A DNA stretch of 64,000 nucleotides from an uncultured virus (IMG/VR IMGVR_UViG_3300037067_010746) (IMGVR_UViG_3300037067_010746); one strand, 5' to 3'; positions 1 through 64,000 are shown, counted from the stretch's first letter. A program made the numbers and translations. Notes: generated by a model not told the origin, from the letters alone.

Positions 1-1
1 A

Positions 2-88
2 TTAGGATCATTAACATCAGCACCTTCGACAATTATAGATGGAAGTGAATCATCAAATGGAACTCCATGGTTTGGGATACTGAGATAA
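2..88 (+). CDS. 3' end of an upstream gene (partial, truncated by window edge)
   Basis: Frame 2 is open from the window start to TAA at 86-88 (LGSLTSAPSTIIDGSESSNGTPWFGILR*), followed by an A-rich spacer before the holin. Confidence 0.45.
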   Translation, partial: LGSLTSAPSTIIDGSESSNGTPWFGILR

Positions 89-129
89 TCTAAATTTAAA
101 AAAATAATAACTCGTATTAAAATAACAAA

Positions 130-567
130 ATGGGAAGAGAAAGAATAACAGTATTCCTTGCTGGATGCTTATCGATTATATCAGAATTTGTAAATGAATA
201 TATGTTTTGCGATTGGCAATTTTTCACATATTTAACTATTCTAATGTTTTTAGATTTAATACTTGGAGTATGGAAACATATAATATTGGAAACAATATCA
301 AGTGCTGGTTGGGGAAAGGCAATTAAAAAATTTGTTATTTACGGAATAGTCTTAATCCTTGCTCACGTTATGGAAAATTATAGTATCAATGGTACTAAGA
401 ATATTCTTTTTGCATGGATGCCAATAATGATGTATTCGATATTAATGGTAAAGGAGTCTATTTCTATTCTTGAAAATATTGGAGTTATTTATCCTAATTT
501 TATTCCAAAATGGTTACTAAGTAAATTGAAAGAATATGATAAAAATGGAAAATTTAAAACTAATTAG
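130..567 (+). CDS. Phage holin (Phage_holin_4_1-like)
   Basis: 145 aa with about 3 hydrophobic segments, D-x-x-x-G and E-x-x-SI-x-EN motifs and a basic C-terminus. Lies directly upstream of an endolysin. Confidence 0.85.
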   Translation: MGRERITVFLAGCLSIISEFVNEYMFCDWQFFTYLTILMFLDLILGVWKHIILETISSAGWGKAIKKFVIYGIVLILAHVMENYSINGTKNILFAWMPIMMYSILMVKESISILENIGVIYPNFIPKWLLSKLKEYDKNGKFKTN

Positions 568-568
568 T

Positions 569-1282
569 ATGAAGAATATTAATTTAAAACTTAGAAAAAA
601 AAAGAAAAAAAAAGTTATTAATCTACCAATTAAAACAGAAAAAGTTGTGTCAGTAAAAAAATTTCAAATTTTCGGAACATGTCCATACATTATAATTCTT
701 GATGCAGGACATGGAGTAGATACTCCCGGTAAAAGATCTCCTGAATGGGAAGATGGTTCTCAATTATTCGAATGGGATTACAATAGAAAGATTGTTTCTC
801 GTATCGTAGAATTATTTGAAGAGAATGGTATCAGTTATCGAATATTAGTTCCTGAAGACAAAGATATTAGTTTAGAAGAAAGAGTTCAAAGAGCAAATGA
901 TTTCTATGATAACGTAAAAACTCCTTGTCTTTATATATCTATTCATGGGAATGCTTCCGGAGTAGAAGAAGCTAATGGATTTGAGATATTTACTTCTCCT
1001 GGACAAACAAAAAGTGATTTGTGTGCAACAGAGATATTCAATAGAATTGAAGAAAATGAATTGTTTAAATTACGAAAAGACATGTCTGATGGAGATCCAG
1101 ATAAGGAAAGTCGATTTTATGTTCTTATGCATACAAAGATGCCAGCAATTTTAACTGAAAATGGGTTCTTTACAAATGAAGTTGAATGTAAAAAAATGAT
1201 GACTTATGAGTTTAGAGATTCGATAGCGCAATCTCACTTAATAGGAATTAAAAAAATTATTTCTAAAAGATTATTAGGATGA
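569..1282 (+). CDS. Endolysin, N-acetylmuramoyl-L-alanine amidase (Amidase_3)
   Basis: Zn-amidase motifs ILDAGHG, E, ISIHGNA and PAILTENGF. ATG at 569, right after the holin stop, is preferred over 536. Confidence 0.92.
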   Translation: MKNINLKLRKKKKKKVINLPIKTEKVVSVKKFQIFGTCPYIIILDAGHGVDTPGKRSPEWEDGSQLFEWDYNRKIVSRIVELFEENGISYRILVPEDKDISLEERVQRANDFYDNVKTPCLYISIHGNASGVEEANGFEIFTSPGQTKSDLCATEIFNRIEENELFKLRKDMSDGDPDKESRFYVLMHTKMPAILTENGFFTNEVECKKMMTYEFRDSIAQSHLIGIKKIISKRLLG

Positions 1283-1890
1283 AACAATATTTAATAATAA
1301 TAAAAATTATAGTGCTGATTCTACTTTGTGGAGTCAGCATTTATGCTTTTAGGCTCCATGATGAAAAACTTAGGATTGAAAGTAATCAGAAAGCATTGCT
1401 ATCAGAACTAAAAACTATTGAAATGGCTAATGGTAATTATAAGACGGAAGTTAATGTTCTTCAACTAACGAATAAGGAATTAAAAGAATATAAAAAATCC
1501 ATCGTTGATCAACTCAAACTTCTTGAAATAAAAATTGGACAACTTGCTTCTATAAGTTCCAATTCAACTCATACTATTACAGAAGTTAATACAATAGTAA
1601 AAGATAGTTTTATTTTAAATCAATATAATGATACTATAAAAATTAAGAAAATTGATTATGTAAGTAAATGGTTATCCTTTAATGGATATTTTATTAATGA
1701 TTCATTACATGTAAGAATAGAGAGTAGAGATAGTTTAATTCAAGTTGTATATGATGATAGAAATTGGTTTAGACGAGTATTCAAATTTTGGGAAAATCCT
1801 TTATTAAAACAAATAGTATCATCATCAAATCCTAATTGCAAAATTGAATATACAGAATATATTAAATTAACTAATAAAAGAGGAAATTAA
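1279..1890 (+). CDS. Putative spanin-like (Rz-like) membrane protein
   Basis: N-terminal TM helix followed by a coiled coil. ATGA overlap with the amidase; third gene of the lysis cassette. Confidence 0.55.
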   Translation: MKQYLIIIKIIVLILLCGVSIYAFRLHDEKLRIESNQKALLSELKTIEMANGNYKTEVNVLQLTNKELKEYKKSIVDQLKLLEIKIGQLASISSNSTHTITEVNTIVKDSFILNQYNDTIKIKKIDYVSKWLSFNGYFINDSLHVRIESRDSLIQVVYDDRNWFRRVFKFWENPLLKQIVSSSNPNCKIEYTEYIKLTNKRGN

Positions 1891-1892
1891 TT

Positions 1893-2495
1893 ATGTTATA
1901 TTTAGAGAACGAAGAAATACAGATTACAGAAGATGCAATGACTTTTGCCGAAGTAAAAGACCTTTACAATAAAGACAGAAGAAATCAATCTAAGCCATAT
2001 TTCAAGAAGTGCATTACATACATTTATTGGGCATATAAGAAGGATGGAGAGTTCAAACAGTTATTACCATCAAAAAGAAGAAACAAAGCAGCAGAGATAG
2101 CTGGAGTAGATAAAGAAGAGATGGATAATGATAAGAGTATAAAAGCTTTTGTTAAATTATATCTCGAATTACAATCTACTCCAAGTGAACATTTACTTTA
2201 TGCCGCAGAAAAAAGAGTAGAAGAAACTATTGATTGGCTTAATTCTATTCCTATAAAGAAAGTTGAAAAACGAAAAATACAAGTTTATTATAATGTTCCG
2301 GAAAATGATGAGAAACAATCTCAATATATAATGGTTGAAACAGAGATTGACAATTCTGATGAAGTAAAAAAAGGAATGTTAATGGCAAATATGTTAGCTG
2401 ATCAACTTGAAACTTTAAAAAAGAAAATCATAAAAGAAAATACACAACAAAAATCGCAAGGACGTTTATTTGATACGATGAAAGGTTCAAAATAA
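1893..2495 (+). CDS. Conserved phage protein upstream of TerL, candidate terminase small subunit
   Basis: 200 aa, helical, TAATG-coupled to TerL. The function is inferred from position only. Confidence 0.45.
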   Translation: MLYLENEEIQITEDAMTFAEVKDLYNKDRRNQSKPYFKKCITYIYWAYKKDGEFKQLLPSKRRNKAAEIAGVDKEEMDNDKSIKAFVKLYLELQSTPSEHLLYAAEKRVEETIDWLNSIPIKKVEKRKIQVYYNVPENDEKQSQYIMVETEIDNSDEVKKGMLMANMLADQLETLKKKIIKENTQQKSQGRLFDTMKGSK

Positions 2496-4612
2496 TGGAA
2501 ACAGAACAAAGAATAAAATCATTCAAATTTATAGATACTGATAGATTCAGTCCTGTAGCAAATGGTAATGACCTGCCTTGGAAAGAAGACCTTTATCATG
2601 TAGGTTTTTCTGGTTTCAATCCGGACTTACTTAAAGATGATAGTTTTATTACTGACGTTGATTGGTGGGAAACTCAATATGATAGATGTATAAATGGATA
2701 TACTATTCCAAATGCAATTATTGAAGGTGGAGATTTTTGGGTTAATGGTAAAAAATATTTTGTCGATGAAAAAACAAATGAAATATATTCATGGGGAAAT
2801 AATATCGAATATAAAGATGACAATTCAATTTATTTAAAAGAACTTGATATCACAATAAAAGATAAAACAGTTTCAATAACAGGTAGACATTATTTTTATC
2901 TTAACTTCTGGGTTATAAAAAGAAGACCGCCTGATGGTGGAACAAAAAAAGTGCTACCTCCACGATTTACTGATTTGTCATTTGAAAATTGGTGGATACG
3001 TGATTTAGCTAACAAACTAATGAAAGATATTCTTTGGGCTAAATCTCGACAAAAAGGTTTCTCTGAAGAAGAAGCTGCCGATACTGCATATGATTTACTA
3101 TTCATAGGAGATACTCAAACAACAATCATAGGAGGGGAGGAATTCTACAATAGAAATACTATGGAGATGGTACGAAGAGGTATTTCCAGATTACAGCATA
3201 CACAGTTTTATAAGGAATTCAAACGTGGTGGAGATAATAAAGAGTATCTCGGAACGAAGAATACTGGTGCCGAGATTTTTTCTCGTACATGTAAAAATAA
3301 TCCTGAAGCTGTATCTGGACTTACTCCTTCTAAGGCACATCTTGAAGAAATTGGTATTTTTACACGAGGATTATTAAAGCAAGTACTTGATACTATAGAT
3401 GCATCACTTGAAGCTGAAGGTGAATTTCAAGGAGAAAAAACTGGTAAACGTGTTTACACAGGAACAGGTGGAGATATGGAACAAGGGGTTGCTGATATGG
3501 AAGATATGTTATATAATCCTGTAGAATATAATTTAGTTGAATTTGAAAATGTTTACGAAGAATCTGATATTATAAGTAAAATAGCACGTTTTGTTCCAGC
3601 TTGCAAATTCAAGGTTGTTGACAATGATGGCAATTCTAAAATGGAAGAAGGTATTAAATATATTTTAACTCAAATAGATAAGGCAAGACCTGATCGTAAA
3701 TATACTCTTACTGTAATGAATCCATTAAAACCTTCTAAGATATTCATGTCAAAAGAAGGAGGATATTTTGGTCCGATAATATCTCAGTGGTGTAATGAAA
3801 GAAAAGCATATATAATGAATCATAGAGAATCTAAAATAATGAAACATTATGAAGGCCGTTGGTTAGATCCAAAAGACCCAATGAAAGGAGTAGAATTTAC
3901 GCCATCAGAGGATGGCCCTTTTATGATATCTGAACCACCAGAAATAGATAAAGAGGGAAATGTATACGAAGGAGTTTATCGTGTAGGAACCGATTCTTAT
4001 GATCAACCAGAAGCCGCTTTCTCAACTTCTCTTGGTGCATGTTGGGTAAAGAAAGGATTTATTAATGCAAATAAAACTTATAATAAATATGTTGCTGGTG
4101 TTCTTGAAAGACCTACCGAAAGTATTGGCGGTCCAGATTTATTCTATGAACATACTGCTATGTTATCAGTAGCATTTAATGCTCCAAACTTAATAGAATA
4201 TTCTAAAATACTTATTATTGATTGGTATGTTAAAAATGGGTTTGCAGGTTATGTAAAACTAAGACCGGAATTTGTTACAGCATCTATGGTTATGAATTCT
4301 AAAGCAACAAACCGATATGGTATAGACCCATCTACAAAAGGAGAATGGTTGAAAATGCAAAAGAAATTCTTATCTGATAGAAGAAATATAGATAATTGTG
4401 ATTTCCCTGTTTTATTAACAGCATGGTCAAATTTTAAATATGATCCAACAGGGAAGAAATACAATTGTGATAATACTATTGCAACATCTTTATGTACTGT
4501 ATGCGAAGAAGATGAGAAAGGGATGTATGATAATACTCAAAACATAGAGAAACCAGATAATAGACCAATACATTATCAAAGAGATCGAAGTGGAAATTTA
4601 ATAATGATTTAA
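2495..4612 (+). CDS. terL: Terminase large subunit (crAss-like)
   Basis: ITGRHYFYLNF, Walker A-like KSRQKGFS, Walker B HLEEIG, coupling motif TGTGG and RNase H-like nuclease VGTDSYD. Confidence 0.92.
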   Translation: METEQRIKSFKFIDTDRFSPVANGNDLPWKEDLYHVGFSGFNPDLLKDDSFITDVDWWETQYDRCINGYTIPNAIIEGGDFWVNGKKYFVDEKTNEIYSWGNNIEYKDDNSIYLKELDITIKDKTVSITGRHYFYLNFWVIKRRPPDGGTKKVLPPRFTDLSFENWWIRDLANKLMKDILWAKSRQKGFSEEEAADTAYDLLFIGDTQTTIIGGEEFYNRNTMEMVRRGISRLQHTQFYKEFKRGGDNKEYLGTKNTGAEIFSRTCKNNPEAVSGLTPSKAHLEEIGIFTRGLLKQVLDTIDASLEAEGEFQGEKTGKRVYTGTGGDMEQGVADMEDMLYNPVEYNLVEFENVYEESDIISKIARFVPACKFKVVDNDGNSKMEEGIKYILTQIDKARPDRKYTLTVMNPLKPSKIFMSKEGGYFGPIISQWCNERKAYIMNHRESKIMKHYEGRWLDPKDPMKGVEFTPSEDGPFMISEPPEIDKEGNVYEGVYRVGTDSYDQPEAAFSTSLGACWVKKGFINANKTYNKYVAGVLERPTESIGGPDLFYEHTAMLSVAFNAPNLIEYSKILIIDWYVKNGFAGYVKLRPEFVTASMVMNSKATNRYGIDPSTKGEWLKMQKKFLSDRRNIDNCDFPVLLTAWSNFKYDPTGKKYNCDNTIATSLCTVCEEDEKGMYDNTQNIEKPDNRPIHYQRDRSGNLIMI

Positions 4613-4616
4613 AAAA

Positions 4617-7253
4617 ATGAAAATCGCACAACAACCAAATCAGGTAATACCTGAATCCCAAAAAGGGCAAGATTGGATGAAGCTAAATGCTGATGCAATC
4701 AAAACAATGAGTTTCCAAGATGCATCTTCACGTAGGCGAGATATGGAATGTTGGTATATGTATCATAACATATACAATGAAAGTGAGTTTGATTATCTAA
4801 CGAAGATCTCGTCAGGTACCGAGGGAGAGAATGATTATTATTTACCAGCAAAAATAAGACATATCCCTATTCAAAGAAGTAAATTAAATGTATTAATATC
4901 TCAACAAAAACATAGACAATTTGAATTTTCAAGTTCTATAGCTAATGGAGAAGGAAGAACAGAAAAATTCGCACGTATGGTTCATGGATTTGTTGGGGCG
5001 GTTACACAACAAATAGAACAAAGAGTTGGAGAGTATAATGTAAGACTTTCTGCTATTGAATCACAAAGAAGTCAAATACAACAAATGCTTCAACAGCAAC
5101 CTAAATCACAAGAAGAAGCACAACAACAACAACAGATGCAACAACAAATGCCTGTTATTGAGAATCAATTAAGAATAGCAAAAGAAACTTTACGTAGAGA
5201 ACAAGTATTATCAGAACAAGACTTTAAAAAGATGTCTACATTTTATCAATATGAAAAAGCAGATATTGTAGAAGATTTTAGTCAAAAATTAGCTTTAAAA
5301 TTACGTCAAAATTTACAAATGGATAGAAAGTCTTTAAAAAACTTTGTATCAGAAGTTGTTACAGGGAAACAACAATATTATGTAGATTATAATGCTGAAA
5401 CTCATGAATTAATTTATGAAACATTAAATGCTATGAATGTTTATTATCCATCTATTGAAGGGATTGAATGGATACAAGATGGTCCGTGGGTTTTAGTTGA
5501 AAGGAGAATAAGTATAAATCAAGCTATTGATAAATATGGGTTAAATGATGAAGATGAAATTAGTAAACTAAAAGATCAAATAAATAGTAGTTACTCTGTT
5601 ACTGATTTCCAAAGTTCTGAATTTGGTAAAAATATTTCTGGAGATTTATTATATTCAGGATCTAATGCTTTTCAAGAAGGTGTTCAAGAATATCAAATAT
5701 TCTGGAGATCTTGTAAGAAAATACAAGTTAAACGATCTCCTAATCCATATGAAGCTGGAAAAATGTTTACACACTTCTTAGATGATGAAGAAAAATTCTT
5801 TCATGAAGGTCAATTGTATTGGGATAATAAAAAGAAAAAATATATTGATAGGAAATCAGGTTCCGAATATGAGAAGAAGGATATTATTCTTGCAAATAAA
5901 GGAGAGAAACTTGAAACTCGCTATATAGATGAAATTTATGAAGCAACTATTCTAGGAAATGACATATATAAAAATCTTCGTAAAAAACCAATAAGACTTT
6001 ATTCAAATGAAAACTATTCATGGACAGCACTTCCTATTTTTGGTAAAACTTTTAATTCCATTACAGATAGACCATATTCATTAGTTTGGGATACCAAAGA
6101 TATTCAGAAATTATATAACTTATTACATTGGCATAGAGAATTGCTTCTTGCTACTTCTGGAGTAAAAGGTACAATAATGGATATCAGTCAGAAACCAGAA
6201 GGTATGAGTAAGAAAGAATGGCTTTACTATAAAAAACTCGGTACGCAATGGATTGAAACTGTAAAAAAACATGGTAGGCCTATGGCATATAATCAATTTG
6301 GTTCTTATGATGATTCGATGTCCTCATCAGTTCAGTACATAGATAGTATGTTAATGATGCTTGATGATGTAATGGGAAATATTATTGGTGTTGGTAGACA
6401 ACGACAAGGACAAGTTACCGGTGCCGATCAAGTTGCTACATATCAAATGGCAATACAACAAAATTCACTTATAACAGAAGTTATATATGCTCAACATGAT
6501 GAAATAGAAAGACAAGCATTTGAAGCAGTATTGAATCTTGCAACTAAATATAAATTTACTGATGGCGGAAACTTTGATTATCAAACTGATGATTTAAGTA
6601 CAGAAACATTTAAGTTACCTCCACAAATATTTGAAAATGTCGATTTGAAAATCAATGTTGCAAATAATACAATGAACGAACAAAAGCTAAAAGAGTTAAA
6701 ACAATTTGCTATTAAAGAATATGACAAAGGTATTTTACCATTTAAAGATATGATTGCTCTATATGATACAAATACTCTTGGAGAAATGCGTAAGAAATTC
6801 GAAATCTTTACAGCAGAAGCATTTGAAGTGGCACAACGTAATGCTGAGAATGCAAATAATATGGAAATCGAGAAAGAACAAAAATTAATGCAGGCTCAAG
6901 CACAAGTCGATTCTCAAATAAAACAAATGGATAATCAGATGAAGCAAATGGAACTTCAACTTAAAGGACAAGTAGAACAATTGAAAATTCAAACACAACA
7001 TGCTAAAATACAATCAGACGAAAAAATGCATAAAGAGGATAATCAAATGAAAATAATGGAAGTCCAAAATGAGAATATAATTGAACAGCAATATATCGAT
7101 GAGCAAAAAAGGTCAAACAGTACAGATGAAAGATTAAGAGCAATAGAATTACAAATGAAATCTTTATTGGGAAAGGCTGACCTTCAAATTAAAGGAGCTA
7201 AAGGTAATTCCCAGCATGGTATGAGATCACCAGAACATATATCAGACCGTTAA
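4617..7253 (+). CDS. Portal protein
   Basis: 878 aa directly after TerL, with a long C-terminal Q/E/K coiled coil. Fits the crAss TerL-portal-scaffold-MCP order. Confidence 0.85.
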   Translation: MKIAQQPNQVIPESQKGQDWMKLNADAIKTMSFQDASSRRRDMECWYMYHNIYNESEFDYLTKISSGTEGENDYYLPAKIRHIPIQRSKLNVLISQQKHRQFEFSSSIANGEGRTEKFARMVHGFVGAVTQQIEQRVGEYNVRLSAIESQRSQIQQMLQQQPKSQEEAQQQQQMQQQMPVIENQLRIAKETLRREQVLSEQDFKKMSTFYQYEKADIVEDFSQKLALKLRQNLQMDRKSLKNFVSEVVTGKQQYYVDYNAETHELIYETLNAMNVYYPSIEGIEWIQDGPWVLVERRISINQAIDKYGLNDEDEISKLKDQINSSYSVTDFQSSEFGKNISGDLLYSGSNAFQEGVQEYQIFWRSCKKIQVKRSPNPYEAGKMFTHFLDDEEKFFHEGQLYWDNKKKKYIDRKSGSEYEKKDIILANKGEKLETRYIDEIYEATILGNDIYKNLRKKPIRLYSNENYSWTALPIFGKTFNSITDRPYSLVWDTKDIQKLYNLLHWHRELLLATSGVKGTIMDISQKPEGMSKKEWLYYKKLGTQWIETVKKHGRPMAYNQFGSYDDSMSSSVQYIDSMLMMLDDVMGNIIGVGRQRQGQVTGADQVATYQMAIQQNSLITEVIYAQHDEIERQAFEAVLNLATKYKFTDGGNFDYQTDDLSTETFKLPPQIFENVDLKINVANNTMNEQKLKELKQFAIKEYDKGILPFKDMIALYDTNTLGEMRKKFEIFTAEAFEVAQRNAENANNMEIEKEQKLMQAQAQVDSQIKQMDNQMKQMELQLKGQVEQLKIQTQHAKIQSDEKMHKEDNQMKIMEVQNENIIEQQYIDEQKRSNSTDERLRAIELQMKSLLGKADLQIKGAKGNSQHGMRSPEHISDR

Positions 7254-7285
7254 TTTGATTTTTGATAATAAATGTCATAGTTTTG
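7254..7285 (+). promoter_or_regulatory. Bacteroidota primary-sigma promoter (-33 TTTG / -7 TAnnTTTG)
   Basis: TTTG at 7254-7257, a 20-nt spacer and TAGTTTTG at 7278-7285, in the intergenic gap 25 nt upstream of the ATG at 7311. Confidence 0.7.
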
Positions 7286-7310
7286 TTTAATATAAAAAAA
7301 TAAAAAAAAG

Positions 7311-8480
7311 ATGAAAGTAATTAGAGGGTTAGTAAAAAGTGCAATGTTTCCAATGAGATTTGGAATTATTGGAGATGAAGGTGGTGTAAGTTCTGAAGGA
7401 GGAGCACCACAACAAACAAATGAGGAAATATTAGGTAGTGTATTTGCTGGTAATGATGTAGATATTTCTACTATTCCAGATCCCGAAAAACCTGAAGGAT
7501 TCCAAGAAGTTGCTGGTAGTGAAAATAGTGATATTATTCCAAACAATCAAGGAGGTGTTAATGATGGGGGGAAACAAGTTTCTGATCAGTTACCAACAAA
7601 TACTGATAATTGGATGTGGGATGAAATGCAAAAGAGATTAAGCACTACTGAAAATGAATGGAGTATTCCAGAAGAAATAACAACTGGGAAAAAATCTGAT
7701 GGTACAGACCTTACTCAAGAAGATAGATTTAATATGTTTGTAGAAAACATTACAAAAGTTACTTCAGAAGAAAACACGGATTCGTTTCTCAAAGCATATA
7801 ACGCCGCAAAGAAAGACGAGAATTTTAGTATGAATAAATTCTTAGTTGAAGAACAACAAAAACAAGCAATTTTTGCTGCAGATGACGATACTTTTCTACA
7901 AGCGTATTTACGTTCTCAAAAAGATGATACTAATAGACAAAAGCATAGCGATAAAGAAATTCAAGATTATATTGCTAAATTAAACTCTATAGAGAAATCT
8001 GAAAAGGTTACTCAATTAAAAGGAGAGATTAATTTAGCTCAAGATGCTCGTGTTACAGAACAAGAACAAGCATATAACAAAAAACAAAAAGCCCAATTTG
8101 ATAGTTGGGAAAATAATAGGTTACAACAAGTTACCGATACAATGCAACGAATGAGTACAATGAATAATATTGCTGGACTTCCTATCACTGAAAGTGACAT
8201 AATGGAATTTCAAGGAGTATTTGATAAAATGACTCAATTCAATCCAAAGACACAACAATTATACATGGACGATTATTTGCAAAGCAACAACGACAATGTA
8301 TTTAAAATGCTGTATCTTTTGCACAAAGCTGATAAAGGCGAAGTGGCTAAACATATTTCTAATGTTAAACAAACTACTAAGGATGATATTCTTAATAAGA
8401 CTGGCATAAAGCCGAATATCCAAGGTAGTTCTGGACAATATAAAGGAGAAGTTGCCCCAGACTCTAAAGCATTTCATTAA
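7311..8480 (+). CDS. Putative capsid scaffolding/assembly protein
   Basis: Acidic, disordered N-terminus and helical C-terminus. Lies between portal and MCP. Confidence 0.65.
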   Translation: MKVIRGLVKSAMFPMRFGIIGDEGGVSSEGGAPQQTNEEILGSVFAGNDVDISTIPDPEKPEGFQEVAGSENSDIIPNNQGGVNDGGKQVSDQLPTNTDNWMWDEMQKRLSTTENEWSIPEEITTGKKSDGTDLTQEDRFNMFVENITKVTSEENTDSFLKAYNAAKKDENFSMNKFLVEEQQKQAIFAADDDTFLQAYLRSQKDDTNRQKHSDKEIQDYIAKLNSIEKSEKVTQLKGEINLAQDARVTEQEQAYNKKQKAQFDSWENNRLQQVTDTMQRMSTMNNIAGLPITESDIMEFQGVFDKMTQFNPKTQQLYMDDYLQSNNDNVFKMLYLLHKADKGEVAKHISNVKQTTKDDILNKTGIKPNIQGSSGQYKGEVAPDSKAFH

Positions 8481-8534
8481 TAGAGAAAAGAGAATAGAAA
8501 TTAGATTTTACAAAAAAATTAAAAAATTATTACA

Positions 8535-9974
8535 ATGAGGTATACACCAGGTTATAATCCGACAATGGCGAATGAGTCAATAAGTTCTTATCACTTAGTT
8601 CGTCATGCAATCAACGATCCAGATGTTCTTCCAACAATTTTCTCTCTTTATCAAGATGAGGAAACACCATTATCTTCTATCCTTAATCAAAAAGGAATGA
8701 AGACTAAAGGTTTATATGAAGGTATGAATAGTGGAAAATATCGAACAGTTGGTTCAAATCATATCCAATATGCTATCGAAGCAAGTGATGTGCGTAAATT
8801 ACATTTTAAATCAAACTCTACTGGAGTTACATTTGAAAGTTCTATCTACCCAACAGAGCCAGGTAAAAATCAATCAGCATTTTATATCTATGCAGATAGT
8901 AATTGGGCTGGTTCTAAGGAAGTATTAGAGTTGAATGATAATAATACTCAACTTTATGTTTATGACGTTCAACCACCTCAAGAAGTTGAGCCAGGAGTAT
9001 GGCGTTATGAAGTGAAAATAATTACGAGTGTTGTAGGTGATTTCTGTAATCCTGCTTTATTAACAGAAAATAGTGAATTTATGCCAGTGCAAACTGCATA
9101 CGAACATGATTTTTCTGAAACAGGTATTGAGAAATATACTTTTCCAACTTGGGGCCATGCTTATTTAACTCTTCAACGTGTTAAATATTCTTATTCTGGA
9201 ACAGCGCAAGCTATGAAAGAAGGTAAAAAATGGGCAATCCATAATGGTGCTCGTGGTTTCTTAACATATGCAGAAGATACAATGATGAAACGTGCTGCTC
9301 AATATAACGAGTTTAACATGATCTTTGGTAAACAATCTGTTTCTGAAAATGGCGAAGTTTTACTTCACGACAAAACAGGACGTGAAATCATGACTGGTTC
9401 AGGTATTATGAATCAAGGTGATGGTGCTTACGAATATCCATACAATAAATGGTCTAAAAAATTCTTAAAATCTTTAATGAAAGATGTAGACTTACGTGTT
9501 GGTGCTGATGGCGTAACAGAATGTGTTCTTATCGGTGGTCAAGAAGCTACAGCTGGTTTCTCAGAAGTTATGCGTGATTATGGTATTACACAAAATAATA
9601 ACATCGTAGGTGAAGGAGCAGCAAAAGGTATTAATGATACTTACGCTTACTATGAGTTTGATGGTGTACGTATCATTACAAAACGTTGGAGATATTTAGA
9701 TGGTCCACGTCGTGCTACTAAAAATCTATCTGATGGTACATCAAAATCATCTTGGGATGGATTTATTGTTCCTCTTGGTCAAACATCTGGTGGAGACAAT
9801 CAGGTAGAACTTGTTCAATTACGTAAACCTAAAACTGGTACCGTTAGTGGTATTAATGAAGGTGGCGATGGAATGGCAACTTCTGTAGATGGTAGCTCTG
9901 TTCACATGTTATTCCAATGTGGAGTAATTTCTCGTGCTAAAATCACAAGAATTTTCAGACCTTATAATTCATAA
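8535..9974 (+). CDS. Major capsid protein (crAss-like, HK97 fold)
   Basis: 479 aa, position after the scaffold, the crAss-MCP-like segment GREIMTGSGIMNQ, and highly-expressed-type codons (CGT, GGT, GCT). Confidence 0.85.
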   Translation: MRYTPGYNPTMANESISSYHLVRHAINDPDVLPTIFSLYQDEETPLSSILNQKGMKTKGLYEGMNSGKYRTVGSNHIQYAIEASDVRKLHFKSNSTGVTFESSIYPTEPGKNQSAFYIYADSNWAGSKEVLELNDNNTQLYVYDVQPPQEVEPGVWRYEVKIITSVVGDFCNPALLTENSEFMPVQTAYEHDFSETGIEKYTFPTWGHAYLTLQRVKYSYSGTAQAMKEGKKWAIHNGARGFLTYAEDTMMKRAAQYNEFNMIFGKQSVSENGEVLLHDKTGREIMTGSGIMNQGDGAYEYPYNKWSKKFLKSLMKDVDLRVGADGVTECVLIGGQEATAGFSEVMRDYGITQNNNIVGEGAAKGINDTYAYYEFDGVRIITKRWRYLDGPRRATKNLSDGTSKSSWDGFIVPLGQTSGGDNQVELVQLRKPKTGTVSGINEGGDGMATSVDGSSVHMLFQCGVISRAKITRIFRPYNS

Positions 9975-9993
9975 TTTAAAAAAGATAAAAGAA

Positions 9994-11232
9994 ATGAGAA
10001 CTAAGAAAGTTAGAATAGTATCAGTAGATAAAAGATACATGAAAGAAGCCTATCCATTCATCCCTATTTTTGATGATAGAATGGGTGCCTATATTACTGG
10101 TCAGCATATCGACCCAAATGATCCAAGTACAAGAGAAAATCTTACTCGTTTAGAAATGGAAAATCCTTCTACGATTTCTATGGAAAAACGAAAAAGATTT
10201 CCTCATATAATTATTGCAGAAGAACGTATGCCTTTAATGCACCTTCGAAGTTTTAATTTATCTGTAGACGAAACAGGAAATTATATAAACCAAAAAGATG
10301 CTGCAGAGTTCAACTTTTTCGCATTGCATAAATATATGATAGCTCCAAGCAAAGATCAAGTAAAAGAAGGTACTCATTATTTCTATATTGAAAATTTGGA
10401 AGCAGAAGCGGAATTCAGATTGTCAAAAAAGAAATTACGTTACGAAGCGGAAAAATTTATTCGTGAGAAAGCAAATATGTCTAAATATCGTGATATAGCA
10501 TTAATGTTAAATTATCATATCAAAGAATTTAGAGCAAACGTAAATGCTCCGGAAAGTATTCTTGAGGATAAGATAGTACAAGCTTGTGAAGAATATCCAG
10601 CAGATGTTATTAAATGTTTCAGTGAAGAAGCTGAAAGGGATATTTTTATTCTTAGAGCAGAATATAATGGTCTTATTGTTCGTAAGGGAGATTCTTTCTT
10701 TGATGGATCCCAGTATCTTGGTGATTCTATAGAGGATATTAAAAAGTTTGTAAAAACAGAAGATGGTTCTCGCTATGAAAGACGATGGGCTTCACAACTT
10801 GCGAAAGTAACTAATGAACCTAAAGCAATTTCAGCAGATAAATCTCGAAAAGAACGATTTGAAAGTTTAGTTGATAAATGTTCAAGATTTATTATTACAG
10901 GATTTTTTGATGATGCATTAAACTTCTATCAAGAAGCTTTTACATTAGATCCAGAAAATTCAATTTTAGTAACATTGAAAGAGCAAATTGATAATGGCAC
11001 TAAAGGAAGTACTATAATATTAGACATTGCTAATGCAGAGACATCGGAAGAGTTATCTGCAGAAGATTTTAAAACATCTCTGATAGAAAAGTATAATTCT
11101 AAAAATCGCCAAAGTCTTATTGCTACATGCCGTCAACTTAAATTTGAAGTAGAAGTCTATACAAATCTCGAAGATGAAGGTATTAGAAATCTAATCATTG
11201 AATACAAAATAAAGGAAAGTTATGATAAATAA
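9994..11232 (+). CDS. Conserved crAss-like protein downstream of MCP (C-terminal TPR-like helices)
   Basis: Long ORF. ATG at 9994 after an A-rich leader is preferred over the GTG at 9934. ALNFYQEAFTLDPEN resembles a TPR. Confidence 0.6.
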   Translation: MRTKKVRIVSVDKRYMKEAYPFIPIFDDRMGAYITGQHIDPNDPSTRENLTRLEMENPSTISMEKRKRFPHIIIAEERMPLMHLRSFNLSVDETGNYINQKDAAEFNFFALHKYMIAPSKDQVKEGTHYFYIENLEAEAEFRLSKKKLRYEAEKFIREKANMSKYRDIALMLNYHIKEFRANVNAPESILEDKIVQACEEYPADVIKCFSEEAERDIFILRAEYNGLIVRKGDSFFDGSQYLGDSIEDIKKFVKTEDGSRYERRWASQLAKVTNEPKAISADKSRKERFESLVDKCSRFIITGFFDDALNFYQEAFTLDPENSILVTLKEQIDNGTKGSTIILDIANAETSEELSAEDFKTSLIEKYNSKNRQSLIATCRQLKFEVEVYTNLEDEGIRNLIIEYKIKESYDK

Positions 11233-12016
11233 TGTTTTAGATATGTACAAGTCCTTATTGGACGGAGTAAAAAAAGATAGCACAGCTATTATTTCTCCAA
11301 ACCAATTTAATCGTATTATAAATGATTGGGGTCAAGATGAGTGGATTAAAGAGAATGCCCTTGCGGTTGAGTTTAATCAAAAACAAATTGATGACCTTGA
11401 TAAGTTACGATGCGTTACTGATGGTTTATTCCAATGGGATAACAATGGTACATTGATAACATTATTTCCTTTAGCTCCAGTATCAACCAATGATAAAAAT
11501 TTCATTATCCCTAAGTATGTTCAAATAAATATAAACAATAGGAAAGATAACGGTACAGTTGAAACTCAAGATTATCCACAATACTTGCGTATGCTTAATG
11601 TTAGTTTTAAGTTAACATATGGTGCTAATCAAGAATGTAAACTTACCGGAACTTCCGATTGGTTACCTGCATCAATTATGCGGTCAGATAAACGTTCAGT
11701 TGTCTTTGATAATCCTTTTAGATTACCAAAAGATTCACGACTATATTACGAGTTAATAAATGGAACTGTACGTTTAATCACAAGCAATGCTTCTACTTCT
11801 GTAGGATATGCTTTAAGACTTGAATTTTTGAGATATCCAGTATCTATTTTCTTTGATCCTGATAGAGCAACAGCAAATGATGTAAATTGTGAAGTCGGAC
11901 CCCAACAACAAAAAGAAATAGTTGATATCGCAGTACGAACATATCTTGAAAGAGTAAGAGATCCAAGATACCAGAGTTTCTTAAATGAAGAGGCTATTAA
12001 ATCTTATAGTAAATAA
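11222..12016 (+). CDS. Putative virion ring/head-tail connector protein
   Basis: 264 aa; the C-terminal LRYP...CE....EIVDIAV pattern resembles crAss ring proteins. Confidence 0.6.
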   Translation: MINNVLDMYKSLLDGVKKDSTAIISPNQFNRIINDWGQDEWIKENALAVEFNQKQIDDLDKLRCVTDGLFQWDNNGTLITLFPLAPVSTNDKNFIIPKYVQININNRKDNGTVETQDYPQYLRMLNVSFKLTYGANQECKLTGTSDWLPASIMRSDKRSVVFDNPFRLPKDSRLYYELINGTVRLITSNASTSVGYALRLEFLRYPVSIFFDPDRATANDVNCEVGPQQQKEIVDIAVRTYLERVRDPRYQSFLNEEAIKSYSK

Positions 12017-12037
12017 AAAATTTAAAAATATTATATT

Positions 12038-13477
12038 ATGCAAAATTTAACGTATCAAAAAGTACAATTCCTATTCTCAGCAATAGGACCTGCTCAGATA
12101 GCAACTTATACCGATAAAGATGGTGTAAAAAAGTTAATCTTGAAAGAAAAAGGACTTGAGTTAATCGGAGGTGCTTCGGCATCTTATGGAAAAGCGTATA
12201 CAGATGATTACATGAAAAAAGCTGTATTATTAACTCAAACTAAAAATGCTCCGGCTGAAACATCTAATGTTCAATTTGGCTTCCGTGTAGTTTCAAAATA
12301 CCGAACTCCGGCTTATATTGACAATAGTGAATTTTGGCCTCATGGAAAATGGTATGGAGGTATTTATCCTAACTTAAGCACTTTTACAGATGCTCAAGTT
12401 GTAGGTATGGATAATGCTATCATCGATATGATTACAGCTGATGCTGGGTTCTCAAATAATCCTACTACTCCAGGTGGAGCAGTTGTTCGAATTCGTCGTG
12501 CATATACAGTTGTTGATACTGATAATAGCGATGCTTCTGGATTTACTGTTACATGGCCGGATGGGACAACAACAGTAATTGCTACGGCAGCTACTTTTGC
12601 TGATGGTCAATTAGGAACTCAAATAATGGCAAATGCTACTGTAGCTTATGGTAGTACAGTAAAGGCATTACTTGAAGTTTATCAAATTGCAGTTGATACT
12701 TATGTAATTACATCTCGTAATCCGGGATTAAAATTCTCATTAGGTACAGCAGTTGATTCTATTATTAGTGTTCCAGGTTTATTACTTGACAGTAAATATG
12801 ATGATATCAATTTCGATCTTCAATTTGACACTTATGAATGGGCAGCTCAAGGTTTAAACTTGACTAAACTTTCTCAAAGTAGTTTCACAACAGCTCTTAA
12901 TGCTCACATATCAGTAGATGGAACGGTAACAGAAGTTATTGCTGCAACAAATCAAGCAACTCAATTAGCTGCAATATCAGCTATTACAGGTATTACAGCT
13001 TTAAATGATAGTACTTTAGGATTCACTATTGCATCTGCATTAACTGTCGATACAATGATGGTGAATTTCCCAGTATTAAATTTAGCTGGAACTGACCCTC
13101 TTACTGCAACAACTGCGGCTATAACTTATGAAGCAACTTCAAATGGAAGATTCTCTTCATTAAATGCAGATGATGTTCAACGTATATTTGCGGAAGCTGA
13201 CCATGCTGGTTATCTTCGTACAGCAATACGTGGGAATTTCCCTACTGTTGCGGGTATTTCGTATACTAAATTCTTGATTTCAGGAATTAACACAGTTGGA
13301 GCCATTCATGGTGCAAGCCATTTAAATTCTTCTAAGGTAACAATTGAAATCTTTGTTCCAACGTCAGCATGTCGCGGAAACTTATGGGATGCAACAGATA
13401 ATGCTTCTGGTAATGATGTATGTTCGGGTACTGCCGATATGACAATTGAAGAATTGTTGACCTATTGGGCATCGTAA
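12038..13477 (+). CDS. Putative abundant structural protein (auxiliary capsid/decoration-like)
   Basis: 479 aa, Thr/Ala/Gly-rich beta-type composition, followed by a strong terminator. Confidence 0.55.
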   Translation: MQNLTYQKVQFLFSAIGPAQIATYTDKDGVKKLILKEKGLELIGGASASYGKAYTDDYMKKAVLLTQTKNAPAETSNVQFGFRVVSKYRTPAYIDNSEFWPHGKWYGGIYPNLSTFTDAQVVGMDNAIIDMITADAGFSNNPTTPGGAVVRIRRAYTVVDTDNSDASGFTVTWPDGTTTVIATAATFADGQLGTQIMANATVAYGSTVKALLEVYQIAVDTYVITSRNPGLKFSLGTAVDSIISVPGLLLDSKYDDINFDLQFDTYEWAAQGLNLTKLSQSSFTTALNAHISVDGTVTEVIAATNQATQLAAISAITGITALNDSTLGFTIASALTVDTMMVNFPVLNLAGTDPLTATTAAITYEATSNGRFSSLNADDVQRIFAEADHAGYLRTAIRGNFPTVAGISYTKFLISGINTVGAIHGASHLNSSKVTIEIFVPTSACRGNLWDATDNASGNDVCSGTADMTIEELLTYWAS

Positions 13478-13491
13478 TTATTAACTTACTA

Positions 13492-13523
13492 AAAGGGGGA
13501 GGATTTCGGTTCTCCCCTTTCTT
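13492..13523 (+). terminator. Rho-independent terminator
   Basis: Hairpin GGGGAGGAT-TTCG-GTTCTCCCC with a UUCG loop, followed by TTTCTT, in the gap after the capsid gene block. Confidence 0.85.
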
Positions 13524-13541
13524 AGTTTAAATAAGAATGTA

Positions 13542-14231
13542 ATGAATAAGACGTACAAAGAAATAGCATATTCCATACTTGAAAGTCTATATGGACACAA
13601 TATTATTGATGATTATAATATTTCAATTGATTTTATTAAAGCTAAAATTAATGATGTAAATATTCGATTACAAGAAGAAGTATTTAAACAACATGATTCT
13701 TTAGAAGCTTTCTATCAAAAACAATGTTGTATCGAAGTGGTATGCGAAAAAACAAGCTGTGTTATCGAAGGAGAAATGGTTTCTTCAGGAGATGTAGTTT
13801 GGTATTCCGAAATTCCCTCATTAAATCCAAAAATAGGATGGAAAAATATATCTTATTTAGGGAAAAGCGATATGCTTAAAGGTTTTAAAAGAGTTACATT
13901 TTCTGGATTTATGTCAGGAGCACAACTTGATTGGACACGAGGACCAATATTTACAATAGTTGGGAATAAAATTTATTTTCGTGATTTACCTACAACCGGA
14001 ACAAGAATGCTTTGCATGGTAGCAATACTTGCAAATCCTATTTTAGCTTGTAATTTTAACGAAGATCAACCATATCCAACACCGGATGCGTATAAACTCG
14101 AATTATTAGTCAAAAAGGATATATTATCAACATTCCCTGCAATGCCTACAGACGAGATACAAGATTCAAGAGATAATGTTGGAGCAACTCAAGGCAAAAC
14201 AGGCGAAGTAAACTCGCCAAAAAATGGATAA
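13542..14231 (+). CDS. Putative virion ring/tail protein
   Basis: 229 aa in the structural block; C-terminal NP..C...D..YP pattern as in crAss ring proteins. Confidence 0.55.
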   Translation: MNKTYKEIAYSILESLYGHNIIDDYNISIDFIKAKINDVNIRLQEEVFKQHDSLEAFYQKQCCIEVVCEKTSCVIEGEMVSSGDVVWYSEIPSLNPKIGWKNISYLGKSDMLKGFKRVTFSGFMSGAQLDWTRGPIFTIVGNKIYFRDLPTTGTRMLCMVAILANPILACNFNEDQPYPTPDAYKLELLVKKDILSTFPAMPTDEIQDSRDNVGATQGKTGEVNSPKNG

Positions 14232-14694
14232 AATTACAATGTGTGCGCGTATTTCTCTTCAAGGAGATGATGATACGTTTAAGAATTTTATTACACAACT
14301 ACAATATGAATATACTGATAAAGAATATCGTATGATTACAGAGCACTTTGCCGATAAAGAAGATTTGGGCAAGGTGTGTTTTCATTATAAAGTGTTACGA
14401 GATAATGTGACATTTTGGGTTCCTGGATTATATTGTGTAGAATACAATGGAGAGATAGGAATCTATAATAAAAAAGGTCGGTTCGATAATGTAGAAGTTA
14501 CAGACGATCTATTAATCAAAAAAGGAGAACTGGAGAGAAGAAAATTCTCAAATGAAGATGCCGCTCCTGATTTCGCAAAACTTACAGAACTTATGCTTGG
14601 TAGACGAATAGATAACAGATATGTTGCTGATGTCGATCCAAAACTAATTAGACTTCGATTAGATGCAAATGAATGCAATACTGGAATATTATGA
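14224..14694 (+). CDS. Hypothetical protein
   Basis: 156-aa ORF overlapping both neighbours. Confidence 0.6.
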   Translation: MDKITMCARISLQGDDDTFKNFITQLQYEYTDKEYRMITEHFADKEDLGKVCFHYKVLRDNVTFWVPGLYCVEYNGEIGIYNKKGRFDNVEVTDDLLIKKGELERRKFSNEDAAPDFAKLTELMLGRRIDNRYVADVDPKLIRLRLDANECNTGIL

Positions 14695-15137
14695 AACATG
14701 CATATACCATATCAGATACCTTAAATTTAAAAGATCCAATTTTTGATAAAAGAAATCTATTATCATACAAGGAGCTTTTGTCTTCTGAAGTAAAAGGATA
14801 TATGCCTAAACGTTCTTATGAAGAAAGAAGTAATATGTTAGCAAAGAAAATTATAAATGCTTTATGGGAATGTATAATGGAAGATTTGCTGGAGAATGAT
14901 GTTACAATTATATTGTCTACCATTCCATTAATCGAATTTAAAATAAGTTTCCTTAGAAATTTTAATTCAAGTAAATATTTTTACCGAGAGAAAACGAAAG
15001 GTAAATTTTATAAATTAATTGTAATATTAGGACGAAAAATTAGTGATAGTTTAAATGCCTATTACTTCGCATCGTCAAGAGATAGATTAAAGAAAGAAAT
15101 TGTTTCACGCATAGATCAAGGTTACACTTGGTCTTAA
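14691..15137 (+). CDS. Basic protein, possible IHF/HU-like DNA-binding protein
   Basis: ATGA overlap at 14691. The helix-to-beta segment KIINALWECIMEDLLENDVTIIL...FKI resembles HU/IHF, and crAss-like phages carry IHF-like genes at this position. Confidence 0.5.
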   Translation: MKHAYTISDTLNLKDPIFDKRNLLSYKELLSSEVKGYMPKRSYEERSNMLAKKIINALWECIMEDLLENDVTIILSTIPLIEFKISFLRNFNSSKYFYREKTKGKFYKLIVILGRKISDSLNAYYFASSRDRLKKEIVSRIDQGYTWS

Positions 15138-15148
15138 TAGTTTAAGAT

Positions 15149-15790
15149 ATGCAATCAAATCAAAAATACGTAACAGCTGAATCGATTATGGCTCGATTAG
15201 CGATGAAGATAAGAAGTAAAGATTTTACTATAGATGAAATAGTTCAATGGTGTGCTGAGTGTACAATAGAAATAATAAATGCACCTTTAGCAATGTATAA
15301 TTATACTAAAGTGAAACTCATAGTGCAAAATCATAAAGCATTATTACCATGTAATGTTTATCGTCTATTGGATGTTTTTAATTATGGTAATCATCGAATA
15401 AAACAATATTATAATGATGGTACCCATATTAATTTTGGATTTAGTCAAGTTTACGATAATGATACCGATGGGAATCAAGTAATATATATTAATTTTCTTG
15501 GTATTGCTGTTGATACAAAAACAGGATATCCTTTTATATTAAGAGGACACGAACTTGCATGTGAAGCATATTGTACAAAGCAATTGTATCGTGAAGATTT
15601 CTTTCAAGGCAAAATTAATCAAGCAGTATGGAGAGAAATAACAGATGAAAGTAGTCTTCAATGTGCTGCAGCGAATAATGGTATTAGACATCATTCAAAT
15701 GATGATATGCGACAAATGTTATTGCAAGTACATAACATGATACCAAGAATGAAAGAAATTCCAATGTTCCACTTAGATGGTATAGAATAA
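15149..15790 (+). CDS. Putative tail tubular/ring protein (P22 gp4-like role)
   Basis: 213 aa immediately before the large tail stabilization gene; contains LPC and G-x-P-x-I motifs. Confidence 0.6.
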   Translation: MQSNQKYVTAESIMARLAMKIRSKDFTIDEIVQWCAECTIEIINAPLAMYNYTKVKLIVQNHKALLPCNVYRLLDVFNYGNHRIKQYYNDGTHINFGFSQVYDNDTDGNQVIYINFLGIAVDTKTGYPFILRGHELACEAYCTKQLYREDFFQGKINQAVWREITDESSLQCAAANNGIRHHSNDDMRQMLLQVHNMIPRMKEIPMFHLDGIE

Positions 15791-15797
15791 TAATATT

Positions 15798-18700
15798 ATG
15801 CAAAATATAAACGTATTTCATAAAGGCATTAATAGCGACCTTGATTACTCTAAGAGAGATGGTCAGGTATGGGATTTCCCTACATTAAATGCGAGACTTA
15901 TAAATCATAAAGGTCAAGGATATATCATTACCAATATGAATGGTAATGATTTTGATGTTTCTAAGGCAAATGATACAGTTGGTATTGAATTGCCTTTGGG
16001 ATTTGTTCCTTTAGGAGCATGTCAATTAAATGGGATTGCATATATAGTTTCACTAAACGAAGTTACTGGCGAAGGTGAAATAGGTTGCTTCCCAAGTCCA
16101 GCAGTTATAGCTAATATTAATTACACAACTCCAAGTGTAACATTAATGGACTCGGTTAGTGGGTTTAATCGAAGATATAGACCTCTTGTTAATTTCAATA
16201 ATGAAAATGGAAGACATCCATTCAGAACTACTGAATTTAAATTTGACGTAACAAAGTTAATTGATATGTTCGCTGTTACATCATTCGATCGTTCTGTTGA
16301 CATTTATATGGCAGATGGTAAAAATCTAAATAGAATTATTAATAGTGGTTTTAATGACATCGGAGAACTTACAATTGGAGGACGTTTTTATACAGATAAT
16401 AGTTTCCCATTTATAGTATCTCATGTTCCATTAGTAAATTCTATTCCTCAAAAAGAAACACTTATCATTGAAAAAGGTGGAATATTAAAATCAGGAAATT
16501 ATTATATTCATTTAAGATATGTAACAGAAAGTTTTAACCGGACACATTTTCTTAATGAAGTTGGTCCAATATCAATATTTGCTGGTATATCAGGAGATAA
16601 ATATTCTGTTGAGGGCGTTAAAGGAGATGGTGGAGATAGTGGTGTCGAGAATGAAACTGATAAACGAATACGATTAACTTTATCAAATCTTGACCAAGAA
16701 TACAAATATCTTGAAATTGGAATAACAAGACATTGGAGTGATGATGCTGGTGTAATAGTTGATGATGTTTATACTATTGATAAATTAATTGAGATTACAA
16801 ATACTTCAGAAACAATTATTCTTGATGGTTATGAAACATTATTATCATTAACTCATGCAGAATTAATTGCTCCAGCACAAAAAGATTTAATTGCTGAAAG
16901 TCATACGATTGTTGATAATAGATATTTTGGTGTGAATTGGAAAAGATATGGAGTACATAATAATCATCTATATGAACATGCAAGGCGTATTGTTCCAGGA
17001 TTTAATGATTCGCATAAAATAGCTCTTGATACTGGATATAAAAGTTATGAAAATATTATTGACTATGTAGGATTTTTTAGATTTGAAATATATCCTACTG
17101 GAGTTGTATATGTATTTAAAGGAGGAATTGAAAGTGATACTTATCCAACTGCAGGAATTGATGATATTAACAATCTACATCTTGTGATAGAAGATGGCAT
17201 TTATCGTTTCCCTTCTCATGCATTAAGTCCAACATATAATAATGCTCAACTAAATATTTTAGGATTAACATTTGATACCACTTCAACTAATAATAATAAA
17301 GGTCAATCTGCAAATGATTATTATACAGAAAATGAGTCATGGTTTCAAGAAAATATAATTGGGTTTTATTTTGTTCGTGGAGATAGATTTAAAAATATGT
17401 TATATCAAGGAGTAGCAATGTATGGTACTCGTTCATATAGAATGAAAACTTCGGGTGCTCGTGTTGGAGATTTTAAAGGCATTCTTGAACAATATGATGA
17501 ATCTGCTACAATGTTTAATGGAGGTATTAATGGAGATAATCCAGTTGGTTCTGTTCCTCATGGATGTTCAAGTATTGAATATGATATAGGTACTTCTGAT
17601 TACGATTATTATGATAAAGGACGGCTTGATATATTAGGAAAACCTGATAGAATAGGAGTATTTAGAAGAACAGTAAATAATTGGGCTGTATGGTTAGGTC
17701 AAGCACATAAAAAACATGTTGAAGATCAATCAGCAAGTTCGTATTGGGGAGCAAATAGAACAAATAGTGTTGGTGGAACAGAACATGGTGGTAAAGATGA
17801 CACGATGACTGGTAAAGGTGATGCTAATGAATGTCATTATAATGATCATTGGATGGAAGATAATGAAGAACAAGGATTAATTATGCCAATATGGAAAGGA
17901 TTTTTTCCTTGTTGTAATATTTTAAATAAGAATTCCGAAGAAAGAAAAACTGCAAAAAACTTTATGGGTCGTGCATATTATGTAGAAAAGAAATATGCTT
18001 TGATTTGTCCTGATTATATTTTTAATAGATTTGCTATTGCGCCAGAAGGTTCTGTTATAAGAAAACTTGCTACTTTTAAATATAATGAGAATGATGATGG
18101 TTATGGATTAAGTCAAATTTATGGTGGAAGTAATGATAAAGATACTTATCCATGGTGGTGGTTTGCGGATATTTCAGGATATACATATTATGACACTCCT
18201 ACATTAATTGAAGATGCAAAATTTACTGATGTACCGAAATATACAAAACCTACTTCAGCTAAAGATGGTTTTGTATCTGAATATACCGATCCTGGATTTG
18301 AAGATAATCAGATATATGGGTTTTCTAATCAGTCGAATTGTATGTGGTGGTGGTATAAAGATGAAGGCAGAAGTCAAGGTGGAGGAAATAGAAGTATGTC
18401 AACATGTAAATATATTGGTATAACTCTTAATGAACATATAGATGACGTTAATCATAGTCTATGTAGTATGTTTCAAATTGATCCTTTAACATTAAGTGAG
18501 AATGACTTAATAAATTATTTTGATTTGAAAAATGAACAATATCATAAAATCTCTAATATGATATCACTTGGAGTTTCAACAATAGCGACTATCTTATTTA
18601 AAGGAGATTGTTTCCTCCAAAAAACTTATATAAAACAAATGTCTTGGAGAGGAAGTAGTTGGAATATATATCAAAAAGATAATGAGAGACAATGGTCAGG

Positions 18701-20171
18701 ATTAGATAAGGATAGACGAGAAACTTCTGGAGGATTTTTTGGACTTGATGATGAGCAAAAACTTATTAATTTTGGTCACGGAATGGTAATAGCAATTGTT
18801 ACGGAGAATGAAATTAATGCCGAATTAAGATGCACTTACGAAGAACGAACATTCTATCCTAAATGTGGAGAAGATGGATTAAAATCATTCGCTGTATATT
18901 CTCCTGATACAACAGATAAGACCGAAACATTATCAACTAATGCTGGATATAATCAAATGACTTCAATGAAAGTTTATAGAAATTATAATCTTGACCTTCC
19001 ATTTGTTAATATGCAAAACGAAACAAGAGTTAGATATTCCGATAAATTAATTATTGGTAGTTTTGTTAATACTCTTAGAAATTTGCGAATTGCAGATTTT
19101 GAAGATTACGATACGAGTAGAGGAGCAATGTTAAGATGTTTCAACCATTTGAATTATCTTGTTACATATCAAAAAGAAGGAATTAATCTTCATTATGCAA
19201 ATGAAAGACAAGCAAAAATTGATACTGATCAAGGAAGTATTTTTATGGGTTCTGGTGAACCATTAGCACAACAAGTAAAAGTACTTTCAAATAATGGTAT
19301 TCAACATAAATGGGCAGTAATAAAAGGAGAGAAAGGGATACTATCTTTAGATTGGAATAAACGAAGTGTTAATTATGTTTCATTAGGAATAGTAGGAACA
19401 ACAACATCTTTAGTTTGTAGTAATACATCTCAAGAAAAAATGATTTCATCTTATCTATATGAACTTTGCGAGAACTTTAATAAGCTTACTGATATAAAAG
19501 CTCCATTACCTGATACGATTATGTCTGGTATCGGAATATCTTCAGGATATGATAGAAAATATGGAGAACTTTATTTATCAATAAGATATGCTGGAGTATC
19601 GAAAACATTAGTATACAATGATATGATTGATGCTTTTATTGGCGAAGCAAGTTTTGTATCTCCTTTTTACTTAACTTTGAATAATGATTTTTATTCAGCA
19701 TTTTGGAATGGAGGAACAACTAATTCAAATAAAATATATAGACATGACATCGATACTAAAATTCAAACATTTTATGGAACAATATATCCTTGGTTATTAA
19801 CAGTAATAGTAAATGGAGCATCGTCAGAAAATAGTACAGTTAATTATTCTAAACGATTTTCTTCTTTAGAAATAGAATCGGCAGAAATAGGTTTTTCAGA
19901 AATACAGTACTCAACATTAAAACAAATAGGATTACATGATACATTTAATATCGATGATGAAAGATTTTGGATTGCTCCTACTTACTTAGAAGGAAAATGG
20001 AAATTTCCAATTCAATCTCAAACATCTGGAGATGATTTTTATTCCGGTAATGAGTTTGATAAAGAATCTGATATGAGAGGGGAATGGATGAAAATAGAAT
20101 TAAGATATACTGGTACTGAAAGACTATTTATAAAATCAATAATAACATATTACGAAATATCTAATTTTTAA
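15798..20171 (+). CDS. Tail stabilization/muzzle protein (P22 gp10-like role)
   Basis: 1457 aa. N-terminal NVFHKGINSDLD...NAR, internal RVRYSD and C-terminal MRGEWMKIEL are typical of crAss muzzle proteins. Confidence 0.75.
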   Translation: MQNINVFHKGINSDLDYSKRDGQVWDFPTLNARLINHKGQGYIITNMNGNDFDVSKANDTVGIELPLGFVPLGACQLNGIAYIVSLNEVTGEGEIGCFPSPAVIANINYTTPSVTLMDSVSGFNRRYRPLVNFNNENGRHPFRTTEFKFDVTKLIDMFAVTSFDRSVDIYMADGKNLNRIINSGFNDIGELTIGGRFYTDNSFPFIVSHVPLVNSIPQKETLIIEKGGILKSGNYYIHLRYVTESFNRTHFLNEVGPISIFAGISGDKYSVEGVKGDGGDSGVENETDKRIRLTLSNLDQEYKYLEIGITRHWSDDAGVIVDDVYTIDKLIEITNTSETIILDGYETLLSLTHAELIAPAQKDLIAESHTIVDNRYFGVNWKRYGVHNNHLYEHARRIVPGFNDSHKIALDTGYKSYENIIDYVGFFRFEIYPTGVVYVFKGGIESDTYPTAGIDDINNLHLVIEDGIYRFPSHALSPTYNNAQLNILGLTFDTTSTNNNKGQSANDYYTENESWFQENIIGFYFVRGDRFKNMLYQGVAMYGTRSYRMKTSGARVGDFKGILEQYDESATMFNGGINGDNPVGSVPHGCSSIEYDIGTSDYDYYDKGRLDILGKPDRIGVFRRTVNNWAVWLGQAHKKHVEDQSASSYWGANRTNSVGGTEHGGKDDTMTGKGDANECHYNDHWMEDNEEQGLIMPIWKGFFPCCNILNKNSEERKTAKNFMGRAYYVEKKYALICPDYIFNRFAIAPEGSVIRKLATFKYNENDDGYGLSQIYGGSNDKDTYPWWWFADISGYTYYDTPTLIEDAKFTDVPKYTKPTSAKDGFVSEYTDPGFEDNQIYGFSNQSNCMWWWYKDEGRSQGGGNRSMSTCKYIGITLNEHIDDVNHSLCSMFQIDPLTLSENDLINYFDLKNEQYHKISNMISLGVSTIATILFKGDCFLQKTYIKQMSWRGSSWNIYQKDNERQWSGLDKDRRETSGGFFGLDDEQKLINFGHGMVIAIVTENEINAELRCTYEERTFYPKCGEDGLKSFAVYSPDTTDKTETLSTNAGYNQMTSMKVYRNYNLDLPFVNMQNETRVRYSDKLIIGSFVNTLRNLRIADFEDYDTSRGAMLRCFNHLNYLVTYQKEGINLHYANERQAKIDTDQGSIFMGSGEPLAQQVKVLSNNGIQHKWAVIKGEKGILSLDWNKRSVNYVSLGIVGTTTSLVCSNTSQEKMISSYLYELCENFNKLTDIKAPLPDTIMSGIGISSGYDRKYGELYLSIRYAGVSKTLVYNDMIDAFIGEASFVSPFYLTLNNDFYSAFWNGGTTNSNKIYRHDIDTKIQTFYGTIYPWLLTVIVNGASSENSTVNYSKRFSSLEIESAEIGFSEIQYSTLKQIGLHDTFNIDDERFWIAPTYLEGKWKFPIQSQTSGDDFYSGNEFDKESDMRGEWMKIELRYTGTERLFIKSIITYYEISNF

Positions 20172-20175
20172 AATT

Positions 20176-20787
20176 ATGGCAAAAGTTACAAATAAAGGTG
20201 CGGCATTAAATACCACAAGTGGGTTAGCTTCAGGAGCCGCATCTGGAGCCGCAATTGGTTCATTATTTGCTCCAGGAATAGGAACAGCAATTGGAGCAGC
20301 TGGTGGAGCATTAATTGGTGGAACAGCCGGGTTCCTTGCTGGAAGAAAAAATGCAGAACGAAATGTTCAGTCGTTACGTATAGGACCAGGATTTGAAGAT
20401 GCTGGATATTATACTCAAGATTTAAGTAAAGACTATAGTTTCCAAAATAAAATAATAGGTGGAGATCCAACAACTGGGGCTAAAATAGGTCAAGGAATGG
20501 ATGCTGGATTAAAAGTAGCAGGTTCATTAGCAGGAACAGTTGGAGGAGTATCTGGAACAACTCCGAACATAACTACACCATCAATAACTCAACCTCAAGG
20601 AGTAGATTTAAAAGCATTGTTAAATGAAGATGTATTTATGAATCAACAAAATCCAACAGATAATAATGAGCAGAATAATATCTTTAAAGGACCCGATTTA
20701 GAAATCCAATCACAAGATTATTGGAAGAATTATTTGCAGAAAGGCAAAACGTCTTTAACTAAAAATCCTTATTCAACAACAGTGTAA
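20176..20787 (+). CDS. Putative ejection (internal virion) protein with Gly-zipper membrane segment
   Basis: GASGAAIG...GTAIGAAGGALIGG Gly/Ala repeats, directly after the muzzle gene. Confidence 0.6.
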   Translation: MAKVTNKGAALNTTSGLASGAASGAAIGSLFAPGIGTAIGAAGGALIGGTAGFLAGRKNAERNVQSLRIGPGFEDAGYYTQDLSKDYSFQNKIIGGDPTTGAKIGQGMDAGLKVAGSLAGTVGGVSGTTPNITTPSITQPQGVDLKALLNEDVFMNQQNPTDNNEQNNIFKGPDLEIQSQDYWKNYLQKGKTSLTKNPYSTTV

Positions 20788-20798
20788 TCTATGATATT

Positions 20799-21134
20799 AT
20801 GAGAGATAATAATAAATTACGTAGAGATTATATACGAGAACGATCTTCAGCAAATACCACTGAAGATTTTTCTGTAGATAAGAAAGTCGAAAATGACAAA
20901 TCTATTCTTGAATTAGAAAAGAAAAGGAAAAAACATATAACTACTCTTGTTGATAATGAAAAGTTATCTTGGGAGGATGCATCTAAAAAATCATTAGAAA
21001 TAATGCCAGATGCTCAATTAGAATCTACTATATTTGAAAATCAAGAAGAAGATGATAGTATTGAAGATGAACTTGATGATAATCAAATTCAAGAATTACG
21101 AGATAAAGGATATAAGGTATCTGAGATTAATTAA
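20799..21134 (+). CDS. Hypothetical acidic protein
   Basis: 111-aa ORF filling the gap on the coding strand. Confidence 0.6.
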   Translation: MRDNNKLRRDYIRERSSANTTEDFSVDKKVENDKSILELEKKRKKHITTLVDNEKLSWEDASKKSLEIMPDAQLESTIFENQEEDDSIEDELDDNQIQELRDKGYKVSEIN

Positions 21135-21148
21135 ATAAAAATTGTATA

Positions 21149-22363
21149 ATGAAAAAGAAAGTTAGAATATTTAATCGAGCATTAACAGCTGATCCTATTA
21201 ATGAAACTGCAACAGTTATCGATACTAAATTTAAAAGTCCATTTGAACAAGTTATTGAAGATAAATTCAATATTAAATCATCATTACCAAAACAAAATAT
21301 TGCTGCAATAGATAATAACACACAAGGAGTAAATGATAAATTTGATTATCTATTTAAACAACCAATAAAAGATAATTTGTCTAATATGGAAATTATGCAA
21401 CCAGATATAGCAAATCTTGCAAAAGCAAATCCACCTATTATAGAACAATCTACAATTTCTGATAATACTTGGAAACCTGAAAACTTTGCTGGGATGTTAA
21501 ATTTAGGAAAAGAAATAACTACTAATCCAAATTTTCAAACTCCATATGAACAAATTGCTCAGAATAAAATTGAAAATGGAACTATTCAAGTACCACCAAC
21601 TAATCCACAAAATAATATCGCATCTAATACTTTAAATACAGTTACGACCCAACAACAACCAAATTCTGAACTTGAGAAATCAAATCAGAAACCAGAAGGA
21701 GTAGATAATGAAACATGGGCATTATATCAAGAGATGAGTGGTATATCTAAACAGCAAACTACATTAGATGCATTACGTGGATTAGAATATTTATCAAATG
21801 CAATAGCTGCTCAAAATCAACCGAGAAGTAGAGGATTTGAGGCTCCCGTATTATCTTACACTCCGACACCATCGTCACGAGATAGAGATTTATCTGAATT
21901 AAGAAGACAAGCAAGTTCAGAAGAAGCTAAGGTAATTAATACTTTGCAAGAATCCGGAATGGTTGACAACATTACAGCTGCTATGGCAGATGTAATGGGA
22001 AGAACTCAATTAGGTAAATATCAAATTGGAACAAATGAATTAAATCGTCAAGGTGCTGAAGCACAAAGAAGAGATGCTTATGCTAATGCTCAAAGTGAAG
22101 CAACTACTAATATCCAAAATAAGAATATCGAAAAGGTTATGGGAGAGAATGCTGCTCTTGGTGCCGAATATACTGGCAATATGGAAAACTTCTTTAGAAC
22201 TGCAACGGATATCAATAGACAACGAACAGAACGTTCTATGATTAAAAATCTCGCTCTTGGTCCAAATGCTCGAGAAGATTTACGAGGAAAATTTAAAGCT
22301 GATTATGGTTTTGCACAACGAAGCAAACAAAAAAATACGTCTATAGAAAATAATTCATATTAA
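21149..22363 (+). CDS. Putative ejection/cargo protein
   Basis: 404 aa, Q/N-rich, Cys-free, helical C-terminal half, in the cargo gene block. Confidence 0.55.
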   Translation: MKKKVRIFNRALTADPINETATVIDTKFKSPFEQVIEDKFNIKSSLPKQNIAAIDNNTQGVNDKFDYLFKQPIKDNLSNMEIMQPDIANLAKANPPIIEQSTISDNTWKPENFAGMLNLGKEITTNPNFQTPYEQIAQNKIENGTIQVPPTNPQNNIASNTLNTVTTQQQPNSELEKSNQKPEGVDNETWALYQEMSGISKQQTTLDALRGLEYLSNAIAAQNQPRSRGFEAPVLSYTPTPSSRDRDLSELRRQASSEEAKVINTLQESGMVDNITAAMADVMGRTQLGKYQIGTNELNRQGAEAQRRDAYANAQSEATTNIQNKNIEKVMGENAALGAEYTGNMENFFRTATDINRQRTERSMIKNLALGPNAREDLRGKFKADYGFAQRSKQKNTSIENNSY

Positions 22364-22374
22364 AATATAAGGAT

Positions 22375-24864
22375 ATGCCAATATTTGGAAGACAACGAGG
22401 TGGGCAGATGTTATTCACCCAACCACAACTAAGAGAAGATACAAAATATTCTCAAGCTTCTTACATGGGGCTATTAAGTAATCAACGAAAACCATCAGGT
22501 TATATGTATGATGATGTTGAACCATTGAAAGCGAACAGTCTTCAAGGTATTAATAATGACATAGCAATGGAATCAAATCGTATTGCATCAACTGCTGATC
22601 ATTATGCTGGACAAATGAGTAAAATTGTTAATGATGCCGGTGGCCAAACTCGAATGAATGAACAACAAATGGCAGAATTTAATGCTTATGGCAATAGAAT
22701 GGCAGAACTTCAACGAAGAAAATTAAGTCTCGAATCTACGATAAGCGAAGGAGATGCATATTTAACTGAATGGATTAAAGAACAAGATGATTCGAAAAAA
22801 GTTAAAGATGATGTTTCTGTTAGTTCTGCTCCTAAGAGTGACATCTATGTTCCAGATACAATGCAATATAAAGATATTAATAATAATATTGCTGTATCTC
22901 CTATCAATGTGGCAACAAAACTTAAAAAGAAAAAGTATGAGGCGCGTTTGACTTATGATGAGAAAGAACAATCATATGCACTTAATCCTTATGAAGCTGG
23001 AGATAATTATGATTATACTGGTTCATATCAAAAACATATGACTGACTTATTTGCTTCTGCTGATAATCAATATTCTAATAGTTATACAAACTTAGATGTT
23101 GATAAAGTTTATTCGGTAGATCCAAAAACAAATTCTATTAATGTTACTGGAAACGGAGTAATGCTTGCAGCTTTCTTGAAAAATTCGCAGTATGCAACAG
23201 ATGCTCGTGCCATAGCAGCTGTAAAAGATAAATTATTTTCAATGTTAAAACAAGATAATAATGCGATGAAAGATTTAGGTGTTCAAGTTGCAGAACAATT
23301 ATATTCTGATTATGCTAATCTTTATACAAAAACAAGAGAAGCTACTTCAGAAGATATTGCAGATGGACGTAATGTCTTTTATCCAAAAGATAAAAATGGT
23401 AAAACTACTCCAACTGTTGCTGCAAATGAAGATGAAGAAAAAGTAGTAATGAAGATGTTAAATGAAGGTAGTGAAAATTTAGATATGAATGATTTAAATG
23501 TATATAGTAGATTACAAGAGAATTTTGTATTTAAAAATGCTCAAGCACTTGAAGGCATTTATGAATCTGATAAATTAGATGTATCATATCAAAAATTATC
23601 ATTAGCTGACCTCGGTGGTTCTGGAGGAGATAATTTTATTGATTTATCTAATATGAGAACAAACCTTAATTCGCCACAATATATAGAAGCCATTTCTGAT
23701 GCTGAGGGAACAACACAAACAGAAAATGTTCAATCTTATGATGATGATGGGAATCCAATAAATTTTGCGGCACCTGTTCCTGTTATAAACTATACTGGAA
23801 CTATGCAAAATATTATTAAAGAAGATAATGAAGTAGGCGTTGCATCGAAATTATCAAAATTAGAAAGCGGAGTTGATCAAGATCCCAATACATTTGGAGG
23901 AATTCAGCCTGAGGAATATGCTGCGATTTTAGCAGGATTACCTACGTATAATGATTTAAGTGCAACAGATAATGAACTTATTTCAATAAATGGAACGATT
24001 ATAAATTTTGCAGATGCAGGTGCTCCAGTATATTTATTCAAACGTAATGCAAAGGATGTATGGAGACCATCTATGAGAATCGCGAATAACCATTTACAGA
24101 ATTTTAATATGAAGGAAGGGGATAAGACTAGACTTCAAACGGCAAGTGTTTCTGTTGTAATGACTGATACTCAAGCAAAGAAATTAGTATTTGGAAAACA
24201 AAGCGTACCAAATAAACCAGAAACTAAATCTTTTGTATATAAACCTTCAGATTGGGAAGTTATTATAGATAATAAGGTTGCCTTTAATAATCCTAATGAA
24301 TACCTTGCAAATAAGACCAAATATAATGATGATGAACTAACAAGACAGTTAACTCTTTCTCAAGAACTTCAATCAAAAGATCCTAATGTAGTAGCTGCAG
24401 CGAAAATAAAAGCAAAGACACAACTTGGAGAATTTAATAAATATGCAAATAATACGAATGTTTATATCCGGAATAAAAATACTGGTGCAACTGTTCCTGT
24501 AGATAAATCAATTAATGATAAAACATCACCGTGGATTGAAGATTCTGTTTATTCTGCAGAAGTAACAACATGGCATAATAAAGATTTAACATTTGATGGA
24601 ATGTCACCACAAGAAAAAGCAGATTTTGGATTAAAGAAAATTACTGAGGTTGATACTTACGGTCGAAATATAGACCTTTGGACAATTGAAGGATATATGC
24701 CTATGGGTTCTGTTGGTACTGGTGACCCAAAAGATGCTGGCAATAAATTTATGGGAAACAGATTAAAAGGAGCTTTAGCTGCTGGAGATGTCGCTGCACA
24801 AGAAAGACAAGATGAAGCTATAAGAAAAGCTAATCTTGCGAAAAACTTTGAAATTAAGAAATAA
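22375..24864 (+). CDS. Putative ejection/cargo protein
   Basis: 829 aa, Cys-free, directly upstream of the giant RNAP gene. Confidence 0.55.
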   Translation: MPIFGRQRGGQMLFTQPQLREDTKYSQASYMGLLSNQRKPSGYMYDDVEPLKANSLQGINNDIAMESNRIASTADHYAGQMSKIVNDAGGQTRMNEQQMAEFNAYGNRMAELQRRKLSLESTISEGDAYLTEWIKEQDDSKKVKDDVSVSSAPKSDIYVPDTMQYKDINNNIAVSPINVATKLKKKKYEARLTYDEKEQSYALNPYEAGDNYDYTGSYQKHMTDLFASADNQYSNSYTNLDVDKVYSVDPKTNSINVTGNGVMLAAFLKNSQYATDARAIAAVKDKLFSMLKQDNNAMKDLGVQVAEQLYSDYANLYTKTREATSEDIADGRNVFYPKDKNGKTTPTVAANEDEEKVVMKMLNEGSENLDMNDLNVYSRLQENFVFKNAQALEGIYESDKLDVSYQKLSLADLGGSGGDNFIDLSNMRTNLNSPQYIEAISDAEGTTQTENVQSYDDDGNPINFAAPVPVINYTGTMQNIIKEDNEVGVASKLSKLESGVDQDPNTFGGIQPEEYAAILAGLPTYNDLSATDNELISINGTIINFADAGAPVYLFKRNAKDVWRPSMRIANNHLQNFNMKEGDKTRLQTASVSVVMTDTQAKKLVFGKQSVPNKPETKSFVYKPSDWEVIIDNKVAFNNPNEYLANKTKYNDDELTRQLTLSQELQSKDPNVVAAAKIKAKTQLGEFNKYANNTNVYIRNKNTGATVPVDKSINDKTSPWIEDSVYSAEVTTWHNKDLTFDGMSPQEKADFGLKKITEVDTYGRNIDLWTIEGYMPMGSVGTGDPKDAGNKFMGNRLKGALAAGDVAAQERQDEAIRKANLAKNFEIKK

Positions 24865-24891
24865 GAATTATAACCATTAGAAATTATAGTT

Positions 24892-27800
24892 ATGCCAAAA
24901 GAAACTCAAAATCAAGTTAGTCCTTCAACCGGACAACCACAAAATACTGAAGAACAAAGTCCACGAAAATTGGACTTATTCTCTGCAATGATGGACTCAG
25001 GATATACTCCTGATCAAATATTACAATCTGTTCCCGATGGATTTGATCTTAGTCTTGGTTCTGCTGAATCATATAAAGATAAATATGGAGATAAGTTTAA
25101 AACAGAAGAAGAGTTCAATGATTTCCATACATTAGCTGGAGAAGCTGTAAATGTTTATAATAATAATAAAGCAAGTTATGGGAACTTTGCTTTAAGTGGT
25201 GCTGAAACTCACGGTGTAGGAATAGGCAGAAGTGATTTTGGGAAGTCTGGGAATAAAATAGTTTATAAAGAAACCGATCCTGTATTTGAATCTTTTATTA
25301 GTGCAAAAACTGGTAAATATGAATCATACTTCTCACGACCCGAACAAGCTACTTTAAGAAACTTTTATGTTGATGAAACTCTCCAATCTACAACGGGTGA
25401 TAAAATCGTTCCAACATCACCTACATATGCAGAGAGACAATCAAAAAACTTTCTATTAAAAACAGATTCAGAAGGAAAACCATATTGGGCTTTATCTGAT
25501 GCATCCAATCCATCATATGAATATCAGAAAGCAAATGCTTGGGGAGATCCTGAGAAATATGCAAATGGTATCATGGATAGAGCTATAGATGCAATTGGAG
25601 GATTTGCAACATCGGCAGCAGTTGAGACGGTCCAATTAATTCCTCAATTAATGATTATGGGTGCAGATGTACTTGGTCGAGAAGATACATCAAAAGATGA
25701 ATTAGAACAACAACGGAAAGCAAGTGGATATGATAAGTTAACAAGTTTCGTAAATACATTAGAGAGATATAAATATGTACCATCAGAAGAAGTTCAGAAT
25801 GGAAGTGTATTTGATATGGGTGCAAGTACTCTTTATAGTTTTGGTCAAGGATTAGGTTATTTATTACCTCAACGTTGGGCAGCATCTGGAGCATCAGCAT
25901 TAACTAAGGGCTTATCTCAGACAACATATAAAGGTGTTCGTCAAGCAATGTACAAGGGTATCTTTAAAAAAGCATTAGATGGTGCAGTTGGCGAAGCTAT
26001 AGCTAAGAAATTTGTAGGCTCTGAGGTTCGTTCGATTCAACAAGTCGCAGCAATGAGAACCGCAATGTTATTTGGGGCAATACAACCTACTGGAGATATA
26101 TATCGTCAAGCAAGAGCAAATGGTCTTGATCCGCAAGATGCAGCAGCAATAGGATTATTTGCTACCTTACCAGTATATTTAACAGAAAAAATATTTGATG
26201 TTGATTGGTTAACGAAAGGATTATATAAGCCTGTAGATAAAGTATGGACTAAAGCAATGGAAGATACTTTTGAAAATTATCAAAAAACAGGAATGATAAA
26301 CCAATTAAAAAATGAAATTGGTCAAATGAAGTTCGTAAATAAGGTATTTAATAAATTTCAAAAAGGGATAAGTAAAGCAGGAAAATTAGGAGAGATTACA
26401 AAAAAAGGATGGAATGCGTTACCGGAAGTTGCTCGTATTCCTAAAGGAATAGTTGAGGGTGGTTCTAAAGAGTTTGCTCAAGAATACTCCGAAGAGATGT
26501 TAAATGCGTTTACAGAAATAGCTTATGATAATATAATTGCATCAGATAAACAACCTGGACAAGGTGCCTTTGGAACGACTTGGGAACAAACTAAAGAGAG
26601 GGCATTAACTGGTGGATTTATGGGAATGCTTGTAGGTGGTGCTACTGGAGTTTTTATTAATGGTCATGAAGATATATCTAAAGATAGAGAACAAACAGTA
26701 TTTTCAGTTATAGCCGAAGGAGCTGCAAAAGGTGGAGACAAAGGAGCAATGGATGCTTATGAAAGTTTGAGAAATCGGACAATGGATGCTTATACTAATG
26801 GAGAATTTAGTGATCAATATCTCGACCCTCAAGGCAATCCAATAGATGTCAATGCTCCTGATAATGGATTTAAAGCAGAAATTGAAGTTCCAGGATTAAA
26901 AGATGGTATAGTTCGGACTATGGCTGATTTGAATTATTATTCAATGATGATGCAACTTGAAGAGGGATTAAAATTATATAAAGAAGCTGGATTTAATGAT
27001 CCTGATTTAATTAATGCCGTAGGTCAATCTGATGAATTCATGGTAGAGACTATGAAAAATGTTAAAAGTCAGAATGAAGTAAAATCAAAAATTTCAACAA
27101 GTGAAGAAAAACTTCTTGGATTAAAAGATACAGATGCAGAATATACTGCTACTCAAAAAGAGATTGAATTATCTCAAAAAGAATTAACTACATTAAAAGA
27201 AGATTATAATGCTCTGACTAAACCAGAAGAAGGAACTAAATATTCTAAACGTGTTAATGATAAAGTTAAAGCTGTACGTGTTCGTTCTCAAGCTGCAAGA
27301 GATGTTACAAATAAATATTTTCAAGATAAAAAAGGTATTTCTGTAGATAAGAAATTTGAAGAGACAGAAGAATATCGAAAACAATATATAAAGAATATGC
27401 GATTAATGGAAGACCACTATGCGGCTTCTAAACATATTGATAATATATTTAATGAACATCTTGATGAGATAAAAAAAGAAAATGAAATAAAACAATCTGA
27501 GAGAGATACATCTATAGAAGATATCAATAAACTCATAGAAACTTTTACGGGTAAAAATATTACTACTGATAATTTCAAATCAGAAGTAACTAAAATGACT
27601 AATGACTTAAATAAAATTACTTCAGGTAATCTTGATTTTGAGTTGGCTCCAGAAATTAAACAAAGTTATCAGTCAGCTGTAGAAAGTGTTAATAAAAGAA
27701 TGTCTGATACATATCATGAAGCAAGTAAGAAATTTGGACTTGAAGATGAATCATTTCAAGATATAGAATCAGCAAGAGAAAGTTTCAGAGATCAATCTAA

Positions 27801-30800
27801 AAGTTTAACCGATAAAATAAATAATCCATTAGATCAAGGTGTTTATTCTATTGGAGATGATATAACAGCAACATCAGAAACTAATAAGGATACACGTGTT
27901 GAAGGTGTTATTATGGGAGTATCAGAAGATTCAAATTTTAAATCTCCTGAAGGTATAAAATACAAAGTTAAACTCACTAATGGAGAAGAAAAGATTTTAG
28001 GGAGTAATGATTTGTTAAAATCACAAAATCTTGAAGTAGATGAAAATAAAGAGTTTCATAAATTCTTAATTGATAATTTATATCAACAATACAATACTTT
28101 AAGAATACTTATAAAAGACCAAAAAGGTGCTGGTAGTCGTGTTGAGGAACTGCAGTCAATGATTGATAATATTGGAAATAGTATCGAATTATTTGAAACT
28201 GGTGCTCGTGCAAAAAATGTACTTCATAATGATGAGTATTCTAAGGAACATATGTTAAAAGGAGAACGTACTCTTGATACTAAAACTTATGAATCATTAC
28301 TAAATGGATATGCTGAATTAAAAATTGCAACAAAGGAACTTGATGACGATTTGCAGAAATTAACTGGAGCAAATTCTACATTTAGTTTTAGAGCAAGACA
28401 AGCACATCATCGTGCAAATTCATTCTCATTATTAAGTATGGTTGAAAATGGATTTGAAAAATCTTTTGCAGATATAGGAATATCTGATTTAATTAAAGAT
28501 TTACCAGATGTGAAAATTGTAGATACTGATGTTGTTATAACAGAAGAACAGAAATCTGAAAGTATGTTCCTTGAAAAACGATTAAATGAAATCTATGATG
28601 TTATATATAGAGAAAGAGATAAGATCTTCAAAACATCTAATATTCGTGATTATTTAAAGAAAACATTTTTGGTAGATAAACCGAAAGTGTTTTATCAGTT
28701 TTCACAAGAAGCTTCAGGACGAACAAAATATAATGTAGAAGACTTTGCAAATATTCGTGATAAAGATGCTTATTCTGATCCATTATATTATATCTCGACA
28801 GTAAATTTATTAATGAGAATGCATGGTGTAAATATGAATGAGTTTCAAAATACTCGTTATAGTATATTCTCTGATATAACCAAAAATGTTTCAAGTTATG
28901 AACAACAAATATCAGAAGCACAAACAGTAGCTTTTCTTAATACCGGAACTGAATTACTTGAAAAGATTATAACTATTGAAAAGGATTATAATAAAAGAAC
29001 AATGTCTTCAGAAGAAATCGAAAGTGCTGTTGGTCATTTTATCAAAGATTCTATAATGATACAAGGTTGGTATGGTACTGGTAAAACATATCAAGTCTTG
29101 CCTAATGCATTAAAAATTTATACTGAATTATTTGGAGTAGAATTAAATACTGGAATTGCTGGCATATCACAAGCTATAATTGATAATGTATCTAATGATT
29201 TAAAGAAAAATCATGATATTGAAGCTCTTAAGTTACAAGATTTAAATGTTTCTGCTATTCTTGATGGTACTACGGATTTATCTAAATTAGATTTGATAAT
29301 ATGGGATGAAGCTTCCTTCCTTAGTAAAGAAAATGTTTTAACATTACAACAAAAGTTAAAAGATAATAATACTAAAATTATATTTCTTGGTGATGAGTCG
29401 CAAATGATACCTGTAGATTCTGGAGAAGTAAAAAGATGGGCTGCTCAAGTTGGGATAAAAACAACTCCATTAACAAATATCTATAGAAATGATAATCCTA
29501 TTATACAAGGATTAGCTAAATGGATGATTGATGGTTATACTAAAAATAATAGGACAGATTTTCTTGCACAAGAAGATCCTATCCCTTCTTATTGGACAGA
29601 AGTTGATGAACAAAAAAGAAGACATGGTGTTCAGTTTATAGCGAATGAAACTGGTAAATATAATAAAGGAATTATAAAAGAATTTCTTAGTCGAGGAATT
29701 GATTTTGATACAGTATTAATATTTGTTGATCATGAACAATATCAAGAAGCCTTAAAAGACTTCCCAGAATTAGGAACATCTGAATTAAGTAGTAGAGTAA
29801 AAACTCTTGATTGGGTAAATTCAAAAGTTGAACCAGGTTGTGTTCAAGGATTAGGATTTGATGAAGTGTATGTTGCTATTGATTTTCAAAATTGGAAAAA
29901 TAATAGTTCTCGTATTGTGCAAAATGATTTAGCATGGGCGGCAGCATATACTGCAATTTCAAGAGCAAAAAAATATGTTGCTCTTCCTGGACCTATATCC
30001 GCGAAATATAAATCAAAACCTATTTTCTTTAAGACTACCGAAACGAAGTCTACTACTAAACAAGATGAACAAATACAATTGGTACGTTCACAACGTATAG
30101 AAGAAGAGAAAGTTTTTATTACGGGTTCTATTGTATCTGAAACATTTAATCCTAACGAAGAGGCGACTTTTACAAAGAAATCGAGTAATACTACCAATCG
30201 TAAAGATAATGTCGCAAATGCAAAGAAATCAACCAAAAAACAAACGATAGATGAGCAGTTAAATCCAAATGAAGTCATTAATGATTCTGACTGGGATATT
30301 TATGATAAACGTCAAGATATTTCTGATGAATTATTAAATACTATTGCTGATAAAGTTTATAACGATTCTCCTCTTACAATAAGAGAAAGAGAAATGGCAA
30401 ATTATTTCTCATCATTGATAGATGAAATAAATTCTAATATTAATGATGAAGAGGTTATAAAACCAAAATCAAAACGGAAATCTAAAATTAAAAAAGCTGA
30501 GACGAAAGAAGAAGAAGTTGTTGTTATCGATAATCAAACTCAAAATTATTTTCCATTAGGGAATGCATATGTAGATAAAACTACGGGAGAATTAGCATAT
30601 CCAACATCATATGGAACTAAAGGTAAATATCCTGTTATTAAAGTAAATGGAGTTTGGGTTAGAATAGAGGATTTTAATAGAAGATATGACGTTGCAAGTT
30701 CATCTAACTTATTAACAGAAGACTTAAATAATATTACGCGATTTAGAGCTTCGCATGATGTTATGAAGAAAAGAAACAATACGGTTGCTTGGGGAACAAC

Positions 30801-33800
30801 ATATACATTCGTGACAGATAATTTACCTTCAGGTAAAGATGTACATGAAGAGGCTTTAAAGAAACAAGTCATTAGTCACTATCTTCTAAATATGAGTAAT
30901 ATTCCTAAAACTCTTGTATATGCAAAAACAGGAAACTTATATGAAGCAAAAAGACCCGGAAAGGATTTATTGTTAGTTAAAATTAAACCTGATGCTATTA
31001 CTATGGCAAGAATTATTGAAACCTTTAAAGGGATGATAGATAAAGCTAAAGGAATAGAAAAAATTGCATTACAAGAAATAATTAAAAGTAAAACAATACC
31101 AGAAAATTATACGTACTTAATGGCATTGGCTGATACTGAGGCATCTTATTTATTAGATGGAGAAAAGAATGTAATAAATGCTTATACGGCTCCATTAAAT
31201 GAAATTCATAAAGTTATAGAACAAGGATTTCAAGATACAACAGAAGGAAATACTGATATTGATGATAGTAATATTAAGATAAATCAAACACTTGCTTCAT
31301 TAAGACATCTTGGATTCCAGCGTTCTCAAACAGAAGGGAATTATGTTGAACTTGGAGTTATTAATGATATAACTGATATTAATCAAGGTGTTACTATTTA
31401 TGGTAGTGGGAAGAAATTACTTTCTGATTTTAAAAATACAATACAAATTGATCCTTTAAAATCAGGTATTCAGTTTTCTGATAATCTTCATCAATGGGTT
31501 ACAACTGATGGTAGAGTAAAATTAAAATTACATTACGCTTATGGTTCTCAACCAAATGCAAAAAGTCCGTATGTAGTTTTTAATACTCCATTATTAAGTG
31601 AGAGTATAAATTCAAAATCTTTATCTCAAAATCCAGTAAGTTTATTGAATGAGGATTTAAAAGCAATAAGTAATAAAGGATGGTTAAATAATTATGATGA
31701 TCCTAAAATATTTAACGAAGCAATATCTCGATTATTCGTAATGAAATTATTAGCTAATAATAAATCGTTTATAAATAATAATAGAAAAGCTCAAGGATTA
31801 TTAAAAACATTTTTCAAATTTGAATCAGGATATCCGAACATTGATAAAAATAGTATTGTCGGAAAGGTTATACGAGAGTACTTTGAATTACAAGGGAAAG
31901 AAATACGTGGTGTTGTTTTAGAAAAAGAAATATTAGGTGTTTTTATTGATAGTTTCAATCACGCATTAGCAAAAGAGAATTTAGATTTAAGTATGTATTC
32001 GGCAGTACCAAGTTACGCTCAAATGAACTTTGAAATTAAAGGCATTAAGAATATCGTTAATGAGATGAAAGCCAAAATGAATATGCCTGTAGATATATTG
32101 AGAGGTACTAAAACTCAATTTGGACGTCCAGTAATTAATAATGACTTAATCTATACAAATGCTTCCGATATCCATTTGCCTTATGCTTATGTAAATATTG
32201 ATGGAATACTTGATACAAATGATACTAAAAATAATAATACAGATAATAGTAATACTGATAGTCAAGTTTTAAAAGATATCCTTAATGGTGGTAGTATGCC
32301 AAATTTTAATAAGAAAACTATTATATCATCTGCGACAAGTAGAAGAATATCTCGAAATCAATCAGAAAATATAATTGCAAAAATACTTGGAAATGATTTT
32401 TTAAATAACAATACTGAATTTAAAGTTAATCTTGTTCATGGAACAAGTTCATTATTTGGTATGATGCGAAATGGTAAGATTGCTCTTGAATTAAATGATA
32501 AAGGTATCGAATATACGACTCCTCGACATGAGATATTCCATGTTATCTTTAATTATATGTTAGATGACAAAACAAAATCGAAACTTTTAAATGAAGTAAA
32601 AAACACTTTAGGTCGAGAAGAAATGAATGACCTTGCTGCAGAAGAATGGATGGCAAGGAAAGCTGGTAAATTAACTAATGAAGGACTTGTAAATAAATAT
32701 TCTGGGAAAGGATTACTTCAAAGATTTTTCAAATTCCTTAATAATATCTATTATAAATATGTTGCATCAACTCCAATGCTTAATGATTTACTAAATGATA
32801 TCGAATCTGGTGTTTATAGAAATCAAGCAATTATTGTTGAAGAACAAAATATAGAAAGACATCATGATCCAAATGCTGATGATGATTATGATGACACTTC
32901 ATCGATAGAATCAAATCCAATAGAAGGAGATATTCAAAATGAGGATACTGATGCTCTTGTAGATTATGCGAAAATGCCTTCAATCTTTGGTGATTATACT
33001 GGCTTTGTTAGAAAAGATATTGGTAATGCTTTTAATGAATTTTCATACTATAGTACAAATCCAAATATTTCTCATACCGGAACAATAGATAGTTATTATA
33101 GAATATTTAAAGAATTAAGTACGAAAAATTTAGAAAATGAATTAACCTCATTTGGTAAAGCATTAAAAGATGTAACTAAAGATGATGTTAATAATAGAAA
33201 ATTAAATGGTACTGATTGGGCAAATTATAAAGCATATAAATTATCAAATCCAAAAACATTCAATGCTTTTGTTAAAGACTTATTCCCTTCACTTAATATT
33301 AAAAAACTTAAAGTAGCAAAACATACATCTGCGGTTCATTATGATGATAGTACATTTAATCCTTCGGAATTAACAGGTGATCATTTGAAATTTCAATTAG
33401 AACATACGCAATTAAGAAGTTTCAAGAATAATAAACTAATGAATTGGGATGGGAAATCTTTTGTTAGTATCAATGAAATAATGAAAATTATGTCGCTTGC
33501 TCGAGAAAAGGCAAATATTAGATTTTATAATGATACAAGTCAAAATTATGAGAATACATTTATTCAAGAATTAAAACATCTTGCTGATAAAGCTGGTATT
33601 GGTTCTTATCGTTCTAATCATGTTCATAGTTTTCTTGCTAAATTCTTTGAAAGTTATTCAACAGAAAATTCTCAAGAAAATCATTTATCAATGAGAGATT
33701 TAGTAAGTGTATTGAGAAATCAAGATGAAAATATTATAGCAAATAAGAATAGAGTAATTGCTGTTCAAGGACTACTTAATCATATAGGTAATGTAAATAA

Positions 33801-36800
33801 GTCATTATATATGAAGAATGTTAGTTTTGTTGAATATAAACGAGGAGTAAATAAATATATATCTTCTGATAATGCTTCTTATGCTCGGGTAAAAGGAGAA
33901 ATAGTTGCTGGAATGAAATCTAATATGTTTAGAGAATCATTAATAAAAGAGTCGAAATTAAAACAAATTGATCCAAATAATAAGAATAATTTATTTACAA
34001 TAGAAAAAGATGGTTTGTATTGGAGTAAAAATGGTCAAAGATCCCAAATTATTTCTGTAGGTAAAAATGGAGTTGCATTAACAGATAAATTTGACTTAGA
34101 ACATATGTCAAGTATTAAATCATTCTTCGGATTAAAAAATATTAAGGATAGAGTATTTGTTGCTCTTATGGATAATTATGATGGTGTTAATCAAATGCTT
34201 GAAGATACAACACGAAATGATATGAAATTCCAAACTGATAATAAAGGTTCGGAATTCTTAGCAAGAGGATTAATGGCAATGTTTTATTCGACACAAGTAA
34301 ATAGCGATATGACCGATGCTATTACGGAACTTAATAAAATGTATCTTCCTGATGACGATAGATTAAAAATTGCAGAAGGAGAAGTAATTTCTGGTACTCG
34401 TTCTAAAAGTCCATCTCATGAATTAATGTTAAGTTTATATCGTGGTCTTGGTGTAGATGTAAATAATCTCGATGATTTATTTGAATCATTTGCAGATGAA
34501 AACGAAGAAACCTCAGAAGGATACGCAATGCCAAAACCTTTTGATGTATATCCTTTCTTAAATGCATTAGCCGAAGTAGAAATCTATTATCGTGGTTCAG
34601 AAGAAATAAATTTCTTTTTCCGTCCTGATGGGAAGAAGGAATATCTTCATCAATTACATAGTCATCTAACAAGAACATTACATTACGGTAGTCAAAATTT
34701 AGTTATTGAATTCAATAAGCAATTTGCTATGGATCCAAATGCAATGATAAATAGTCCATTTCTTGATGAAAATTCGAAGTCTCTTTATAAAATTATTGAT
34801 GAGAATAATCCAATGGTGATTAAAACTGTTAGAGATTTTTCAGGCATAAAAGCGATGAGAGGAACGACTAATCCAAATATGACTGATGTTACCACGATGA
34901 TAATGACTTCATTTCTTGATAGTGTAATAAAAACCTCTAAAAGTGATAAAACTGTTCAACGATTAAATATGTCTTTAAATAATATTTCAGATAAAGAGAA
35001 GTTATTTAATGCTGAAGTTGAATTTAATAGTACTGGAGAAAAATTATTCACAGTAGATGTTGATAATAATGGAAAGATAAAGTCTGTTAATATTAATTAT
35101 AAAAATATATATGGTGATATTAGAAGAAAGTTTCAACAATTACAAAGAATTCAACAAGTTTCAAGAAATAATTGGGCAGAGTTTATTCAAACTACATTAG
35201 CTAATTCCGAATTAGGGAATAAGTCTTTCATTAAATTATTAGCTAAAAGTAATAAAGCAATGTGGGAATTAGGTTCATTAGAAGATATATCTAAATTGAA
35301 TCGAGTATTTGAATCATCATTTACATCATTATCAGAAGAAGATAAAGTAATGTTTGTTGAAGCATTAGAAAAATCTGATTTATTTGCAAATAGAGATTAC
35401 TATTTGAGTAAAGATAAAAAAGTAGTAAGATTTGGTAATGCTATAAATGTAAATTTCAATGATGAAAATGAAAGTGTTTATACTGCAACTAATATGTATG
35501 ATATCCTTAGTCAAAATCCAAATGCAATTGAACATGAAAAAGAGCTTGATAAGATATTTAATAATAACTTTAATACTAACGAATATCGTAAATACAGTAA
35601 GAAAATGTATGAATCACGATATCAAGTACCAGAAGATATTGCCGCATTACTTCCAGGAACATCTCCAGTATACGATATGTTTGAAAATAAGTTTAATCCA
35701 TTCTTTAAAGCACACTTTTTTGCAAATGAAATATTCCAAAATGAATTAACTCCATTTCTTAATGGACTCGATGGTGATTATATTAATGCTACTGAACGTT
35801 CTAAACGTACTGCTCCACTTGTTACCGGAACAACGACAATGGCTACAAATGTAGCTTATGGGTTAGGAGCCAACTTAAAAATGATTTTAATTAATGATCA
35901 TTATGTTAAGTCAAGATTATTTGGTGGAAATATTGTTGCAGCTGATGGACAAATGATAGGAAATCCATTATTCTATTCTCATCAATTAGTTTCTATAGGT
36001 GGATTTGAAAATGCTACTATTGGTGAAGGTATGCAGAAAACTCTTTTAAATCAATTAGATTATAAAACAGGAAATCTTACTCAAATTAAACATGCAAACT
36101 TAATTGTTACAACAGAAATTTATAAAAATAATCCAATGCATCGAATGATGGTTGCAGATATGCTAAATGCAAATACCAGAGGAGCAAAAACTGATATTAC
36201 TAAAAATCGTGCTATTGAAAGATTGGATATTAATCAAGAACAATTATTGAATTTTGATATAGAAACAGAAATGTTACTTGATTTTAATTTAGAAGAAATG
36301 TTTAATACATATTATGCAGTAACTCGTAATGTTGAAGAAGCAAGTAATATGTTGCGAGATTGGATTGAAGAAGTTTCTGAAAGTACGAAAGAGATTAAAG
36401 ATAATATCGTATGGGGCATGCAGTACAAGTCAGGTTCTAAAGGTTCAAGTAATAGAATAAATAATTATGATCTTGATAATAGATTAACAACTGATGAAGA
36501 TTTTGCTTTAACCGATATTCAAACTAATAAAATTGGTCTTGTATTAAATCCAAATCAAGATATTGAAAAATATAAGAACGTTGCTCCTATGAACCAAATA
36601 TTATCATTCATAGGATATGGTTCTGATGAAAATGCACAACAAGCACATCGTACATATGATGCTTTTAGAAAAATTTATGATATTGAAAATGCTGCAGTGA
36701 AAACTGATATTGAAAAGGATTTTGATAAATTTATGAGAGATAAGGGATTGCTTTCTTTAAGACAATCTGGATTTGTTGGTTCTCTTGCAGAAGCATTAAA

Positions 36801-39800
36801 CGACCCTACAATATCTATTCAGATACCAGCATTTAGGACTAAACTTATTCAAGTATTCCGTAATTATCTTACTGATAGGATAATGCGACAAAAGATGTTT
36901 GGTATACGTGTAACGCAAGCTTCAGGACATGGGTTTTTAATGTTTGAACATAAAAGTGGTGGTATATATACTATGAGCCAAGTAGAAGAACGTGAGAATG
37001 TTGAATTTGATTCATTAGAAATGATGGCAGCAATTAATCAAGATACTCCATGGGGAGATTATTCTATCCGAGGATTAAAAGCGATGAGATTAGAAGATGG
37101 AGAAATGAAATCGGCAGAAGTCGGAGTTTCTTTTTCTCATTTTAAGAAATTTGGATTAACTGCTGGAGAACAAGTTTCAGATGTTTTAACAATAAAATTT
37201 TTAGACGAAAGAGAGTCGGTAGTTTTACCTTCAAATATTACTCATGAACAATTAGATATATTCCTTCAAGAAAACGGAGAGTTTATTGATGAAGAAAATA
37301 CTATTGCAGCAAGATTATATTTTAATAAAAACAATACGGCTGATCAGAATGGAGAGTTTCCCGCATTTAGTGTTTCTGAAATGGTAAATGAGATGGCTAT
37401 ATACTTAAAAGGATTTACAAAAATGCTTGAGATGTATACTACTCGTGTTCCCTCGTCTCGTTTAGGTTCTGGAGCATTGGTTACTCCTACATTCTTTATA
37501 CAAGATTCGGCGAATGTTATGTTTATACCTTTAGAGTTAACTGAATTAAATGATTCGGATTTTGATATTGATCAATTGGCATTATATCAATATTCGATAA
37601 ATGATAATTTAGATATAACGAATTCTAATATTAATAGTTCGTATAATGAAATGCAAAAGTATGAGGAATTGCATGATTTTATTTTAGATAATGTTCGTTC
37701 AATTTATACTAATCCGAATAATGCTCAAGATATTTTATTCCCTTCTAATATTGAAGAGTTAAGAAATGTAGCGACGGATTTGAGTAAAGTGAATAAAGAA
37801 GAAATTAATGCATTAACAAAACAAGAACAGTTTTGGTTAAATAAATCAGAAGGATATAAGTATAATCGTAAGAATTCATTTTCTACAATGATGGATGAAT
37901 ATGAAACAAATGCTTCTGGTAATGATGCTATTGGTATTCTTGCTCGTTCATTAAGTGCAGTTTCTTATTTAGGACAAGTAAGAGGTAACAATTTTGATAA
38001 AATTGCTCCTGGTTTTAAGAATATGAAAACATTATTGGATAATAGAGGTCTTGATTCTATAATTGTTCGTCTTGGAGATTACTTACAAGCAGCTTTGGAT
38101 AATGCAAAAGAATTAATTCTTGGGAATATGGGAATTACTACTTATGCTACTCCTCTTATTGCGCCTATGATTATGGATGAATGGAGTAATGTTAAAATAA
38201 AAGCATTCTTTTCTCATCCAATAGTAACAAAAGTTCTAAATACGGTAGCACAAGGAGATAGTGTTCAAAATAAGAAATCGGATTATCAATTGCATGATAT
38301 AATTGCTATTGAAAGAAAAGGGCTAACAAAGCTTTCTGACGATGTGAAATTAAAAGCAATAGAAAAACTCAAGGAATTACAAAAAACTGATCCTAATAGT
38401 TCAGAATATGCTGAAACGTATACTATGTTACATCGTTCTGAAAGTATGGAATATCTTGATAAACTTGAAGATTATGCAAATAAAGCAGCTGCATTACGTA
38501 GATTTGGTGATGTCGTATCAACAAGAAATGGATTAAAGGTAAATGATTTCGAGTTTGAAAAAGCTATAACATCATTTCAACAATCATTGGGAATGAATTT
38601 TCAAGATTTCTTTAGTAAAGACCGTGCTGTTAATCAATGGAGTATTGAAAAACATTTGAAATATTTTAGAGAAAATAATGATGAATATCGTGCTGCTGTT
38701 CAATCTGATAAATCAAAAGAATCCGGAGCTAATATTGTTGATGGAGTTCTTGAATATGGAGAAATGGCAACCAGAATTAAAAATGGTAAAGTAGCTTTTG
38801 CTAAGATATTAGAAAATCAAAAACATATATCTTTAGATAAAGAGAAAGGTAAATATATAGATAGTCGTGGTATGGAATATACTCGATTGAGTGATTGGTT
38901 AGGATTAAAACCAGAAGTTCCTACAGATTTAATGAAAACTGGTAGTAACATTGGTAATCATATGGATGTTGCAATGAGAGATTTCTTTAGATTTAGAGAA
39001 AAAGGTGATGTTAATTATGGTGAAACATTTAAAGCAAAATATAATAATTATGATGGATTTTCTGGTAAAGATGTTTATGATAAATATATAGATCAATTAC
39101 AGAAATTTGCTCAATGGCTTGATAGAAGAAATGAAACACCTTATGCTTCAACTCCTGATAGTGGAGATAATCCAAAAGGTATTATTTTACATTATCCTGA
39201 TTTAAAAGTTGCAGGAGAAGTCGATTTGATTACAATTAATGATGCTGGAGAATTAAGTATTTATGATTTGAAGTCTTTACGTAAAGGAGAGAAAGAAACA
39301 GCTGATGCTGATTATGAAACAGAATATCGCGGAGAACCTTCTCGTAAGACTAAACATCAAGCTCAACTTAATGGATATCGTGCATTAATGCTTTATAATT
39401 ATGGAATAGATGTAAAAAATCTTTGGGTTATGCCTGTCGAAGTTAATTACGAAATTGACGATACAAAAACTCCGATAGCAAATATACTTGAGTTTAAAAA
39501 AGTTGAAAAATTGTCTGAAGAAAAATTAGCTAAACTAATGAGGATTAAAGAAATTAAATTAATTAAGAAATCATTAGAAAAAGGTGACAAGCTGAAAGAT
39601 ATTCTTGAAGCAAGAGAGAAATCTATTGCAGAAAAGTTAAACATAAATGAGTTAGTAAAACAGTTCCCTCATTTTAAATCATATATTAATCTTTATCATG
39701 AAGAAAATGAAAGAACTCAAGAAAAATGGATTTATGATAATGTTAATCTTAAAAAAATAGGAGAGGAATATTTATTAAAAACATTAGGAAAAACATCTTG

Positions 39801-42800
39801 GGATTTTAAAAATCGTAGAACAACATTTTATAATTCCGTTTCAAAAGCACTTGTAGGATTTCACTTATCTACACATGAGAATTATTCAGGTAATATTTAT
39901 GATATTGATATTCCAATAGAATTAGCTGATGGTTCTTTTGCCAGAGCGGGGCGATCATTACAAACATTACAGTTAAATACAGCTAAAGGCCGAACATTAT
40001 TTAAAAAACAATTTCCGGCATATATTACTTTTATTAAAGATACTATTAATGAACATGGACCTAATGCTATTAATATTTTTAAACAAAATGGGATGGATGT
40101 TTTAACTGAAGATTTTGATAATATTATTGATAATGCATTTCTTGAAAGAATTCAAAGTTATCCTCGATACAATAGAGATACTTTAATCTTAAGAGAAAGT
40201 ATTAGTATTAATGAACATGAAATTCAACGATTAAAAAATTCATTTAGTCAATTGCCATCAAAATTGCAAGAGATGTTTGCAATCAATGATTTTATAAATT
40301 ACACTTTTCAATATCGAAATGGTACCATATCTGATATTATTGGATTGAAGTTTTATAGAGAATTATCTTCAACTATGAATAAGTTTAAAGGTGTTCTTGA
40401 AAATGGAGAGGGTATTGATTATTTGAGAGCATTAGGAAGTGGAATTATTTCGCATACTCAACACTCTAAAAATGGTACTCCTTTTTATAGTAAGAAAGTT
40501 CATAAGGCAAGAGGCGAAGTCCGTCCAGAATTAGTATTAAAAAGAGTAAAAATTAGAGAAGGATTGTATGCTTATAAACATATTAGATTTGAACCTATTG
40601 ATGATCAGTATTACGATGATAATGCAGAATATATAATTAGTGAAGAAATTGAAACAGATAAAAATACTATTACAAATTCTGATTTTCAATTTGTTACTAC
40701 TACTCCTACAATTAAAGTATTTACTTCGGCCGAATTAAGTGATTTAGCTAAAGATGAATTTGTAGATGTAACTTTTAGAAAAGGTCATAATTATAAGGAG
40801 AATGATATTTATATTAATGAATTAGGATTACAAGTAAGAGTTCATGATGTATCTTCTGATTTTACTACTGTAACATTTAAGGCTATAAATTCAAGTTCGT
40901 TTTTCGATAAAATTTCTGCAACTAAAACTAAAAAAGTTCAAAAGGCAAAACAAACCGATATTCATTTCTCATTAGATAATGTAAGTGAAATAGAAAAATA
41001 TGATGAAGGAAAGCATATTGAGAAAAGTAGTACTATTTCTGTGGCAACCCATTTAGAGCAAATATCAGGCATTCCTTTTATTGGAGAAACTAATGCCTCA
41101 ATAATCAAAAAATATGGCAAGGGAATTAACGCAAGAGGTTGGGTTGACCAATCAGGAGTTCACTACAATATTGATGCAATAAAAGATACTGATTTCATGC
41201 ATGAGCTTTCTCATATTTGGTATAAGGCTATACAAAAAAGAGATCCCGAATTATGGAACACTTTAGTTGATGAAGCTACTTCAATAATTGATAATAATCA
41301 TATTATACATCAAGCAGTTCAATCTAAACTTCGCAGTAATAATATGACATTAAGTAGAGCAGATTTGATTGAAGAGGTTATTGCGAATATTGCAGGTCTT
41401 TCAAGTAAAAATGCTGTTGATGCATTCCTATCTGGTAATGATATAACAAAAACAACAGAACCTGGCTTTGTAGAAAGAGTATGGAATGGCTTAAAATCAT
41501 TAGCTAATAAAATATCTCAGTTCTTTAAAAATCATATTATGCGTAATCCTAATCATTATTATGATGATAGTTTTCCAGAGCATGAGGTGCTTGCAAATAT
41601 TCGTATGGCTGATATGTTTAAGGATATGGCTCAATCTGTTTTAAATGGAAATATTACTCCAGAATTATCTCAATTACTTATAGATGGATATAAAGGATTT
41701 AATGATTTTAATATTGGAAATGAAGTATTAAAAGCAGAGAAAATTTTAATCGAAGCATTAGGCAAGGATTTTACTCATACGAATAAAGATATAGTAATAG
41801 AGAATGCTATGATTGCTCAATCTGCAACAAATGTGTCTATTGTAATTGAAAATGTATTTGATGATAAAGGAGAGATCGCATATAAAGCACGTATTATTCA
41901 AGATAATCTTAAATTTAGTGTTGGCATTGCTGGTATCGTAAATGATGATATATCTGAGATGATGCCTTTATTTAATAATAATAGTACTCCTCAAAAATCA
42001 TTATCGAAAGTTAGTAATGATAGATTAGCTACTGCAATTACAAATTCAATGATACAACGAGGTACACAAAGTAAAACTAAAAATCAAGCAGAATATAGAT
42101 ATAATCTTGGTGGTAAACCTTTCATTTATCCAAAAACATTTTCTTTTAGTAAATTAAAAGCAGCTGTAGAAATGGATATTATTCCACAATTTCACAAATT
42201 CGAAACTGAATTAAAACCAAACTTAAAAGCATTTGCTCAAGCAATTCTAAATAACGATGGTAAAAGTATTACAGAAATCGGTGCATCAATATTTGGTAAA
42301 AAGAAATTTTCTGATGCAACATTAAATCAAATAGCAAGTGTTATTGGATTAGATGAAGGATTTGAAGAAATTTATAATTATTCGGAATTAGCTGATCAAT
42401 TAAATGATCCTTCATTAAAAGCATTATATTCTAAATCATTTGTTGGATTTGATCCAATAGTTGTTGTTCATAGTAGAGATGTTAATGGAGTATTTGATAT
42501 TTCTATTTTGGATATTACATCAAAACCTTTAGAACGTAATAGTAAAGATTTATCTCAACGTGGATTGCAATCGACAAAAGAATATTCATTTGATTATTAC
42601 TTTAAAGGTGGTAGATTCGACAATCATGATAGAGACATACGAAAATTTCTTCTAGGATTAACGGCTCTTAGTATGGCTAAAAATAGTAGAAAAGGAGATT
42701 CTAAAAAATCTAATGTTAAGATTAGAAATATTGGTGTAGTTCAATTAATGGGAAACAATGTTAGAAAACACATGATATCCAATATTGCTGATGTTGTAAA

Positions 42801-45570
42801 TGAAGTTAAACTTGTTGCAGATAATGATAAGTATATGAGAAATATTACAAATGAAGAAATCATTAGTGTAATGAAAGACCCATTTGTATATGAACATCCA
42901 ATGCAACAATCATATATGTCAAGATTAAAAGTATTTTTACAATATCTTATCGATAGTGATGGAACGAGTTATGCTAAACGAAATGTTTTTCAAACTCAAT
43001 TATCGATATTAAATGATCCAAAATCTGATAAAAGTCAATTAATAAGTGTTATCGAAAGTCGAAAAGCATTTCTTGATGCTAATATGGAACAAGATGATGC
43101 ATTTAAAAATGGTGAATATCAAATGTTAAGTGAAACATTAAAAGAACTTCAAACTGGATTTGTTGGTAGAATAAATGAGATAAAAAGTATGAGGGAATAC
43201 GAAATGCTTATTAATACTGCTCATGATATAAGCGATGATAATCTTCAATGGCTTGTAACTACGGTAACAACTACAAAAAATATTGTTGTAGAAGAGATGT
43301 ACAAAGCTCAAATGAAGATGAAAGATGATTTTAAAAAGGTAATCGAAGCATATGAGGTTAAACATCCTGAAACTAAAACAACTAAATTCACAAAGGATAT
43401 TGGTAGTAAATATTTCGAACATTTATTTAAAACAAAATCGGTTGTTCATGATGGAAATACTGTAGATGTTCTATTACCAGAATTACATTGGAATCCTGAA
43501 CATGACGATACTGCTCGACTAATGAAGGACGGGAAATTAACTAAAAATGATTTGGATTTTACCAATAAACTTTTAGATATAATTGAAGATAGATGGTTAA
43601 AAAATAGACTACATAGTGATAAAAGAACTGATGCTCATAAAGAAATTGACGGCATATCCAAATTAACTATTGAAGACATTAAGCCGGGTTTTTATGATAA
43701 TGAAAATTATGTTCGTGGGATGATTCCAATGATAGGAAAAAGTGCAAATGAATTATTATTCTCAGGGAAATTCAAATCCGCTGGAGCAAGAATTGGAGAT
43801 GTTCTCGGAAATTTTGAAGTATTATTTGAAGATGATAATCTTGGAACTTCAATGAATGCTGTATCAAATGCATTAAGTGGACAATATGATATTATTCAGA
43901 GATATGCAAAAATTGGGTTAGATTATACTGAAGGAGATGTAATTGGAACTAATGAAGTTACTATACGTGATTATGATGCCAATACAAATACTTCTACAAA
44001 TCTTGAAGCTATTTATAATTATTTTATGTTAGCTGGTATCAGACAACAACGGTATGAAGAAAAAGTAATCCCGGTATACAATAGTGTTAAATCTATATTG
44101 ACAATGTATAAAAATGCAGTTGATACTCCTCAAAAATCTGCATATATGAGATACAATTTACAATGGGCAGATGAATATATTAATAGAGTTATTCATAGAC
44201 AATCTGGTGAAACTCCTAATGATTTGACTATACCTAAAGTAAAATTTAAACGTCAATACAATAAAGATGGTAGTATTAAAGCTGAAGAATGGAATTTGCC
44301 AAATCAAGTAGATATGAATAAACTTGGTAGAGGATTAGTAAGTGCGACATCATTTGCCACTCTTGGTTATTCTACAGGTGTAGCGTTCAAATCACTTTTA
44401 TTTAATGAATTAGCTGGATTTATAAATGGGATTGCTGCAACAATATCTGGAGCAAATGAAGGAAATGGAGCATTGCCGGGATTGGGAGAAGTACATGAAG
44501 CTCACAAAATAGTTCTTGGTGGTGGAGAAACAAATGATTTCAAAAAGGCAAGACGTTTAGCACTTGATTTCCAATTAATAAATAGAAATGAAAGAGATAT
44601 GTTAGAAAATCCTTTTTTAAATCTTACAAATAAAAACATTTTTCAAAAAGCATATGCTCATCTTTTAAACTGGGGTACCGATGCTGCAGCACGAATGATA
44701 GCAATGGTTGCAATCATGAAAAAAGATGGTACTTGGGATGCTTATCATTATGATGAGAAAACAGGAGATGTTATTTACACCGAAACGAAGGATAAAAGAT
44801 TTTATGATGCTGATGGTAAACAAAAAACTGCTAAAGGAGAACATGCCATTAAGGAATATATTAGACAAAAACTTATTGAACAAGGTTCTCAATCTAATAC
44901 TGAAATGGGGTTAACTAAAGGTTATGATTTTGAATTAATCGAAGGCACTATGAAATGGTATGCTGATAAATATATTATTGGTACAATGGACGAAACATCA
45001 AAACCAATTATTGGTAATAGATTTATTGGAGCAGCTATGTCAAACTTTAAAGTCTTTTCTTTCTCTCGATTATTTAATGCTGGGGTATTTGCCGAAACAA
45101 GACAAACTACAAAAGGTACTGGGTATAAAGCTTATAAAGATGAAGATGGTACTTGGATTGCAGAAAAGGATCTTCTTGAAATAGAAGGTGCTTTACAATC
45201 ATTTGCAAAGGTTATGAATGCATTTAAAAATACTGGTAATGAAAGTTTAGATGAATGGTGGAAAAATGCAGATGATATTACTAAATTTAATATTTGGAAA
45301 ACTATGGTTCAAATGGCATTATGGGGATTGATATATGGATTAGTAAATGGTGCTTGGGATAAAGAAAAATTTGAATGGTTGTATAAAGATATCTTTATTG
45401 GACCAACAGTTTCTAATGTTCTTACAGATTCACCATTCCCAACATATAATATTGTATCTCAATTTGTGAGTTCAGCTATCGGAGGAGATATTGAAGGAAT
45501 AGGTAAAACATTTGGTTTAACAAGAAATGTTATTAAAGGTGTTAAAAATTTTAATTATATAACAGAATAA
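24892..45570 (+). CDS. Giant virion polyprotein containing crAss-type single-chain RNA polymerase plus SF1 helicase, two zincin-like peptidase and PD-(D/E)XK nuclease domains
   Basis: 6892-aa uninterrupted ORF. RNAP DFDID at 37558-37572 preceded by TRVP; helicase GWYGTGKT at 29065-29088, DEAS, GDESQ and YTAISRAK; HEIFH at 32527; HELSH at 41200; GEVDL...DLK at 39214-39273. Confidence 0.88.
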   Translation: MPKETQNQVSPSTGQPQNTEEQSPRKLDLFSAMMDSGYTPDQILQSVPDGFDLSLGSAESYKDKYGDKFKTEEEFNDFHTLAGEAVNVYNNNKASYGNFALSGAETHGVGIGRSDFGKSGNKIVYKETDPVFESFISAKTGKYESYFSRPEQATLRNFYVDETLQSTTGDKIVPTSPTYAERQSKNFLLKTDSEGKPYWALSDASNPSYEYQKANAWGDPEKYANGIMDRAIDAIGGFATSAAVETVQLIPQLMIMGADVLGREDTSKDELEQQRKASGYDKLTSFVNTLERYKYVPSEEVQNGSVFDMGASTLYSFGQGLGYLLPQRWAASGASALTKGLSQTTYKGVRQAMYKGIFKKALDGAVGEAIAKKFVGSEVRSIQQVAAMRTAMLFGAIQPTGDIYRQARANGLDPQDAAAIGLFATLPVYLTEKIFDVDWLTKGLYKPVDKVWTKAMEDTFENYQKTGMINQLKNEIGQMKFVNKVFNKFQKGISKAGKLGEITKKGWNALPEVARIPKGIVEGGSKEFAQEYSEEMLNAFTEIAYDNIIASDKQPGQGAFGTTWEQTKERALTGGFMGMLVGGATGVFINGHEDISKDREQTVFSVIAEGAAKGGDKGAMDAYESLRNRTMDAYTNGEFSDQYLDPQGNPIDVNAPDNGFKAEIEVPGLKDGIVRTMADLNYYSMMMQLEEGLKLYKEAGFNDPDLINAVGQSDEFMVETMKNVKSQNEVKSKISTSEEKLLGLKDTDAEYTATQKEIELSQKELTTLKEDYNALTKPEEGTKYSKRVNDKVKAVRVRSQAARDVTNKYFQDKKGISVDKKFEETEEYRKQYIKNMRLMEDHYAASKHIDNIFNEHLDEIKKENEIKQSERDTSIEDINKLIETFTGKNITTDNFKSEVTKMTNDLNKITSGNLDFELAPEIKQSYQSAVESVNKRMSDTYHEASKKFGLEDESFQDIESARESFRDQSKSLTDKINNPLDQGVYSIGDDITATSETNKDTRVEGVIMGVSEDSNFKSPEGIKYKVKLTNGEEKILGSNDLLKSQNLEVDENKEFHKFLIDNLYQQYNTLRILIKDQKGAGSRVEELQSMIDNIGNSIELFETGARAKNVLHNDEYSKEHMLKGERTLDTKTYESLLNGYAELKIATKELDDDLQKLTGANSTFSFRARQAHHRANSFSLLSMVENGFEKSFADIGISDLIKDLPDVKIVDTDVVITEEQKSESMFLEKRLNEIYDVIYRERDKIFKTSNIRDYLKKTFLVDKPKVFYQFSQEASGRTKYNVEDFANIRDKDAYSDPLYYISTVNLLMRMHGVNMNEFQNTRYSIFSDITKNVSSYEQQISEAQTVAFLNTGTELLEKIITIEKDYNKRTMSSEEIESAVGHFIKDSIMIQGWYGTGKTYQVLPNALKIYTELFGVELNTGIAGISQAIIDNVSNDLKKNHDIEALKLQDLNVSAILDGTTDLSKLDLIIWDEASFLSKENVLTLQQKLKDNNTKIIFLGDESQMIPVDSGEVKRWAAQVGIKTTPLTNIYRNDNPIIQGLAKWMIDGYTKNNRTDFLAQEDPIPSYWTEVDEQKRRHGVQFIANETGKYNKGIIKEFLSRGIDFDTVLIFVDHEQYQEALKDFPELGTSELSSRVKTLDWVNSKVEPGCVQGLGFDEVYVAIDFQNWKNNSSRIVQNDLAWAAAYTAISRAKKYVALPGPISAKYKSKPIFFKTTETKSTTKQDEQIQLVRSQRIEEEKVFITGSIVSETFNPNEEATFTKKSSNTTNRKDNVANAKKSTKKQTIDEQLNPNEVINDSDWDIYDKRQDISDELLNTIADKVYNDSPLTIREREMANYFSSLIDEINSNINDEEVIKPKSKRKSKIKKAETKEEEVVVIDNQTQNYFPLGNAYVDKTTGELAYPTSYGTKGKYPVIKVNGVWVRIEDFNRRYDVASSSNLLTEDLNNITRFRASHDVMKKRNNTVAWGTTYTFVTDNLPSGKDVHEEALKKQVISHYLLNMSNIPKTLVYAKTGNLYEAKRPGKDLLLVKIKPDAITMARIIETFKGMIDKAKGIEKIALQEIIKSKTIPENYTYLMALADTEASYLLDGEKNVINAYTAPLNEIHKVIEQGFQDTTEGNTDIDDSNIKINQTLASLRHLGFQRSQTEGNYVELGVINDITDINQGVTIYGSGKKLLSDFKNTIQIDPLKSGIQFSDNLHQWVTTDGRVKLKLHYAYGSQPNAKSPYVVFNTPLLSESINSKSLSQNPVSLLNEDLKAISNKGWLNNYDDPKIFNEAISRLFVMKLLANNKSFINNNRKAQGLLKTFFKFESGYPNIDKNSIVGKVIREYFELQGKEIRGVVLEKEILGVFIDSFNHALAKENLDLSMYSAVPSYAQMNFEIKGIKNIVNEMKAKMNMPVDILRGTKTQFGRPVINNDLIYTNASDIHLPYAYVNIDGILDTNDTKNNNTDNSNTDSQVLKDILNGGSMPNFNKKTIISSATSRRISRNQSENIIAKILGNDFLNNNTEFKVNLVHGTSSLFGMMRNGKIALELNDKGIEYTTPRHEIFHVIFNYMLDDKTKSKLLNEVKNTLGREEMNDLAAEEWMARKAGKLTNEGLVNKYSGKGLLQRFFKFLNNIYYKYVASTPMLNDLLNDIESGVYRNQAIIVEEQNIERHHDPNADDDYDDTSSIESNPIEGDIQNEDTDALVDYAKMPSIFGDYTGFVRKDIGNAFNEFSYYSTNPNISHTGTIDSYYRIFKELSTKNLENELTSFGKALKDVTKDDVNNRKLNGTDWANYKAYKLSNPKTFNAFVKDLFPSLNIKKLKVAKHTSAVHYDDSTFNPSELTGDHLKFQLEHTQLRSFKNNKLMNWDGKSFVSINEIMKIMSLAREKANIRFYNDTSQNYENTFIQELKHLADKAGIGSYRSNHVHSFLAKFFESYSTENSQENHLSMRDLVSVLRNQDENIIANKNRVIAVQGLLNHIGNVNKSLYMKNVSFVEYKRGVNKYISSDNASYARVKGEIVAGMKSNMFRESLIKESKLKQIDPNNKNNLFTIEKDGLYWSKNGQRSQIISVGKNGVALTDKFDLEHMSSIKSFFGLKNIKDRVFVALMDNYDGVNQMLEDTTRNDMKFQTDNKGSEFLARGLMAMFYSTQVNSDMTDAITELNKMYLPDDDRLKIAEGEVISGTRSKSPSHELMLSLYRGLGVDVNNLDDLFESFADENEETSEGYAMPKPFDVYPFLNALAEVEIYYRGSEEINFFFRPDGKKEYLHQLHSHLTRTLHYGSQNLVIEFNKQFAMDPNAMINSPFLDENSKSLYKIIDENNPMVIKTVRDFSGIKAMRGTTNPNMTDVTTMIMTSFLDSVIKTSKSDKTVQRLNMSLNNISDKEKLFNAEVEFNSTGEKLFTVDVDNNGKIKSVNINYKNIYGDIRRKFQQLQRIQQVSRNNWAEFIQTTLANSELGNKSFIKLLAKSNKAMWELGSLEDISKLNRVFESSFTSLSEEDKVMFVEALEKSDLFANRDYYLSKDKKVVRFGNAINVNFNDENESVYTATNMYDILSQNPNAIEHEKELDKIFNNNFNTNEYRKYSKKMYESRYQVPEDIAALLPGTSPVYDMFENKFNPFFKAHFFANEIFQNELTPFLNGLDGDYINATERSKRTAPLVTGTTTMATNVAYGLGANLKMILINDHYVKSRLFGGNIVAADGQMIGNPLFYSHQLVSIGGFENATIGEGMQKTLLNQLDYKTGNLTQIKHANLIVTTEIYKNNPMHRMMVADMLNANTRGAKTDITKNRAIERLDINQEQLLNFDIETEMLLDFNLEEMFNTYYAVTRNVEEASNMLRDWIEEVSESTKEIKDNIVWGMQYKSGSKGSSNRINNYDLDNRLTTDEDFALTDIQTNKIGLVLNPNQDIEKYKNVAPMNQILSFIGYGSDENAQQAHRTYDAFRKIYDIENAAVKTDIEKDFDKFMRDKGLLSLRQSGFVGSLAEALNDPTISIQIPAFRTKLIQVFRNYLTDRIMRQKMFGIRVTQASGHGFLMFEHKSGGIYTMSQVEERENVEFDSLEMMAAINQDTPWGDYSIRGLKAMRLEDGEMKSAEVGVSFSHFKKFGLTAGEQVSDVLTIKFLDERESVVLPSNITHEQLDIFLQENGEFIDEENTIAARLYFNKNNTADQNGEFPAFSVSEMVNEMAIYLKGFTKMLEMYTTRVPSSRLGSGALVTPTFFIQDSANVMFIPLELTELNDSDFDIDQLALYQYSINDNLDITNSNINSSYNEMQKYEELHDFILDNVRSIYTNPNNAQDILFPSNIEELRNVATDLSKVNKEEINALTKQEQFWLNKSEGYKYNRKNSFSTMMDEYETNASGNDAIGILARSLSAVSYLGQVRGNNFDKIAPGFKNMKTLLDNRGLDSIIVRLGDYLQAALDNAKELILGNMGITTYATPLIAPMIMDEWSNVKIKAFFSHPIVTKVLNTVAQGDSVQNKKSDYQLHDIIAIERKGLTKLSDDVKLKAIEKLKELQKTDPNSSEYAETYTMLHRSESMEYLDKLEDYANKAAALRRFGDVVSTRNGLKVNDFEFEKAITSFQQSLGMNFQDFFSKDRAVNQWSIEKHLKYFRENNDEYRAAVQSDKSKESGANIVDGVLEYGEMATRIKNGKVAFAKILENQKHISLDKEKGKYIDSRGMEYTRLSDWLGLKPEVPTDLMKTGSNIGNHMDVAMRDFFRFREKGDVNYGETFKAKYNNYDGFSGKDVYDKYIDQLQKFAQWLDRRNETPYASTPDSGDNPKGIILHYPDLKVAGEVDLITINDAGELSIYDLKSLRKGEKETADADYETEYRGEPSRKTKHQAQLNGYRALMLYNYGIDVKNLWVMPVEVNYEIDDTKTPIANILEFKKVEKLSEEKLAKLMRIKEIKLIKKSLEKGDKLKDILEAREKSIAEKLNINELVKQFPHFKSYINLYHEENERTQEKWIYDNVNLKKIGEEYLLKTLGKTSWDFKNRRTTFYNSVSKALVGFHLSTHENYSGNIYDIDIPIELADGSFARAGRSLQTLQLNTAKGRTLFKKQFPAYITFIKDTINEHGPNAINIFKQNGMDVLTEDFDNIIDNAFLERIQSYPRYNRDTLILRESISINEHEIQRLKNSFSQLPSKLQEMFAINDFINYTFQYRNGTISDIIGLKFYRELSSTMNKFKGVLENGEGIDYLRALGSGIISHTQHSKNGTPFYSKKVHKARGEVRPELVLKRVKIREGLYAYKHIRFEPIDDQYYDDNAEYIISEEIETDKNTITNSDFQFVTTTPTIKVFTSAELSDLAKDEFVDVTFRKGHNYKENDIYINELGLQVRVHDVSSDFTTVTFKAINSSSFFDKISATKTKKVQKAKQTDIHFSLDNVSEIEKYDEGKHIEKSSTISVATHLEQISGIPFIGETNASIIKKYGKGINARGWVDQSGVHYNIDAIKDTDFMHELSHIWYKAIQKRDPELWNTLVDEATSIIDNNHIIHQAVQSKLRSNNMTLSRADLIEEVIANIAGLSSKNAVDAFLSGNDITKTTEPGFVERVWNGLKSLANKISQFFKNHIMRNPNHYYDDSFPEHEVLANIRMADMFKDMAQSVLNGNITPELSQLLIDGYKGFNDFNIGNEVLKAEKILIEALGKDFTHTNKDIVIENAMIAQSATNVSIVIENVFDDKGEIAYKARIIQDNLKFSVGIAGIVNDDISEMMPLFNNNSTPQKSLSKVSNDRLATAITNSMIQRGTQSKTKNQAEYRYNLGGKPFIYPKTFSFSKLKAAVEMDIIPQFHKFETELKPNLKAFAQAILNNDGKSITEIGASIFGKKKFSDATLNQIASVIGLDEGFEEIYNYSELADQLNDPSLKALYSKSFVGFDPIVVVHSRDVNGVFDISILDITSKPLERNSKDLSQRGLQSTKEYSFDYYFKGGRFDNHDRDIRKFLLGLTALSMAKNSRKGDSKKSNVKIRNIGVVQLMGNNVRKHMISNIADVVNEVKLVADNDKYMRNITNEEIISVMKDPFVYEHPMQQSYMSRLKVFLQYLIDSDGTSYAKRNVFQTQLSILNDPKSDKSQLISVIESRKAFLDANMEQDDAFKNGEYQMLSETLKELQTGFVGRINEIKSMREYEMLINTAHDISDDNLQWLVTTVTTTKNIVVEEMYKAQMKMKDDFKKVIEAYEVKHPETKTTKFTKDIGSKYFEHLFKTKSVVHDGNTVDVLLPELHWNPEHDDTARLMKDGKLTKNDLDFTNKLLDIIEDRWLKNRLHSDKRTDAHKEIDGISKLTIEDIKPGFYDNENYVRGMIPMIGKSANELLFSGKFKSAGARIGDVLGNFEVLFEDDNLGTSMNAVSNALSGQYDIIQRYAKIGLDYTEGDVIGTNEVTIRDYDANTNTSTNLEAIYNYFMLAGIRQQRYEEKVIPVYNSVKSILTMYKNAVDTPQKSAYMRYNLQWADEYINRVIHRQSGETPNDLTIPKVKFKRQYNKDGSIKAEEWNLPNQVDMNKLGRGLVSATSFATLGYSTGVAFKSLLFNELAGFINGIAATISGANEGNGALPGLGEVHEAHKIVLGGGETNDFKKARRLALDFQLINRNERDMLENPFLNLTNKNIFQKAYAHLLNWGTDAAARMIAMVAIMKKDGTWDAYHYDEKTGDVIYTETKDKRFYDADGKQKTAKGEHAIKEYIRQKLIEQGSQSNTEMGLTKGYDFELIEGTMKWYADKYIIGTMDETSKPIIGNRFIGAAMSNFKVFSFSRLFNAGVFAETRQTTKGTGYKAYKDEDGTWIAEKDLLEIEGALQSFAKVMNAFKNTGNESLDEWWKNADDITKFNIWKTMVQMALWGLIYGLVNGAWDKEKFEWLYKDIFIGPTVSNVLTDSPFPTYNIVSQFVSSAIGGDIEGIGKTFGLTRNVIKGVKNFNYITE

Positions 45571-45597
45571 GTATAAATTTATAAAAAAAATAAAATC

Positions 45598-46698
45598 ATG
45601 GCAATAATTAGCGAAATAGGTAGTAGTCAAACAGCATTATGTGGATACATATATGTAGAAGACTTTTCAACTTACGGAACAGTTTCTCCTGATACGAGAA
45701 GCGACTTTGGAGTTGCATTATATGTAAGTGTAGATCCAGGAAGTGGAACATTTACAGATAATCCCAATTATGCAAATTTAAGTAATCCGGGTGCAGTAGG
45801 AATTCCAAGTTCGTGGGAAATAGATATTCCAAATTCTGCAACACAAGATTATGAGATAAATGCATATTGGGCTCCATTATGGATATCTGGTTCTTATAAT
45901 GAGAATGACATTATTTTTTATGATGCTATTTTCTATCAAAAATCATCAATTGGAACTGGTACCGAGGAACCGGGAACGGGAACAGAATGGGTAGTACTAA
46001 CAGAGGATGATTCTGCCGCCTTCGAAATAGCAATTGGATTAGCTGTTCCAATAGTAGTAAAAAACACTGTATATGAAGCCGTAATAGCTTGTCCGTCATA
46101 CAAAGTTATTTTTAAAGCATGTCCTCACGTACATAGAATTATTGATAACTCAGAAACGGCAAATTCTAAACGATTTAAAGTTACATACTATGATGGTACT
46201 TCAGTTATTGCAACAACAGCAATTGTAGGTAGCTATTCAGATATAACATTACCTGAAGATCATATTTACATTTTAACTATAGAAGAAGAAGTTATTACTG
46301 GCACTTGGTTAGAAGTTGCAGTATTGCCAATATATGAATTCTGTAGTTTAAAAACATGCACAATGTATCTTGTAAATACATTATTATGTAATAATGCAGA
46401 TCCTTGTTGTGAAAATTGTAGTACTGAAGCGATAGAGAAACAAAAAAGACAAAGACTTCAATTAAATCAATTAACATTCTTGTATGGTACTTTACTTGCT
46501 TATATTCATGAAGAAAGTATTGAATATCTTGGGATAATAGCTATGGATGCTGACCGATTAACCTATATGGAAAGTATTGATAATTTATTTGATAAGATAA
46601 AAGCGATTCTCGAAAGATGTGAATTATGTGCCGGAGCATGGCAAACAATAACATCTGCTAATGTAAGTTCTGGAAGTTATAAACCTTGTAATTGTTAA
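45598..46698 (+). CDS. Putative tail structural protein with CBM5/12-like segment and Cys-rich C-terminus
   Basis: WISGSYNENDIIFYDAIFY...EPGTGTEW motif, and DPCCENC, CELC and terminal PCNC. Confidence 0.55.
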   Translation: MAIISEIGSSQTALCGYIYVEDFSTYGTVSPDTRSDFGVALYVSVDPGSGTFTDNPNYANLSNPGAVGIPSSWEIDIPNSATQDYEINAYWAPLWISGSYNENDIIFYDAIFYQKSSIGTGTEEPGTGTEWVVLTEDDSAAFEIAIGLAVPIVVKNTVYEAVIACPSYKVIFKACPHVHRIIDNSETANSKRFKVTYYDGTSVIATTAIVGSYSDITLPEDHIYILTIEEEVITGTWLEVAVLPIYEFCSLKTCTMYLVNTLLCNNADPCCENCSTEAIEKQKRQRLQLNQLTFLYGTLLAYIHEESIEYLGIIAMDADRLTYMESIDNLFDKIKAILERCELCAGAWQTITSANVSSGSYKPCNC

Positions 46699-46701
46699 AT
46701 T

Positions 46702-47199
46702 ATGATAGTAGAAGTAACAGACCCGTTTAAATTTGGAAAGTGTTGTCTTAATGAGGCAACTACTCTTCAGGGAATTATAGCTGATTATTATAAAGCTGTA
46801 AAACCATTTTTGAATTCTATTCTTAGTGAGATATTTAAAAATGAGATGTATGGTAAAGAAGTGGAAGCTCTTTATAATATAGGAAATGATTTTCATTATT
46901 TACTTACATATCTCTTAATGATAGCTAACGAACAGAATAATGATGCTCAATGGGATTTAGCATTTGGTACTGGTTGTGGAAAAGATATGGGTATGACTTA
47001 TTATACAGAAAAGTATAATTTAAATTGTATTCAAAAACATTTCTTTTGTACAGCTGGAGGATTTGATATAGGTAGTGCTTTAACTATTTTTGGATTAAAT
47101 CCTGACTTTGTTGATCAAGATGGTATTGGTCATATGTATATAGATTTTACTTTGAAATCCACTTGTGGAGAATCATTGAAACCTTTTCAAGTTAAATAA
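46702..47199 (+). CDS. Cys-containing putative tail protein
   Basis: 165 aa; C-terminal GIGHMYI..F motif; located in the tail block. Confidence 0.5.
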   Translation: MIVEVTDPFKFGKCCLNEATTLQGIIADYYKAVKPFLNSILSEIFKNEMYGKEVEALYNIGNDFHYLLTYLLMIANEQNNDAQWDLAFGTGCGKDMGMTYYTEKYNLNCIQKHFFCTAGGFDIGSALTIFGLNPDFVDQDGIGHMYIDFTLKSTCGESLKPFQVK

Positions 47200-47212
47200 T
47201 TAAAAAAAAGAT

Positions 47213-48619
47213 ATGCCAAACATTTTTACACGTAGGTCGAGAACGTTTTTTCAAGGAGCAGACGGACCACAATATGACAAATTCTCAACAAAGAATAAAC
47301 CTACTAAACGAGTATTCAGATGGTTATTTGAATCAATAGGATTTTTAGGGGAATCGAATGATACAGCACAAACTGATGTACAAGGATTTGTTCAATTAAA
47401 TACAGATGCAGAAGCTCAAGTACGTAATAGTACTTCTTCAGCAAATGGATTTGTTAAGGTAACACAAGCACATCATTTGGCTCATATTATTGCAGATTCA
47501 AATAGTGATAATCCTGATGGAGATGGACGTACATCAAATGCACTTAGTGTTCGTGCTTTATATGGAACATATGGTAGAACTGGAGGAAGTGGAGTTACTT
47601 ATATTATAAAGAATACTTTTACAATTTCCTTCTCTGATCCATTAGATTTCCTTACATTCAATCAGACAGCTCCAGGATCGAATGTAGAATTCGGATTTAA
47701 TTCGGCCGCATTTAATACGAAAGTTTCTGAGACAACTACCATTACAAATATTTCAGAAAGAGTAACTAATGTTATTAAGGCAGTAGCAACTGGTTATTTA
47801 GGCGAAATAAAAATGTATTCATTATTTAATGAAGCAATGGGATCAATTAATTGTGAATTTGATATTAATGGTGTAGGCAGAGGAGAAGGAGTTGAAGGTT
47901 CTACAGGTAATTGGATAGGATGGGTAATATTGAATGGACAAAGTGCTGCAACATTAAAATCCCCTCCATATAATGCACCTGACGCAATTATAGATAGGAT
48001 TTCTACTGGTGGCGTTATAATGAATACCGCACGATCATATCCTACCGGAATTAGTACAGATGTTTCAGAAAATAAAGGGTTTCAATCAAAAGGAGCAAAT
48101 GTTCATATATTAAGTGCAACCGAAACTCCAACAAAAGGACATTATCATACTTTATCAAGTAATGCTCATCTTTCTATTGTGGGAGGAGCACATGCTCATT
48201 TACTGAAAGGAACAAAAAATGATGGTGCAGGTACTCAGTTAGCAACTGGATTTCAATTTGCAGCTAATCTATCCGACACAGATGAATCAACATATATGGG
48301 CCAAACAGGAGATTCACAAGGAAATGGATTTGATGATCCCGATGGAGAAATATGGTCTTTAGGTGAAAAGGATTTAACAACTATTGAAAATTATTATACC
48401 GATGGTGGAGGACACAATTATAAAGATATACTTTACACAAGTGTATCTGGAGTTGTTAAAACTATGAATCCTGGACATTATCATGATAATAGTGAAATGT
48501 CATTTGGTGGAAAAACCGATAGTATATCAATAGTAGCAGCTATTGAACATAATAATAGACCATTATCATTCGTAGTGATGTATGCTATGTATATCGGAAC
48601 AACTGGAAGTTTAATTTAA
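47213..48619 (+). CDS. Tail fibre protein with collar-like domain and His-rich tip
   Basis: GEIKMY...GWVILNGQ (collar-like), GANVHILSATETP-HYH, HAH, HYH and terminal HNNRP...VMY. Confidence 0.7.
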   Translation: MPNIFTRRSRTFFQGADGPQYDKFSTKNKPTKRVFRWLFESIGFLGESNDTAQTDVQGFVQLNTDAEAQVRNSTSSANGFVKVTQAHHLAHIIADSNSDNPDGDGRTSNALSVRALYGTYGRTGGSGVTYIIKNTFTISFSDPLDFLTFNQTAPGSNVEFGFNSAAFNTKVSETTTITNISERVTNVIKAVATGYLGEIKMYSLFNEAMGSINCEFDINGVGRGEGVEGSTGNWIGWVILNGQSAATLKSPPYNAPDAIIDRISTGGVIMNTARSYPTGISTDVSENKGFQSKGANVHILSATETPTKGHYHTLSSNAHLSIVGGAHAHLLKGTKNDGAGTQLATGFQFAANLSDTDESTYMGQTGDSQGNGFDDPDGEIWSLGEKDLTTIENYYTDGGGHNYKDILYTSVSGVVKTMNPGHYHDNSEMSFGGKTDSISIVAAIEHNNRPLSFVVMYAMYIGTTGSLI

Positions 48620-48632
48620 TAATAAAAATATC

Positions 48633-49601
48633 ATGACTATAGAAAGAAAAACACGAGGATACTTTACTGGTGGAGGACTACCAAGAGGAGTAGCATACAA
48701 ACGATTTAGAGCAATGAATAAACCAGATGAACGTACATTTCAACATGTATTTAATTCTATCCTCATGCCTTCTGAAGTAGATGATGCAGCAAAACCTGAT
48801 TTTTCAGGACATTCACGACAAGCAACTAATGAAGAAGTAATGCTTAGAACTGTTTTATGGGGAGATGGACATACTCGATTTGTAAAACCAAGTCAAATAC
48901 CAATTGGCGAAAAATCTATAACATCAAATGTTGAAGGTAATTTTGAATTAGAAAATGATGAAGTTACTCCTGGAATAAGTGAATATTATGGAACAAATGA
49001 AGCTGGAGAGAAAGGATATCATTCATTGGCAATAATTCCTGTAGTTTATTTTATTGATGTTCCGTTGGGTTCTTGTCAAACAAGAGCTTACACTGATGGT
49101 AATAGAAAAAGAGAGAAAGCGTTAATTATCCCGAAAGAATATTTAGAAATAGGAAAACGAATAATTTGGACTTGTTATTATTGTGCTTCAACATTTGACA
49201 TTGATACAGAAATTGAATTTGGAATTTATTGGCAAAGTAGAATAATACTTGATCAAGGAGATATATGGAGAGGAGAGATGTGGAGATCTGACGATGAAGC
49301 TTATCCACCAAAAGGAACAGTAGTCGATCCATACGATACATTATGTAAATCCATTCTGGTAATAGATATATTAGAAGGGAATATTCTTATTAATGCTTAC
49401 AATGAGTACCATCATCATGGAGATAATGAAATGCTTCCAAATCGTTCTTGTTGTTATACGGGAAAAGTTACTTCTCCTCTATTAAATGAAAACTTAATAT
49501 TATCATTCGAATATAAATTTAATGAAGGAAATAATACTTTTCAATATAATAGAAGTGAAGTAGAAATTATAAGAACTAATATAATATCTACTATGCCTTA
49601 A
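48633..49601 (+). CDS. Putative second tail fibre/receptor-binding protein
   Basis: N-terminus is paralogous to 47213-48619 (R.....F....KP....F...F.SI); beta-rich C-terminus. Confidence 0.55.
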   Translation: MTIERKTRGYFTGGGLPRGVAYKRFRAMNKPDERTFQHVFNSILMPSEVDDAAKPDFSGHSRQATNEEVMLRTVLWGDGHTRFVKPSQIPIGEKSITSNVEGNFELENDEVTPGISEYYGTNEAGEKGYHSLAIIPVVYFIDVPLGSCQTRAYTDGNRKREKALIIPKEYLEIGKRIIWTCYYCASTFDIDTEIEFGIYWQSRIILDQGDIWRGEMWRSDDEAYPPKGTVVDPYDTLCKSILVIDILEGNILINAYNEYHHHGDNEMLPNRSCCYTGKVTSPLLNENLILSFEYKFNEGNNTFQYNRSEVEIIRTNIISTMP

Positions 49602-50307
49602 TCCAAGTTTTAATATATTCAACAATTTCAATATATTTCATTAATCTTAATTTCGAATATATTTCATAATTTAATTCAGCAAAGCTCCCCATGTGGGAGT
49701 TTTCTGTTTTGCGTTCGTGTTCGATATGCCAAAGATTATATTTTAGATATTTAATTTTTAATAAAAGTCTTCGAGCTCTTTCATTCCTTTCAAAATCTTC
49801 ATATCCCCAACCTTTCATCGTTTCGTTTTCTCCACCAATAGATAGAAATTTTTCTTTATCAGCAAAATATAAACCTCCAACAGAACCTTTCCATAAAATA
49901 GGATAATTTTCTTTAAATGTTTCTTCAGTAATTCCAATAGTTAAAATATCTTTAGGAATATTATACATATTTACAAAATAAGGAACTGCATAATCATATC
50001 CTTCTTGTAATGCGGATATAGAATCGACATAGTTTTTCTTAAGAGTAAACACATCTGTATCATTTACACATATATATTTTGTTGTAACGAATTTTACAAC
50101 TTCATTAATTAATTTTGTTTTATAATTAAATTCTAAAGATGGAGATATGAATTTTGAAGCATCAAAATCATCTATTTCATTAGTAGTACAAGAAACTATT
50201 ATATTTACAGCACCAATACTTTTTAAGTAGTTTATTATAAAATTTACATTATTTTTTCTATCTTCTGAATCTTTTTGATATGGGATAATAAATGTCGTGT
50301 CTTTCAT
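49591..50307 (-). CDS. GT-A glycosyltransferase (GT2/GT7 C-terminal type)
   Basis: TFIIPY N-terminus, DxD motif (NDTDV), GGENETMKGWGYEDFE and WHIEH. Confidence 0.85.
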   Translation of the reverse strand: MKDTTFIIPYQKDSEDRKNNVNFIINYLKSIGAVNIIVSCTTNEIDDFDASKFISPSLEFNYKTKLINEVVKFVTTKYICVNDTDVFTLKKNYVDSISALQEGYDYAVPYFVNMYNIPKDILTIGITEETFKENYPILWKGSVGGLYFADKEKFLSIGGENETMKGWGYEDFERNERARRLLLKIKYLKYNLWHIEHERKTENSHMGSFAELNYEIYSKLRLMKYIEIVEYIKTWIKA

Positions 50308-50328
50308 GATTATAATTTTAAATGATTT

Positions 50329-50362
50329 AAAAAAATGGGGAAAAGATTAAATCTTCTCCCCA
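50329..50362 (-). terminator. Rho-independent terminator on the minus strand
   Basis: The minus strand reads TGGGGAGAAGAT-TTA-ATCTTTTCCCCA followed by T7. Confidence 0.8.
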
Positions 50363-50380
50363 ATAGTTAAATAAAAACAA

Positions 50381-50716
50381 CTATACTACTTTGAAATCAT
50401 CATATAAAGAATTAATTTCAATATTTTGCAGTTTAAATGTATTTTCTTTGAATTGTTCTGGATGTTGATATGGATTAATAAGTATAAATTTCGCATGAAT
50501 CTTTTTAGCATATTCATTACAATCCTTACTATCTTCACACATATTATGATGTTTAGAACATAATCCCATTAATAATTCAATTATATCTTTTCCTTCACCT
50601 CGTTTTTCAAGATGATGTATTCCTCCTGTAGCCGGGAGTCCACATACTTCACAATAATGATGTTCATTAGGGTAAATGTCGAAATGATTTTTATATACTT
50701 TAGTATGATTAAACAT
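50381..50716 (-). CDS. HNH endonuclease-like protein
   Basis: CEVCG...GIHH...LMGLCSKHH. Confidence 0.7.
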   Translation of the reverse strand: MFNHTKVYKNHFDIYPNEHHYCEVCGLPATGGIHHLEKRGEGKDIIELLMGLCSKHHNMCEDSKDCNEYAKKIHAKFILINPYQHPEQFKENTFKLQNIEINSLYDDFKVV

Positions 50717-51074
50717 TTCCTACTTCTAATATTTCGCCACAACCAATAATAAAATCACCTCTTTTAAGAATAACTTCTAATCCATTAGAATAATTTCGTG
50801 TTCCTTCATCAAACATATTATCAACTCCATAAATATAATGGCCTAAATATCTACAAATAAAATAAGGTCTATCATCTCCATATCCATTTACAATATGAAT
50901 TAAATCATAATCTTTTAATGTTATACCATCCTTTTGGTACATTCTGGATTTAATCCATTTTGAAGGTTTACGATATTCTTCTTTTTTCTCACCAGTAATC
51001 ATTACATCAAAAGGTAATTTGCTTAAGTTTAGATGTAAGATCTTTAATCCGGAATATTTAACTTGTTCTATCAT
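50709..51074 (-). CDS. ASCH (PUA-like) domain protein
   Basis: LHLNL...FD.M.TGEKKEEYR...W..R and NGY, matching the ASCH GxKxxExR signature. Confidence 0.75.
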   Translation of the reverse strand: MIEQVKYSGLKILHLNLSKLPFDVMITGEKKEEYRKPSKWIKSRMYQKDGITLKDYDLIHIVNGYGDDRPYFICRYLGHYIYGVDNMFDEGTRNYSNGLEVILKRGDFIIGCGEILEVGNV

Positions 51075-51708
51075 AAATTTTATTTTTTAATTGTTGTAAT
51101 TCCGGAGTCCATAAAGTAATAATTGCTCCTGGTTTATTTGAATCTACATGAAATCCTAAATACTCAGGCATGAATCGTAATACATCATCATCTTTATAAT
51201 ATCCATTTTCTGTCATCATATCTGCTAAAATATGAGAAGCATTATTGTAATCAAATATTCGTGCAGAACTACGAATAAAATAAAAGAATACTCTATAAGG
51301 CAATTGTTTTCCTTCTATAAGCTTTTCCCATATAACAAGATTTTTCTCAAATGTTTGTTTTTGTTCTTGTTGAAATGATCTTACAGGTTTACTTGGTTGT
51401 AAGGAAGCTATTTTATGTCTAACAGCAACTTCTCCACATTTAGAACAACGCCAAACGCCATGATTATCTTTCTGCATTAATCCACCTTTAGTAAGACAGC
51501 ATACCGACTTCTTAGTTGGAATCTGCATAATCTCCTTGCTATTTTTTAATGAAGGAGTATTTGTTGGAATAAATATAGCTTTGTTATTTTTATGTAGCTC
51601 TCTTAAATAATTAACCATTTCTTGATTAATTATTAATTGAGCTTTCATTAAATCATTATCTGATAATTTAGATAAATCTATATCATCATTAAACATTTCT
51701 TGTTGCAT
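51058..51708 (-). CDS. RusA-like Holliday junction resolvase with Zn-ribbon insertion
   Basis: PSLKNSK, FDYNN, LADMM and DDD acidic motifs; inserted CC...CSKC. Confidence 0.65.
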   Translation of the reverse strand: MQQEMFNDDIDLSKLSDNDLMKAQLIINQEMVNYLRELHKNNKAIFIPTNTPSLKNSKEIMQIPTKKSVCCLTKGGLMQKDNHGVWRCSKCGEVAVRHKIASLQPSKPVRSFQQEQKQTFEKNLVIWEKLIEGKQLPYRVFFYFIRSSARIFDYNNASHILADMMTENGYYKDDDVLRFMPEYLGFHVDSNKPGAIITLWTPELQQLKNKIYDRTS

Positions 51709-51709
51709 A

Positions 51710-52036
51710 TTATTTATTATTTATTAAAAATTCATATAGATCAGAAGAGGTTTTCATTGAAATAATTGTTCCATCTTTATATCGTGCGATTAATTTTAAA
51801 TGATCCTTGCCAAAATTAATGTCATAACAAAACCAATTAATCCATTTATTTTCTTTATCATTAAACTCTTCTTCTAAGATATTAAATATCGATAAAGTCA
51901 AAATATGGTTATTTGGTAATAAGTTTGCAGTAAATGCATCTGGGAAAGCTGCTCCTATCTTATGAGAAAAATCGATATCACAAGTTAATTGAATCTCTAA
52001 AGCTTTTATTGTTTTTATAAACAATTCTTTTGTCAT
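51710..52036 (-). CDS. Hypothetical protein
   Basis: 108 aa, tightly packed; contains WINWFCYDINFG and DLYEFL. Confidence 0.65.
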   Translation of the reverse strand: MTKELFIKTIKALEIQLTCDIDFSHKIGAAFPDAFTANLLPNNHILTLSIFNILEEEFNDKENKWINWFCYDINFGKDHLKLIARYKDGTIISMKTSSDLYEFLINNK

Positions 52037-52037
52037 T

Positions 52038-52358
52038 TTAATTTATTTTAATAAAATTTATTATACGTAACATCTCTTGTTTTATATGACGATTTTTAAT
52101 CATCGAGATATTTATTGATTTATTATTTGTATTTAGAAGTAAAATATAAAATAAATTCAATTCTACTGTAATATCTAGAATAAGAGGATATTTAAAGGAT
52201 CCACTATCAATACAATATATAGCCAAAGAAGCGGACTCCTTTGGACTACATAGTATTGCATTAAATATATTACTTGTCCATACATCATAACCTCCACATT
52301 GACCAGAATAATATTGATCAAGAACGCCATTGTAAATTACATGTGTTTCTTTATCCAT
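52038..52358 (-). CDS. Hypothetical protein
   Basis: 106 aa, abutting both neighbours. Confidence 0.55.
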   Translation of the reverse strand: MDKETHVIYNGVLDQYYSGQCGGYDVWTSNIFNAILCSPKESASLAIYCIDSGSFKYPLILDITVELNLFYILLLNTNNKSINISMIKNRHIKQEMLRIINFIKIN

Positions 52359-53942
52359 TTAAAAAAGTGTTTGTTGTTCTCCAATTTCTAATAATCCGGA
52401 ATGTTTTTGTTTCTTAGGTACATCTTCACCATTTTGTTTTCGTTTCCAACTATCCCATTCTTTTGGAGGTAACCAATTTTTTAATTTAGTTGCACGAATA
52501 TTGAATTGTTCCCAAAGTTTCTCATCTTTAAATTCAAGATGCATTGTACCTTTCTTAAAGAACTTAATATTGAAGAATGTTGATTCTAATGTATTATCAA
52601 ACTTATCTGATGTTTTTACTTTACCTAAGACTTCAAATTTTCTATCAAGAGCATAACTTATAGTGAAAATATTTTTGATATCTTGTCCTGTTAAATAGCA
52701 CATACATTTATCAATATCTTCAAGAGAACCTTTCATTTGATAATTAATTGAGAACGTATCTCCATAAATAGATAAATCATGAGAAGATGAATATTGACCA
52801 TATTTAATAGTATGAGGAAATATTACTTTCTTATTTACTTTCCAACAGTCATTAGTTTTCCAACCCTCTACATGGTTTCTATTTTCAGGATAGTGTCTAG
52901 TCATTAAATCAAAAGTATCTTCTAAAGCCTGGTCAAGAATCATTGATGAGTTATTAATAATATCATAAATTACTTTATAAATATTCTCTTTCGTGAAACT
53001 CATTTGAGATTGTTGACTTATGAATTTTTGAAAGTTATTACGAACTCTTTCAGTCATATATTTTTCAATGCCGGATTTAGATAATGCAAAAGTCCATGAA
53101 GCTGTTTTTATTTCATCAACAAAAATATTAAAACTATCGACACCTTTAAATCCAGCATCATTTGCCATCTTAATAATATTAGTATAGTTATCAACAATAC
53201 CATTTGAATGATATTCTAATTGCTGACAAGCTCTCATCCAATTTATATATGCAGTTTTCATATGCTCATATTGACCAACAATGCTTTCAATTATATCATA
53301 TACTTGAATTCCTGATATAGATTCTTCATTTAAATCATTGCAAGTAAAAGCCGCTTCTTCATTTTCAAATGAGAAGTCAAATAGAGGCTTTTTAGCAACT
53401 TTCTTTAATCGAACGATAGAAACATTAACATTTGTTTTTCTCTCTGCATTCGCGAAGCAATCACCTAAATGTTCAACACTTCCATGTTCTGAAATAAGAT
53501 TTGCTAAAAGTTTTCTTGTTCCGTTAAATGGATTAAGAATTGTTTCGCTATTAAGTAGGCATACTATATCTCCAGCATAAAGAATATCCCAAGCATGAAG
53601 TAGATGTTCATCTCCATTAGCAAAAGGAGGATTCATTAAAATCATTTCAAATAGAATATCAGTAGAAGAATAATTTAAAAAGTCATCTCCTATTAATCGC
53701 GTATTTGATTTACTTTTAAGAATCTCTTGAAGATTATGGTCTATTTCAAGAGCATAGAATTTTGGTTTATTGTAATCAGTTCTACTACAGATATATTCAA
53801 TTATATCTCCTTTCCCTGCCGATGGTTCTAATATATGTTTCGGCAAAATCCACCCAGAATATCGACTTCCATTTTTTTCATATGGAGTCAACATTTTATG
53901 AATTATATTAGGTGGAGTAGGATAGAATTGTTCTCCAAACAT
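52359..53942 (-). CDS. SAM-dependent DNA (N6-adenine) methyltransferase with DUF4942-like C-terminus
   Basis: QFYPTP, motif I ILEPSAGKG, motif IV MNPPF, and C-terminal FFNIKFFKKGTMHLEF. Confidence 0.85.
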   Translation of the reverse strand: MFGEQFYPTPPNIIHKMLTPYEKNGSRYSGWILPKHILEPSAGKGDIIEYICSRTDYNKPKFYALEIDHNLQEILKSKSNTRLIGDDFLNYSSTDILFEMILMNPPFANGDEHLLHAWDILYAGDIVCLLNSETILNPFNGTRKLLANLISEHGSVEHLGDCFANAERKTNVNVSIVRLKKVAKKPLFDFSFENEEAAFTCNDLNEESISGIQVYDIIESIVGQYEHMKTAYINWMRACQQLEYHSNGIVDNYTNIIKMANDAGFKGVDSFNIFVDEIKTASWTFALSKSGIEKYMTERVRNNFQKFISQQSQMSFTKENIYKVIYDIINNSSMILDQALEDTFDLMTRHYPENRNHVEGWKTNDCWKVNKKVIFPHTIKYGQYSSSHDLSIYGDTFSINYQMKGSLEDIDKCMCYLTGQDIKNIFTISYALDRKFEVLGKVKTSDKFDNTLESTFFNIKFFKKGTMHLEFKDEKLWEQFNIRATKLKNWLPPKEWDSWKRKQNGEDVPKKQKHSGLLEIGEQQTLF

Positions 53943-53943
53943 A

Positions 53944-54111
53944 TTAATTTATTATTTCTTTTTGTAACACATCGAGATTATCAATAATATAATCTTTTAA
54001 TTCGCCAAAACATTTATTATTTTCATATAACCAAAGTAAATACGTTGCTGGTATATTCGCAAGTTTTATTCCTTTGTATTTTCCAAATGTTAAAATTGTT
54101 TCATCATCCAT
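53944..54111 (-). CDS. Small DUF3820-like protein (55 aa; absent from supplied ORF track)
   Basis: Manual translation MDDETILTFGKYKGIKLANIPATYLLWLYENNKCFGELKDYIIDNLDVLQKEIIN has the FGKYKG...P..YL.W motif. It exactly fills the gap. Confidence 0.8.
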   Translation of the reverse strand: MDDETILTFGKYKGIKLANIPATYLLWLYENNKCFGELKDYIIDNLDVLQKEIIN

Positions 54112-54571
54112 TTTTTAATAATGTATTATTTAATTCGAGTAATTCTTTACAGGTACTATTGAAATTGCTGCATCCTTTATAAATATAATGATTAGTAGAT
54201 ATAGAAGAAAATATATATTCATCTGAAATATTCATTAATAATTTTAAATCAGATATCATTAAATGTTTGTCTTTCGTAGCTTCGCTTATCCATCCTATTA
54301 ACTCTTCAATAAATGATTCTCTATTAATAATACAATATTCGAATAAATCTTCTTCTCTTATTTTTTCAGCAATTTGAATATTATTAATTTTATCATCATC
54401 TAAAATATATTGGATTTCATATAATTTATTATATGACTCTTCATTTGCGATAAAATGCTTTATTGGAGTTCCTATTATTTTATAATCCCAACATTTAGAT
54501 TCTAAATATTGAATTAATTCTTTATGTTCTTCTCTAGAACAATTATGTGGATCTATATATATTTTATTCAT
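54104..54571 (-). CDS. Hypothetical protein
   Basis: 155-aa ORF in the packed minus-strand block. Confidence 0.6.
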   Translation of the reverse strand: MNKIYIDPHNCSREEHKELIQYLESKCWDYKIIGTPIKHFIANEESYNKLYEIQYILDDDKINNIQIAEKIREEDLFEYCIINRESFIEELIGWISEATKDKHLMISDLKLLMNISDEYIFSSISTNHYIYKGCSNFNSTCKELLELNNTLLKNG

Positions 54572-54601
54572 AACAATTAAAAGCTATTAAGTCTAATTTT
54601 T

Positions 54602-54745
54602 TCAATTACGATATTGATTTCTTATATTATTTTCAGTTGTATGTTTCCCTCTACTTTTATTAGTTAAATAAATTAATTGGGTTACAACTTCATCTTCAGA
54701 AAATGTATCTGAATATAAATTATTTAATTCTTTTTCTTTATTCAT
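54602..54745 (-). CDS. Small hypothetical protein (47 aa; absent from ORF track)
   Basis: ATG at 54745, 3 nt after the upstream stop. Translates as MNKEKELNNLYSDTFSEDEVVTQLIYLTNKSRGKHTTENNIRNQYRN*. Confidence 0.45.
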   Translation of the reverse strand: MNKEKELNNLYSDTFSEDEVVTQLIYLTNKSRGKHTTENNIRNQYRN

Positions 54746-54748
54746 AAC

Positions 54749-55087
54749 TTAAATTATGATTACATCTTTCGGATCAAATGAACGAAATATTATTTCTTTA
54801 GTATTAGTTATTTTAATTCCAACGAATTCAGAAATAATAAGAATATTATTTTGTAAATGATATCGAATACGACAAAAGAATGAATATCCTATTAGGTCTT
54901 TATACCACCACATATTGCTTTGACAAGAAACGACAATTATAGAACAATAATATTCATTACTTTTTCTCTTTTGTATGTATGGATTATCATAATATGAACT
55001 TTGGATTAATAAATTAATATTATCTACTTCAGAATTAAAAATTTCATCCATTTCTTTTTCAATTCCTAATGCTTTATAATTAGTCAT
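54749..55087 (-). CDS. Hypothetical protein
   Basis: 112 aa; contains WWYKDLIG. Confidence 0.6.
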   Translation of the reverse strand: MTNYKALGIEKEMDEIFNSEVDNINLLIQSSYYDNPYIQKRKSNEYYCSIIVVSCQSNMWWYKDLIGYSFFCRIRYHLQNNILIISEFVGIKITNTKEIIFRSFDPKDVIII

Positions 55088-55328
55088 TTTTAATTTCCCA
55101 TAAATGATGACAGAATGGATGCAGATTTACAAACTCACTTTTCGGAGGGAATATCTGAGCCATATAAATATTATCTGGTAGGAATTTATACCTAGCCTCT
55201 TTTATCTCTTTATAAGATGGTTGATTATTAGGAGTGCTAATAGATAGATGCCATTTACCATTATCTTTAGTAATGATTATACGACATCTACCCATTCGAA
55301 ACACTCCTTCAGTAAAATTAGTCGGCAT
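55080..55328 (-). CDS. Conserved small phage protein with His-rich motif (DUF7694-like)
   Basis: WHLSIS...PSY.E....R..F......Q.FPP...FVN.HP.C.HLW. Confidence 0.7.
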   Translation of the reverse strand: MPTNFTEGVFRMGRCRIIITKDNGKWHLSISTPNNQPSYKEIKEARYKFLPDNIYMAQIFPPKSEFVNLHPFCHHLWEIKND

Positions 55329-55539
55329 AAGTAATATTTCTTATAATAGACCAAGTACATTTATATGTTCTTTTACCAACATCATATACTCTAATTGTTC
55401 CATTAGTTTTTCCATTAGAGAATTCTCTAATAATTTGAAATTCCGCATTATTATATAATACGACTTCATGTTTTGGATCAATTTCAGGCTCTTTGTCATC
55501 AGACTTCCAAGAATACGTTAGTGTTAATGTTCCTTTCAT
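55318..55539 (-). CDS. Hypothetical protein
   Basis: 73 aa, overlapping both neighbours. Confidence 0.55.
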   Translation of the reverse strand: MKGTLTLTYSWKSDDKEPEIDPKHEVVLYNNAEFQIIREFSNGKTNGTIRVYDVGKRTYKCTWSIIRNITYAD

Positions 55540-56087
55540 TATAAATTGAATTTTCTAATTCTTCGATACCAAGGTAATTGATTATGAGAACAAACTTTCT
55601 TAACAGTATCTCTAAATCTTTCAGTTATTTCAGTTAATTGTTTTTCTAATTTCTGAATATTAGAAAGAGCATGTATCATTTCGTTTTTCAATTCAATATT
55701 AGTATCTTTTTTACCAATATATATAGCAATCCAATCAGAAAGTTCTGCAGCAATATCAACACGATTACCACCATTTTCTTTTCTTTTCTTTGAACGACCT
55801 CGTACTTTGATTTGAATACCTTTATTTTTAAATATTCGAAGTAAATCTATAAACTCCCAGCCTTCACGTGTATTTGGCACAGAGAAAGATTGAGTACCAT
55901 TAGATGATTTCATTTTTGTTATCCATTCTACATCAGTTATAGAAATTTTTACAAAAATTGGTCTTCCATTATTTAATATAGCACTTTGTCCTTCTACTGT
56001 ATTTACTGTAGGAAAAGAAATTGCTCTATATTTTATGTCTTTATATTTAAAGATATCTCCGATTGTTTGTCCGTTTACTGTTCTCAT
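55539..56087 (-). CDS. Hypothetical protein with C-terminal coiled coil
   Basis: 182 aa, TAATG-coupled. Confidence 0.6.
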   Translation of the reverse strand: MRTVNGQTIGDIFKYKDIKYRAISFPTVNTVEGQSAILNNGRPIFVKISITDVEWITKMKSSNGTQSFSVPNTREGWEFIDLLRIFKNKGIQIKVRGRSKKRKENGGNRVDIAAELSDWIAIYIGKKDTNIELKNEMIHALSNIQKLEKQLTEITERFRDTVKKVCSHNQLPWYRRIRKFNL

Positions 56088-56197
56088 TAGTTTTTTCGTT
56101 TTAAATTCATAGATTGTACTATATCAGGTATTATTAATATATGCTGATTATTTTTACTAATATAATCTGTTGTATATTCTTTAAAATTTTCTATCAT
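56087..56197 (-). CDS. 36-aa micro-ORF (absent from ORF track)
   Basis: MIENFKEYTTDYISKNNQHILIIPDIVQSMNLKRKN*, with TAATG overlaps at both ends. Confidence 0.55.
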   Translation of the reverse strand: MIENFKEYTTDYISKNNQHILIIPDIVQSMNLKRKN

Positions 56198-56955
56198 TAT
56201 TCAATTTTTACAGGGTTAACACTCATTTCAGCAAGATTTACATATACTCCTTGAAATGTAATAAAGTAATTTTTTAATAAGTTCCATAACATTGTTGCTC
56301 CAAAAGGAATAAGACTTGTATTAATAAATAAATCTTGTTCAGATAAAGCAGCTGCAAGAGAACAACTTGGAGTATCGTCTCCATCATCAGTTAAAGAAGG
56401 ATACATGTCAATTATTGTTTTAAGTTTACCGACAGTATTATCAACAGCTTTAGGTTGCGGAATATCTTTAAATGTGCCCAGAATTACTTGGCCGTGAACT
56501 TTCATATTTCCAAAATCAAGAAAATAATGTGGCTCATCTTCTTCTCGAAGTGATTTATTCTTTTTCGAAAACATATTATGAATATCATGTCTAGTTTTCG
56601 CATTATCCACACAAGAAATAATAATATTAGCCCCACCAAATTGCTCTTGTGGATATCTATTTGTTTTAAATTCCCATTCAGTACCAAAAAATCGATTACA
56701 ACGATCAATAAGTACTTGAGCTTTATATTTTCCAATATCTGAAGTAGAAAATAATTGTCTACCTATATTTGAAAGTGACACCTTATCTTTATCAAAAACT
56801 GTTACAACTAATCCTTTACGTTCAAATTGTAATAAAGCATGATGTATTCGAGCCAATGCTGTAAGCATTTGGCTACCCGTTCCACCTACACCAATTAGGT
56901 GAACAGATATTGGATGTAGATCAAGTAATAAGCCTGCCGGCAGAAAGTGTTTCAT
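56197..56955 (-). CDS. PRTRC-system ThiF-family (E1-like) ubiquitin-like activating enzyme
   Basis: LIGVGGTGS, D.D.V..SNIGRQLF, ISCVDN, LDFGN and the PRTRC-type PSCSLAAALSEQDLFIN (Cys codon at 56362-56364). Confidence 0.9.
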   Translation of the reverse strand: MKHFLPAGLLLDLHPISVHLIGVGGTGSQMLTALARIHHALLQFERKGLVVTVFDKDKVSLSNIGRQLFSTSDIGKYKAQVLIDRCNRFFGTEWEFKTNRYPQEQFGGANIIISCVDNAKTRHDIHNMFSKKNKSLREEDEPHYFLDFGNMKVHGQVILGTFKDIPQPKAVDNTVGKLKTIIDMYPSLTDDGDDTPSCSLAAALSEQDLFINTSLIPFGATMLWNLLKNYFITFQGVYVNLAEMSVNPVKIE

Positions 56956-57634
56956 TTGCGATGTTTTTTAATGTTCCTATAAGGAAATGTTCTTTAAATT
57001 CATAGTTATTATTTTTCCACATATCTTCTGCTTCAATCAAACGTGTCGTTCTCCACTCTCTAAAATAAGAGTTCCAGAAGCTTTCTAATGTTTCATTAAT
57101 AATATCATTAGCATCAGATAATTCTGCTCTCTTAACGTTTCCCATGCACACTTCTCCTGCATCATTAATATTAGGAAGTCCTAAATGATACAATAATGTT
57201 TTACTACCATTCCATTTTTTATATGCAAAGACATGAAGTGCTTTATTCTCATAAAAAAATACTATTCCTGGAACTTTATATTTTTTAGTTTCAAGTTTAT
57301 TGCAATCTTTTGTAAAAAATATTTTTCTTATTTTAGATGCATCATAGAATATCATTTTAACATCTTGTTTATTGACATTGAAATAAAATAAATTATTTGG
57401 TACCTGACCATTTATGGAAACAACTGGTTTCTTTGATGGATTTATTTTTTTAATTACCTTATAATTTTCCAATACATCTTTAATCAAATCGTAAGAAAAC
57501 ATACGAGCTGCTTTTATTTTATTTTGAATAACTGGATGATATTCGATATGATGATTGCCACAATCTGATTTGTATACAGCAAGTACCATTGTTAATAAGA
57601 TATTCTCATTAATTGTTTTTAAATCTGGTATCAT
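56921..57634 (-). CDS. PRTRC-system protein B (prokaryotic E2 family D-like)
   Basis: VPGIVF, LHVFA, LYH..LPNI...GEVCMGN (Cys codon at 57146-57148) and FWNSYF. Adjacent to the E1. Confidence 0.85.
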   Translation of the reverse strand: MIPDLKTINENILLTMVLAVYKSDCGNHHIEYHPVIQNKIKAARMFSYDLIKDVLENYKVIKKINPSKKPVVSINGQVPNNLFYFNVNKQDVKMIFYDASKIRKIFFTKDCNKLETKKYKVPGIVFFYENKALHVFAYKKWNGSKTLLYHLGLPNINDAGEVCMGNVKRAELSDANDIINETLESFWNSYFREWRTTRLIEAEDMWKNNNYEFKEHFLIGTLKNIANETLSAGRLIT

Positions 57635-58742
57635 TATAAATTTTGTTTTGAGTTATCATACTTAATTCTTGAATAATATTTATAAGAGTTTCTGGAGGAG
57701 TTCCGATTGACTGAGAATCAGCGGTGATCATATTTGTTACTAAGAAATCATTAACTCCACAATTATTCGCATAATCATCAATTAATACAGAAATTTCTTC
57801 AAAATACTCATCATTTTGACTCCAATAAATTGCACAATTTGAATTAGCATCTACGCCATCATCATTTGTTTGTGGCAATGAAGGAATATCTATATTTAAT
57901 TCTACCAATTGAATAACAAGATGCACAAATTGTAAAGCAATCATGTCATACTTAAGTTCAGTATAACGTTTTTTCATTTGGTCTAATCTTTTCTTACAAT
58001 TAAGAACATCTATTTTTACGTTATAAAGATTTTGCACTAATGGAGCAATTTTCTGAACATATTGTTTAATTATTGTATTTCGACATTTAATATTTAATTT
58101 AAGGGACTCAAGATATTCAATAGTATAAGAATTTTTATTTATTTCATACTCTTCGATACACGCATTATCATCTTCATTCTGACACATAAGATAATCTAAA
58201 TGCGATTCCATCCTATAATTAAAATCAGTAGGATAATTAGACTGCAATAGTAATGCAAGAACGTCCTTACATAAATTTTGTAATTTTCTATCTTCTAATT
58301 TCCATATCCAATTTATAAAAATACCATTAAATTCTCCATTTAATCCATAACATTCATAATATATAATTGTTTTATAATCATTATCAAATCGATAAGATAA
58401 AAGCATTTCATTTTCATCGATAGAATTAACTATCCATTTGACTACATCAAAAATAGTATCGCTTTTAGACCACATTTTATCTTCCACTCCAGGAATATTA
58501 ATAAAAGTATTATACATGTTACTAATTGATAATTTTACTTCTTCTTTCGTATAATTATCATAACATTCTTTTTCAAACAACGTTTCATCTTTTGACTTTA
58601 GATCATAGGGAGAACAAATTCGCTTTTCGTTCTTGCAATTTCTTGTGGCTCTTTTATTTGAGTGTTTAAGTATGTGTTTAGAATTTGAGCGAATTGTTTC
58701 CCTTGAGATCTTAGTACTTGAGATGTTTCTCCACGTTTCCAT
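57609..58742 (-). CDS. PRTRC-associated protein, positional equivalent of protein F (start uncertain)
   Basis: 377 aa between the Ubl and E2 genes. The assignment is by synteny; the first 50 aa or so overlap another ORF. Confidence 0.55.
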   Translation of the reverse strand: METWRNISSTKISRETIRSNSKHILKHSNKRATRNCKNEKRICSPYDLKSKDETLFEKECYDNYTKEEVKLSISNMYNTFINIPGVEDKMWSKSDTIFDVVKWIVNSIDENEMLLSYRFDNDYKTIIYYECYGLNGEFNGIFINWIWKLEDRKLQNLCKDVLALLLQSNYPTDFNYRMESHLDYLMCQNEDDNACIEEYEINKNSYTIEYLESLKLNIKCRNTIIKQYVQKIAPLVQNLYNVKIDVLNCKKRLDQMKKRYTELKYDMIALQFVHLVIQLVELNIDIPSLPQTNDDGVDANSNCAIYWSQNDEYFEEISVLIDDYANNCGVNDFLVTNMITADSQSIGTPPETLINIIQELSMITQNKIYNDTRFKNN

Positions 58743-58816
58743 GTTATCTTCTCAATATCATTTATAACATCAAGTGTTGTTCTAACCTTTTGTTCCTGTT
58801 TGTTGCGAGAAGACAT
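58598..58816 (-). CDS. Possible overlapping small protein within the PRTRC operon
   Basis: 72-aa ORF overlapping the Ubl 3' end and the F-like 5' end, with a protein-like amphipathic sequence. Confidence 0.4.
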   Translation of the reverse strand: MSSRNKQEQKVRTTLDVINDIEKITWKRGETSQVLRSQGKQFAQILNTYLNTQIKEPQEIARTKSEFVLPMI

Positions 58817-58997
58817 ATGTTATCTTATCATTCGAAATTTTAGGTTCGCCTATTGTTGCATTTATCAACTCCGGATGAGCTTGAGTATAATGTTCTTTTA
58901 CTTTTTGTGGAGTCCAACTTGATTCCGGATCCGGTAATAAAGTTATTTTACCATCTTTCTCAAAAGAGAATTCGCGTTTTAATATTTGTAGTTCCAT
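58782..58997 (-). CDS. PRTRC-system protein C (prokaryotic ubiquitin-like modifier)
   Basis: 71 aa; L.R.F...LPDP...TP..V...Y...PEL.NA.I, ending in GTKG-stop. Confidence 0.9.
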   Translation of the reverse strand: MELQILKREFSFEKDGKITLLPDPESSWTPQKVKEHYTQAHPELINATIGEPKISNDKITYVFSQQTGTKG

Positions 58998-59962
58998 TAA
59001 AATATAGTGTTTTCTGATTCTGCAATTGGTTCGACATCTTCATTATTATTTTCTTCTTCTAAAGATTCAGGAGTATCAAATATTGTTGGACCAACAACTT
59101 CTTTTGGTTTTTTAGGAATCTCTGCTTTAACTTTTGCTTTTTCTTTTGCTTTTTCTTTCTCCATTTGAGATTGGATTTTAGCATCGGCAACAGATTTCTC
59201 ATAATCAGCAATTTGTGTTGTCACATTACTTACATGAACTAATCCTTGAGTTAATAAAGTTATCATTTCAGTATCCATTTCGATAGGAGTACCTTTAAAT
59301 GTCATTGGAGGTAAAGCTGTTTTGAAATCTTGATCTCCAATTTTCGGTTCAGGATAAATAGAAACAATACCAATTGGACCTTCTTTGTTGATAATTATTT
59401 TTAATCCAAGAATATCTGGAATAACTTGAAATAGATTTCTAAAGAAACTACTTTCTCCATTAGGTACTTCAGTAGAATATATAACAACAGCTTTTGCAGC
59501 AATTAGAGCTTTTTCTAAAAGAACATTATCTTTTTGAAGTTTATCAATAGTAACTGCATCAAGTTTAGATTGTGAATCATCTTGAGTAGTAATAAATTCT
59601 TTTGCTTCACCAAGATCTTTAAATAATAAAGCATTATCATCTTCAAGTACTTTTATTCGAGCATCTTTTTGAGCTAATTGAACTTCTAATTGCTGACAAG
59701 CTTTTGTCATTTTATTAAGAGTATCTTCCATTTCTGCTTGTACTGAATCAGATTGATTAGAATCTTTGCCTGCTAATAATAAATCATAAGCTTTCTTTAA
59801 TTCAACTCTTTCAGTTAGCTGTATTGCAATTATTTCAAATCGTGCTTTTACACATTCAACGGCATATTCTTTTGCTTCATCTTGATATTTATTATCTAAG
59901 ATGTCCGATACTAAATCTCTTGTAGTAGTAGTATCTATTTGTTCTTTAATTATTTCAGTCAT
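58997..59962 (-). CDS. PRTRC-system protein E with N-terminal coiled-coil extension
   Basis: The C-terminal half FF..LF...VSIYP...LPPMTFKGTPIEMD is followed by a Lys/Glu-rich tail. TAATG-coupled to the Ubl. Confidence 0.8.
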   Translation of the reverse strand: MTEIIKEQIDTTTTRDLVSDILDNKYQDEAKEYAVECVKARFEIIAIQLTERVELKKAYDLLLAGKDSNQSDSVQAEMEDTLNKMTKACQQLEVQLAQKDARIKVLEDDNALLFKDLGEAKEFITTQDDSQSKLDAVTIDKLQKDNVLLEKALIAAKAVVIYSTEVPNGESSFFRNLFQVIPDILGLKIIINKEGPIGIVSIYPEPKIGDQDFKTALPPMTFKGTPIEMDTEMITLLTQGLVHVSNVTTQIADYEKSVADAKIQSQMEKEKAKEKAKVKAEIPKKPKEVVGPTIFDTPESLEEENNNEDVEPIAESENTIF

Positions 59963-59963
59963 T

Positions 59964-60218
59964 TTATTTAAAATGTTGATTATATAGAAATTCTGGCATA
60001 TATATTTTCTTTTCTTTAACTTTTACGTATTTAGATAATATATATGCATACTTGTTATTAATACAAATTAAAATTTGCTCGTTGTTTTTATTAATTTCAG
60101 TTAAGACTTCTCCTTCATAGAAAATATCTTTTACTTCTTTTTTTGAGTTCTTAGAATTCATATTCCAAGCTAATTCTTGTTGAACATCAAACCAAGTATT
60201 AGGATTTAATACGTACAT
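59964..60218 (-). CDS. Hypothetical protein (possible small SH3-like barrel)
   Basis: 84 aa abutting PRTRC-E; FYEGEVL...YAYILSKYV. Confidence 0.5.
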   Translation of the reverse strand: MYVLNPNTWFDVQQELAWNMNSKNSKKEVKDIFYEGEVLTEINKNNEQILICINNKYAYILSKYVKVKEKKIYMPEFLYNQHFK

Positions 60219-60240
60219 ATTCTTAATTTAAAGACAGAAT

Positions 60241-60268
60241 AAGCAGTGGACTATAAAATCCACTACTT
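60241..60268 (-). terminator. Intergenic hairpin, possible weak terminator or processing site
   Basis: The minus strand reads AAGTAGTGGA-TTTTATAG-TCCACTGCTT, followed by an imperfect U tract (ATTCTGTCTTT). Confidence 0.5.
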
Positions 60269-60282
60269 AAACTGAATTTATT

Positions 60283-61131
60283 TTAAAACATCACTTGAGC
60301 ATCTTCTACACCTAAACCTACATCCTTTAACATAAAATCTGTAAATCTATAGTTTCGTTCAGCTACTATTATCATATCCATCTTATCATGCTTGATTAAG
60401 TCAGTTCCAAGATTATATAAATCCCAAGCTGATTTTATTTCAGCATCATTATCTTTCTCAATATAAGCACCTGTAAAGGCACTTACTTGTGAAACATTTA
60501 ATGGAGCAACAATATTATTATTATTGCCGTCAACAGCTTGATAAAGCAATTTACCTATCATGTTATTGATAGCATCTTTTTGTACAGGAATACTTTTAAG
60601 CCCAGTAATTAAATTATCATACTTCTTACTTTTATCTTCCATGCCAGTAATCCAATTTTCAACAAGTCCTAAAGCTTGTTCATATTGTAGTTTGCCATTT
60701 CCATAGGTAGATAAAATATCACCACGAAAAGCAGTCATTCCATTAGTACAAATTAAGACAAGTTTACCAGTAGACATAGTAATACCTTTTTCAGTAATAT
60801 CTAATCTAATTTGCATAGTATCTTCTTTGGTCTCATATTGAGGAAATGTAATAATACCAGAAGTTCTTAGCATTGTATATGCTTTAATATTATGTTTCCC
60901 AACATAAGGTTCTAAGTCTTCATTATAAAGAGCATTTTTTCCACCTTGACAATGTATTGGTAGCATATTATAAGTAATATTATGCTTTTCTAACAACTCT
61001 AATGTATCAGCATATACACGTTGAGGTTCTACTATATGTTTACCGTCAGCATTTTTTAATTTTGCTGTTGCATTAAGTTCTTCGAGGTTTATTTCCTCGT
61101 ACTTGTTTTTGAATGTTAAAATTTTATCCAT
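60283..61131 (-). CDS. DUF932-family protein
   Basis: VLICTNGM signature and C-terminal SAWDLYNLGT. Confidence 0.8.
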   Translation of the reverse strand: MDKILTFKNKYEEINLEELNATAKLKNADGKHIVEPQRVYADTLELLEKHNITYNMLPIHCQGGKNALYNEDLEPYVGKHNIKAYTMLRTSGIITFPQYETKEDTMQIRLDITEKGITMSTGKLVLICTNGMTAFRGDILSTYGNGKLQYEQALGLVENWITGMEDKSKKYDNLITGLKSIPVQKDAINNMIGKLLYQAVDGNNNNIVAPLNVSQVSAFTGAYIEKDNDAEIKSAWDLYNLGTDLIKHDKMDMIIVAERNYRFTDFMLKDVGLGVEDAQVMF

Positions 61132-61138
61132 GATTTAA

Positions 61139-62320
61139 TTAAACTTTACTATTAATTGATGCTTCACAATTTCCACCATTACTTTGATTTAAAGAACATC
61201 GAGCACATTGCTCAGGAATAGGATTTGCTTCCCATCCAAATGCTTCTTCTCTTTCAATAATAGCTATTGCTTTGCGTATACGTTCCTTCATTTCTCTTTG
61301 ACGATAATTATTATTATTCTCATCAAAATAAGTTCTCTCAACGATTTTCTCTTGTAATTCAAGAGGTTCACTTTGATATCCCCATACCCAATAAAGAAAC
61401 AGTATGTTATTATTCTTGATCATATTTAATACGTTTTCTGGTACTACGTTTATAAGATGAGGATTTAATTCAAAATCTATATCGCGTACTAAATAATGAT
61501 ACATATCAGCTTGTAGGTGATCCATAAACTTAGGAGTACCCCAACAAAAGTTTCCAAATGTTGTATTTACATTACTCGTAACCTTAACATCTATTATTGC
61601 TAAACGAAGTAATCCTTCATAAATAATAGGAGTAGGGAATAAATCGAGTTCTCCAACAAGTAAATATTTTTTACCATCCCAATGTTTGAATATATCAAGA
61701 TGTGTATTTACTCCAGTAATAATTTCAACTTGTAATTGTTGTGCCTTTTGTTTAAATCGTTCAACTTGAATTTCAAGTCTTTGTTGATCAATTCGTTTTT
61801 CTCCAATTACAGGATAACCTTTGGCAATCAACTCTAATTCTCTTTTTTTACTTAATTTCTTTCTTGGTAAATCGAGAACACGAGAAGAACCAGTAGTTCC
61901 ACCTAATACATGAGATTCAAAGAATTTTCCAGCCATCATTGCATCAGAAGAGATATCTTTGCATTTTCGTTCCATAACACATTCTTTAATATATTTAGGA
62001 CAGAATTTTTCTTCTTCTTGATATTTATTGATAAGCTTTTTAATAAGGCTTTGGCTAATTAGAATATAGCCATCTGTTATTTTATTTTCTCGCTTAGTAC
62101 GAGTATCTGGTTTTTCATCTAAAGCTCCAGGAGGAATAGCATCCGGATTTTCTTTATAGAATACTGTAGTAGATTCTTGATTTGCTTTTTCAATAAATTC
62201 ATCATCAGTTTCTTCTGTATCAAAAATCTTTCCACTAAATTCCTGTTCTTTAGCATTCTCTTGCCTACGTTGGACTATACCCTTTTCATGTATATTAGGC
62301 TTAGTTATACCATATGACAT
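61139..62320 (-). CDS. PD-(D/E)XK exonuclease, Cas4/AddB-like with candidate Fe-S cysteines
   Basis: ISQS...FCP, G..F, GELD...IIDVK, Q...Y and C-terminal CARC...C. Confidence 0.8.
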   Translation of the reverse strand: MSYGITKPNIHEKGIVQRRQENAKEQEFSGKIFDTEETDDEFIEKANQESTTVFYKENPDAIPPGALDEKPDTRTKRENKITDGYILISQSLIKKLINKYQEEEKFCPKYIKECVMERKCKDISSDAMMAGKFFESHVLGGTTGSSRVLDLPRKKLSKKRELELIAKGYPVIGEKRIDQQRLEIQVERFKQKAQQLQVEIITGVNTHLDIFKHWDGKKYLLVGELDLFPTPIIYEGLLRLAIIDVKVTSNVNTTFGNFCWGTPKFMDHLQADMYHYLVRDIDFELNPHLINVVPENVLNMIKNNNILFLYWVWGYQSEPLELQEKIVERTYFDENNNNYRQREMKERIRKAIAIIEREEAFGWEANPIPEQCARCSLNQSNGGNCEASINSKV

Positions 62321-62592
62321 TAATAATAATTGTATAAAGTTTCAGCAAACTCTAATACCTTATCAGTAGTATCGAGTTCGCATACGATTACCGACATTGC
62401 CGCTCGTCTAAGAGCAGCTTGTCGACAAATTAATGTTTCTTTATTATCACCTTTTTGAACAATCCATTTACCGAATTTATTTGAGATTTTAATAAAGTCT
62501 TTAGCAATGACAACTTGACCAAGTTTTTCACAAACTACAGCAGTTGTTTCGGTTGCTACCTGTTTACATATAGAACTATCTTTTTGATTCAT
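62320..62592 (-). CDS. Hypothetical protein
   Basis: 90 aa, TAATG-coupled on both sides. Confidence 0.6.
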   Translation of the reverse strand: MNQKDSSICKQVATETTAVVCEKLGQVVIAKDFIKISNKFGKWIVQKGDNKETLICRQAALRRAAMSVIVCELDTTDKVLEFAETLYNYY

Positions 62593-63296
62593 TAGAATGG
62601 CAAATCATCTTCATTACCAATATTTGCAAATGGATCAGGATTATCTTTTGCCTCTTCAGAAGATTTAATTCTCGGAGTAAAAGATTTTGATGAACTTGTT
62701 GTTGGCTCAATATCTTTATCTACAGAAGTTGATACATCGCCAGTTAATTGAGGAATAATGATATCTTTAACTTTAGAAATTAAGAATTCGTCAAGATCGC
62801 TATAATCGCTTTTAATTAAAGTTCCTTTTTTGTCTACGATTTTTTCAATCATAGGAGCTAATTCTTCTCTTGTATACATATATTCAAGTTTAATATCATT
62901 AGACTTAACACTTGCATTCTTATATTCTCCTTTGTTTCCAAAGTATGCAATGTAGATATTATCAAAAGAAGTTGCAGTCAGCAATCTATTAAGAATACTT
63001 CTCATTACACCATTCATTTTTTCAAATTTGCATTTAAGCCGATATCGCACTTCTGTTTCGATATCTTTTAATGTGAGAACTACAGTAGGATATACATCCC
63101 CTGATTTTTGATATTCGCCAGTACCAAACTTGATATCGATTAATTGTCCTTGAACATAATCACATTCACTTACAACTTCTCCTTTCTCTCCTTCAGCTCT
63201 GTCAAATACTTCGATGTACGCTTTATCATCTTCTTTTTTTAGATTGATAAACGTAAAGAATAGCGTTTTCCCGCCGGTTTTGTTTCCGTAAGCCAT
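62592..63296 (-). CDS. Putative single-stranded DNA-binding protein
   Basis: Beta-rich OB-like core and acidic tail ending EDDLPF; lies in the recombination block. Confidence 0.7.
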   Translation of the reverse strand: MAYGNKTGGKTLFFTFINLKKEDDKAYIEVFDRAEGEKGEVVSECDYVQGQLIDIKFGTGEYQKSGDVYPTVVLTLKDIETEVRYRLKCKFEKMNGVMRSILNRLLTATSFDNIYIAYFGNKGEYKNASVKSNDIKLEYMYTREELAPMIEKIVDKKGTLIKSDYSDLDEFLISKVKDIIIPQLTGDVSTSVDKDIEPTTSSSKSFTPRIKSSEEAKDNPDPFANIGNEDDLPF

Positions 63297-63312
63297 TTTT
63301 TTAACTTTTTAA

Positions 63313-64000
63313 TTATGATTCTAATATATTGATTGACAACTCTTGTTCACTATCGGCGATAACTCTATCCATAAAGATAATACCATTATATTGTTTTGCA
63401 ATATTAAGCAATTCTGGTAAACGAGTATTATCATAACTTTCAGCACTTCCTATAAGCCAAATTGGTAATGCTTGATTAAGATGAGCCATAAGTTTAATGA
63501 TAATCATACCACCTTCAGAATAACTAACTGAATCCTTTGTAAATGGAATATAATTATTCCCATCGACATAAAAGCATTCGCCATCTTCAATAGATATATT
63601 CTCTACTGGTAATTTATTCTCTTCAATGATTGCCTCTTTTCGTTCACGTTTCTTTTTAATATCAGCATCAAGAATTTGTAATTCGTCAAATTTAACTTGA
63701 GCAACTTTTTTATTTTCAGTATAAGATTTATCTTTAGCTTCGATATTTCTAACTGCTTCAATAAAAGCTTTACCTGATGTTATACGTTCACGAACTTTAA
63801 ATTCATTACCTAAGTCTTTACAGTTATTTACATCTTCTAATGCTTTGATATTTTTATCCTTTAAATCAGGCATAATATTTTCAAATCCTTTTAGCTCAGA
63901 TAACCGTTTTACTTTTTTTTCCTCAAGTGATTTTATTTGTTGAGTAATATCATCGATATCTTCTTTTGCTGAATCTATAAATAAATTATTTTGCAAAATT
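63313..64000 (-). CDS. C-terminal part of an SMC/Rad50-like coiled-coil ATPase (partial)
   Basis: Frame is open to the window edge. A long coiled coil is followed by signature-like VSYSEG and a degenerate Walker B region (IWLIGSAESYD). Confidence 0.55.
   Translation of the reverse strand, partial: ILQNNLFIDSAKEDIDDITQQIKSLEEKKVKRLSELKGFENIMPDLKDKNIKALEDVNNCKDLGNEFKVRERITSGKAFIEAVRNIEAKDKSYTENKKVAQVKFDELQILDADIKKKRERKEAIIEENKLPVENISIEDGECFYVDGNNYIPFTKDSVSYSEGGMIIIKLMAHLNQALPIWLIGSAESYDNTRLPELLNIAKQYNGIIFMDRVIADSEQELSINILES

Follow-up and report, generated by a model that had tools for sequence, protein, structure and literature searches.

The stretch of DNA analysed here, called the window, comprises 64,000 nucleotides of an uncultured virus (IMG/VR IMGVR_UViG_3300037067_010746); the phage runs at least 6975 bases past position 64000, with about 20 kb of it lying outside the window. 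Positions 56197-59962 hold a cassette of five tightly packed minus-strand genes, in the order E, Ubl, 377-aa gene, E2 and E1. The features of the locus are the following:

60240..60269, minus strand: terminator-like hairpin of 13 pairs followed by a T-run, between a 282-aa gene and the 84-aa gene (consensus match only)
59964..60218, minus strand: 84-aa gene, ending 1 nt before protein E
58997..59962, minus strand: PRTRC protein E homologue, 321 aa (PF19556)
58782..58997, minus strand: Ubl (PRTRC_C / Prok_Ub), 71 aa (PF14454, TIGR03738)
57609..58742, minus strand: 377-aa alpha/beta "middle" protein in the PRTRC_F position (middle-protein family homology)
56921..57634, minus strand: E2-like protein (Prok-E2_D / PRTRC_B), 237 aa (PF14460)
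56197..56955, minus strand: ThiF-type E1 (PRTRC ThiF family), 252 aa (TIGR03736)

The E and Ubl genes overlap by 1 nt, the Ubl and 377-aa genes are separated by 39 nt, and the overlap is 26 nt between the 377-aa and E2 genes and 35 nt between E2 and E1. All five frames are open in the 64-kb window, and the five consecutive, close or overlapping genes listed by the initial annotation are all present at these coordinates. Terminator-like sites numbered five in the region against 2.2 ± 1.5 in shuffled sequences, and the hairpin probably marks, as judged from its consensus, the upstream limit of the cassette transcription unit, of which the 84-aa gene may be the first member. The sole match of the 84-aa product was a sub-threshold one to hSH3 (20.5 bits, cut-off 25.7), and no relatives of it were found in the 82 loci examined. 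The upstream neighbour of the cassette is a phage-type PD-(D/E)XK nuclease.

When searched with profile models, as the initial annotation had advised, the E1, Ubl, E2 and E proteins matched PRTRC-type Pfam models or TIGR03736 far beyond chance. The E1, a single ThiF domain of 252 aa, scored 243.9 bits against TIGR03736 (cut-off 144.75, E 1.5e-72). It carries the sequences GVGGTGSQ and TPSCS, with Cys198 in PSCS, and its GVGGTGS loop, R66/Q67, K78, D117 and Cys198 are invariant in the 21 aligned sequences (21/21). The Ubl, a single beta-grasp domain with a core conserved among relatives, scored 62.7 bits against PF14454 (cut-off 25) and 48.8 bits against TIGR03738 (cut-off 45.95). It terminates in QQTGTKG and is encoded with a free terminal Gly, the corresponding ends in 60 relatives being GTKG (55), GVKG (3), GKKG (1) and GTKA (1). 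The intact ATP-binding loop and PSCS cysteine of the E1, as well as the 71-aa Ubl ending in TKG, were thus seen as first described.

The E2-like protein scored 70.8 bits against PF14460 (cut-off 25) and fell below the NCBIfam equivalog cut-off (62.7 versus 131.45). The intact cysteine motif GEVCMG initially reported is present within DAGEVCMGNVK, and both Cys163 and Asn155 are kept, these residues being invariant in 61/61 family sequences. The first reading missed, however, the loss of the family histidine: position 193, which is His in 57/61 family members, is Glu in the window protein and also in its two closest relatives, and no His occurs in the window E2 between residues 163 and 216. In contrast, class 6d E2 proteins keep an absolutely conserved His C-terminal to the Cys, for which a contribution to the active site was proposed (Iyer 2006, Table 1, row 6d; PMC1779556). 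Its replacement by Glu193 implies that the chemistry of the window E2 may differ or be impaired.

Protein E matched PF19556 over residues 171-289 (60.2 bits, cut-off 26) and TIGR03741 with 36.0 bits, just under the cut-off of 37.95. It begins with a coiled-coil extension (approximately residues 1-170) that is covered by no other row in a 46-row alignment, followed by a conserved core (171-281), a Lys-rich linker, the sequence GPTIFD (F295) and an acidic tail ending in ENTIF. The F295 column is at least 90% conserved in the same alignment, and the AF2 model has a mean pLDDT of 73.2, with values of 85-96 in the core. Shuffling predicts a C-terminal (S/T)(L/I/M)F motif in 3.0 of the 56 unique E proteins, and 51 of them have it. 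This motif, which we take to resemble a clamp-binding motif, looks, together with the acidic tail, like a putative peptide for docking to the sliding clamp or to some other protein of the replisome.

The label F, given initially to the 377-aa gene, did not survive, as this gene has a similar size and the same position but no detectable relation to PRTRC_F. Its product had no match in Pfam, NCBIfam, PHROG or PADLOC, nor any to the PRTRC_F models TIGR03742 and PF14456 (alpha-hel2) even at E values up to 10, and hhalign against the F proteins of Dina and BgVeeders33 returned only 0.1-0.6% probability; in sequence, the window middle protein shows no detectable relation to PRTRC_F/alpha-hel2. Compared by hhalign with the middle family of a Bacteroidota variant of the cassette, the 377-aa protein gave 97.9% probability (E 3.6e-13, 253 columns; controls 0.1% and 1.2%), and it belongs to the fast-evolving middle-protein family of this variant. 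Only 5 relatives were found among 1.84 billion representatives. The AF2 model is alpha/beta (pLDDT 85.9, pTM 0.77), and no recognisable fold was found in either the middle protein or protein E.

PRTRC stands for ParB-Related, ThiF-Related Cassette, which is represented by NCBIfam TIGR03734-03742 and corresponds to class 6d of Iyer, Burroughs and Aravind 2006 (PMC1779556), where row 6d also lists a rapidly diverging helical protein. According to the initial annotation, these cassettes are known mainly from plasmids and integrative elements, which gives too little weight to phages: PRTRC is annotated by RefSeq in Ralstonia phage Dina, 251 IMG/VR contigs encode a relative, and two papers mention PRTRC in prophages, one of them (PMC13366799) stating that PRTRC function has not been studied. 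Phages other than this one have thus been recorded with PRTRC before, and the window is not a first. As to Crassvirales, literature searches gave no published report, in agreement with what had initially been supposed.

The PRTRC of phage Dina (gp02-gp07) shares with the window the order E, Ubl, large middle gene, E2 and E1, and the families of E1, Ubl, E2 and E are the same, but the Dina Ubl has 129 aa, whereas that of the window has 71 aa and is made mature. Moreover, the canonical PRTRC includes ParB and, placed between E2 and E1, a JAB/DUF2016 protein A, while the window is devoid of both, a point that the first reading overlooked. Pfam searches of the 52 genes in this 64-kb window of a longer phage revealed no JAB domain (PRTRC_A, JAB-N/DUF2016) and no ParB-type domain (TIGR03734), and NCBIfam found no ParB among 20 distinct neighbouring proteins. 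The 35-nt overlap of E2 and E1 leaves no room for a JAB gene between them, although the roughly 20 kb of the phage outside the window might contain JAB, ParB or dnaN.

The same architecture recurs in IMG/VR. Among 80 loci, the gene order was E-C-x-B-ThiF in 42 and C-x-B-ThiF in 17, with a middle gene of 361-415 aa, and a JAB over the cut-off was found in 0/49 carrier records (29 of them at least 90% complete), with phage Dina serving as positive control of the search (68.5 bits). In these loci the variant was defined by E, a Ubl ending in G(T/V/K)KG, a middle protein of 361-415 aa, E2 and E1, in an element without JAB; the window presents the same order and Ubl end, a homologous middle protein (97.9%) and no JAB. 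This JAB-less five-gene variant is common in Bacteroidota-type (pro)phages. Its IMG/VR representatives (e.g., L004, L008 and L030) share with the window the architecture, the GTKG end of the Ubl, a homologous middle protein, and the motif and acidic tail of protein E. However, their E1 is only 40-49% identical to that of the window, whose E protein alone has the coiled-coil N-terminal extension of about 170 residues and whose E2 has the family His replaced by Glu; in addition, a Crass_capsid gene occurs in 0/49 of the variant records, and neither dnaN nor an integrase is seen beside the window cassette.

In a quick tree rooted on proteobacterial phage E1s, the window E1 and 7 relatives form a clade (SH-aLRT 96) that nests inside the Bacteroidota-type radiation, the nesting branches having supports of 80-92. 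Since no frame is interrupted and the clade-specific motif FWNSYFREWR of the E2 recurs in two relatives of only 36-37% identity, the cassette seems to be maintained and not decaying. It is likely that the block is an intact, vertically maintained copy of the five-gene form of PRTRC (operon class 6d) that has neither JAB nor ParB. The initial proposal of a PRTRC-kind E1/E2/Ubl cassette in a crAss-like phage was thus right as to families and motifs, but not as to the F label, and the cassette lacks the E2 histidine, with no JAB or ParB in the window. The targets suggested initially (host defence, proteolysis and the phage's own recombination proteins) and the early/middle timing are conjectural.

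By its predicted genes, the carrier is a divergent, environmental Crassvirales-type phage. Pfam matches in the window include Crass_capsid (PF23898, 65.6 bits), CrAss_Ring_1 (PF24228, 66.8 bits) and crAss_MUZ (PF25731, 83.8 bits), with a cut-off of 27 for each, and these agree with crAss-type TerL, portal and MCP PHROGs and with a giant ORF of 6892 aa, of the kind that encodes Crassvirales-type giant virion proteins, in sustaining the crAss-like carrier first suggested. The TerL tblastn matches were only to crAss-like phages of Bacteroidota, and their identity of at most 27% indicates a distant Crassvirales lineage.

Among known conjugation systems, Bil also combines Ubl, E2 and E1 without an E3, and its protein conjugation activity was demonstrated according to passages of PMC11601596 and PMC10557695. 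Bil is nevertheless characterised by an E1 with tandem IAD-AAD and a Cys domain and by the JAB protein BilC, whereas the window has a single 252-aa ThiF domain and no JAB, and the BilD model matched the window E1 with just 19.1 bits over residues 12-127 (the nucleotide-binding region); the cassette does not belong to Bil. Type II CBASS Cap2/Cap3 (JAB) resembles the window in having a ThiF-type adenylation domain and an E2-like Cys domain. Cap2 is an E1-E2 fusion that conjugates the cyclase itself, with no separate Ubl. Membership of CBASS is contradicted by the separate E1 and E2 genes and by the lack of a cyclase or JAB in the window, and the Cap2 matches (25.9 bits for E1, 13.7 bits for E2) each cover part of the protein. 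Bub operons presumably represent operon class 6e. In passages of PMC11601596, Bub (BubABCD) is located on mobile elements, with a biological role given as unknown, and is described as having a multi-domain Ubl and, in a section heading, a peptidase-E1 fusion without catalytic cysteine; the window E1, in contrast, keeps Cys198, and its Ubl is a single beta-grasp domain.

Judging from the families involved, the ThiF-type E1 would adenylate Gly71 of the Ubl; since the Ubl is already translated with GTKG as its end, trimming would be superfluous. As a thioester, it would then pass to Cys198 of the E1 and to Cys163 of the E2, to be finally joined to lysines of target proteins. Because neither the window nor related elements showed a JAB, the cassette by itself is proposed to tag in one direction only. 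The targets might be chosen or held by protein E and the fast-evolving middle protein, although these roles are guesses because neither protein has a recognisable fold.

The likeliest arena of tagging may tentatively be placed in DNA replication or recombination. The cassette sits in the DNA-metabolism arm of the phage, and in relatives it lies between dnaN and replication initiator and helicase genes. In 25/79 loci a dnaN gene precedes the cassette by at most 5.5 kb with the same orientation, and in L004, L007, L008 and L030 the cassette is flanked by DnaN, DnaB, a DnaC-like protein and an initiator-like protein (Lin1244_N/DUF6291). It weighs against this arena that dnaN adjoins the cassette in no more than these 25 loci and that none is visible in the 64 kb of the window. 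The link to replication genes and the C-terminal motif of protein E suggest replisome-directed tagging.

The steady presence of replication genes, and not of anti-defence genes, beside the cassette of relatives weighs against the initially proposed role in counter-defence or host takeover, in which the phage would tag and disable host defence proteins, proteases or replication factors. This role is compatible with the carriage of the cassette by this phage and many (pro)phages, with an arms race that would explain the very fast evolution of both accessory proteins (the middle protein having 5 relatives), and with the recurrent mutational hotspot that PRTRC protein B constitutes in a Phocaeicola vulgatus prophage, according to a preprint. 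We nevertheless regard this role as unlikely, considering also that PADLOC defence models match only the E1 and E2 of the cassette, at superfamily level. A Bil-like function in inter-phage competition, by which structural proteins of rival phages or elements would be tagged to protect the cell of the carrier, would suit the many carriers that are proviruses, where exclusion genes are common. It appears still less probable given the single-domain E1, the absence of JAB and the confinement of the BilD match to the nucleotide-binding region; besides, the cassette lies in replication modules and not in moron or defence-island positions, and a crAss-like phage in whose window no integrase was detected has less evident use for exclusion.

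It is very improbable that the cassette is not a protein ligase at all, with E1 and Ubl forming a sulfur-carrier/acyl-adenylate pair (as ThiF/ThiS or MoeB/MoaD) and the E2-like protein being a non-catalytic partner. The E1 does match ThiF and MoeB models weakly (at most 44.3 bits) and the E2 lacks the family His, but those scores are far under their cut-offs, Cys163 and Asn155 of the E2 are invariant in its family, and no sulfurtransferase, rhodanese or cofactor-biosynthesis gene was seen among the 52 window genes. Finally, a bacterial or mobile-element block mis-joined to a phage contig during assembly, which the Bacteroidota PRTRC proteins as nearest named relatives of the E1 could evoke, can practically be dismissed: contigs X1, X3 and X4, from three studies, cross both cassette junctions with 0 differences, none breaking at 56197 or 59962, the GC content of the cassette (0.286) is similar to that of the flanks, and its genes are co-oriented and overlap neighbouring phage genes. 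Identical copies of the E1, E2 and middle proteins have been recorded on 3-4 contigs, the longest of 84141 bases, and the junction check suggested by the initial annotation thus assigns the block to the phage.

Returning to replisome-directed tagging, a more specific and rather speculative version, which we hold to be improbable as a whole, is that PRTRC-type cassettes are replisome-directed Ubl ligases, with protein E docking through (S/T)(L/I/M)F on a hub of the replisome, such as the beta sliding clamp, and the E2 tagging the clamp or clamp-bound proteins, irreversibly in the JAB-less variant. The window cassette is a good experimental lead. If true, such activity would parallel, in bacteria and phages, the ubiquitination and SUMOylation of PCNA, and mobile elements and this crAss-like phage would use the cassette to take over or protect replication forks.

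The five minus-strand genes that the initial annotation placed at 56197..59962 were all recovered at precisely these coordinates, and a sixth, small gene on the same strand lies directly beside them.

59964-60218, minus strand: 84-aa gene, stopping 1 nt short of protein E
58997-59962, minus strand: protein E, 321 aa
58782-58997, minus strand: Ubl, 71 aa, with the C-terminus ...QQTGTKG
57609-58742, minus strand: middle gene, 377 aa
56921-57634, minus strand: E2, 237 aa, with the motif DAGEVCMGNVK
56197-56955, minus strand: E1, 252 aa, with the motifs GVGGTGSQ and TPSCS

The genes for protein E and Ubl overlap by 1 nt, a gap of 39 nt separates Ubl from the middle gene, and the following overlaps amount to 26 nt and 35 nt. 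Because a strong, terminator-like hairpin (60269-60240) is found directly upstream of the 84-aa gene, the transcription unit probably begins at that gene; a sigma-70 promoter scan performed at chance level (50 sites versus 53.1 in shuffles). Comparison with Pfam and TIGRFAM profiles, the check proposed in the initial annotation, bore out its assignment of E1, E2 and Ubl to the PRTRC (ParB-Related, ThiF-Related Cassette) families, with E1 and Ubl exceeding all cut-offs and E2 and protein E exceeding those of Pfam only. E1 scored 243.9 bits against TIGR03736 (cut-off 144.75), Ubl 62.7 bits against PF14454 (cut-off 25) and 48.8 against TIGR03738 (cut-off 45.95), E2 70.8 bits against PF14460 (cut-off 25) and 62.7 against TIGR03737 (cut-off 131.45), and protein E 60.2 bits against PF19556 (cut-off 26) and 36.0 against TIGR03741 (cut-off 37.95). 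Profile support is thus strong in four of the five cassette genes, the middle gene being the exception. Overall, the cassette is no new system; it belongs, in divergent form, to the PRTRC kind already known.

The carrier displays the features of a crAss-like phage. The plus-strand arm of the window encodes a holin, an amidase, a TerL (phrog_6681, E 1.2e-48), a portal and a major head protein, and Pfam matches include Crass_capsid (65.6 bits), CrAss_Ring_1 (66.8 bits) and crAss_MUZ (83.8 bits), with a cut-off of 27 for each. The same arm holds one exceptionally long gene:

24892-45570, plus strand: single ORF of 6892 aa

This ORF presumably corresponds to the giant virion protein of Crassvirales; when it was compared in five pieces with Pfam, the sole match was a sub-threshold AAA_30 (23.7 bits versus 27), located in the first piece (residues 1380-1500). 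A tblastn search of TerL against 50,697 phage records matched 100 of them, all below 60% identity. Since the best matches listed (Flavobacterium FpV-type, Bacteroides crAss-like, Cellulophaga and Azobacteroides phages) share only 24-27% identity, the window represents a distant crAss-like lineage. The same phage occurs in IMG/VR only as a 28.7-kb fragment without the cassette region, and one 5.8-kb IMG/VR contig bears a TerL 42% identical to that of the window. The coding strand flips from plus to minus at about 49.6 kb together with a change in the sign of GC skew, the cumulative skew reaching its maximum at 48-50 kb.

The possibility that the block is a chimeric join with a bacterial element, raised in the initial annotation, can be dismissed, as assembled contigs cross both junctions with 0 differences and GC content is uniform over the block and its flanks. 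Between 95 and 100% of sampled words of 54500-61500 were present in four public sequencing runs (groundwater 2022, landfill 2018) belonging to three studies, the matching contigs of three of these runs (X1, X3 and X4) being the following.

X1 contig: 20,641 bases, covering 50335-64000 and 6975 bases further
X3 contig: 6490 bases, covering 54396-60941, with a skip outside the cassette
X4 pieces: 54832-56396 and 57846-60157

The X1 assembly breaks at 50335-50364, near the strand switch. The skip in the landfill contig X3 spans 56 bp at 54785-54842, within a 112-aa ORF (54749-55087), is absent from the other runs and looks like a strain-level deletion. Across 48000-64000, only 4 single-base differences separate the groundwater (2022) and landfill (2018) assemblies of the three studies, and so little divergence over habitats and years is unusual.

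In the canonical layout, as annotated in Ralstonia phage Dina (RefSeq NC_055026), the order is PRTRC E, C, F, B, A and ThiF, and an unnamed cluster with the same layout precedes the E1 homologue of Burkholderia phage BgVeeders33. The Dina layout matches the operon class that Iyer, Burroughs and Aravind 2006 numbered 6d. Dina differs from the window in that its protein A combines DUF2016 with Prok-JAB, its F weakly matches alpha-hel2 and its Ubl has 129 aa. A second Prok-JAB gene of Dina (27201-27488, 66.2 bits), remote from the PRTRC cassette, may be a JAB of the tail-assembly type. In the window, the E2/E1 overlap means that no gene lies between these two, and neither a JAB nor a ParB domain was found in the 52 genes of its 64 kb, about 20 kb of the phage lying outside. 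The reading as a "partitioning cassette", the term used in PMC13366799, was rejected for this locus, as no ParB is present.

A scan of IMG/VR with an E1 profile returned 251 contigs with a relative, the best 80 of which comprised 79 loci at 39-49% identity; adding one locus from another search gave a set of 80. Gene order was E-C-x-B-ThiF in 42 and C-x-B-ThiF in 17 of these 80 loci, the middle gene encoding 361-415 aa. Where a clean C-x-B-ThiF run was present (60 loci), Ubl ended in GTKG in 55, GVKG in 3, GKKG in 1 and GTKA in 1. Whole-record searches of 49 carrier records (29 of them at least 90% complete) gave no Prok-JAB over the cut-off; two yielded sub-threshold matches of 12-15 bits, versus 68.5 bits for the Dina control. 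Because of the gene order, the GTKG ends and the absence of JAB from all 49 records, the window cassette is best described as a JAB-less, five-gene variant in which Ubl would be translated already mature. 

The usual carriers of this variant include real non-crAss tailed phages or prophages, since Terminase_6N-type TerL occurs in 18 of the 49 records (13 over the cut-off), many records carry terminal repeats or a provirus classification, and none encodes a Crass_capsid gene, for which the control fragment of the window phage scored 66.1 bits. Other markers were poorer (HK97 capsid model 2/49, TerL_ATPase 1/49), and the window TerL protein had no match in any of 80 carrier records, a search run with no positive control. 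One IMG/VR record of a large phage (L003; 147,679 bases, terminal repeats) encodes at the match 8001-8231 a 501-aa protein with a ThiF-like region 38% identical to residues 17-91 of the window E1. No relatives of E2, Ubl or protein E were found near this gene, which may represent a fused or different E1 system.

The label "F" given to the 377-aa gene by the initial annotation was not sustained. The protein had no match in Pfam, NCBIfam (E up to 10 for both), PHROGs or PADLOC; a word-seeded search of 5.8 billion proteins returned only itself, and five relatives with 28-35% identity emerged when 1.84 billion representatives were searched exhaustively with HMMER. The resulting six-sequence profile matched that of 60 IMG/VR middle proteins with 97.9% probability (E 3.6e-13, 253 colinear columns), control profiles of E2 and protein E reaching 0.1% and 1.2%, respectively. 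Against a two-sequence profile of the Dina and BgVeeders33 F proteins the values were 0.1-0.6%, that is, no relation. The 377-aa gene therefore encodes a middle protein peculiar to this variant, which has nothing but its position in common with PRTRC_F. The confident AF2 model of the protein (pLDDT 85.9, pTM 0.77) gave no Foldseek match in the PDB at E <=0.001 (best 0.34) and no usable match in the ESM Atlas; the best hit of a wide VIA-align search (Z 7.7) was a 48-residue helical hairpin, which is ordinary for helical models.

The intact E1 and E2 active-site motifs reported initially were confirmed, and the catalytic residues proved invariant among relatives: the ATP loop, R66/Q67, K78, D117 and the SCS cysteine (C198) of E1 in 21/21 aligned sequences, and C163, in the GEVCMG motif, and N155 of E2 in 61/61. 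Asn155 stands 8 residues ahead of Cys163, the same Asn-Cys spacing as in the eukaryotic HPN...C motif. One feature defining class 6d, the conserved His of E2, is lacking: 57/61 sequences bear the His of the family motif FW.SEFSH, Dina and BgVeeders33 keep it too, and the corresponding window segment is FWNSYFRE, where Glu193 takes its place. The only two close E2 relatives (36-37% identity) both contain the identical string FWNSYFREWR, so that the His-to-Glu change is fixed and conserved in the clade, which argues for a working but altered E2 active site and against decay. The site reads FSS or FAS, again without the family His, in a few Bacteroidota-type E2s (loci L004 and L011), so that this residue is not universal even outside the window clade.

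E1 has 1648 relatives at E <=1e-10, seven of them at 55-69% identity on contigs of at most 5.9 kb. The remainder lie mostly at about 42-52% identity, with source names all from Bacteroidota (Bacteroides, Tannerellaceae, Cytophagaceae, Chitinophagaceae, Mucilaginibacter), and a metagenome scan with a profile of the close clade found nothing above 49%. A quick maximum-likelihood tree, for which the careful search is unfinished, was built from the window E1, its 7 close relatives, one in four of relatives P0009-P0120, the unique IMG/VR E1s and 2 proteobacterial phage outgroups (114 rows). In it, the window and the seven relatives form one clade (SH-aLRT 96) inside the Bacteroidota-type radiation, via branches of 80-92 support. 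Such nesting fits acquisition from a Bacteroidota-type pool followed by rapid divergence.

Clues to a function come from genomic context and from protein E. A replication module surrounds the cassette in four IMG/VR loci (L004, L007, L008 and L030), with the order tyrosine integrase (L008, L030), DnaN (over the TIGR00663 cut-off in 3/4), cassette, HNH (L004), initiator-like protein, DnaC-like ATPase and DnaB, the downstream part being represented by Lin1244_N or DUF6291 initiator-like proteins (L004, L030), a DnaC-like ATPase (L004) and DnaB (L007, L030). Among the 79 loci from the best 80 of 251 contigs, 25 have dnaN at most 5.5 kb upstream on the same strand; none was seen within the 64-kb window. 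The window cassette has the following neighbours.

61139-62320, minus strand: 393-aa protein, upstream of the 84-aa gene and separated from it by the 282-aa gene
60283-61131, minus strand: 282-aa protein, weakly similar to DUF932 (E 0.011, 15.9 bits versus cut-off 23)
52359-53942, minus strand: 527-aa protein, DNA methyltransferase-like at its N-terminus (several PHROGs) and matching DUF4942 (114.4 bits), encoded in the same arm as the cassette and downstream of it

The 393-aa protein, which had no match in Pfam or NCBIfam, is a phage-type PD-(D/E)XK nuclease (PDDEXK_1/DUF3799, Cas4-like; atlas feature score 0.96-0.97, TM 0.80-0.81 by target). Its C-terminus is Cys-rich (...CARCS...GGNCE...). 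The 282-aa protein has one relative, in one IMG/VR locus, and PDB sequence searches with either protein gave chance-level rows only. These neighbours point to DNA metabolism as the setting of the cassette.

In protein E, a conserved alpha/beta core on the N-terminal side is followed by a Lys-rich linker and then by a short motif (QNSLF, QTSLF, PTLFD, GNMFG), which appears similar to the clamp-binding pentapeptide QL[SD]LF. The window version reads GPTIFD, its Phe (F295) being at least 90% conserved in the alignment, and in 51/56 unique E proteins the C-terminal half contains [STGN][LMI]F, versus 3.0 expected from shuffles. Several E proteins stop precisely at the motif; most others, that of the window among them, run into an acidic tail. 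The window protein also carries a coiled-coil N-terminal extension of about 170 residues that no other sequence of the alignment covers. Foldseek with its model gave nothing at E <=0.001, the small alpha/beta proteins at E 0.12-0.42 (HPF/YfiA, T7 Gp1.2) being too weak to use, and a predicted complex between protein E and the adjacent DnaN of locus L081 scored 0.08 and 0.02 (mark 0.32; controls not run), which speaks neither for binding nor against it. That the cassette is directed at replication or recombination is conceivable, if somewhat doubtful, and that it is a clamp-docked ligase is unlikely.

At the level of sequence, the families and catalytic residues of the cassette are established. 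As the protein families suggest, Ubl would be passed from E1 to E2 and on to a target lysine, with no deconjugation. The demonstration that CBASS Cap2 and Bil carry out protein conjugation in anti-phage defence turned bacterial E1/E2/Ubl systems into a very active field; PADLOC detects only superfamily-level likeness of the cassette to Cap2 (<=25.9 bits) and BilD (19.1 bits). In their available portions, mechanistic papers on Bil and Bub treat CBASS, Bil and Bub only. No experimental study of PRTRC, catalogued as class 6d since 2006, was found in the literature. PMC13366799 describes a PRTRC cassette in a Burkholderia gladioli prophage, its function being unstudied according to the authors, and a preprint (10.64898/2026.10.01.756045) reports a recurrent hotspot of mutation at PRTRC protein B of a prophage in Phocaeicola vulgatus. 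The window cassette is therefore not the first phage-borne PRTRC, others being already annotated and mentioned in print. Literature naming both Crassvirales and ThiF was not found, and the accessible parts of the checked papers pairing crAss-like with ubiquitin-like do not concern the window cassette. Specific to the window are the Crassvirales-type carrier (groundwater, landfill), the clade-fixed E2 His-to-Glu change and the extended protein E.

The phage copy is compact, lacks a trimming or deconjugating protease, encodes what appears to be a ready-made Ubl and has junctions confirmed in the assemblies of three studies, which makes it a convenient minimal system for reconstitution. If the link to replication were true, it would provide the first function for PRTRC and an instance of ubiquitin-like replisome control outside eukaryotes.
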